Part shown: positions 1 to 35,357 of the stretch, piece by piece
Layout: each line of letters begins with the position of its first letter
Position numbering within the stretch: position 1 is the first letter of the stretch
DNA from: Atribacterota bacterium
Lineage (GTDB): Bacteria; Atribacterota; Phoenicimicrobiia; Phoenicimicrobiales; Stramentimicrobiaceae
Reading direction: 5' to 3'
Assembly (NCBI GenBank): GCA_040774925.1
Contig: JAXGTM010000003.1
Span: 1-35,357, forward strand
DNA: 35,357 nucleotides
Position numbers and translations under genes: made by a program
Notes under the pieces: generated by a model
What the model was told of the DNA's origin: nothing
Database searches by the model: none
Seen by the model: the letters and a program-made list of their open reading frames with translations, nothing else

Positions 1-191
1 GAAGGGAAAGATAAGAAAATAAATAACCTATATCAGAGAAATTATTTATAGTGATAATCTATATTATTTTTAGATAATTACCGACAGACAGTTAACACTA
101 TAAAATGATATAATTTGAAATGATAGATTTGATTCTCTGGTATTTGAAATATTTTAGAAAGAAACGAATGTAAAAAGAAAGGGAGAATATT

Positions 192-350
192 ATGTGTGAA
201 GTGGATGAATTTGGGTTCACTGAAGATGAGTGGAATATCTTAGCAGGTTTTTTATTTCCTACTAAAAAAGAGCTGGAAGCGATGAGGGAGAAGTTTAAAG
301 ATATTGAAAGTGTCATGGAGATTTTAGATACTGTTGAAACTATTGGTTAA
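192..350 (+). CDS. Small acidic hypothetical protein, 52 aa (MCEVDEFGFTEDEWNILAGFLFPTKKELEAMREKFKDIESVMEILDTVETIG)
   Basis: Not in the ORF track (<60 aa). ATG at 192 is preceded by the SD-like AAAGGGAGA (178-186); TAA at 348-350. A diverged copy of its 3' half at 3915-4003 has several synonymous changes and the same stop position, which supports coding. Confidence 0.6.
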   Translation: MCEVDEFGFTEDEWNILAGFLFPTKKELEAMREKFKDIESVMEILDTVETIG

Positions 351-353
351 TAC
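265..353 (+). repeat. Copy 1 of an 89-bp diverged direct repeat (copy 2 at 3915-4003)
   Basis: Manual ungapped alignment: 72/89 identical, offset 3650 bp. Confidence 0.85.
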
Positions 354-687
354 CGGTGGACAGATAAGGGATAATTCTATCTTTGAACCCTTTCTTTTCC
401 GGTTATTAAAGAATATTGCCAGAATCTTCACTCTCACTCTCTCTCTTATTCTAACGGGAGCCTTCCCTGCCAGAAGAAATAGTATTAAAACGTTATCGAA
501 ATTTATAGTACTATAATCAGTGAGTGCAGCCAACAAATAGTAAACAGAAAAGAATATTTCCTTTCCGATAAAGATTATGAAAGATAATAAAATATCTGAA
601 AAAAATTCTACACACCTTTTTAAATAAACCAACTTCAATTTTTTCTAAAAATTCAAAATAAGAATTTCTCACCCAACCCATAACCTA

Positions 688-716
688 TTGACAAAAATTA
701 ATGTTTATAGGATAAT
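688..716 (+). promoter_or_regulatory. Sigma70-type promoter of marR
   Basis: TTGACA (688-693), 17-bp spacer, GATAAT (711-716). Confidence 0.7.
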
Positions 717-737
717 GTTAGGGACAATCTAACTAAC
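714..737. promoter_or_regulatory. Putative MarR operator 1
   Basis: AATGTTAGG-gacaatct-AACTAAC contains the inverted repeat GTTAG-N11-CTAAC and overlaps the -10/+1 region; the same box recurs at 1191-1214. Confidence 0.7.
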
Positions 738-752
738 TATTGAGGTGGCATT

Positions 753-1169
753 TTGGAAGAATATCATAACCTATTCAACGTATTTAATCGGTTCATGCAT
801 ATCAAGACAGAGTGCAGATACAATGTTATTAAAAAACATAATATTTCAGAGTTGTCACTAAAACAGATACAATACTTAAAAAAATTTGATCGACCAAAAC
901 ACGTGACTATCAGTCAGTTAGCTGAGGAACTGGGTCTGTCCAAGCCGACTGTCACCGAAATGGTGAAAAAGTTTATTAGACTGGATTATATTAAAAAAGA
1001 GCAATGTACCCGTGATGCCAGAGTTTATTACCTGTTTCTCACCGAAAAAGGTAGAATGATTGCCCGGTTGGAAGAGATAGCCAATGAACAATTTATAAAA
1101 AGAGTGAAAAATAGTTTAGATGAAGATGATATCAATTTATTGATAGAAATACTTTTAAAGATAATTTGA
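753..1169 (+). CDS. MarR-family transcriptional regulator
   Basis: 138 aa; winged HTH (TISQLAEELGLSKPTVTEMVKK), DxR wing (DARVYYLFLTEKG); TTG start with SD GAGGTG. Confidence 0.9.
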   Translation: MEEYHNLFNVFNRFMHIKTECRYNVIKKHNISELSLKQIQYLKKFDRPKHVTISQLAEELGLSKPTVTEMVKKFIRLDYIKKEQCTRDARVYYLFLTEKGRMIARLEEIANEQFIKRVKNSLDEDDINLLIEILLKII

Positions 1170-1190
1170 AAAGTCATTTTTTTTAAGATA

Positions 1191-1214
1191 AATGTTAGGT
1201 TAAATAAAACTAAC
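1191..1214. promoter_or_regulatory. Putative MarR operator 2, upstream of lon
   Basis: AATGTTAGG-ttaaataa-AACTAAC: identical arms and spacing to 714-737 (TGTTAG-N11-CTAACA). Confidence 0.7.
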
Positions 1215-1305
1215 AATACTAGATTTTATGCAGGATTTTTTAAAGATATTTGTATTGGTTGAAAGACGTAAAAGGTAATTCAGTTAAAGAAGTGAGGTAA
1301 GATTA

Positions 1306-3705
1306 ATGGACACTAATTATATGAAAGATAGATTAGCAATTATTGCCATGCCAGGACATGTGTTATTCAAAGGAATAAAAAGCACAATAAGAATTAATAG
1401 AGCATTAGCTGAATCAGTCTACCAAAGAATTAAACAGGATAATAATCATGCCATAGTGCTCCTTCTAAAAGAAGGATGCAATCTAGATAATTATCAGGAA
1501 AAAGATTTATACTCTATTGGGAGTTTGATAAAAATAGAGAAAATAGTGAATTCCAAAAGGACAAGTGATTTGAATGTAGAGGTTTTAGATAGAGTAGAAA
1601 TAAAAAATATAAGCAGAGAGCAGGATTATTATATTGCTGAATATGATATCAGTCCAGATATTGATGATTTAGATAAGAGCTCCCAAAAGCAGATGCTGGA
1701 ATATATTAAAGAGATTTCTGTTGAGATAAGCAAAGGCTTTATCGGTGCTGAAAGTTATGTTGAGTACATAAATAGTATTGATGATTTAGAAAAGATCATC
1801 AGTTATTTAATGCAGTTTATCAGCATTTCTGCTCCAGAAAAACAGGAGTTATTCGAGATAAGGTCCAGAAGAAAAAAGTGTTTAATGTTTTTAGACATTC
1901 TCATTAAACAAAAAGAGAATATCCAATTCCAGATGGAGATAAATGCAAAATTAACTGGTGAAGTAAATAAACAATATAGAGAGAAAATGCTGAGAGAACA
2001 GTTAAAAGCGATACAGGAAGAGCTGAACGAGGGACAGCAGTCTGGAAATAAAAAGAAAGATTATTTGTCTTTAATTAACGAGTCTCAAATGCCTGAGGAT
2101 ATAAAAGAGATTGCCCGGGAAGAAAATGAAAAATTGGAAAATCAAGGGCCGAATAATGTAGAGGCAAATGTAATAAGAAATTATTTAGATTTGTTGACTT
2201 CACTTCCCTGGGGCAAAAGCAGTATAAAAGAAGTAGACATCAAAGAAGCTAAGCAAATTTTAGAAAAAGATCATTATGGTCTGGAAAAGGTGAAGGAGAG
2301 AATTATTCAACACTTAACTGTGATGAAGCTCAAGAATAATCAACAGGGTTCAATACTTCTTCTGGTTGGACCTCCTGGAACAGGAAAGACCAGTTTAGGA
2401 AAGAGCATTGCTAAAGCGCTTCAAAGAGAGTATATAAGAATCAGTCTGGGTGGAGTGAGAGATGAAGCGGAGATAAGAGGGCACAGGAGGACATATGTAG
2501 GCGCGCTTCCCGGAAGGATCATACAGGGAATTAAAAAAGCAGGAACCAATAATCCTGTCTTTATATTGGATGAGGTAGATAAGCTGCTGGCTTCTAATAT
2601 GGGAGACCCGACCAGTGCATTGTTAGAAGTGCTGGATCCGGAACAAAATAATACTTTCTCAGATCATTATCTGGAAGTACCCTATGATCTGTCTGAGGTA
2701 TTTTTCATAGGGACAGCAAATTCTCTGAGGGACATCCCGGAACCATTGAAAGATAGAATGGAAATTATTCAGATCAACAGCTATACAACAACAGAGAAAT
2801 TCCATATTGCTAAAGAGCATCTCATTGATGAGGTTTTAGAGTGCCATGGACTTAAAGATGAGCAATTGAAAATAGAGGATGATGTTTTGAAAGCCATTAT
2901 AGATAAATACACCAGAGAAGCGGGAGTAAGAGGGTTAAAAAAACAATTATCCGCTATAGCAAGACATGCGACTGAAAAGATTGTAGTCGATGAGGTAAAT
3001 ATTCCTTATGTGGTAAAGGAAGAGATGTTGTTTGATATATTAGGACCTGAAATAGCAACCTATGACAAAGTAAAGAAGTCAAACCCACCTGGTGTAGTTA
3101 CCGGATTAGCCTGGACACCGGTTGGCGGAGATATTCTATTTATCGAAAGTGCTTTTATGCCAGGAAAGGGAGAGCTTATATTGACAGGACAGATGGGAGA
3201 GGTGATGAGGGAGTCTGCTAAAATATCTCAGAGTCTTATCAGATCGAGATTGTTTTTAAGCCTGGAAGAAAATCATTTTGCCAAGCATGATCTCCACATA
3301 CATATACCGCAGGGTTCCATACCTAAGGATGGTCCATCTGCTGGTGTGACTCTCTTTACATCTATTGCGTCTCTCTTTACTGGAATTCCAGTAGATGCAA
3401 AGACTGCCATGACCGGAGAAATATCCTTAAGAGGCAAGATTCTTCCAGTGGGTGGAATTAAAGAAAAAGTAATAGCAGCACATCGTTCAGGAATTAAGAA
3501 AATACTTCTTCCTTCTGAAAATAGGAAAGACCTTTGTGATGTTCCAGAAGAAATAAAGAAGGATATTCAGTTTGTTTTTATCGAAACAATTGAAGAATTG
3601 TTGCAAGAGACATTAGGCATAAAGCTTCCAAAGGTTAGTAATTTACATTTTTACTTTCCTGATAAAGATGCCCTGACAACCGATAAGGAATTTGTCAAAG
3701 TGTAA
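1306..3705 (+). CDS. lon: ATP-dependent protease La (LonA)
   Basis: 799 aa; Walker A GPPGTGKT, Walker [21 protein letters not shown], catalytic Ser in PKDGPSAG and Lys in GGIKEK. Confidence 0.97.
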
Positions 3706-3758
3706 TAGAATGAAACACTACCTGAAAAATTTCTATTAACTATATCTAACCTCAAACT

Positions 3759-3800
3759 TAATAAAACCCCTTTAGCTTTCTTGCTAAAGGGGTTTTATTA
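3759..3800. terminator. Intrinsic terminator after lon (potentially bidirectional)
   Basis: Perfect 18-bp stem TAATAAAACCCCTTTAGC-tttctt-GCTAAAGGGGTTTTATTA with A/T tracts on both sides. Confidence 0.85.
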
Positions 3801-3914
3801 TTTTAAATGGTTTTAACCAAAAACAATATAGGAATTGTCTTCAAAAGCATAGCCCCGTGAACTGTTGCTTTTAATGTATCTCTCTAATTGTGTGAATTAA
3901 AATAACTAGTGACC

Positions 3915-4003
3915 AAAAAGAGTTGGAAGCGATGAAAGAAAAATTTAAAGGTATTGAAAGTGTCTTAAAGATCTTGAATATGGATGACACTATTGATTAA
4001 TAC
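3915..4003 (+). pseudogene. Truncated paralogue of the small ORF at 192-350 (repeat copy 2)
   Basis: Translates as (Q)KELEAMKEKFKGIESVLKILNMDDTID* versus (K)KELEAMREKFKDIESVMEILDTVETIG*. An in-frame TGA lies at 3893-3895 and there is no counterpart to the N-terminal half. Confidence 0.65.
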
Positions 4004-4295
4004 TATTAGAGAAAATTAATTAATAATTATGGCAGTTTGAAAGATGTCAAATATGATGATTACAATTTTTATATATAAATAAATTTGATTTAAATTAACT
4101 AATTTAATACATAAGTCAGTGAATTGCCCTTAATAGTGGTTTTGTCAATATTTCTTTAATAATTTCAATTCTAAATACAACATTTATCATACCTTCATTA
4201 TTTGCATAAAGTACTCAGCTATCTTCAGTTTATACTTTTTTGGTTCTATGATATGATTAATGTTGTTATAGGTTTTTTTCTGGAGGTTTAATGTG

Positions 4296-5891
4296 ATGAA
4301 AAATAATGGTACTTATTTTATAGGGGTAGATATTGGAACTGGCAGTGTTAGAGCTGCTGTCTTTTCGGCTGCCGGTAAAATGATTGGTTTAGGCATTTCC
4401 CCAATTAGAATTTATCGGCCTAAAGAAGATTTTGTGGAACAATCATCAGAAAATATTTGGAAACAATCTGGTAATGCTGTCAAACAGGCAATTGCAATGG
4501 CAAATATTCCAACTTCATCAATAAAGGGAATAGGGTTTGATGCAACATGTTCTTTAGTTGCATTAGGTACCGAATTCGAACCCATTTCAATATCTCCTAC
4601 AGGTAAGAAAGACCAGAATATTATTGTATGGATGGATCATCGTGCCTTAAAAGAAGCAGCTGAAATTAATGAAACTGATGACGAGGTCTTGAGATATGTA
4701 GGTGGCAAAATTAGTCCAGAAATGCAAATTCCAAAAATCTTGTGGTTAAAACGAAATTTACCTGAACAGTATAAAAATACAAAAAAGTTTTTAGATTTAG
4801 CAGATTATATGGTTTTTCGCTCTACCGGAGAAGATGTTCGAAGTGTTTGTACCATGACTTGCAAATGGACATATCTTGCTCATGAAAAACGCTGGAGTAA
4901 AAAACTATTTAAAGAAATTCAATTAGAAGATTTATTTGAAAATAATCGTATAGGATCTAAAATCGAGGAACTAGGTAAGCCTGTAAACTATTTAACCAAA
5001 AAAGCTGCTGCCAATTTTGGTTTAACCACCGACACAATAGTATCAGTGGGAATAATTGATGCTCATTCTGGAGGATTAGGCATAGTTGGACCCAATCCTG
5101 AAGAAACCATATCTATCATTGCAGGTACTTCTTCTTGCCATATGGCTATCAGCAAAGAACCCCTATTTGTCCCTGGCGTTTGGGGGCCCTATTTTGGTGC
5201 CATGCTCCCAGATATGTGGCTGAATGAGGGTGGACAGAGTTCAGCTGGTTCGTTAATTGACTATATTATTTCAGAATCTGCCATTTTCCCTGATCTCAAG
5301 AGAGAAGCAAAAAAGAAAGGGGCAAGCTATTATGAAATACTCAATGATGTAATAAATGAAATGGAAAAAGAAAATATCTATTTAACCAAAGATTTTCATC
5401 TATTAGGATATTTTCATGGTAATCGTTCTCCAAGGGCAAATCCGAATTTGAAAGGAATGATTAGTGGTCTTACATTGAATCAAACAAAAATGGAGTTAGC
5501 AAAGAAATATTTAGCAGCAGCACAATCTGTTGCTTATGGAACAAGACATATCATTGAAACAATGAATGAGGCTGGCCATAAAATAAAAAATATTCATATG
5601 TGCGGTGGAATAGCCAAGAATAGATTGTGGCTTAGAGAACATGTGGATATAACAGGGTATGAGATTGTCCTACCTGAAGAACTGGAATCAGTCCTTTTAG
5701 GTGGTGCTATACTTGCTTCAACTGCTTCAGGGTATTACCCGGATATCTATACGGCAATTAAATTTATGTGGGGTAAAGGTGAAAAAATCATTCCTGGAGA
5801 TCAATTAAAACAACAGTTTCATGAAAAGAAATACAGAGTATTTCAGGAATTATATCTTGACCAGTTAAAATATCAAAAGATGATGGAATGA
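4296..5891 (+). CDS. FGGY-family pentulose kinase (D-ribulokinase-like)
   Basis: GVDIGTGSVRA, GFDATCSLV, WMDHRA, SPEMQIPKILWL and FHGNRSPRA are motifs of the FGGY/D-ribulokinase subfamily. SD GGAGGT at 4282-4287 favours ATG 4296 (GTG 4293 is an alternative). Confidence 0.88.
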   Translation: MKNNGTYFIGVDIGTGSVRAAVFSAAGKMIGLGISPIRIYRPKEDFVEQSSENIWKQSGNAVKQAIAMANIPTSSIKGIGFDATCSLVALGTEFEPISISPTGKKDQNIIVWMDHRALKEAAEINETDDEVLRYVGGKISPEMQIPKILWLKRNLPEQYKNTKKFLDLADYMVFRSTGEDVRSVCTMTCKWTYLAHEKRWSKKLFKEIQLEDLFENNRIGSKIEELGKPVNYLTKKAAANFGLTTDTIVSVGIIDAHSGGLGIVGPNPEETISIIAGTSSCHMAISKEPLFVPGVWGPYFGAMLPDMWLNEGGQSSAGSLIDYIISESAIFPDLKREAKKKGASYYEILNDVINEMEKENIYLTKDFHLLGYFHGNRSPRANPNLKGMISGLTLNQTKMELAKKYLAAAQSVAYGTRHIIETMNEAGHKIKNIHMCGGIAKNRLWLREHVDITGYEIVLPEELESVLLGGAILASTASGYYPDIYTAIKFMWGKGEKIIPGDQLKQQFHEKKYRVFQELYLDQLKYQKMME

Positions 5892-6224
5892 AATTGAAGA
5901 GTAACGATAGACTAAAACTATTGTACTGTTTACTACAAAGAAGAAAATATACTTTGTGATATTTTATAGTAGTATTACTTTTGTTACCAGAATTTTTAGA
6001 AATGAGTGTCAATGTTATAATTACTTCATTTTATTTTTAGGTGCGGGGTATATCTTTGAGGTGGGGAATAAGACATAACTACCTCTTTTACTATAATATT
6101 ATCCTTATTTCAATCAACTCATAAATTGTTATACTTAAGCACAGCTACTTGTAAATTACAATTTTCTAAGATAATCAATAAATTATAGATTATTATGAAA
6201 AAAACGTAAGACTTACTTCAAATA

Positions 6225-6253
6225 TTGACAATTATAGAATATCCTTTTATAAT
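6225..6253 (+). promoter_or_regulatory. Consensus sigma70 promoter of the lacI-TRAP operon
   Basis: TTGACA (6225-6230), 17 bp, TATAAT (6248-6253). Confidence 0.85.
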
Positions 6254-6268
6254 ATAACTGATAATAAT

Positions 6269-6282
6269 TGTAATCGATTACA
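6269..6282. promoter_or_regulatory. LacI-family operator
   Basis: Perfect palindrome TGTAATCGATTACA with central CG, typical of LacI/GalR sites, just downstream of the predicted +1. Confidence 0.8.
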
Positions 6283-6344
6283 TTTCATTCATTAACTATT
6301 ATAATCATTTTCTTCACAATTTTCTTACAGTTTTAATAATAAAT

Positions 6345-7370
6345 ATGAAAATAAATATTAAAAATGTAGCTGAAAAAGCAGGATTTTCTACAGCAACTGT
6401 TTCAAGAGTTTTGAGAAATTACCCCGGAGTTAGAGAACAGACAAGAAAAAAAATTCTGAACACTATATCCGAATTAAATTACGAGATTAATGCTGTTGCT
6501 AGAAATCTTAGACAGAAAAAAACTTATTCTATTGGGATAATAGTAGGTAATGTACTTTCACAATTTTATTCAGTAATTGCCAAATCTGTTGAAGATACCG
6601 CCAACAAATATGGATATAACGTTATTTTATGCAATGGAGATGAAGACCCAGAAAAGGAATTGAATTATTTGAGGGTTTTAAAATCTAACAGAGTAGATGG
6701 CATTATACTAACCCCCACAGGTAAAAATTCTACCTATATAAAGCATTTAATAAATTCTGGAACCAGAGTAGTACTTCTAGACCGTTTATTGGAAGGGGTA
6801 AACTGCGACACTGTATTAGTTGATAATGCAATTGGTGCTTATAAGGCTGTAAGGCATTTAATAGAGAGAGGATATAAAAAAATTGGCATAGTAAATGGTT
6901 ATCTTGACCGAACTACCGGTGCTGAAAGATTGAGAGGTTATCTAAATGCACTTAGGGAAGCGGGAATTACAAAAGATGACAGTTTAATTAAAATGGGTAA
7001 TTTTAAAAAAGAAAATGGTAGAAAGTTAACTAAAGAGTTGCTGAATCAACCAAACAAACCAGAAGCAATCTTTACCGCTAATATAGACATTTCCATAGGT
7101 GCCCTAATTGCAATTAAAGAAATGAATTTGAAGATTCCTGAAGATATAGGCATTGTCTGTTTTGATGATTCAGACTGGATGTCAATTTTTGAGCCCCCTA
7201 TTACAGTAATCAGGCAGCCAGTATATCAATTAGGTTCTCAAGCTAGCGAGCTACTAATTAAAAAAATTGAAAATGAACAGAATGACTTATCTATAAATAA
7301 CAGAATAATATTAAATACGGAACTAATCATCAGAAAATCTACTAGAAAATTAAATAATTCAATTAAATAA
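6345..7370 (+). CDS. LacI-family transcriptional regulator
   Basis: N-terminal HTH (IKNVAEKAGFSTATVSRVL), hinge ARNL, sugar-binding domain (IPEDIGIVCFDD, PPITVIRQP). Confidence 0.95.
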   Translation: MKINIKNVAEKAGFSTATVSRVLRNYPGVREQTRKKILNTISELNYEINAVARNLRQKKTYSIGIIVGNVLSQFYSVIAKSVEDTANKYGYNVILCNGDEDPEKELNYLRVLKSNRVDGIILTPTGKNSTYIKHLINSGTRVVLLDRLLEGVNCDTVLVDNAIGAYKAVRHLIERGYKKIGIVNGYLDRTTGAERLRGYLNALREAGITKDDSLIKMGNFKKENGRKLTKELLNQPNKPEAIFTANIDISIGALIAIKEMNLKIPEDIGIVCFDDSDWMSIFEPPITVIRQPVYQLGSQASELLIKKIENEQNDLSINNRIILNTELIIRKSTRKLNNSIK

Positions 7371-7493
7371 CTGTTATTCTTGCCTCCGGTTAACCCTATA
7401 TATAAGAAAGGAGGTGAATTAAAACAATCTTCATAATATTTTCTTTGTATTAATTAGCAAGTAAATAAAGTTAGATTAAAAGGAGAGTTTGTT

Positions 7494-8513
7494 ATGAAAA
7501 GAGTTAAAATTGTTTTAATGTTATGTTTGTTTTTTCTTTTATCATCAATAGTAGCTTTTGCTCAGCAGCCAACATATCATCTAAAATTTTCCACTGCTGC
7601 CACTCCTTTAGAGCCACAAACCCAAGGATTTATGAAATTTGCTGAGGTCATAGAGGGTTTGACAAATGGGGACATTAAAGTAACCATTTATCACTCTGGT
7701 CAGTTAGCAGACCAAAAAACACAGGTTCTCGGTACAATGAGGGGAGATATTGAAATGTCTGATGGTGCACCTTCCTGGTTTGGAGACCTCGTTCCATATC
7801 CAGAAATAGGAGTATTAGAGGCTGCATATGTTTTTAAAAATTTAGACCATCTATACTACGTGGTAAATGGCCCTATAGGAAAAGCTTACTGGGATGAACT
7901 CAGAAAGCGTTCAGGATTAGTAGTGCTAGACACCTGGTTTTTAGGAACCAGACAGTTAAATCTGACTAAAAAAGCAGGTGAAGTAAGAACTCCTGAAGAT
8001 TTAAAGGGTGTTAAACTAAGAATGCCTGGTTCTGAGGCATGGATGGATGTCGGTCGTGGATTAGGTGCTCAACCCACTCCTTTAGGATTTAATGAGGTAT
8101 ATATGGCTCTAAAGACCGGCACTATTGATGGACAGGATAATCCGCTACCAACTGACTATTCCAGTAAATTTTATGAAGTGACACATTACATCGTCTTAAC
8201 TGATCATCAAATGACCATAATTAATCCCACTATTAATGAAAAAGTGTGGGAAAGCTTGCCGGAAGAATACAAAGTTTATATGAAAATGGCACTAATGGTG
8301 GGAAGAAACTATTGTAATCAATTAGTTTTAGAACAGGAAGCAAGTCTGATTGCTAAATTCCAAAATGAATATGGTATGGAGATTATTGTTCCGGATAAAG
8401 ATGCATTTATGGCAAATGTGAAAAAGGTATATGAAAAGAATGATGATCTATGGGGTAAGGGTGTCTATGAGATGATACAAAATGTCAGTTCAGAATTGTA
8501 TGATGCAGAATAA
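7494..8513 (+). CDS. dctP: TRAP transporter substrate-binding protein, SiaP-like
   Basis: Signal peptide (..SIVAFA/QQ); GTRQ, DLKGVKLRMP (carboxylate-binding Arg), PLGFNEVYMALKTGTIDGQDNPL. Confidence 0.93.
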   Translation: MKRVKIVLMLCLFFLLSSIVAFAQQPTYHLKFSTAATPLEPQTQGFMKFAEVIEGLTNGDIKVTIYHSGQLADQKTQVLGTMRGDIEMSDGAPSWFGDLVPYPEIGVLEAAYVFKNLDHLYYVVNGPIGKAYWDELRKRSGLVVLDTWFLGTRQLNLTKKAGEVRTPEDLKGVKLRMPGSEAWMDVGRGLGAQPTPLGFNEVYMALKTGTIDGQDNPLPTDYSSKFYEVTHYIVLTDHQMTIINPTINEKVWESLPEEYKVYMKMALMVGRNYCNQLVLEQEASLIAKFQNEYGMEIIVPDKDAFMANVKKVYEKNDDLWGKGVYEMIQNVSSELYDAE

Positions 8514-8544
8514 TCAGTTTAGTGACCCCTAAAAATTTCCTGAA

Positions 8545-8583
8545 CAGTAAGAGGGGTAAGAAATGTTCCTACCTCTCTTACTG
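8545..8583 (+). other. Intercistronic stem-loop after dctP
   Basis: CAGTAAGAGGGGTA...TACCTCTCTTACTG, a 14-bp stem with one G-U pair and no U tract. Confidence 0.7.
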
Positions 8584-8632
8584 AAATAGCCGTAACTGGT
8601 ATTTTCTTAAAACAAAGAGGGGGAATTACTCA

Positions 8633-9139
8633 ATGAAATCCTTAAAGAATATATGTAATTACATATTCATTTTTTTTGAAGAGTATTTATCATCTTTAGC
8701 TTTACTGGTGTGTGCCGCTACTGTTACAATACAAGTTTTTTATCGATATTTTCTTAATATTTCTTTAGAATGGCCTTTTGAATTATCTGTTTATGCCTAT
8801 ATCTGGGCTTTGTATCTTGGTGCAGCCTGGGGAGTAAGAGAAGAACATCATGTTAAATTTAATATAGTATATGATGCCCTGTCTCCAAAGGTACAAAAGA
8901 TAATCGACATAATTTTCAATTCTATTACTACAATTGTTTTTATAATTATTTTTATACCTGTATGGGATTATCTGTTATTCAATTACAGGATTAAGACAGC
9001 TGCTCTTAAAATTCCCTGGACTTATGTTTTCGGTGTATTCTCCATATTCTTGACCTTAACAATTATTCACAATATTGGACATATTGTTCGTGATATCAAA
9101 TTTTTGATGACAAGTAAAAAATTAGAAAACAGAGGGTAA
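8633..9139 (+). CDS. dctQ: TRAP transporter small permease
   Basis: 168 aa, four hydrophobic segments, QVFYRY..WPFELS, GVREEHHV. Confidence 0.92.
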   Translation: MKSLKNICNYIFIFFEEYLSSLALLVCAATVTIQVFYRYFLNISLEWPFELSVYAYIWALYLGAAWGVREEHHVKFNIVYDALSPKVQKIIDIIFNSITTIVFIIIFIPVWDYLLFNYRIKTAALKIPWTYVFGVFSIFLTLTIIHNIGHIVRDIKFLMTSKKLENRG

Positions 9140-9145
9140 GATAAA

Positions 9146-10438
9146 ATGCTTATAGCAATATGGGTAATTCTATTTGCAATTATGTTTATATTTGGATATC
9201 CTATTATCTTTGCCGTTTCCGTTCCTTCAATACTTTATGTAATTTTGGCAAAAATACATTATGCAGTTATTGTAGATGCTATGGTAATAGGTTTTGAAAA
9301 ACAATTTGTTTTATTGGCTGTACCATTATTTATTCTTGCTGCCAGAATAATGAATGAGAGTTTGATAACCGAACGTCTTTTTAATTTTGCCGGTAGATTG
9401 GTAGGTTCACTGAAAGGTGGGCTGGGACAGGTCAATGTGTTAGTTTCAGTTCTATTTGCTGGAATGACCGGTTCGGCAATAGCCGATGCCTCTGGATTAG
9501 GGATAATAGAAATAAGAGCTATGAATGATGCCGGCTTCGATCCAGAATTTAGCTGTGCCGTTACTGCAGCGAGTGCAACACTAGGTCCTATTATCCCCCC
9601 AAGTATCCCTATGGTTATTTATTCAATGACTTCAGGAGCTTCTTTGGGCCATTTATTTCTTGGTGGAGTTCTTCCTGGTGTATTTTTAGCAGGGGCTATG
9701 ATGGTCTATGTTGCCTATATTTCAAATAAACGAAACTATCCTACTGGAGAACCATTCAATTTAAAAAGTTTAATGAAAGCTTTTTTTAAGGCATTTTTTC
9801 CATTATTGACACCAGTCATCCTATTGGGAGGCATATACGGTGGAGTGTTTACACCAACTGAGGCAGCTGCAGTTACTGTGTTTTATGCTTTTGTATTATC
9901 AGTATTTGGCTATCGTATTTTAGGATTCAAAGGATTGGTAAAAGTTTTTAAAGAATCTGCTCTAAGTACCGGGTATGTTTCAGCAATGGTAGCAGCTGCT
10001 CTTATTTTTAGTTATATTGTTTCGAGAGAGCAGTTGCCTGTAGCTATAACCAATGCCGTTATGAATTCAGGGATTGTTACCAATAAATATATTTTCCTCT
10101 TATTTGTCAATTTACTGTTATTACTATTAGGTTGTTTTATGGATCCCATTGTAGGATTGCTTATCGTAATGCCTATACTTGTACCAATAGCCATATTATT
10201 TGAAGTTGATTTAGTCCATTTTGGAGTTATAACAACATTGAATCTTATGATTGGCCTCTGTACTCCACCTTATGGAGAGAGTTTGTTTATAGTAAGTGCC
10301 ATATCAAAGGTTCCTTTAGGAGGGATTATTAGGGAAATGTGGCCTTTTCTCGCAGTCTTAATAACTGTTTTACTTATTTGTACATATTTCCCAGAGATAA
10401 TTCTGTTTATTCCAAAATTGGCAGGATATGTACCTTAA
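9146..10438 (+). CDS. dctM: TRAP transporter large permease
   Basis: LLAVPLFILA, FAGMTGSAIADA, GPIIPPSIP, GVFTPTEAAA, GLCTPPYG. Confidence 0.95.
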   Translation: MLIAIWVILFAIMFIFGYPIIFAVSVPSILYVILAKIHYAVIVDAMVIGFEKQFVLLAVPLFILAARIMNESLITERLFNFAGRLVGSLKGGLGQVNVLVSVLFAGMTGSAIADASGLGIIEIRAMNDAGFDPEFSCAVTAASATLGPIIPPSIPMVIYSMTSGASLGHLFLGGVLPGVFLAGAMMVYVAYISNKRNYPTGEPFNLKSLMKAFFKAFFPLLTPVILLGGIYGGVFTPTEAAAVTVFYAFVLSVFGYRILGFKGLVKVFKESALSTGYVSAMVAAALIFSYIVSREQLPVAITNAVMNSGIVTNKYIFLLFVNLLLLLLGCFMDPIVGLLIVMPILVPIAILFEVDLVHFGVITTLNLMIGLCTPPYGESLFIVSAISKVPLGGIIREMWPFLAVLITVLLICTYFPEIILFIPKLAGYVP

Positions 10439-10505
10439 AAATATATTTTTTAAATACTCGTTTCTAAAATGTGCCAGCATTAGAAAAAATAAGGAGATAT
10501 TAAAA

Positions 10506-11717
10506 ATGCAAATTAACTCAAAATTATTAGAAAAATATTATCAGGAGATAGAAGAAAAAAGTAGGAATAATTTAGATAAAACAATAAAAAAAATAATTGA
10601 GGTAAAGAAAAAAGGTGGGAACATTATGGTAGTTACCGGTAGTGGTCCCAATATTCACGAAGGTGTTACCACATTAATTTCTGAATTGATGGATAAGAGC
10701 ATCATAGATAGTGTTAGTACCAGTTCTGCTGTAATTGCTCATGAAATGGCAGGAAGTTTAGATAAGGTTAAAAGGGTCAAGGTGGATAAATTAGGGATCC
10801 AATTCGATAAGAGCATAATTCCCAGAGGAGATTTTTTTGAACTCACTCAAATGGAGCAAGGATATTTAGATAAACTGAAGGAAGAGATGATTTTAGATGA
10901 ATCCTTGTTAGAAAAATTAGAATCCGCTGATGGTGACATTATTATAAAGGCAGCAGGAAACATGGCATACCCTATGGGTCTAAGAACTGAAAATCTCTCT
11001 CGTGATATATTCCACATTGCTCAAACATATAATTTACCTTTTGAGGAAGTGGCTGGTTGGGCAGCAGATAAAAAGACCATGATAGGAAAAGGGGCAGAGA
11101 AATCCCTGCCGGTAATCGTTACTGTGCCTCAGCTTGTCGGAGGGGGAATGGTAGGTATCTTACTTGCTGATAGTATTTCTATATCGGAGAGATCGATGCG
11201 TATTGCCAGGATGTTAGAAGAGGCGGATATTATTATAGAATCAGCAGTTGCCTTAACTCAAGAGATACATGATGGTCCTTTTGAATGTTATACAGGTCAT
11301 GGAATATGGTCTCATTGGAACGGAATTAACACTTATAGTCTGAGAGAAAAAACTATTATCAGGATTGATTTGGACCAGAACCTGATGACAGCTAAGTTGA
11401 TGGAGATTGAAAATAAAAAGATTCAAGAATCTATAAACAAAGGATTACCCAAGACCAAGGTTACCGGTATACCATTTCGAATGGAGATGTCAGCTTTTGC
11501 CCGTCATGAATATAGCATTCCCATAGTCGGTGATATTGGGAAAATCTGGCCCATAATAGCCTACAGGGTTGCCGATGAACTCGGTATTGATCTTGATTTT
11601 ATCAGCTACCCTCAGGAATCTGAAGAAGGTAAGAATATGAGAGAGTGGATTGTAGAACACGTTAAACCTATTGATAGGACAGAACTTTTGAAACAGGCTC
11701 AGCGATATAAATTATAA
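10506..11717 (+). CDS. Uncharacterised protein with deoxyhypusine-synthase (DHS)-like NAD-binding fold
   Basis: Start re-called to ATG 10506 (SD AAGGAG at 10491-10496), 403 aa. Segments NIHEGVTTLISELMDKSIIDSVSTSSAVIAHE, KTMIGKGAEKSLPVIV and IVGDIGKIWPII line up by eye with DHS-family patterns; no SWGK catalytic-Lys motif. Confidence 0.6.
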   Translation: MQINSKLLEKYYQEIEEKSRNNLDKTIKKIIEVKKKGGNIMVVTGSGPNIHEGVTTLISELMDKSIIDSVSTSSAVIAHEMAGSLDKVKRVKVDKLGIQFDKSIIPRGDFFELTQMEQGYLDKLKEEMILDESLLEKLESADGDIIIKAAGNMAYPMGLRTENLSRDIFHIAQTYNLPFEEVAGWAADKKTMIGKGAEKSLPVIVTVPQLVGGGMVGILLADSISISERSMRIARMLEEADIIIESAVALTQEIHDGPFECYTGHGIWSHWNGINTYSLREKTIIRIDLDQNLMTAKLMEIENKKIQESINKGLPKTKVTGIPFRMEMSAFARHEYSIPIVGDIGKIWPIIAYRVADELGIDLDFISYPQESEEGKNMREWIVEHVKPIDRTELLKQAQRYKL

Positions 11718-11743
11718 TTTATTTTGAAAGGAGTAAATACAAT

Positions 11744-12487
11744 ATGAAAGTAGTAGGTATTATTCCTGCCCGATATAGTTCAACCAGATTACCGGGAAAA
11801 CCCTTAAAAGATATTGGTGGGAAAACGATGATTCAAAGGGTATATGAGAGTGTGAGAAAATCTAAATTATTGGATGATGTGATTGTAGCCACAGATGACC
11901 AGAGAATATTTGACGAGGTGTTAGGATTTAAAGGGAAAGTTGCAATGACTTCAAAAGACCACCCCAATGGAACTTCTAGAATTGCAGAGGTTGTAAAAGA
12001 TATGGATATAGATGTGGCAATAAATATTCAGGGAGATGAACCTTTTATTTCTAATGAGATGATAGATGAATTAACAGGAACATTAACAGAAAACGCTGAT
12101 ATAAATATGGCTACTCTATGCTATCAACTTAATGATGAAAAAAAGTTTAAAGACCATAATGTGGTAAAAGTGGTATGTGATGTTAATGGTAATGCTTTAT
12201 ATTTTAGCCGTTCTTTAATTCCATATCCCAGAAAAGAAATTAATTTTAAGGTATATGAACACGTAGGAATTTATGGTTATCGAAAACCATTTCTTCAGGA
12301 ATTTGTGGAATTAGAAGATACACCCTTATCACTCATAGAATCATTGGAGCAATTAAAAGCCTTAGAGTATGGTTACAAAATACATGTTGTTGAGACCAAG
12401 TACAACTATGTGGCCCTGAGCATTGATACACAAGAAGATTTAGAAGAGGCCAGGAGAATTATTAAAGAAAGCAAAGAAATTATTTAA
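11744..12487 (+). CDS. kdsB: 3-deoxy-manno-octulosonate cytidylyltransferase (CMP-Kdo synthetase)
   Basis: IIPARYSSTRLPGKPL, VATDD, GTSRIAE, NIQGDEP, ALYFSRSLIPY, HVGIYGYR, ESLEQL, SIDTQEDL. Confidence 0.93.
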   Translation: MKVVGIIPARYSSTRLPGKPLKDIGGKTMIQRVYESVRKSKLLDDVIVATDDQRIFDEVLGFKGKVAMTSKDHPNGTSRIAEVVKDMDIDVAINIQGDEPFISNEMIDELTGTLTENADINMATLCYQLNDEKKFKDHNVVKVVCDVNGNALYFSRSLIPYPRKEINFKVYEHVGIYGYRKPFLQEFVELEDTPLSLIESLEQLKALEYGYKIHVVETKYNYVALSIDTQEDLEEARRIIKESKEII

Positions 12488-12581
12488 ATTTAGAGGTCTA
12501 TCTTATATAAAAATATATAAGATGAGATCTTCTCTTCAAAGAACAGAACAAAAAGTATCATGAAACCTGGAGTGTAAAGAA

Positions 12582-13034
12582 ATGATTATAGATGTTTTGG
12601 AAAATGCCACTATGTATATGCAAATAAACAACAGATTTGGAAAAGCCTTTGATTTTTTAAAAAATACCAATCTCTTAGAACTAAACTCTGGAAAGTATGA
12701 AATAGAGGGAAATGAAATCTATGCCTCAGTAGATACCTATTATACTGTACCTAAAGAAAAAAAAATGTGGGAAGCGCATCGGCGTTATATCGATATACAA
12801 TTCTTAATTAAAAATAGCGAACAAATGGGTTATGCCCATCTGGAACAGATGAAACAAATCACAGAATATGATGAAGATAAAGACATAGTATTTTATGAAG
12901 GGAATGGTAATTTTTTTACGGTTAATCCAGGAACTTTTGTGATTTTCTTTCCTCAGGATGCACATATGCCAGGTGTTGAAATAGAAAAATCAAAAGAAAT
13001 AAAAAAGATTGTAATAAAAGTTCTTGCAGATTAA
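12582..13034 (+). CDS. YhcH/YjgK/YiaL (NanQ-like) family protein
   Basis: 150 aa; WEAHRRYIDIQF, YDEDKDI, FVIFFPQDAHMPG, IKKIVIKV. Confidence 0.92.
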   Translation: MIIDVLENATMYMQINNRFGKAFDFLKNTNLLELNSGKYEIEGNEIYASVDTYYTVPKEKKMWEAHRRYIDIQFLIKNSEQMGYAHLEQMKQITEYDEDKDIVFYEGNGNFFTVNPGTFVIFFPQDAHMPGVEIEKSKEIKKIVIKVLAD

Positions 13035-13086
13035 CAGTGATTTGTTATTTATAAGATAAAACTAATAATTTAAGAGGTAAAGTAAA

Positions 13087-13980
13087 ATGAAGAGAATGAA
13101 AAACCTTGTAGTCCCTACCATTACTCCATTTGAAGAAAATGGTGATATTGATATTGAAGCAACAAAATCCCATTACGATTTTTTACTTAAAGCAGGAGTG
13201 AAGAATTTTTACATTTTAGGAACAACCGGCGAAGTATTCTTAATGAATAAAGAAGAGAGAAAAAAAACGGCAGAAATAATAGTTGATTTTGTTGGGAATA
13301 AGGGAAATGTTTTTATTCATATTGGTGCTCAGCCAACTGTAGATGCTTGCGAATTGGCCGCACATGCAGAAAATATTGGAGCAGCAGGGGTAGGAGCAGT
13401 AACTCCATTCTATTTTAAGTTCAGCCAAATCGAATTAGAGGAGTATTATCTATCTATAGCAAAGAGTGTAAAAGAAGACTTTCCCGTTTATTTGTATAAT
13501 CTACCTGGTTGTACCACAAATGATTTGCTGCCGGAAACTGTATCTAAATTGGCCAGAGTAGATAATATAATAGGAATAAAAAACAGTATGTCTGATATCT
13601 TCAGACTAACCCGATTAGTTGATGAAACACCTGAAGATTTTGATGTAATTATAGGTTCAGATCCCATAATTTTACCTGCTATGCTTTCTGGAGCTAAAGG
13701 GAGTGTATCTGGAAATGCCAATGTATTCCCTGAGGTATTTTTAGGATTATTCCAGGCATTAGAAGAAAATAATTACGAAAAAGCTCATCAAAAACAGATT
13801 GCCATAAAGAATATTGCAATGGCTTTAAAAGATGGTGCAAATCTGGCGTATTTTAAAGAGGCTCTTGTTCACAGAGGCTTTAAAAAGACCTTTACCAGAA
13901 AACCGATATTGGGACTTAGCCAGGAAGAAAAAGATCAGTTAAAGGTTGATATGCAAAGAATTATTGAAAATTACCTTTGA
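13087..13980 (+). CDS. DHDPS/N-acetylneuraminate-lyase-family class I aldolase; candidate Kdo aldolase
   Basis: TITPF, LGTTGE (pyruvate-carboxylate loop), YLYNLP (catalytic Tyr), IGIKNS (Schiff-base Lys). Substrate is inferred from context only. Confidence 0.88.
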   Translation: MKRMKNLVVPTITPFEENGDIDIEATKSHYDFLLKAGVKNFYILGTTGEVFLMNKEERKKTAEIIVDFVGNKGNVFIHIGAQPTVDACELAAHAENIGAAGVGAVTPFYFKFSQIELEEYYLSIAKSVKEDFPVYLYNLPGCTTNDLLPETVSKLARVDNIIGIKNSMSDIFRLTRLVDETPEDFDVIIGSDPIILPAMLSGAKGSVSGNANVFPEVFLGLFQALEENNYEKAHQKQIAIKNIAMALKDGANLAYFKEALVHRGFKKTFTRKPILGLSQEEKDQLKVDMQRIIENYL

Positions 13981-14307
13981 GATTTTTAACACCTATTGCC
14001 GGTAATTAAATATAGTTTTTGTATTTTTAGAATTATTTTCAGAGATGGGTATTTTGCTCACAAGATTGTTTTACTACTCGAATGACAGGACAATTATGTT
14101 ATTAAATGCATTACATCAATGATCTCTTCAGAATCAATGATGATTTTTTTGAAATAGGGTATGATGATAAAATTGTCTTGGCTGAGGTAAATTATCTGGT
14201 TTTATTTTGTTGTGTAATTATTACTGAACTGACAGAACGCTATCTTAGCGGTTAGTATAATTAAAAAATATTTATACTACAAAAATTTAATAGAGAGGAG
14301 CTATAAA

Positions 14308-16095
14308 ATGAACTTTGAAAACAGATTAATCGGCTCACTTCCCCGAGTGGGGATAAGACCAATTATAGATGGAAGAAGAAGGGGAGTACGTGAATCTCTG
14401 GAAGATCAGACTATGAGAATGGCGAAAAGGGCAGCCAATTTGATAAGTTCACATTTGCATCATCCTAATGGTTTGCCGGTAGAGTGTGTTATTGCAGATA
14501 CTACTATAGGAGGAGCGGCAGAAGCTGCAAAATGTGCTGATAAATTTTCTCGTTCCAATGTTGGAGTATCTTTCAGTGTTACACCCTGTTGGTGCTATGG
14601 TATGGAAACAATCGATATGGACCCCTCTCTGCCAAAGGCTATCTGGGGATTTAATGGAACTGAAAGACCTGGTGCTGTTTACCTGGCAGCAGCACTGGCT
14701 GGGCATGATCAGCTGGGGTTGCCTGCTTTTGGTATTTATGGAAAAGAAGTAATGGATGCTGATGATGAAAGTATCCCGGAGGATGTTAAAGAAAAGATAT
14801 TGCAATTTGTCAAAGCAGGATTAGCAGTTGCATTTATGAAGGGAAAATCTTACCTTTCTTTAGGCAGTGTATCAATGGGGATTGCCGGTTCACTGGTAAG
14901 CCCGGAATTTTTAAAAGACTACCTGGGAATGCGAACTGAATTCGTAGATATGTCTGAATTTGTACGTAGGATGGAAGAGGGTATCTTTGATAAAGAGGAA
15001 TATCAGAAAGCATTGACCTGGGTAAAAGAAAACTGCAGGGAAGGTGAAGATAGAAATAAAGAGAGTATCAGACATTCTGCCCAACAAAAGGAAAAAGAAT
15101 GGGAAATAGTGGTTAAGATGACTCTCATTGCCCGGGATTTAATGGTCGGTAATAAGAGATTGGCAGAGATTGGTTATCCTGAGGAAGCAGAGGGACATAA
15201 TGCTATTGCCGCTGGATTCCAGGGACAGAGACAATGGACTGATCATTTCCCCAATGGAGACTTTACCGAGACGATACTAAATACTTCTTTTGATTGGAAT
15301 GGTATTCGTGAGCCATTTACTTTTGCCACAGAAAATGATTGCCTGAATGGAATTGCTATGTTGTGGAACCACCTGCTGAGTAATAGAGCACAGATTTTTT
15401 CGGATGTACGAACCTTCTGGAGCCCTGAATCGGTAAAAAGGGTTACCGGTAAAAAGTTGAATGGAAAAGCAGAGAATGGAATTATACACCTCATTAATTC
15501 TGGTGCTACAACTCTTGATGCTACCGGTCAGCAGAAGGAAAATGGTCGTTCAGTAATGAAACAATTCTGGGAAATAAATGAACAAGATATCAAGGCATGT
15601 CTTGAGAATACCAGGTGGAGTCCGGCTAGTTTGGAGTATTTTCGAGGAGGAGGTTTTTCTTCTACTTTCTGGACGCGTGGCGAAATGCCTGTAACAATGT
15701 CGCGAATTAATCTGATTAAAGGGCTGGGTCCTGTTTTACAGATTGCCGAAGGCTATACAGTGGAATTACCAGATGATATTAGCTATATTTTAACTGAACG
15801 AACCGATCCCACCTGGCCGACTACCTGGTTTGTACCTAGATTAACCAATAAGGGAGCTTTTCGAGATGTTTATTCTGTAATGAATTTTTGGGGTGCCAAT
15901 CATGGCGCAATCAGTTATGGACATATAGGAAAAGATTTAATTACTTTAGCTTCTCTATTAAGAATTCCAGTTGCCATGCACAATGTACCTGAAGATAAGA
16001 TCTTCAGACCCAAGGCCTGGAGTGCCTTTGGAACACAGGATTTAGAAAGTTCAGACTTCAGAGCATGTCAAAATTTTGGACCACTCTATAGATGA
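14308..16095 (+). CDS. fucI: L-fucose/D-arabinose isomerase
   Basis: 595 aa; [43 protein letters not shown], metal ligands in ATEND, SDVRT and WGANH. Confidence 0.97.
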
Positions 16096-16253
16096 AATAA
16101 TAAATGGTAGAAATATTATTTAATTTCCTGATCTTTATTCTATAAATTTAGTTAAGTAAGGAGTAAACCAGGATAGGATAGAGGTGCAAAATCTTAATGG
16201 GTCCCTTGTCCGTTGTGTTAGAACGCCAATTCTGTCTGGTGGTAAATAGAAAA

Positions 16254-16354
16254 GCAGACCTGTCTCATAAAGAGAAAAAATATAAACTATTTTAAAGAGG
16301 CAGGTCTGCCAGTTATAAAATAATGACCTGTCATAGGGACGGTTCTTCTGACAG
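16254..16354. repeat. Cluster of inverted repeats, REP/MITE-like
   Basis: GCAGACCTGTCTC (16254-16266) pairs with GAGGCAGGTCTGC (16297-16309); CTGTCA-tagggacggttcttc-TGACAG (16328-16354); GACCTGTC occurs at 16257 and 16325. Confidence 0.5.
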
Positions 16355-16541
16355 ACTATTATTTTGTAAATAATTAGAAAAATTTACCTACTGATATTTT
16401 CAATGAGGTTAAGATGCACTCTAAATTTACAATTTCAAGAATGAGTAAAAATAAGCAGATAATTGAGAATTATATTACAAAAAAAGATAGATAATTCTAT
16501 TTAAAATCGTATTGAAATAATTTAAACTAATACCTACTTAA

Positions 16542-16570
16542 TTGACATTAAAAAAGAAGCGATATATACT
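16542..16570 (+). promoter_or_regulatory. Sigma70-type promoter of the second TRAP operon
   Basis: TTGACA (16542-16547), 17 bp, TATACT (16565-16570). Confidence 0.75.
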
Positions 16571-16648
16571 TTATTAAGGTAATGTAAGTTTTTTATTTTT
16601 CATAATAGTTTATATATAGTAGTTTAAACTGATGAAAAAGGGGGAAAT

Positions 16649-17386
16649 ATGCTTTATCCTGTAAAAGAGACACCAGAATTTGAAGGAAAAGAGATACTAT
16701 ATGGTTTGAATGAAAATAGTACTAATGAGGAGATAAAAGCAAAGGCATTTGAACTTTTAAAGAAAGTTAGGAGTATGCCTGCTGCAACCGTAAAAGATGG
16801 ATTACCTGAAATACGGGTAATCGATTTTTGTTTACTATCAGACGGTTATTTTTATTTTATCGCATCTAAAGGTAAGAATATTCATGAGCAGCTTATGAAA
16901 ACTCCATATATTGCCCTTTGTGAGAGGATAGAGAGATGGTATGCTGTACGGTTGATGGCACATGTTACTCCTGTAATGGATAAAGAGGTGTGGGATGAAT
17001 TTTTCCTCTATAATCAGGGTTCAGCATCGATGTATGCTTCAAATCCTCATCTGTTAGAATTATTCAGACTCGATGCGGGAGAAGGTGAGATTTTTCATCT
17101 CTACCATGATAAAAGATTGAAACGTGCCCGCTTTGCTTTTGGAGGAATGGAAGTAAAACCAATGAACTATACCATAACTGACCGGTGTACAGGTTGTGGT
17201 ATATGCTTAGAAGTCTGTATGGAATCCTCCATAGTAGAAGATGGTGATAAATATAGAATATCTTATATGGATTGTAATGATTGCGGCAAATGTTATGTAG
17301 TCTGTCCGGAACAAGCTATTGATTGCCGGTTATATAATGAAGAGTGGCATGAAAGGATGATGAAAAGTTTAGAGTTGAATAACTAA
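16649..17386 (+). CDS. Pyridoxamine-5'-phosphate-oxidase-like (FMN split-barrel) domain fused to a 2x[4Fe-4S] ferredoxin domain
   Basis: N-terminal ATVKDGLPEIRVID..YFIASKGK..QLMKTP; C-terminal CTGCGICLEVC and CNDCGKCYVVCP. Confidence 0.8.
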   Translation: MLYPVKETPEFEGKEILYGLNENSTNEEIKAKAFELLKKVRSMPAATVKDGLPEIRVIDFCLLSDGYFYFIASKGKNIHEQLMKTPYIALCERIERWYAVRLMAHVTPVMDKEVWDEFFLYNQGSASMYASNPHLLELFRLDAGEGEIFHLYHDKRLKRARFAFGGMEVKPMNYTITDRCTGCGICLEVCMESSIVEDGDKYRISYMDCNDCGKCYVVCPEQAIDCRLYNEEWHERMMKSLELNN

Positions 17387-17451
17387 TAAAATAATAAAGT
17401 ACTCAGGGAATAATTTGTTATAAATATCATATTAAAAGGAAGGTATTTTAT

Positions 17452-18462
17452 ATGAAAAAGAAGTATGTTATTCTTTTAGTTGTGCTTGTTCTTCTAACAT
17501 CGGTATTTGTTTCTTATGGTAATGAGGTAAAAAAAATTAGATTAGGCCATTCAGGACCTCCTGGCTCAAGCATCGATGTGGGTGTACAGAATATTGCTAA
17601 AGAAATAAAAGAAAAGACTGATGGTGCGTTAGTTATTGAGATTTATCCAGGTGCTCAACTAGGAGATGAAAATGTAATGCTCGATTCTCTAATGAGTGGT
17701 ACTCTAGATATGGATTTAGCAGGTACGCCAATTATGGCGAATGTAATGCCTGAATTCAATATGCTCTCTATGCCATTTTTATTCAGAAATACAGATGAAT
17801 TCTTTGCAATAGTTAATAGCAAAGATTTCATAGAGAAATGTAATGAGTTAACAATTCCCAAAGGCATTGTCCTTCTCGGATTTCCCAATGGAGAAATGCG
17901 TGGATTATCCAACGTTAAACGAGAAGTAAGAACTCCTGAGGATTTAAAAGGTCTAAATCTAAGGGTTATGGCTGGACCCCTATATACCGATATATTCAAA
18001 GCGATGGGTGCAATGACGACAACACTTGCCTTTGGAGAAGTATACTCAGGATTACAACAGGGCGTAATAGATGGGGAAGATAATGGAATTAATATGCTTG
18101 ACATGATGAAATTTATGGAAGTTGAAAAATTCCATACTGCTCTTGGGCATACTATCCAGACAAATCCCATTTTAATAAATAAAAAACTTTGGGATAGATT
18201 GCCTGAAGAGCAACAGAAAATTATGAAAGATGTCATTTTTGCTCAAGCTCAGGCATATCCGGAAGAAATACTAAAACCTCAGATAGAAGCATCTAAGAAA
18301 AAGGTTGAAGAAAATGGAGTAAAAGTAGTAATGGAACTGACCCAGGAAGAATATGAAGCCTTTAAAAACTCTGTTTCTTCTGTATATGATAAATATAAAC
18401 CTGAAATTGGTGATGATTTCTATGAATATGTTATGAATCAGATAGATTCATATCGTAAATAG
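17452..18462 (+). CDS. dctP: TRAP transporter substrate-binding protein
   Basis: Signal peptide, IEIYPGAQLG, PFLF, DLKGLNLRVM, FGEVYSGLQQGVIDGEDN. Confidence 0.93.
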   Translation: MKKKYVILLVVLVLLTSVFVSYGNEVKKIRLGHSGPPGSSIDVGVQNIAKEIKEKTDGALVIEIYPGAQLGDENVMLDSLMSGTLDMDLAGTPIMANVMPEFNMLSMPFLFRNTDEFFAIVNSKDFIEKCNELTIPKGIVLLGFPNGEMRGLSNVKREVRTPEDLKGLNLRVMAGPLYTDIFKAMGAMTTTLAFGEVYSGLQQGVIDGEDNGINMLDMMKFMEVEKFHTALGHTIQTNPILINKKLWDRLPEEQQKIMKDVIFAQAQAYPEEILKPQIEASKKKVEENGVKVVMELTQEEYEAFKNSVSSVYDKYKPEIGDDFYEYVMNQIDSYRK

Positions 18463-18477
18463 ATAATAGCAATAAGC

Positions 18478-18501
18478 AGGCGGCAAAGTATTTTGCCGCC
18501 T
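18478..18501 (+). other. Intercistronic stem-loop after second dctP
   Basis: AGGCGGCAAA-gtat-TTTGCCGCCT, a perfect 10-bp stem. Confidence 0.75.
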
Positions 18502-18548
18502 CTTCTATTCTTATACATACAATTTATATATTCGGGAAGAAATAGAAA

Positions 18549-19058
18549 TTGAAGAAGCTGAAAAACATTTTTACACAAACTGAGATGGTAATAGTAACCA
18601 TACCTTTATTTATGCTTTGTATTCTTACCGTTGTACAGATAATAATGCGTACTATTTTTAAGACAGGAATTCACTGGCTCGAAGAGTTTGGCAGGTATAT
18701 ACTGCTCTACAGCACATTCATTGGAGCTGGAATTGCCATAAAAAGTGATGAACATCCACGAATGACAGCAATCATCGCAGTATTGCCGGAGAAAATGGCA
18801 TACATTGTTAATATATTAGGTGATTTAATATGTGCTACAATTTTGCTGGTTTTAGATTACTATGCCTGGATACAGGTAATAAATGTGTTTGTTCGTGGAA
18901 CCCGTACCTCAACTCTTCCTCTTCCCATGTGGATTGTGTATGCAATATTGCCTGTAGCTATGATTATAATGTCTGTCCGTTACATAGCTTCAGCTAGAGA
19001 TAAATTTATATTATTAAAAAAATTAAAAAATCTAAAAGATAAAGGAAGAGGAGAATAG
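18549..19058 (+). CDS. dctQ: TRAP transporter small permease
   Basis: QIIMR..WLEEFGRY..FIGAGIAIKSDEH; four hydrophobic segments. Confidence 0.92.
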   Translation: MKKLKNIFTQTEMVIVTIPLFMLCILTVVQIIMRTIFKTGIHWLEEFGRYILLYSTFIGAGIAIKSDEHPRMTAIIAVLPEKMAYIVNILGDLICATILLVLDYYAWIQVINVFVRGTRTSTLPLPMWIVYAILPVAMIIMSVRYIASARDKFILLKKLKNLKDKGRGE

Positions 19059-19063
19059 GGCAT

Positions 19064-20332
19064 TTGTTAGTAGTATTTTTATTTTTTCTTCTTTTATGTA
19101 TGGGGATACCCATTGCTTTTGTTGTATTGGTGGCATCCACCATAGGAATCTGGGTATATTCTGGTATTTCTCTACAGATAGTCATACAAACACTTTATAG
19201 TGGATTAAACAACTACCTTCTTCTGGCAATTCCCTTTTTCATAATGTCTGGTGCAGTAGCTGCGCGGGGTGATACCTCTAAATATCTTATAAAAGTAATG
19301 AGAATATTTTTTGGAAGAGTATATGGCGGTAGTCTGATAGGTGCAATTTTAGCTTGTACCTTTTTTGCGGCAATATCTGGCTCTAGTATAGCTACAATCA
19401 TCGCCATAGGAAGCCTTGTAATACCATCTATGCTGGAAGAGGGTTATCCTGATCATATGCCTATTGGGGTAATTACCTCTGGAGGTTCATTGGGGATTTT
19501 AATTCCACCAAGTGCTCCAATGGTCGGTCTTTGTGTTGCTATGGGTACCTCAGTTAGTGCTTTATTTGCGGCTGGTTTTATACCAGGGTTACTACTGGCA
19601 GCTGTTTGGATCGGATATGCCTTGATTTCTTCCAGAAAAATGAAGGTTGGTAAACGGGAAATATACTCTTTTAAAGAATCTGTACAGATTCTTTTTAAAG
19701 CAATTCCAGCCCTATTATTCCCCGGAATAGTGCTGGGAGGGATTTATCTAGGGCTTGCTACTCCCACAGAGGCGGCAGCTATATCCGTTATATATGTAAT
19801 ACTTGTTGAATTGTTTGTTTATAAGACAATAAAACCGGATGAGCTTTTCAAAAGCCTTTTCAACTCATTGGTAACATCTGCTACTATGACTTTCATAGTA
19901 TCCTGTGCAGCTGTTATTACATGGTTTGTGACAACACAGCAAATACCGGCTTTAATAAACAATTTTATTGTCTCAACAGTCTCTTCAAAGGCAGCTTTTC
20001 TACTACTCTTATTTGTGTTATTTTTCATTGTAGGATGTTTTATGGATTTATTCGCTTTATTGATTATATTGGGACCTATTCTTGCTCCTGTTCTTGCAGT
20101 TTATGAAATAAATCCTGTCCATTTTGGTATAATCTGTATAATGTCTACTCAGATTGCTTTTCTCACCCCACCTTTTGGACTAAACCTTTTTGTTTCTATG
20201 AGTCTTACTAAGAAAGGTCTATGGGAGACAGCTTATGCGACCATGCCTTATACGATTTTATTAGCAATAATCACTCTGCTTATTATGTTTGTTCCGCAAA
20301 TAACTCTCTGGCTACCAGGTATTTTAAGATAA
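19064..20332 (+). CDS. dctM: TRAP transporter large permease
   Basis: LLAIPFFI, FAAISGSSIAT, LGILIPPS, ATPTEAAA, LTPPFGLNLFV. Confidence 0.95.
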   Translation: MLVVFLFFLLLCMGIPIAFVVLVASTIGIWVYSGISLQIVIQTLYSGLNNYLLLAIPFFIMSGAVAARGDTSKYLIKVMRIFFGRVYGGSLIGAILACTFFAAISGSSIATIIAIGSLVIPSMLEEGYPDHMPIGVITSGGSLGILIPPSAPMVGLCVAMGTSVSALFAAGFIPGLLLAAVWIGYALISSRKMKVGKREIYSFKESVQILFKAIPALLFPGIVLGGIYLGLATPTEAAAISVIYVILVELFVYKTIKPDELFKSLFNSLVTSATMTFIVSCAAVITWFVTTQQIPALINNFIVSTVSSKAAFLLLLFVLFFIVGCFMDLFALLIILGPILAPVLAVYEINPVHFGIICIMSTQIAFLTPPFGLNLFVSMSLTKKGLWETAYATMPYTILLAIITLLIMFVPQITLWLPGILR

Positions 20333-20457
20333 GAAAAGTAGCAACCAATTTGAACAAGAGATGAAATGATTTTATCGGGAATTCTATTTCATTCGGAACC
20401 TTTGTTAAAATTTCCTTATGATAATGAATAATGAAGATCTTTTGAAAAGGTAAATCA

Positions 20458-21096
20458 ATGGTTTTTGATTATAAGAAAGAGTATAAGGAATTTTATTTGC
20501 CGTCGCAAAAGCCGGTTATAGTTGAAATCCCAGAGATAAATTTTCTGTCAGTTAAGGGGAAGGGAAATCCCAATGAAGAGCTAGGTGAATATAAGATTGC
20601 AGTGGGTTTATTATATACAATTGCCTATACTTTAAAGATGAGCTATAAGGGTAGATATATGATAGAAGGATATTACGAATATGTGGTTCCTCCTCTGGAA
20701 GGACTCTGGTGGCAACCGGGAACTAATGGTATTGATTATAAGAATAAAGATAAATTTCATTGGATTTCTATGAACCGTTTACCCGATTTTGTTGCGTTGA
20801 GGGATTTCGAGTGGGCAATAAAGGAAGCTACCAGGAAGAAAAAAGACGATTTTTCAAAGGGCGAGTTTTTTACCTATAACGAAGGTTTATGTGTGCAGTG
20901 TATGCATATTGGTCCATATGATGATGAGTCGGTAACTGTAATGCGTATGAATGATTATATTGAACAAAAGGGTTACATTAGCGATATAACAGATGAGAGA
21001 CATCATCATGAGATATATCTTTCTGATCCGCGTAAAAGTAAACCCGATAAACTTAAAACGGTTATAAGACATCCTATTAAAAAAGTTAAATTATAG
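20458..21096 (+). CDS. GyrI-like small-molecule-binding domain protein
   Basis: GKGNPN, YVVPPLEGLWW, CVQCMHIGPYDDE, HHEIYLSDPRK, LKTVIRHP. Confidence 0.85.
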   Translation: MVFDYKKEYKEFYLPSQKPVIVEIPEINFLSVKGKGNPNEELGEYKIAVGLLYTIAYTLKMSYKGRYMIEGYYEYVVPPLEGLWWQPGTNGIDYKNKDKFHWISMNRLPDFVALRDFEWAIKEATRKKKDDFSKGEFFTYNEGLCVQCMHIGPYDDESVTVMRMNDYIEQKGYISDITDERHHHEIYLSDPRKSKPDKLKTVIRHPIKKVKL

Positions 21097-21173
21097 TGTT
21101 GATATTTAAAAAATATTGACTGCAAAAATAACTAAATTAGAAAAATAACACAAAATATATATAAAATAATTTT

Positions 21174-21686
21174 TCAATTCATTTTTAGAAAATCGATAGT
21201 TGAAATTACCTCTATTCCTTCATCTTGTAGGCAGTTATTCCAGTAATTGACCATGTTTACTCCTTCCTTATGGAAAGTACTATGGCCATCACTGATTAGA
21301 ATTACATTAAGCCCATGCAATTTACCATCGATACAGGCAGCCTTTATACAGCCATTAGAAACGAGACCGGTAACTACAATGGTGGCGATATCATTATCTT
21401 TAAGTAAAGATAAAAATTGCTTTTCTTTAAAGATGCTACTATGGGTTTTGTTTAAGAGAAAGTCATTATCTGATTTGTGCACATTACTATCTATTTGCCA
21501 GTTGGCAGTATTTTCCGCAGAAAAACTGGTATTAGTATGTCTGATGAGAAAAACTGGTTCTTCTTTTTCGTGAAAATAATCTATTAGAGAATTAACATTC
21601 TCGATCAACTTCTCCTTATTAAAGACATTTCTTTGTAGTAATCCATACTACATATCTATAACCAGTAGAGCTCGATTATTTTTCAT
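21174..21686 (-). pseudogene. Isochorismatase/cysteine-hydrolase family gene interrupted by an in-frame TAG at codon 13
   Basis: ATG at 21686 with SD AGAGAGGGG reads MKNNRALLVIDM*YGLL... in frame with the 144-aa track ORF. The TAG (21648-21650) sits where the family motif VIDMQ has Gln. Triad Lys (LNKTHSSIF) and Cys (GLVSNGCI) are retained. Confidence 0.8.
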
Positions 21687-21915
21687 AATTGCCCCTCTCT
21701 TTTATATGGTTTTGTATAAGCAGGATATAAATGAAAATGAGCGATGTATATTAAATATATTCTGAGAATTATTATAACATAAAGAAATAGAAAGGTACTT
21801 AGGTATTAATCTAATAGAAGAGTAGAAAGAGTAGTGAAAGGAAATCTAATGCGTAAATATTAAGTGGAATAATTTGAATGATTCTGATTTTAAAATATAT
21901 TTGTTGAAATCAAAT

Positions 21916-23316
21916 TTATTTTTCTGCAGGGCCAGCTACTTCAGAGACAACCATATTGTTTTGAATATCCCATTCCCTGTGTTCATCAGCAATTTGTTCC
22001 CGAATTGTCTTAAAAAGTATAATAGCCAGTATGAAAGTACAAACATGAGCAAATGGTTGAGCATAAATAAACCCGGAAAAACCAAAATATTTGTTCAGAA
22101 TAAAGAGAGTAGGAATGTAAAATAATTCTCTCGCTAATGCCAGCATAAAGGCAGGCCTCCCCTTACCCAATGCTTGAAAAGTAACCCTTAATAAAAATTG
22201 TGCGGCCAGCAGGGGTAAAGCAGAAATCATTGCCCTCATAATCTTTACTCCATATGCAATAACTTCTTCGTTATTTATAAACACCTGAATCATCTTACCA
22301 GCAAAAAAGTAGAAGAATGATACGAAAAATACCGCTATCCCTACAGCTAACACAAGAGTGGTCTTTATAATACTGTTCATGCGGTCAATCTTCCGGGCAC
22401 CATAACTGTAACCTATTAAAGGCTGTGCTCCCTGTGATAGTCCTGTCAAAGTCATAATACACATAGAAAAAATACGCCTTACGATACCATAGGCAGCAAG
22501 TATTAAGTCATTATAACCAGCTGCAACATAGTTACCAATAGTATTGGCGATACTTAGCATGATTTCATAGGAAGAGGCAGGTATTCCTATTCTAAGAATT
22601 TCAAGAATAATATCTTTTTTAAAAGAAAAGTATTTCCAGTGTAAAGATACCATGCTTTTTTTCTTGCGGAAAAAATCAAAATAATAAATCAAACCAATTC
22701 CCTGTCCAATCAAAGTAGCTATTGCCGCCCCCTTTACACCATAACCCAGTACTTGAATAAAGATGGGGTCTAATATAATGTTCGTTCCTGTACCAATAAA
22801 CATACCATACATTGCAACATTGGCTGCCCCTTCTGAACGCAGCATCAGTGTTAACAGAAAATTCATCATTATTATAATGCTGCCCGAAAAGATAATAGAG
22901 AGATATCCATGGGCAAATTTGTGAGTTTCTGGAGTTACTCCTATTAAATGCAATATGGGAGAGATAAATATAAGACTAACCAGAGTTACAACTAAAGAAG
23001 TTAGCATACAGGTGTAAAAAGCGGTAGAGCTAACTTTTTTAGCCATAATATAATCTTTTTTTCCTAATAAACGGGAAATATAAGATGCAGCACCGAAACC
23101 AAATATTCCACTGAAGGACATAAGTATCATAAACATGGGAAAGGCAACAGAGACAGCAGCCACCTGGAAAGGGTCATTCAGTCTTCCTACAAAAAAGGTA
23201 TCTGTCAGATTATAAAATACCTGTACCTGCATAGCCAATATAGTAGGTATTGAGAGGTTTATTATTGCTTTAAGAGGATGTTCGTCTCTAAGTAATTTTA
23301 TTCTATTCTCATCCAT
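21916..23316 (-). CDS. MATE-family efflux transporter (MepA-like)
   Basis: 466 aa; YNLTDTFFVG, ISRLLG, NIILDPIFI..GVKGAAIAT, GAQPLIGYSYGA. Confidence 0.93.
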   Translation of the reverse strand: MDENRIKLLRDEHPLKAIINLSIPTILAMQVQVFYNLTDTFFVGRLNDPFQVAAVSVAFPMFMILMSFSGIFGFGAASYISRLLGKKDYIMAKKVSSTAFYTCMLTSLVVTLVSLIFISPILHLIGVTPETHKFAHGYLSIIFSGSIIIMMNFLLTLMLRSEGAANVAMYGMFIGTGTNIILDPIFIQVLGYGVKGAAIATLIGQGIGLIYYFDFFRKKKSMVSLHWKYFSFKKDIILEILRIGIPASSYEIMLSIANTIGNYVAAGYNDLILAAYGIVRRIFSMCIMTLTGLSQGAQPLIGYSYGARKIDRMNSIIKTTLVLAVGIAVFFVSFFYFFAGKMIQVFINNEEVIAYGVKIMRAMISALPLLAAQFLLRVTFQALGKGRPAFMLALARELFYIPTLFILNKYFGFSGFIYAQPFAHVCTFILAIILFKTIREQIADEHREWDIQNNMVVSEVAGPAEK

Positions 23317-23648
23317 TGAAAAAAAGTTCCTTAATGCTTAAGAGCAGTTTATTTATCTTTTGGTGTAGTTCAATCTTTATTGCTGTGAAATTAATATATA
23401 ATTAGAACAATTAAATGACTATAAATAGTTAATATAAGGGATATTTGTAATTAAAATAAAAAGAGAAGATATTGTGCAAGATTTTTGATACACTCTCTTT
23501 ACCTATCCATATCCTCTTAACTAAATGGTTATGTTTATAATTAAAATGAGCTAATTATTGATAACAACTTTTATCCTATCGTCTTTATCTTCTTTTTTGG
23601 CAGAGAAGTTAAGAGAATAGAATTACAAATGTTTAGCCAGCTAAATAT

Positions 23649-23676
23649 ATTATAGGATTGAATTATTTTTTGTCAA
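23649..23676 (-). promoter_or_regulatory. Candidate promoter for the MATE gene
   Basis: Minus strand TTGACA (23676-23671), 16 bp, TATAAT (23654-23649). Confidence 0.55.
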
Positions 23677-23854
23677 TAAGATATAAGAGTAAATCTATGA
23701 AAATCTTTTTGCCGCTTCACTTTAATATATACTATTCATTCTATTTATACAATAATATTTCTTTGATTACCGGGTTAGATTTTGATTTAATGTTTATTAG
23801 AGAGAATTAATAAATAAATTGTTCAAAAATCTATAAAAAAGGAGAAGGAATGTC

Positions 23855-25195
23855 ATGTGTGATACCATTGTTGCGCTGAATTCTTCAGAATATGGAGGAG
23901 GCGTATTATTTGGCAAAAATAGTGACAGGGAGCCCGATGAAGTACAGAATATCAGAATTATCCCTAGACTTAGATACCCTGATGGTACGAAAGTAGCCTG
24001 TACCTATATCACCATCCCGCAGGTAAATGAAACAGAACGAGTTTTTCTCTGTCAACCATTCTGGATGTTTGGGGCAGAGATGGGTGCAAACGAACACGGG
24101 GTGATTATTGGCAATGAGGCTATTTTTACCCGGGAAAAACCAGCTCTGACAGGATTGACTGGAATGGATCTGGTCAGATTGGGGCTGGAGCGTAGTAAAT
24201 CAGCCAGAGAAGCCCTTGAGGTTATTATTGACCTGCTGGAAGAATATGGACAGGGCGGCAATTGCGGATATCGATATAAGCTACATTATATGAATAGCTT
24301 CATTATTGCAGATGAGAGAGAATCCTATGTCCTGGAGACAGTAAAAAAGTGGTGGGCATGGAAAAAGATAAAAAATTACTGGAGCATTTCTAACATTATC
24401 TCTTTAGAACAGGATTTTGATGATTGTTCTGAAGGGCTTATCGCAAATGCAATTAAGAAAGGCTATTGTAAAGACGAAAAAGATTTTAATTTTAGAAGAT
24501 GTTATTCCGATAAATTTATGACCCTGGCAGCCGGGGGAATAACACGCGAAAGAAGGTCCAGAGAGTTAATTAAACATAAATATGAGAAATATGGGAAATG
24601 TAACACACAAGATTTAATAAATATTCTCAGAGACCATGGGGATGAGGAAAATTATAATGAAAAGCAGGAGAGTACATCATGGAGACCGGACAAAAGCAAG
24701 AATACCCTATGCCTGCATGCCAGAGACCCCTTAATTCGCAGAACTCAGACTGTATGCTCTTTAGCGGCAAAGGTCGGCAGTAAAGGTCATTTTTACTATA
24801 CTACAGGTACTTCAAATCCCTGTCTCAGCCCCTTTTTTCCTCTATTTTTGAATAATACTGCTATACCACAAGGTTATCAGGAAGGAGGGGCAGATTATAA
24901 CGAAAATTCTTACTGGTGGGAAAGTGAGAAATACCATCGTCAGGCATTGCAAAGTTTTACTGATGTTATTTCAGATATCAGACCATCGATTGAAAAATAT
25001 GAAGAAAATATGTTTTCAAAAATAGAAGATGATCAGCTGGAAATCACCCAGGGTTTGATCGATGGTTATTTTGAGGAGGCAAGAGATTTAGTACGGCAAT
25101 CAAGTGGAAAGTTAGAGAATTTAGGTTCAAAAAAATTAAGCTGGCTCTATCGAAACTATTGGCTGAAATACAATAATTTAAACAAAATTAAATAG
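23855..25195 (+). CDS. Peptidase family C69 (secernin/dipeptidase-like Ntn hydrolase)
   Basis: N-terminal nucleophile Cys2 (MCDT), FGKNSDREPDEVQ, GAEMGANEHGVIIGNEA, GMDLVRLGLER. Confidence 0.9.
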   Translation: MCDTIVALNSSEYGGGVLFGKNSDREPDEVQNIRIIPRLRYPDGTKVACTYITIPQVNETERVFLCQPFWMFGAEMGANEHGVIIGNEAIFTREKPALTGLTGMDLVRLGLERSKSAREALEVIIDLLEEYGQGGNCGYRYKLHYMNSFIIADERESYVLETVKKWWAWKKIKNYWSISNIISLEQDFDDCSEGLIANAIKKGYCKDEKDFNFRRCYSDKFMTLAAGGITRERRSRELIKHKYEKYGKCNTQDLINILRDHGDEENYNEKQESTSWRPDKSKNTLCLHARDPLIRRTQTVCSLAAKVGSKGHFYYTTGTSNPCLSPFFPLFLNNTAIPQGYQEGGADYNENSYWWESEKYHRQALQSFTDVISDIRPSIEKYEENMFSKIEDDQLEITQGLIDGYFEEARDLVRQSSGKLENLGSKKLSWLYRNYWLKYNNLNKIK

Positions 25196-25365
25196 CTGTA
25201 TTTATGTTTTGGTTTAATTAAGCATCTTATGCCAGATTGATATTTTAGTATGGCAGCAAAACGTTTTTAAGTAGCATTGTTAGAAGTTGTGTTCTATAAA
25301 AAAAGCATTTTGTTAAAACATATTGAAGATGGTAATTGTTGGATTTCAATTTTTTAATGGAATCG

Positions 25366-25548
25366 TTATGCAAAGTATTTCCAATGCAGTGAGACCAAAC
25401 TACTCTTTCTTAAATAAAAATAAAAATAATATAATAGGGCTATAGCCTGTCCGATTATGGTGGCAATAGCAGCGCCCCTTACCCCATAGCCTAAGACTAA
25501 AATGAAGACAGGGTCTAATATTATATTAATACCGGTTCCGATAAACAT
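25366..25548 (-). pseudogene. Internal fragment of a MATE paralogue
   Basis: 60-aa ORF is 45/60 identical (manual count) to the segment of the intact MATE encoded at about 22624-22803. Confidence 0.85.
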
Positions 25549-25559
25549 TATGAAAAATA

Positions 25560-25585
25560 AAAAAGGAGAACATCGTCTCCTTTTT
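25560..25585. terminator. Terminator-like hairpin
   Basis: AAAAAGGAGA-acatcg-TCTCCTTTTT, with a T tract on both strands. Confidence 0.6.
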
Positions 25586-25969
25586 CAGTACACCTCAATC
25601 TCTTTATTTATAAAAATTGAGTAAATGCTGAAAACTAGCCTTTAAAATATTATTATAATTTATACGGTATGTGCCAATCAGTATAAGTAAAATATTTTGA
25701 CAGTTAACTTTATTATAAATGAGGGTATTTGCTTATCAATGATAATTGATAGTTTAAAAATGGTTTTTATTTAAATAAAACCAAATATTCTCATTTTGCC
25801 AAATTCAGTACATTTATCAATTGTATTTAAAATTTATGTGTTAATTCTAGTATAGGGAAAATAAAATAAATATCATAGCAGTTAAAATAATAGCGATTGT
25901 TAGCAAAATAGGATACAATTATATAGATTTAAATAATTAAATATTACAAGAATTTGGAGGTATCACAGA

Positions 25970-26980
25970 ATGAAAATTAGTAGTTTTGTTTGTAATTTAA
26001 ATATGATTAATTATAGATTAAAAAGAATAACTCTTGTTTTAACAATTATGATATTGTTTTTTCTTATCTGCAGCTCCGCCTCTAGTCAGCAATTAAAATA
26101 TGGTTCACTTACAGTCGAATCTTATCCCAGAGGGGCAAAAGTCTTCCTTGATAATGAATACAAAGGGGATACCCCATTAGACTTGAAGAATTTAACAACA
26201 GGCCAATATACATTAAAAATGGCTTTAGATGGCTATCAGGATTGGACTACTACTGTGATTGTGTTACCAATTTTAACAGTCAGAATATCTGCTGATCTGG
26301 TTCCCAAAGAAAGGGAGAGGGAAGGATCGATTTCGGTTAATTCAAACCCCCAGGGTGCCCGAGTTTACATTGATAATATTTATAAGGGAGATACTCCTTT
26401 AAATATTAGAGACATTGCTACCGGTAGACACACGGTGAAAATTGCACTCACTGGCTATCAGGATTGGATAGGAGAGGTTACAGTATTGTCATCCAGAGTA
26501 GAAAGGATTTCTGTTGAACTAAAACTACAGGAAGAATACGGTTCGATCTCGATTAATTCAAATCCACAGGGTGCTGATGTCTTCTTGGATGGAGATTATG
26601 TGGGACTGACACCTATAAATTTACAGAATATTCCTGCTGGTATTCATATGGTAAATATTGCTGCTTTTGATTATGAAGAATGGATTGAAGAAGTGTATAT
26701 TTCGCCTAAAAAAACAGCAAGGATAAATGCTAAATTGGTATTCCACCCAAATTATGGAGCTCTATCGATTTACTGTGAGCAAAAAGATGCCAAAATATTT
26801 CTTAATGGTACCTATATAAAAGATATTACAAGAAGTCAAACATTAATAGAAGGTATTGAAGCTGGAAATTATGAAATTGTCATAATAAAAGAAGGATATA
26901 GAGCCTGGCTGGAAGATATCAGGATCTTCTCTGATGAAACAATATCGCTTGATGTAACTATGACAGAAATATCCAGATAG
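25970..26980 (+). CDS. Secreted PEGA-domain protein (four PEGA repeats)
   Basis: Signal-peptide-like N-terminus; repeats of G-S-[LI]-x-[VI]-x-S-x-P-x-G-A-x-V-[FY]-[LI]-D...G-x-T-P...GY-x-D-W, the fourth being more diverged. Confidence 0.9.
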   Translation: MKISSFVCNLNMINYRLKRITLVLTIMILFFLICSSASSQQLKYGSLTVESYPRGAKVFLDNEYKGDTPLDLKNLTTGQYTLKMALDGYQDWTTTVIVLPILTVRISADLVPKEREREGSISVNSNPQGARVYIDNIYKGDTPLNIRDIATGRHTVKIALTGYQDWIGEVTVLSSRVERISVELKLQEEYGSISINSNPQGADVFLDGDYVGLTPINLQNIPAGIHMVNIAAFDYEEWIEEVYISPKKTARINAKLVFHPNYGALSIYCEQKDAKIFLNGTYIKDITRSQTLIEGIEAGNYEIVIIKEGYRAWLEDIRIFSDETISLDVTMTEISR

Positions 26981-27051
26981 CTTTATTAATAAATTTAAAG
27001 AAAAAAGAGAAAGCTCTTTAATCAATTATTTGAAAGGGAAAGGCAAAACAA

Positions 27052-28245
27052 ATGGGATACTATAATTTTGATGAAGTTATCCCTCGCAAAGGTACTAATT
27101 GTGCCAAATGGGATGGGTATGAGAGAAAATTCGCTAATTATGATGTAAAAGGGGCTTTAGGTATGTGGATAGCAGATATGGATTTCCCCTGTCCAAAAGA
27201 AGTAGTTACTGCTATCAACAATCGGGCAAAACATGGTATTTATGGTTACCCTTCAGAGGATGCCATAGATGCATTTAAGAGGGCTGCTTCAGGATGGTTT
27301 GACCGCCAATATGGTTTGGTGGTTGATACAGAATGGATGATTTTTATAGCAGGTGTTGTTCCTTCATTGAATGTCGCTATTCAGGAGTTCACTCAACCTG
27401 GAGATGGAGTAATTATTCAGCCACCAGTTTATTATCCCTTCAGTTCAGTAATAAGAGATTGCAACAGATTGGTTAAAACCAACAGACTTATTGAAGAGAA
27501 CGGCTATTACAGAATTGATTTTGAAAACCTGGAAAAATTAGCGAGAAAAATGGAAAATAAACTTTTCATATTATGTAGTCCCCATAACCCAGTAGGAAGA
27601 GTATGGAAAAGAGATGAATTAATTCGTTTGGGAGAGATTTGCCGTGAGAATAATCTACTAATGATTTCTGATGAGATACATGCTGATTTTATTATGAAAG
27701 AAAACAGTTTTATTTCTGCCGGGAATTTGTCCAGTGAGATAAGGAACAATCTTATTCTAACTTTTTCTCCAAGTAAAACTTTCAATTTAGCTGGATTGGG
27801 TGCATCAATTATAGTAATTGAGAATGAAGAAATCAGGAATAGGTTTAAAAATAGAGTGCAGATAAATAATTACCCGGATTCTAATATATTCGGCCCAATA
27901 GGAGGAGAGGCAGCTTATCTTTATGGCGATGATTACAAAAAGGAATTGAATGAATATATAGAATCGAATTTTGATTATACTGTTAAATTCTGCAAAGAAA
28001 ATTTTAAAAAAATTAGCTTAAGAAAACCAGAAGGGACATATTTAGCCTGGCTGGATTTCAGAGGTACAGAATTGAAAAATGAAGAGATCATTTCTCTAGT
28101 ACTGGAAAAAGCCAAAATAGCAATAGATCCCGGTGATTGGTTTGGTTCAGGAGGAGAAGGATTTGTCAGGATGAATATGGCATGTCCCAGATCTATTGTT
28201 GTAGAAGCAATGGATAGATTAAAAAATGCAATAGATAATGAGTAA
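27052..28245 (+). CDS. MalY/PatB-family PLP-dependent C-S lyase (cystathionine beta-lyase-like)
   Basis: MWIADMDF, HGIYGY, LCSPHNPVGRVW, SDEIHAD, SPSKTFNLAG (PLP Lys), EGTYLAWLD, GFVRMN. Confidence 0.93.
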   Translation: MGYYNFDEVIPRKGTNCAKWDGYERKFANYDVKGALGMWIADMDFPCPKEVVTAINNRAKHGIYGYPSEDAIDAFKRAASGWFDRQYGLVVDTEWMIFIAGVVPSLNVAIQEFTQPGDGVIIQPPVYYPFSSVIRDCNRLVKTNRLIEENGYYRIDFENLEKLARKMENKLFILCSPHNPVGRVWKRDELIRLGEICRENNLLMISDEIHADFIMKENSFISAGNLSSEIRNNLILTFSPSKTFNLAGLGASIIVIENEEIRNRFKNRVQINNYPDSNIFGPIGGEAAYLYGDDYKKELNEYIESNFDYTVKFCKENFKKISLRKPEGTYLAWLDFRGTELKNEEIISLVLEKAKIAIDPGDWFGSGGEGFVRMNMACPRSIVVEAMDRLKNAIDNE

Positions 28246-28295
28246 AATGAACGAACTGTTTCTAAAAATTTAAAATATTAATAATAAAAATTTGT

Positions 28296-28324
28296 TTGAC
28301 ATAAATTATTATTGATGCTATAAA
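28296..28324 (+). promoter_or_regulatory. Promoter of the riboswitch-metK transcript
   Basis: TTGACA (28296-28301), 17 bp, extended -10 TGcTATAAA. Confidence 0.75.
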
Positions 28325-28352
28325 TATTTCGTAAAAAATAAAATAGAGAGAA

Positions 28353-28467
28353 TCTTATCAAGAGAGGCTGAGGGACGGACCCTGTGAAGCCCGGCAACCT
28401 ATCATGACTACAGTAATGATGTTGGTGCTAAATTCCGCGGAATCTTACTCAATTTCGAGAGATGAGA
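28353..28467 (+). ncRNA. SAM-I riboswitch (S-box) aptamer
   Basis: TCTTATCAAGAG-AGGCTGAGGGAC-GGACCC-TGTGAAGCCCGGCAACC...GGTGCTAAATTCC...GAGAGATGAGA follows the S-box consensus, with P1 TCTTATC/GATGAGA; located upstream of metK. Confidence 0.95.
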
Positions 28468-28479
28468 ATAGTTTTCATT

Positions 28480-28510
28480 AACCTCTTCGGACTTGAAGAG
28501 GTTTTTTTAT
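28480..28510 (+). terminator. Riboswitch expression-platform terminator
   Basis: AACCTCTTC-ggactt-GAAGAGGTT followed by a T run. Confidence 0.9.
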
Positions 28511-28546
28511 TTAGAATTTATATTTGCAATAGACAGGAGAAGAAAG

Positions 28547-29728
28547 ATGAGTAGAAAGTATTTATTTACCTCTGAATCGGTCACAGAGGGGCATCCGGAT
28601 AAGATTGCCGATCAGATTTCAGATGCCATATTAGACAATGTATTAGAAAATGACCCTGCTGGTAGAGTTGGAGTCGAAGCACTGGTAAGTGCGGAAAATA
28701 TAACTATTTCAGGTCAGATACAGGCTGATTGTAAACCAGATATTCCTCAAATAATAAAAGAAGTTATTAATGAGATTGGATATACTGATAATTGTTATGG
28801 GCTAAACCCGGATTGTAGTATTTCTTTATTTGTTAATGGTCAGTCAAGGGATATTGCCTTAGGTGTTGATCGTTGCCTGGAGATGAAAACTCAAAAGGAT
28901 TATAATTCTGCTATTGGTGCAGGAGACCAGGGGATGATGTTCGGCTATGCCTGCCGGGAAACACCGGTATTGATGCCATTGCCGATTATGTTAGCCCATA
29001 AACTAACTTACCGTCTTGCCCAATTAAGAAAGAGAGGTATCCTTGAATATCTGCGACCTGACGGCAAAGCTCAGGTCACGGTATTGTATGAAGATGGATT
29101 ACCAAAAAGTGTAAAGACTGTAGTTATCGCTGCACAGCATAATACACAGGTTTCAACTGAAACTTTAGAAAATGATATTAAAGAGATGGTTATTAAAAAT
29201 GTAATACCAGAGGAACTTTTGAGAAATGATACTAGATATTATATTAACAGTACAGGCCGGTTCGAAGAGGGAGGTCCCAGGGCTGACACTGGATTAACAG
29301 GAAGAAAGATTATTGTAGATACCTATGGGGGAACGGCAAGACATGGAGGGGGCTGTTTTTCTGGAAAAGATGCTACTAAAGTTGACCGTTCTGCCAGTTA
29401 TGCTGCACGTTATGTAGCCAAAAATATTGTTGCTGCTGAATTAGCAGATCAGTGTGAGATACAATTGGCTTATACTATAGGTGTTGCTCAACCAGTCTCC
29501 ATCATGGTCAATACATTTGGAACGGGAAAAGTGGCAGATAATAAATTGGAGAAAATAGTTGAAAATATCTTTGATCTTCGACCGGGGAAAATCATTGAAT
29601 ACCTAAAACTGAGAAGACCAATATTTAAAAAGACTGCAGCCTACGGACATTTTGGAAGAGAAGAAGAAATATTTACCTGGGAAAAAGTTGATAAAATAGA
29701 CGAATTAAAAAAGGCTATAAATAAATAA
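28547..29728 (+). CDS. metK: S-adenosylmethionine synthetase
   Basis: Start re-called to ATG 28547 (SD AGGAG; the track start lies inside the terminator). Motifs [48 protein letters not shown]. Confidence 0.97.
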
Positions 29729-29803
29729 ACTATGACTATCTATTGCGAATTCAAAATAATTAAAAATAGTAATAACGAAAACGAATTGTGAATAAATATC
29801 AAG

Positions 29804-29837
29804 AGCCATAGGGTGGTTTTATCACTCCCCTATGGCT
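29804..29837. terminator. Hairpin between convergent metK and acyl-CoA synthetase genes
   Basis: AGCCATAGGG (29804-29813) pairs with CCCTATGGCT (29828-29837). Confidence 0.7.
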
Positions 29838-29900
29838 TTAAAAACAATAAAACTTATAAATAATTTTGTCTGATAAAAAAAACTTCAATAATTTTATAAT

Positions 29901-32087
29901 TTAATCGCAAATGCGGTTAATTATTTCTGCAAATTTTTTATGTATTTCAAATCGTTTTATTTTCAAGGTCTCGGTCAGTTCACCAGTTTCTACTGAAAAT
30001 TCTTTAGCACAAAGGGCAACTCCCATCACCGTTTCATATAAGTTAAAGCCATTTTCACGGGAAATCAGTCTCTTAACTTCCTGTTGGAACAGGGAAATAA
30101 TTTTAGGTTCTTTGAGAGATTCGCTGAAGTTTTCAATTTTAATTTTCTCTTTTTCCCAGAATGCTTTCAATGAATTAAAATTAGGTACGATAAGTACACC
30201 AAGACGAGGTTTATCCTGACCAACAACGACTGCCATTTGAATATATTCACTCTCTAATAATTTATCTTCCAGAGGTTGTGGTTCAACATTCTCGCCACCT
30301 ATGAGGACGATGGTATCTTTTAATCGGCCAACTAATTGCAGGAATTTTCCATTTTTGGTTTTTCTGCCCAGATCCCCGGTATTGAACCATCCATTTTGAA
30401 TAGCCTGAGCTGTTGTTTCTTCATTCTTGTAATAACCTTTCATAATCATTGGTCCCTGAGCTAAAACCACTCCGACTTTGCCATGTTCCACTTCTTTATT
30501 TTCTTCATCTTTGTCAACAATTTTCAATGTTACCTCTGGCATGGCTACGCCTACAGTGGAGAGTATGCTTGCCATTGGGTTTCGAGCAGATATAACAGGT
30601 GCGGTTTCAGTAAGCCCATAACCTTCACACACCAGTATGCCGACAATATCAAAAAAAGTATCAATTTTCTCAGGTAAAGCACCGCCTCCACTGATAGCAA
30701 ATCTCAATTTGCCCCCGGTAAGTGCTCTAATTTTCTTATATACCAATATATCGGCCAATTTATATTTCCACCAGTTTTGTTTAACAATTTTTCTTGCTGC
30801 AGCAACTTCTTCAACAGAAAATTCAAGTCTATCGAATAAAGGTAAGGTATTATCTACAATCCTTTGAGCATTCTTGTATTTTTTGCCTATCTCAAAAGCC
30901 CAATTAAATATCTTCCTTTGCAAGGGACTACCTTTTTGTATTTTAGCCATAGCTCCCTGATAGACACTCTCCCAGATTCGAGGGACACTGACTAAGACAG
31001 TTGGTTTTTCTAATAATAAATCAGGCAATAAAACCTGTTTGAAAGGTTTGCTATAAGCTGTAGAGGCACCAAGTGTCAGTGATAAATATTCTGCAGTTCT
31101 TTCAAATATATGCCAGGAGGGTAATATAGAGAGAAAGCGGTCGTGTTCATTGAGCTGTTGTACACCAGGCATAACCCTTACATTGTGAACGAAATTGGAA
31201 TGAATTAACATAACTCCTTTTGGGTCTGCAGTAGTACCGGAGGTATAGATTATGGTTACCAGATCATCTTCTTTAATGGTCTCAGTAATCCGGTCAATCC
31301 TGTTGTCACCATTTTTTAAAAGTTCTTCTCCCCTTTGAAATACTTCCTGAAAAGAATAGATTGGCACAGGATTATTTTTATTATATTCTTTGTCTATAAT
31401 TAAAACTCTCTGCATCAAATCTTTTTTTAAAGAAACAATATCAGATTTATTCTTATCAGATATCGATTCAAATAAAATATCTTTGTTATTTTCCAGGTAT
31501 TCGTCTAAAAATATTTGTGCTTTTGGTGATATAAAAAGTATGGAATTACTGTTTTTTATCAGATTAGTAACTGCTTTTTCAAAATTTTTTGTAGGTAGGT
31601 TATTTTCCTGAAAAGGGATTGGTTCGACCCATTCAGGAATTCCTTCTTCTGGATGCGAAAAAATATTAATTTTATCAAAAAGAATGATATTTTTAATTGC
31701 TGGAATCTTCTCTGGCATATTGAGATAATTAACCAGCTGTTTTTCACCTTCTAAAATGACAGCATTAGAGTCAGAATGTGTTAGTTTAAAAAAAATATCA
31801 CGAGGTGAACTGGTGCCGCTGGAAGGAACATCAACAGCTCTAATGTGCATAATAGCCATATCAGTCACAATCCATTCAAATCTATTTTCACTAACTAATC
31901 CAATATGATCCAATTCTTTTATCCCAATATCCAATAGCCCGGTTCCGAAGCTTCGTACTCTGTCTAAAAAGTTACGGTAGGAAACGGGGACAAATTCCCC
32001 TCCTTCTTTAATTTTAAAGGCAGGTTTTTCACTATACTTTTTTACACTTTCTTTAAGCATTTCTGTAAGGGTTTTAAAAGAAGACAT
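29901..32087 (-). CDS. Long-chain acyl-CoA synthetase (AMP-dependent ligase) with an internal insertion
   Basis: IIYTSGTTADPKGV (AMP-binding), ILPSWHIFER, SVPRIWE, EGYGLTET, GWFNTGDLG, GRLKD, GENVEP; SD GGAGGT. Confidence 0.92.
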   Translation of the reverse strand: MSSFKTLTEMLKESVKKYSEKPAFKIKEGGEFVPVSYRNFLDRVRSFGTGLLDIGIKELDHIGLVSENRFEWIVTDMAIMHIRAVDVPSSGTSSPRDIFFKLTHSDSNAVILEGEKQLVNYLNMPEKIPAIKNIILFDKINIFSHPEEGIPEWVEPIPFQENNLPTKNFEKAVTNLIKNSNSILFISPKAQIFLDEYLENNKDILFESISDKNKSDIVSLKKDLMQRVLIIDKEYNKNNPVPIYSFQEVFQRGEELLKNGDNRIDRITETIKEDDLVTIIYTSGTTADPKGVMLIHSNFVHNVRVMPGVQQLNEHDRFLSILPSWHIFERTAEYLSLTLGASTAYSKPFKQVLLPDLLLEKPTVLVSVPRIWESVYQGAMAKIQKGSPLQRKIFNWAFEIGKKYKNAQRIVDNTLPLFDRLEFSVEEVAAARKIVKQNWWKYKLADILVYKKIRALTGGKLRFAISGGGALPEKIDTFFDIVGILVCEGYGLTETAPVISARNPMASILSTVGVAMPEVTLKIVDKDEENKEVEHGKVGVVLAQGPMIMKGYYKNEETTAQAIQNGWFNTGDLGRKTKNGKFLQLVGRLKDTIVLIGGENVEPQPLEDKLLESEYIQMAVVVGQDKPRLGVLIVPNFNSLKAFWEKEKIKIENFSESLKEPKIISLFQQEVKRLISRENGFNLYETVMGVALCAKEFSVETGELTETLKIKRFEIHKKFAEIINRICD

Positions 32088-32368
32088 TACTACCTCCGAT
32101 TTACTGAGTGTTAATAGAGAAACATTTCATTAACCATATGTACTTACATGTATTAGAATAAAAGATTAAAAGCTGAAAGAGAATTTTCCATTGACTTAAT
32201 CAGTTTATCTATATTGATTAAAATCATTGTTTTTTATTAATACATTCTTTCGATTGTTCAATCGATAATACATTATATTACAAATTGTATTTTAAGTCAT
32301 TTCTATTAAATTGTTAGCTAATATCGAAAAAAGTTGACAAAATTATTCATTTTAAGTTATCTTAAAAC

Positions 32369-32393
32369 AGAATACATTTCTATATCATAGAAT
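32369..32393. promoter_or_regulatory. Putative IclR operator 1
   Basis: AGAATACATTTCTATATCATAGAAT with palindromic core TTCTAT-N3-ATAGAA, downstream of TTGACA (32334-32339)/TATCTT (32358-32363); 21/25 identical to 33248-33272. Confidence 0.75.
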
Positions 32394-32409
32394 ATGAGAT
32401 TGATTTCAA

Positions 32410-33189
32410 ATGAATAACCAAAAACCGAATTATCCCATAAAAGTATTAAATAAAGCATTTTCAATCCTCGATGTATTGCTAGAAAACAATGCTCCAATGA
32501 ATATAACAGAAATTAGTGAAAAATTAAATTTTTACCCTAGTACCACTCACCGTATATTAGATACTTTAAAATACGAAGGATATGTAGAGCAAGATGGATC
32601 AACACAAAAATATCAATTGGGTTTGAAGCTAGTGGAATTAGGAATGACTAGGCTTAATCAAATTGACTTAGTAGATGAAGCTAGGCCATTTTTAAAGGAA
32701 TTATCACAAAAAATTAACGAAACTGTCCATTTAGCAATTCTTGAAGGTTCCAGCGTTCTTTATTTAGCCAAAGAGGAGTCTTCGCAAACAATAAGAATGA
32801 TTTCTTATATTGGTAAGAGGGCACCTTTGCATTGTACATCATTAGGAAAGGTTTTGTTAGCCTTTCTCCCTCAAAAGAATAAAAATAAAGTATTAGAAAA
32901 CCTTAACTTATTCAAACTCACAGAAAATACAATAACTGATAAACATGAATTAATAGAAGAGCTAAAAAAAATTGAACAAGAAGGTTTTGCATTAGATAAA
33001 GAAGAAAATGAAAAATTTGTTCGTTGCATTGCTGCTCCAATTAGAAATTACCAGGGAAAAGTAATTGCCGCTGCAAGTATTTCCGGACCCTCTTATAGGG
33101 TAAATGAGGAGAATCAAAATTATCTAAAAGAGGAATTAATTAATGCATGCTTAAATATTTCTTTTCGTTTAGGGTTTAATCCTGGTTAA
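32410..33189 (+). CDS. IclR-family transcriptional regulator (KdgR-like by context)
   Basis: KAFSILD HTH, KYQLGLKL, NETVHLA, GKRAPLHCTSLGKVLLA, CIAAPI, SISGP. Confidence 0.95.
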   Translation: MNNQKPNYPIKVLNKAFSILDVLLENNAPMNITEISEKLNFYPSTTHRILDTLKYEGYVEQDGSTQKYQLGLKLVELGMTRLNQIDLVDEARPFLKELSQKINETVHLAILEGSSVLYLAKEESSQTIRMISYIGKRAPLHCTSLGKVLLAFLPQKNKNKVLENLNLFKLTENTITDKHELIEELKKIEQEGFALDKEENEKFVRCIAAPIRNYQGKVIAAASISGPSYRVNEENQNYLKEELINACLNISFRLGFNPG

Positions 33190-33207
33190 TCTATTTATTG
33201 AAATAAA

Positions 33208-33272
33208 TTGACAAAACTAATTTAAATGTTATAATTAAAATAAAAATAGAATTAATTTCTATAATATAGAAT
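33208..33272 (+). promoter_or_regulatory. eda-kdgK promoter plus putative IclR operator 2
   Basis: TTGACA (33208-33213), extended -10 TGtTATAAT (33227-33235); operator AGAATTAATTTCTATAATATAGAAT (33248-33272). Confidence 0.78.
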
Positions 33273-33332
33273 TCATTGTGTAAATTATTTCCAAATGCTG
33301 AATTATTATTTTTGTAAATCGGAGTTTATAAA

Positions 33333-34292
33333 ATGAATAATATTTTCAATATAATAGGAGAACTGGGAATAATCCCAGTAGTAAAGATTGACAAGGCTGA
33401 AGATGCTGTTTTCTTGGGAAAAGCTCTTATCGCGGGGGATCTTCCTGTGGTAGAAATTACTTTCAGAACCTCTGCTGCTGAGACGGCTATTAGAGCTTTA
33501 AGTAACCAACTTCCTGAAATTTTAGTAGGAGCTGGGACCGTTCTAACCATTGAACAGGCTCAAAATGCAGTGGAAGCAGGCGCCAAATTTATAGTATCAC
33601 CCGGTTTTAATGTTAAAATCGTTGATTATTGTCTGGAAAACAATATACCAGTAATTCCCGGAATAAATAATCCTACACAAATTGAGATGGCTTTAGAAAA
33701 GGGCCTTGAAGTGGTAAAATTTTTTCCAGCCGAAGCTTCCGGTGGATTAGGTCTTCTTAAAGCCCTATCCGGACCTTTTTCTGAAATCAAATTCATTCCT
33801 ACGGGAGGAATTGATCAGATGAATTTAATATCCTATCTATCCCACCCACAAGTTCTTGCCTGTGGCGGAAGCTGGATGGTGAAACCTGATTTACTTTCTT
33901 CTGGGAACTTCGATCGAATTACCGAAATCACCAGGGAAGCAGTTTCTACTATGTTAGGTTTTCAAATGGCACATTTAGGTATTAATGAGGATAATCCAGA
34001 GAAAGCAATTAATGTCGCCAACTTATTATCTCACGTTTTTTATTTTACTATCAAAGAAGGTAACAACTCAATCCTTGCCAGCCCCGGCTTTGAAATAATG
34101 AAAAATAAATGTTTAGGTAAAAATGGCCATATAGCAATAGCTACAAATAGTATGGTGAGGGCAATATCTTTTATAAAAAGAAAGGGTATTTCAATTTTAC
34201 CCGAAACAGCCAAGGAGTTTGATGGTAAATTGAAAGCTATTTATTTGGATATGGATATATCTGGATTCGCTATTCATTTAATTCAAAAATAA
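33333..34292 (+). CDS. eda: KDPG/KHG aldolase with a ~110-aa C-terminal extension
   Basis: EITFRT, VGAGTV, FIVSPG, VKFFPAE, FIPTGGI, ACGGSW; 319 aa versus about 210 aa for the canonical enzyme. Confidence 0.93.
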   Translation: MNNIFNIIGELGIIPVVKIDKAEDAVFLGKALIAGDLPVVEITFRTSAAETAIRALSNQLPEILVGAGTVLTIEQAQNAVEAGAKFIVSPGFNVKIVDYCLENNIPVIPGINNPTQIEMALEKGLEVVKFFPAEASGGLGLLKALSGPFSEIKFIPTGGIDQMNLISYLSHPQVLACGGSWMVKPDLLSSGNFDRITEITREAVSTMLGFQMAHLGINEDNPEKAINVANLLSHVFYFTIKEGNNSILASPGFEIMKNKCLGKNGHIAIATNSMVRAISFIKRKGISILPETAKEFDGKLKAIYLDMDISGFAIHLIQK

Positions 34293-34322
34293 GAATAATA
34301 GTTTTTATAAAAAAGAGGAGCT

Positions 34323-35351
34323 ATGGCAAAATATATTACCTTTGGTGAAATTATGTTAAGGTTAAAACCGCCTCAGTTTGAACGTTTTTTTCAGAGTCCT
34401 CTTCTCGAGGCTACTTTTGGTGGTGGAGAAGCAAATGTAGCAGTTGGGCTAGCTAGATTCGGCCTTGAAACTGCTTATGTTTCAGTCATTCCTGATAATC
34501 CTATTGGTGATGCATGTATCAAAGAATTAAAAAAACAGGGAATAGATACCTCACTTATAGTTCAAAAAGGCGAAAGACTTGGTATTTACTTCTTAGAGGC
34601 CGGGGCAAACCAAAGGCCTTCAGTAGTAGTTTATGATCGATCACACTCAGCTATTGCTGAAGCGGGAGTAGGTGATATTGACTGGGATAGAATTTTTCAA
34701 AATGCAAGATGGTTTCACATTTCGGGTATTACCCCGGCTATCTCATCCTCAGCAGCAGATCTATCGCTGGAGTCCGTAAAAAAGGCCAAGGAAAAGAATG
34801 TTACTGTATCCTGTGATTTGAATTTCCGGAAAAACCTCTGGAAATATGGAAAATCTGCTTCAGAAATTATGGGAGAAATAATAAAATATGTTGATATAGC
34901 AATAGGGAATGAAGAAGATTGTCAGAAATCTTTAGGGATAAAATTTGATATAGATGTGGAGTCTGGGAAATTACCCGCAGAACAGTATAAAAAAATGACC
35001 AGCAAAGTATTAAGCATATATCCCAATACTAAGAAAATAGCCATTACTTTAAGGGAAAGTTATTCTGCAGATCATAACGGTTGGTCAGCTGTTCTTGACA
35101 ATGGGAAAGATTTTTTTGTTTCAAAAAAATATGAGATACGCGATATTGTTGATAGAGTAGGTGGAGGAGATGCTTTCGCTGCTGGATTAATATATGGCTT
35201 AAATCACCTCTCCAGTGACCAAGAAGCCCTTGAATTTGCCGTTGCCTCATCATGTCTTAAACACTCCATTCCTGGTGATTTACCTCTGTTAACAGTTGGA
35301 GAAGTTAATAAATTAGTATCAGGCTCAAGTTCAGGCAGAGTTCAGAGATAA
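34323..35351 (+). CDS. kdgK: 2-keto-3-deoxygluconate kinase (PfkB family)
   Basis: [49 protein letters not shown]-terminal GRVQR. Confidence 0.92.
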
Positions 35352-35357
35352 GAAATA

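Follow-up and report, generated by a model that had tools for sequence, protein, structure and literature searches.

A conserved protein family of predicted deoxyhypusine synthase-like fold is paired with the CMP-Kdo synthetase gene kdsB and may act in Kdo handling

What is the function of a protein with the predicted fold of deoxyhypusine synthase (DHS) whose gene lies directly in front of the gene for CMP-Kdo synthetase? This question is raised by a locus of an Atribacterota bacterium (GenBank assembly GCA_040774925.1, contig JAXGTM010000003.1), of which a stretch of 35,357 nucleotides, hereafter the window, was analyzed. The route to Kdo2-lipid A consists of the five enzymes KdsD, KdsA, KdsC, KdsB and WaaA, is treated as complete and is a drug target. 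The gene under study, here called X (10506..11717, + strand), was described in an earlier note on this DNA as encoding a DHS-fold protein that lacks the catalytic lysine and is repurposed as an NAD-dependent epimerase, dehydrogenase or deaminase for Kdo, CMP-Kdo or a modified form.

The frame at 10506..11717 is stop-free and translates into 403 amino acids, and its reported position between dctM (9146..10438) and kdsB (11744..12487), 26 bp from the latter, agrees with the coordinates and the translation. A strong Shine-Dalgarno-like stretch, AAGGAGAT (10491..10498, +), is read 7 nt ahead of the ATG, giving the order AAGGAG, a 7-nt spacing and the ATG at 10506, and the alignment with homologues begins at residue 1 of the 403-aa form and not at an upstream ATG at 10428. 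Both features support 10506 rather than 10428 as the probable start. The motifs GSGPNIHEG, SSAVIAHE, KTMIGKGAEKSLPV, QEIHDGP, TGHG, MEMSAFARH and VGDIGKIWPII, which the note had quoted, are all found in the translation. Most of them are invariant over 24–27 homologues of several phyla, with a mean column identity of 70%, so X is a strongly constrained real gene and not a chance ORF.

The homologue search returned 3880 of 8000 scored candidates at E ≤ 0.001, and only 179 matches among the representatives of 50%-identity clusters; in the best 120 homologues, the named rows all read "hypothetical protein" except two. The family of X is thus large, compact and uncharacterized, with thousands of members. 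To judge from the profile comparisons, X stays far below the cut-off of every named family. The matches to PF01916 (18.0 bits, cut-off 27) and TIGR00321 (22.2 bits, cut-off 304.25) are limited to residues about 21–90, and that to TIGR00300 (ornithine cyclodeaminase, nickel-pincer nucleotide-dependent) reaches E 2e-4 and 20.4 bits against a cut-off of 410.8. The closest named sequence family is NF052581, the GSU2086 family (hmmscan E 1.2e-6), which is itself uncharacterized and has the DHS fold; X lies outside it, because the score is 28.3 bits against a cut-off of 250, and the profile-profile match by hhalign (probability 60%, E 8.6e-5) extends over 74 columns only. A weak profile match (E 0.29 over 60 residues) links the N-terminus to 3g68, a phosphosugar isomerase with a SIS domain, and PDB sequence searches with X alone or as a profile gave nothing useful. 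The distant full-length relatives P0126 and P0137 no longer carry the GSGPN.HEG and QEIHDGP motifs and offered no clue to function.

Unusually long versions of X were also considered. Only one longer protein was found, the 885-aa P0271; it was rejected as a Rosetta-stone fusion and is taken for a gene-calling or assembly artefact, since on its 3.7-kb contig a truncated KdsB is followed by X and by a BNR domain that starts with a signal peptide of its own. Seemingly long open frames also surround X in genomes G068, G122 and G047. Those of G068 and G047 were inspected and set aside, because a normal-length X ORF lies there within a longer stretch lacking stops, in DNA with many overlapping long ORFs on both strands.

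The fold of X has been modeled with AlphaFold (pLDDT 88.9, pTM 0.91). The top Foldseek match of the model is DHS 7cmc_D (E 1.8e-6, TM 0.43/0.56), and the listed ones of the 59 matches at E ≤ 0.001 are all DHS, ArgZ/AgrE or LOR/SDH. In a VIA-align comparison with 48,161 chains, the C-terminal domain of AgrE came first (Z 17.1, rmsd 3.2, 217 aligned), followed by DHS 8put_A (Z 16.8, rmsd 3.6, 256 aligned) and the LOR/SDH structure 3c2q (Z 15.9), with Z 15.8–17.1 for this branch as a whole; the next group is Sir2 at Z ~10–11 (best 11.0), and SIS folds follow with Z 8.2 (3etn) and 7.6 (1x92), a range that reflects a common arrangement. The DHS-like fold suspected earlier is therefore borne out by the model and by two independent fold searches, and the modeled fold matches the branch of DHS-like folds that holds DHS and the LOR/SDH-type ornithine cyclodeaminases (OCDs).

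The comparison with DHS (PF01916, TIGR00321; 7cmc, 8put, 1dhs) shows both shared and private features. The overall fold is shared, residues 23–79 of X, the N-terminal strand-loop-helix-strand of the dinucleotide site, align in every comparison, and the GGG and (D/H)DG blocks follow in the same order. In contrast, the identity is about 10–14% with scores below the family cut-offs, about 40 residues around 265–305 have no DHS counterpart in MAFFT alignments, the region around residues 85–150 is extended, and the neighboring genes point to Kdo and not to polyamines or eIF5A. The best structural match is to the LOR/SDH-type OCDs (the AgrE/ArgZ C-terminal domain in 6lrf and 6juy; 3c2q; TIGR00300), whose weak TIGR00300 match falls on the same N-terminal motif, whereas the context of X is not amino-acid metabolism and Lar genes are missing from the genome of the window. 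LOR/SDH-type OCDs shuttle hydride with no net redox change by means of bound NAD+ or, as stated in PMC13524815, of a nickel-pincer adenine dinucleotide. From the model, we infer that X probably binds a nicotinamide dinucleotide as a prosthetic group.

The catalytic lysine is another matter. The earlier note had placed MEMSAFARH at the position of the SWGK lysine of DHS, and this placement is not confirmed, as alignments with DHS are non-significant and their registers differ. Run with one DHS sequence, with a DHS profile of 12 rows and with sub-profiles of the C-terminal part, hhalign gave E-values of 0.62, 0.21 and 0.14, all non-significant, the first two comparisons aligning only the region of the N-terminal dinucleotide-binding motif and the DHS relatives gathered being only close ones (77–99% identity) that add little depth. 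In the non-significant hhalign register, the DHS lysine falls on the invariant L314 of "NKGLPKTK"; in the equally non-significant MAFFT register, SWG lies on NKG and the lysine beside the LPKTK insert. Only a by-eye ungapped extension from the C-terminal strand-helix block puts F331, inside MEMSAFARH, at the DHS lysine. No register overlays a lysine of X exactly on that of DHS, but the invariant K316 and K318 are 2–4 residues off, so the statement that X has no catalytic lysine is not established.

The partner of X is better defined. In the window, kdsB (11744..12487, +) is a canonical CMP-Kdo synthetase gene by TIGR00466 (231.8 bits, cut-off 155.2) and NF003952 (315.3 bits, cut-off 193). Pairing was counted in 80 X loci, 73 of which have enough downstream DNA to be informative. 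In these, kdsB follows directly 3' of X in 43/73 and within 1.5 kb in 47/73, and in 27 of the 40 full pairs the X stop and the kdsB start overlap by 4 bp. The 26/73 informative loci with no kdsB nearby belong to rumen Synergistaceae/Fretibacterium, Bacteroidota and Acetomicrobium. In the KdsB tree, all 29 X-linked rows, labelled as six phyla, lie on one side of a 100/100 branch and 18 unlinked Synergistota rows on the opposite side, and in two genomes (G002, G004) no KdsB was found besides the X-linked one. KdsB function as such does not need X, because 45/50 sampled X-negative Synergistota genomes keep kdsB. Complex prediction of X and KdsB with two alignments scored 0.00 both times, which has no bearing either way on binding.

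Two kinds of genomic context have been found for the pair. In Synergistota, it sits inside a Kdo/lipid A operon with the order lpxK-kdsA-kdsD-waaA-X-kdsB. Across the 80 loci, waaA occurs in 30, kdsA in 24 and kdsD in 28; X lies between waaA and kdsB in the 30 waaA-bearing loci, all labelled Synergistota but two contigs that are likely mis-binned. The counts for scavenging genes are 14 for a DHDPS-type lyase, 7 for YhcH and 3 for FucI. In the genome of the window, the cluster order is FGGY, LacI, TRAP, X, KdsB, YhcH, lyase and FucI, and in this genome (86% completeness) neither WaaA nor LpxC was found, nor kdsA, kdsD or waaA by tblastn. These neighborhoods agree with the expectation that homologues of X are linked to kdsB or ulosonate genes, and judged by fold and family linkage the DHS-like, kdsB-linked reading is supported, with nothing that refutes it. 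Beyond that expectation, it is kdsB itself to which X is linked, and this holds for LPS-biosynthetic operons and scavenging clusters alike. The suggestion of a deaminase or of 8-amino-Kdo chemistry found no backing, as no aminotransferase or Kdo8N-type genes occur among the neighbors scanned with Pfam or tblastn, a scan that covered part of the neighbors in the 80 loci. As a separate observation, LarC adjoins X-kdsB in some Synergistota, a hint of another cofactor.

In the window, the cluster around X resembles a system for the uptake and cleavage of a Kdo-type acid. All its genes are on the + strand. Upstream of the regulator lies a kinase of the FGGY family for pentuloses or other sugars (4293..5891; Pfam FGGY_N, FGGY_C), also present in another X locus (L059); the LacI-family regulator (6345..7370; Pfam/NCBIfam) heads the cluster and is kept in three Atribacterota loci (L002, L004, L005). 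The TRAP transporter (7494..10438; Pfam, NCBIfam) comprises DctP (7494..8513), DctQ (8633..9139) and DctM (9146..10438). Among solved structures, 4pf6_A comes nearest to DctP in sequence (E 8.8e-51) and is presumably a Kdo complex, an assumption we do not count as evidence, with SiaP sialic-acid binding proteins behind (E about 1e-43); Foldseek with a single-sequence AlphaFold model of DctP that was too poor (pLDDT 35.9) gave no 4pf6 match. Downstream of kdsB follow a YhcH/YjgK/YiaL (DUF386) protein related to N-acetylneuraminate anomerase (12582..13034; PF04074 E 8.3e-49; NF040884 120.9 bits, below the cut-off of 160), a class I pyruvate lyase of the DHDPS/NAL family (13087..13980; PF00701 E 4.4e-65, below the dapA and nanA equivalog cut-offs) as the candidate Kdo aldolase, and the L-fucose/D-arabinose isomerase FucI (14308..16095; NF008220 1083 bits). 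In the fucose pathway of E. coli, FucI isomerizes D-arabinose as well.

A known parallel is sialic-acid scavenging (SiaPQM, NanA, YhcH/NanQ and CMP-sialic acid synthetase), with which the cluster shares TRAP uptake of a 3-deoxy-2-ulosonic acid, a class I lyase, YhcH, a cytidylyltransferase and a DctP resembling SiaP. It differs in that the cytidylyltransferase is a KdsB equivalog and not NeuA, and the downstream sugar route is FucI plus an FGGY kinase, for D-arabinose, and not NanK/NanE. Sialic-acid systems also supply a chemical precedent: NanOx/YjhC uses tightly bound NAD+ to isomerize 3-deoxy-2-ulosonic acids via a 4-keto intermediate, although it is a Gfo/Idh/MocA enzyme whose fold is unrelated to that of X. 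The conversion by NanOx/YjhC, as distinct from its mechanism, is named in the abstract of PMC7535918.

On these grounds, a tentative reading of X, which we consider quite possible, is that of a dinucleotide-fold enzyme of an unnamed family and fixed partner of KdsB that carries a bound nicotinamide cofactor and makes a redox-neutral change on Kdo or CMP-Kdo. In the genome of the window, a regulated cluster would import a Kdo-type acid through the TRAP transporter and cleave it to pyruvate and D-arabinose, the enzymes of this branch being the lyase, FucI and the FGGY kinase. The partner of X would be the canonical CMP-Kdo synthetase KdsB. As in its structural relatives, a nicotinamide dinucleotide would stay with X as a prosthetic group and serve to oxidize and re-reduce Kdo at the KdsB step. 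The substrate might be CMP-Kdo or the free sugar just ahead of activation. The reaction could be the epimerization of a secondary alcohol, or it could pass through a transient 4-keto group that makes H3 and the C2 substituent labile, as with NanOx/YjhC on sialic acid derivatives. Either route would yield an activated octulosonic acid, or repaired or re-isomerized Kdo, for glycans, and surplus Kdo would be burnt through the lyase branch. Against this reading stands the non-significant sequence similarity of X to DHS. CTP-dependent activation would moreover be too costly for a main catabolic route in a fermenter, which leaves X and KdsB with no evident acceptor in a WaaA-less genome. The informative loci with no kdsB nearby, the X-negative genomes that keep kdsB and the LarC genes beside X-kdsB also speak against it.

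The GSU2086 family offers a sister case. Following the second strand, both families have a His-acid pair, which reads AHE in X and IHD in GSU2086, and both are encoded directly upstream of a nucleotidyltransferase that serves a sugar of the LPS inner core. In G003, one LPS locus holds both X and a GSU2086 member, the latter with HldE as its immediate downstream neighbor, and in G004 and G005 the members adjoin heptose genes. However, GSU2086 proteins are about 315 aa long, are devoid of the C-terminal extension of X and are partnered with the ADP-heptose pathway, not with Kdo. By analogy, the family appears to play a similar role beside the ADP-heptose enzyme HldE.

Other explanations of the same data have been weighed. 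The pocket of X may hold a cytidine nucleotide, CMP-Kdo or CTP, in place of NAD. X would then handle CMP-Kdo without redox chemistry, be it as a hydrolase, as a transferase to some further acceptor or as a carrier of the labile KdsB product. CMP-Kdo is short-lived, the pairing with KdsB is tight and translationally coupled, and no WaaA-type enzyme accepting CMP-Kdo was found in the genome of the window. The DHS-like fold also houses non-redox users of nucleotides such as Sir2, but the redox enzymes DHS and OCD are the top fold matches, clearly above Sir2, and neither Pfam nor NCBIfam reveals a transferase or hydrolase signature in X. We regard this explanation as rather unlikely.

Less likely again is that X is a nickel-pincer (NPN or NPAD) hydride-transfer enzyme like the TIGR00300 ornithine cyclodeaminases and not an NAD enzyme. 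An NPAD-dependent OCD has recently been reported, as stated in PMC13524815, and the weak TIGR00300 match fits it, as does the similarity in fold to the OCD domain of AgrE (Z 17.1) and to 3c2q (Z 15.9). Of 71 X-positive Synergistota genomes, 10 have LarC (PF01969) as the next gene behind X-kdsB, in the same orientation, and Pfam confirmed this in 4/4 loci examined; the adjoining LarC is a second, divergent copy in G066, G106 and G077, and G005 has a LarC at a distance of 7 kb from X. Yet LarC is near-universal in Synergistota (115/121), so its presence there does not discriminate, and it is nearby in only 1 of 80 loci from other lineages. It was found in 0/19 searched genomes of the family to which the window belongs, and in 4/9 X-positive versus 44/72 X-negative Atribacterota genomes sampled; the X-positive genomes lacking it include G000 (86% complete), G167 (96%), G179 (91%) and G193 (81%), and LarE (TIGR00268) exceeded its cut-off in 0/5 X-positive, LarC-negative Atribacterota genomes. 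At the putative cofactor site, X proteins linked to LarC and those of LarC-less genomes have the same, invariant residues, which makes two different cofactors unlikely. A nickel-pincer cofactor thus cannot be a general requirement of X. A literature search on LarC and Kdo returned nothing relevant.

That X substitutes for a missing Kdo-8-phosphate phosphatase KdsC or arabinose-5-phosphate isomerase KdsD is already largely refuted and hardly credible. KdsC is not seen inside the Synergistota lpxK-kdsA-kdsD-waaA-X-kdsB operons and there are weak SIS matches (3g68, E 0.29; SIS folds, Z 7.6–8.2), but KdsC (TIGR01670) scores above cut-off in all three Synergistota genomes tested (G001–G003), the operons that hold X also encode KdsD (SIS+CBS), and the SIS fold matches are within the range of a common arrangement. 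X is also present in the genome of the window, where kdsA and kdsD were not found and hence no Kdo-8-P would be there for it to act on; X is not a KdsC substitute. Just as improbable is a genuine polyamine enzyme of the deoxyhypusine or homospermidine synthase type with an incidental kdsB neighbor: the DHS fold, one homologue named "deoxyhypusine synthase" by one source, precomputed PF01916 matches in 3 of 120 listed homologues and a spermidine synthase gene that in a single locus (L051) lies two genes behind X are outweighed by scores far below the cut-offs (PF01916, 18 vs 27 bits; TIGR00321, 22 vs 304 bits), by the absence of a polyamine or eIF5A context, by the failure of every alignment to put a lysine on the catalytic lysine of DHS, by a true DHS alongside X in G005 and by a partner conserved across phyla that is kdsB and not a polyamine gene, in line with the earlier view that X is neither of these synthases.

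Returning to the preferred reading, in which X makes a redox-neutral change on Kdo or CMP-Kdo, a bolder version can be formulated, although we think it unlikely. X and GSU2086 together might form a DHS-fold class of hydride-shuttling enzymes for CMP-Kdo and ADP-heptose, with X producing a new Kdo isomer, for instance a CMP-linked epimer, and with a LarC-loaded nickel-pincer cofactor possible in some Synergistota. We know of no Kdo epimer in any glycan. If this version were true, an undescribed octulosonic acid would be present in glycans of Synergistota, Spirochaetota, Atribacterota and others.

Searches of the literature by phrase gave no paper linking Kdo with deoxyhypusine synthase and none relevant for "deoxyhypusine synthase-like" with kdsB; for Kdo catabolism, utilization, degradation and lyase, they gave neither a Kdo aldolase gene nor a growth route. 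The window offers a candidate Kdo aldolase gene and a complete predicted route for growth on Kdo, the source of which could be bacterial necromass or plant and algal cell walls. Since the family counts thousands of members, the model is confident and the substrates (Kdo, CTP and KdsB) cost little, the role of X is directly testable. The tight linkage of X and kdsB over many phyla points to an undescribed step in Kdo handling. A sixth, very conserved gene stands amid the Kdo/lipid A operon and follows kdsB into bacteria where the searches gave no LPS genes, and the activation or reuse of Kdo would thus be incompletely understood.

The gene X is real and under strong constraint. Its frame, located at 10506-11717 on the forward strand, is stop-free and encodes a 403-aa protein. 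Translation from the upstream in-frame ATG at 10428 would lengthen the protein by 26 residues and run into dctM; the start at 10506 is the correct one, as the earlier note had placed it, because the alignment of homologues begins at residue 1 of the 403-aa form and an AAGGAG motif lies 7 nt upstream of this ATG. The neighbours are also those described there: dctM ends at 10438 on one side, and kdsB, which is preceded by its own AAAGGAG, starts at 11744, 26 bp downstream of X. All of the motifs that had been quoted were found in the translation, and most of them do not vary at all when 24 or 27 homologues are aligned, with a mean column identity of 70%.

In the libraries searched, X is without any named family. 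Only sub-threshold matches were obtained, all at residues about 20-90: PF01916 DS (18 bits, cut-off 27), the GSU2086 family NF052581 (28 bits, cut-off 250), an ArgZ-like Rossmann domain, the deoxyhypusine synthase (DHS) model TIGR00321, and TIGR00300, the nickel-pincer nucleotide-dependent ornithine cyclodeaminase (OCD). A word-indexed search revealed 3880 relatives among 8000 scored candidates, and all except two of the named rows in the best 120 are hypothetical proteins. An exhaustive comparison with 1.84 billion cluster representatives gave only 179 matches at E <= 0.001, mostly fragments, with full-length representatives at 54, 43, 41 and 34% identity. The nearest relatives are labelled Atribacterota, followed by Synergistota, Spirochaetota, Chloroflexota, Bacteroidota, Poribacteria and Acidobacteriota. 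Judged by these searches, the family is large yet compact, with no sequence bridge to DHS.

The DHS-like fold proposed from the sequence was borne out by the AlphaFold model, Foldseek and VIA-align alike. The model, built from 24 sequences, is confident (pLDDT 88.9, pTM 0.91). Foldseek against the PDB placed DHS structures at the top (E 1.8e-6), then ArgZ/AgrE and one LOR/SDH protein. VIA-align, which is independent of Foldseek, gave Z 17.1 for the AgrE C-terminal domain, 16.8, 16.2 and 15.8 for DHS and 15.9 for 3c2q, the next groups being Sir2 (Z 11.0) and the middle domains of ThDP enzymes (Z 9-10). Given this gap (15.8-17.1 vs 11.0) and the Foldseek ranking, X is assigned to the DHS/OCD branch of the DHS-like NAD/FAD-binding fold. 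In the ESM Atlas, its own cluster (3704 members, most commonly Synergistota) is automatically named 'putative Deoxyhypusine synthase', and the DHS clusters match it at lead level only (0.83-0.84).

The position of the catalytic lysine was compared using real DHS sequences carrying ASSWGK, from a Poribacteria genome and its relatives. The profile comparisons with X were non-significant (E 0.62, 0.21 and 0.14), and the first strand-helix-strand of the dinucleotide site was aligned in every one of them. Over the C-terminal half, both MAFFT and hhalign set GGG on GGG, (V)RDG on (I)HDG and 'EASSWG' on 'QESINKG', and in these non-significant alignments the DHS Lys falls on the invariant L314 or beside the invariant LPKTK insert of X. 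The suggestion that MEMSAFARH occupies the place of the SWGK Lys holds in the ungapped by-eye register alone, extended from the last strand-helix block of the consensus lines, where the Lys falls on F331. No register puts a lysine of X exactly at the DHS place, but K316 and K318 are invariant and nearby, so X may have kept lysine chemistry.

For gene context, the best 80 of 570 X relatives in species-representative genomes were examined. At least 700 bp of DNA follows X in 73 of these loci: in 43 the very next gene, on the same strand, is kdsB, and in 47 kdsB lies no more than 1.5 kb away; no kdsB was found nearby in the other 26, from rumen Synergistaceae/Fretibacterium, Bacteroidota and Acetomicrobium. 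The X stop and the kdsB start overlap by 4 bp in 27 of 40 complete pairs, L024 and L025 being a single contig assigned to two bins. Two contexts recur. The first is a Synergistota lipopolysaccharide (LPS) operon, (msbA)-lpxK-kdsA-kdsD-waaA-X-kdsB-Elm1-like GT-GT4; waaA, kdsA and kdsD occur in 30, 24 and 28 of the 80 loci. The second, in Atribacterota, Spirochaetota, Chloroflexota, Poribacteria and Acidobacteriota, is a scavenging cluster that draws on a TRAP or ABC transporter, a lyase (14 loci), YhcH (7), a BNR sialidase-like protein (3), FucI (3) and an FGGY kinase (3). X was found in 71 and kdsB in 116 of the 121 sampled Synergistota genomes, and X in only 9 of 81 Atribacterota genomes, where it is thus an accessory gene.

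Some Atribacterota genomes carry two TRAP-X-KdsB clusters (L001 and L002, contigs of one MAG; also genome G179), with X proteins 83% and 80% identical to that of the window. On a 3.7-kb metagenome contig, the 885-aa called protein P0271 runs from a truncated KdsB through a full X into a BNR sialidase-like domain headed by a signal peptide of its own. This fusion is probably an assembly or gene-calling artefact, but it has the three genes next to one another, as they are in L029. In five Synergistota loci, LpxK is about 750-760 aa long (L007:2543-4807, L106:1694-3976, L107:568-2805, L108:12280-14550 and L109:12148-14400); the LpxK domain covers only the first ~350 residues, and the C-terminal 400 had no Pfam match at E <= 1e-5.

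In a maximum-likelihood tree of 49 sequences of the partner KdsB, built with no outgroup, all 29 X-linked KdsB (six phyla as labelled) fall on one side of a 100/100 branch, where they are joined by the unlinked KdsB of the Acetomicrobium genome that carries X and by a single Poribacteria copy on a long branch. The opposite side holds 18 Synergistota KdsB; these come from genomes that lack X, or are the second copy in a genome that has it. Synergistota (G001-G124) thus have two KdsB lineages: one is X-linked and common to other phyla, and the other, which is divergent, occurs where X is missing and, in many X-positive genomes, as an additional copy. The X-linked KdsB score about 196-239 bits with the canonical model vs 146-196 for the others, and in genomes G002 and G004 the X-linked copy is the sole KdsB found. 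Tree placement, scores and these sole copies indicate that the X-linked KdsB are ordinary-looking CMP-Kdo synthetases moving together with X.

In the window, X is preceded by an FGGY kinase (4293-5891), a LacI regulator and a DctPQM TRAP transporter. It is followed by KdsB (KdsB equivalog, 231.8 bits vs cut-off 155.2), a YhcH-family protein, a DHDPS/NAL-family lyase (13087-13980) that scores under the dapA and nanA cut-offs, and FucI. Kdo aldolase splits Kdo into pyruvate and D-arabinose, a pentose that FucI isomerizes to D-ribulose. Together with the FGGY kinase, these reactions allow the genes at 4293-16095 to be read as a complete predicted route for growth on imported Kdo, ending in phosphorylation of D-ribulose, with the lyase gene a candidate to encode Kdo aldolase (EC 4.1.2.23). 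Phrase searches of the literature found no paper on a Kdo growth route or a Kdo aldolase gene. WaaA and LpxC were not found in the source assembly (86% complete), nor were kdsA, kdsD and waaA by tblastn, which argues that X and KdsB here have no part in making Kdo de novo or in classical LPS. Further along lie a PNPOx-like protein bearing two 4Fe-4S ferredoxin motifs (16649-17386), a second complete DctPQM system (17452-20332) with a GyrI-like protein, and a second sugar-acid module of IclR regulator, KDPG/KHG aldolase and PfkB kinase (32410-35351), likely a 2-keto-3-deoxygluconate route.

A requirement of X for a nickel-pincer cofactor was suggested by the sub-threshold TIGR00300 match and by passages of PMC13524815. 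An unexpected observation was added to it: of 71 X-positive Synergistota genomes, 10 have LarC, a pincer biosynthesis gene, as the gene that immediately follows X-kdsB. This was Pfam-confirmed in the LPS operons of four loci (L106-L109, from G057, G066, G025 and G095) and placed by coordinates in G073, G075, G060, G106, G077 and G088; in three genomes the X-linked LarC is an additional, divergent copy, the canonical LarC of these genomes being split. However, none of the 19 genomes searched from the window's family, of which four are X-positive, yielded LarC, and LarE was above cut-off in none of five X-positive, LarC-negative genomes. LarC is no commoner with X in Atribacterota (4/9 X-positive vs 44/72 X-negative), and the putative active-site residues are alike in LarC-less and LarC-linked proteins. 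The pincer therefore cannot be a general requirement. Replacement of KdsC by X was rejected, KdsC being above cut-off in all three Synergistota genomes tested and X being present where kdsA was not found. The reading of X as a true DHS or homospermidine synthase was rejected on scores and gene context; G005 encodes a true DHS as well as X.

The best named sequence relative of X is the GSU2086 family (hhalign probability 60%, E 8.6e-5 vs E 0.21 for DHS). In the Synergistota genome G003, a single LPS locus with its genes all in one direction has the order kdsD-waaA-X-kdsB ... O-antigen ligase-GSU2086-HldE-heptosyltransferase. The GSU2086-family DHS-fold gene (L140, G003:C2:570500-590400; 4354-5304, reverse strand) lies directly upstream of HldE and a GT9 heptosyltransferase, mirroring X-KdsB; the GSU2086 genes of G005 and G004 are preceded by a heptosyltransferase and by a PfkB+HAD fusion, respectively. 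The two are sister DHS-fold families, each encoded directly upstream of the nucleotidyltransferase for one of the two inner-core sugars, which favours a role of X at the nucleotide-activation step. ADP-heptose 6-epimerase is NADP-dependent, and by likeness to it an epimerase-type, redox-neutral reaction of X would be favoured. X represents a real, highly conserved DHS/OCD-fold enzyme family that is linked to KdsB in different phyla, where LPS is built as well as where Kdo is scavenged; we tentatively suggest, at slightly short of an even chance, that it may use a bound nicotinamide cofactor for a redox-neutral change of Kdo or CMP-Kdo.
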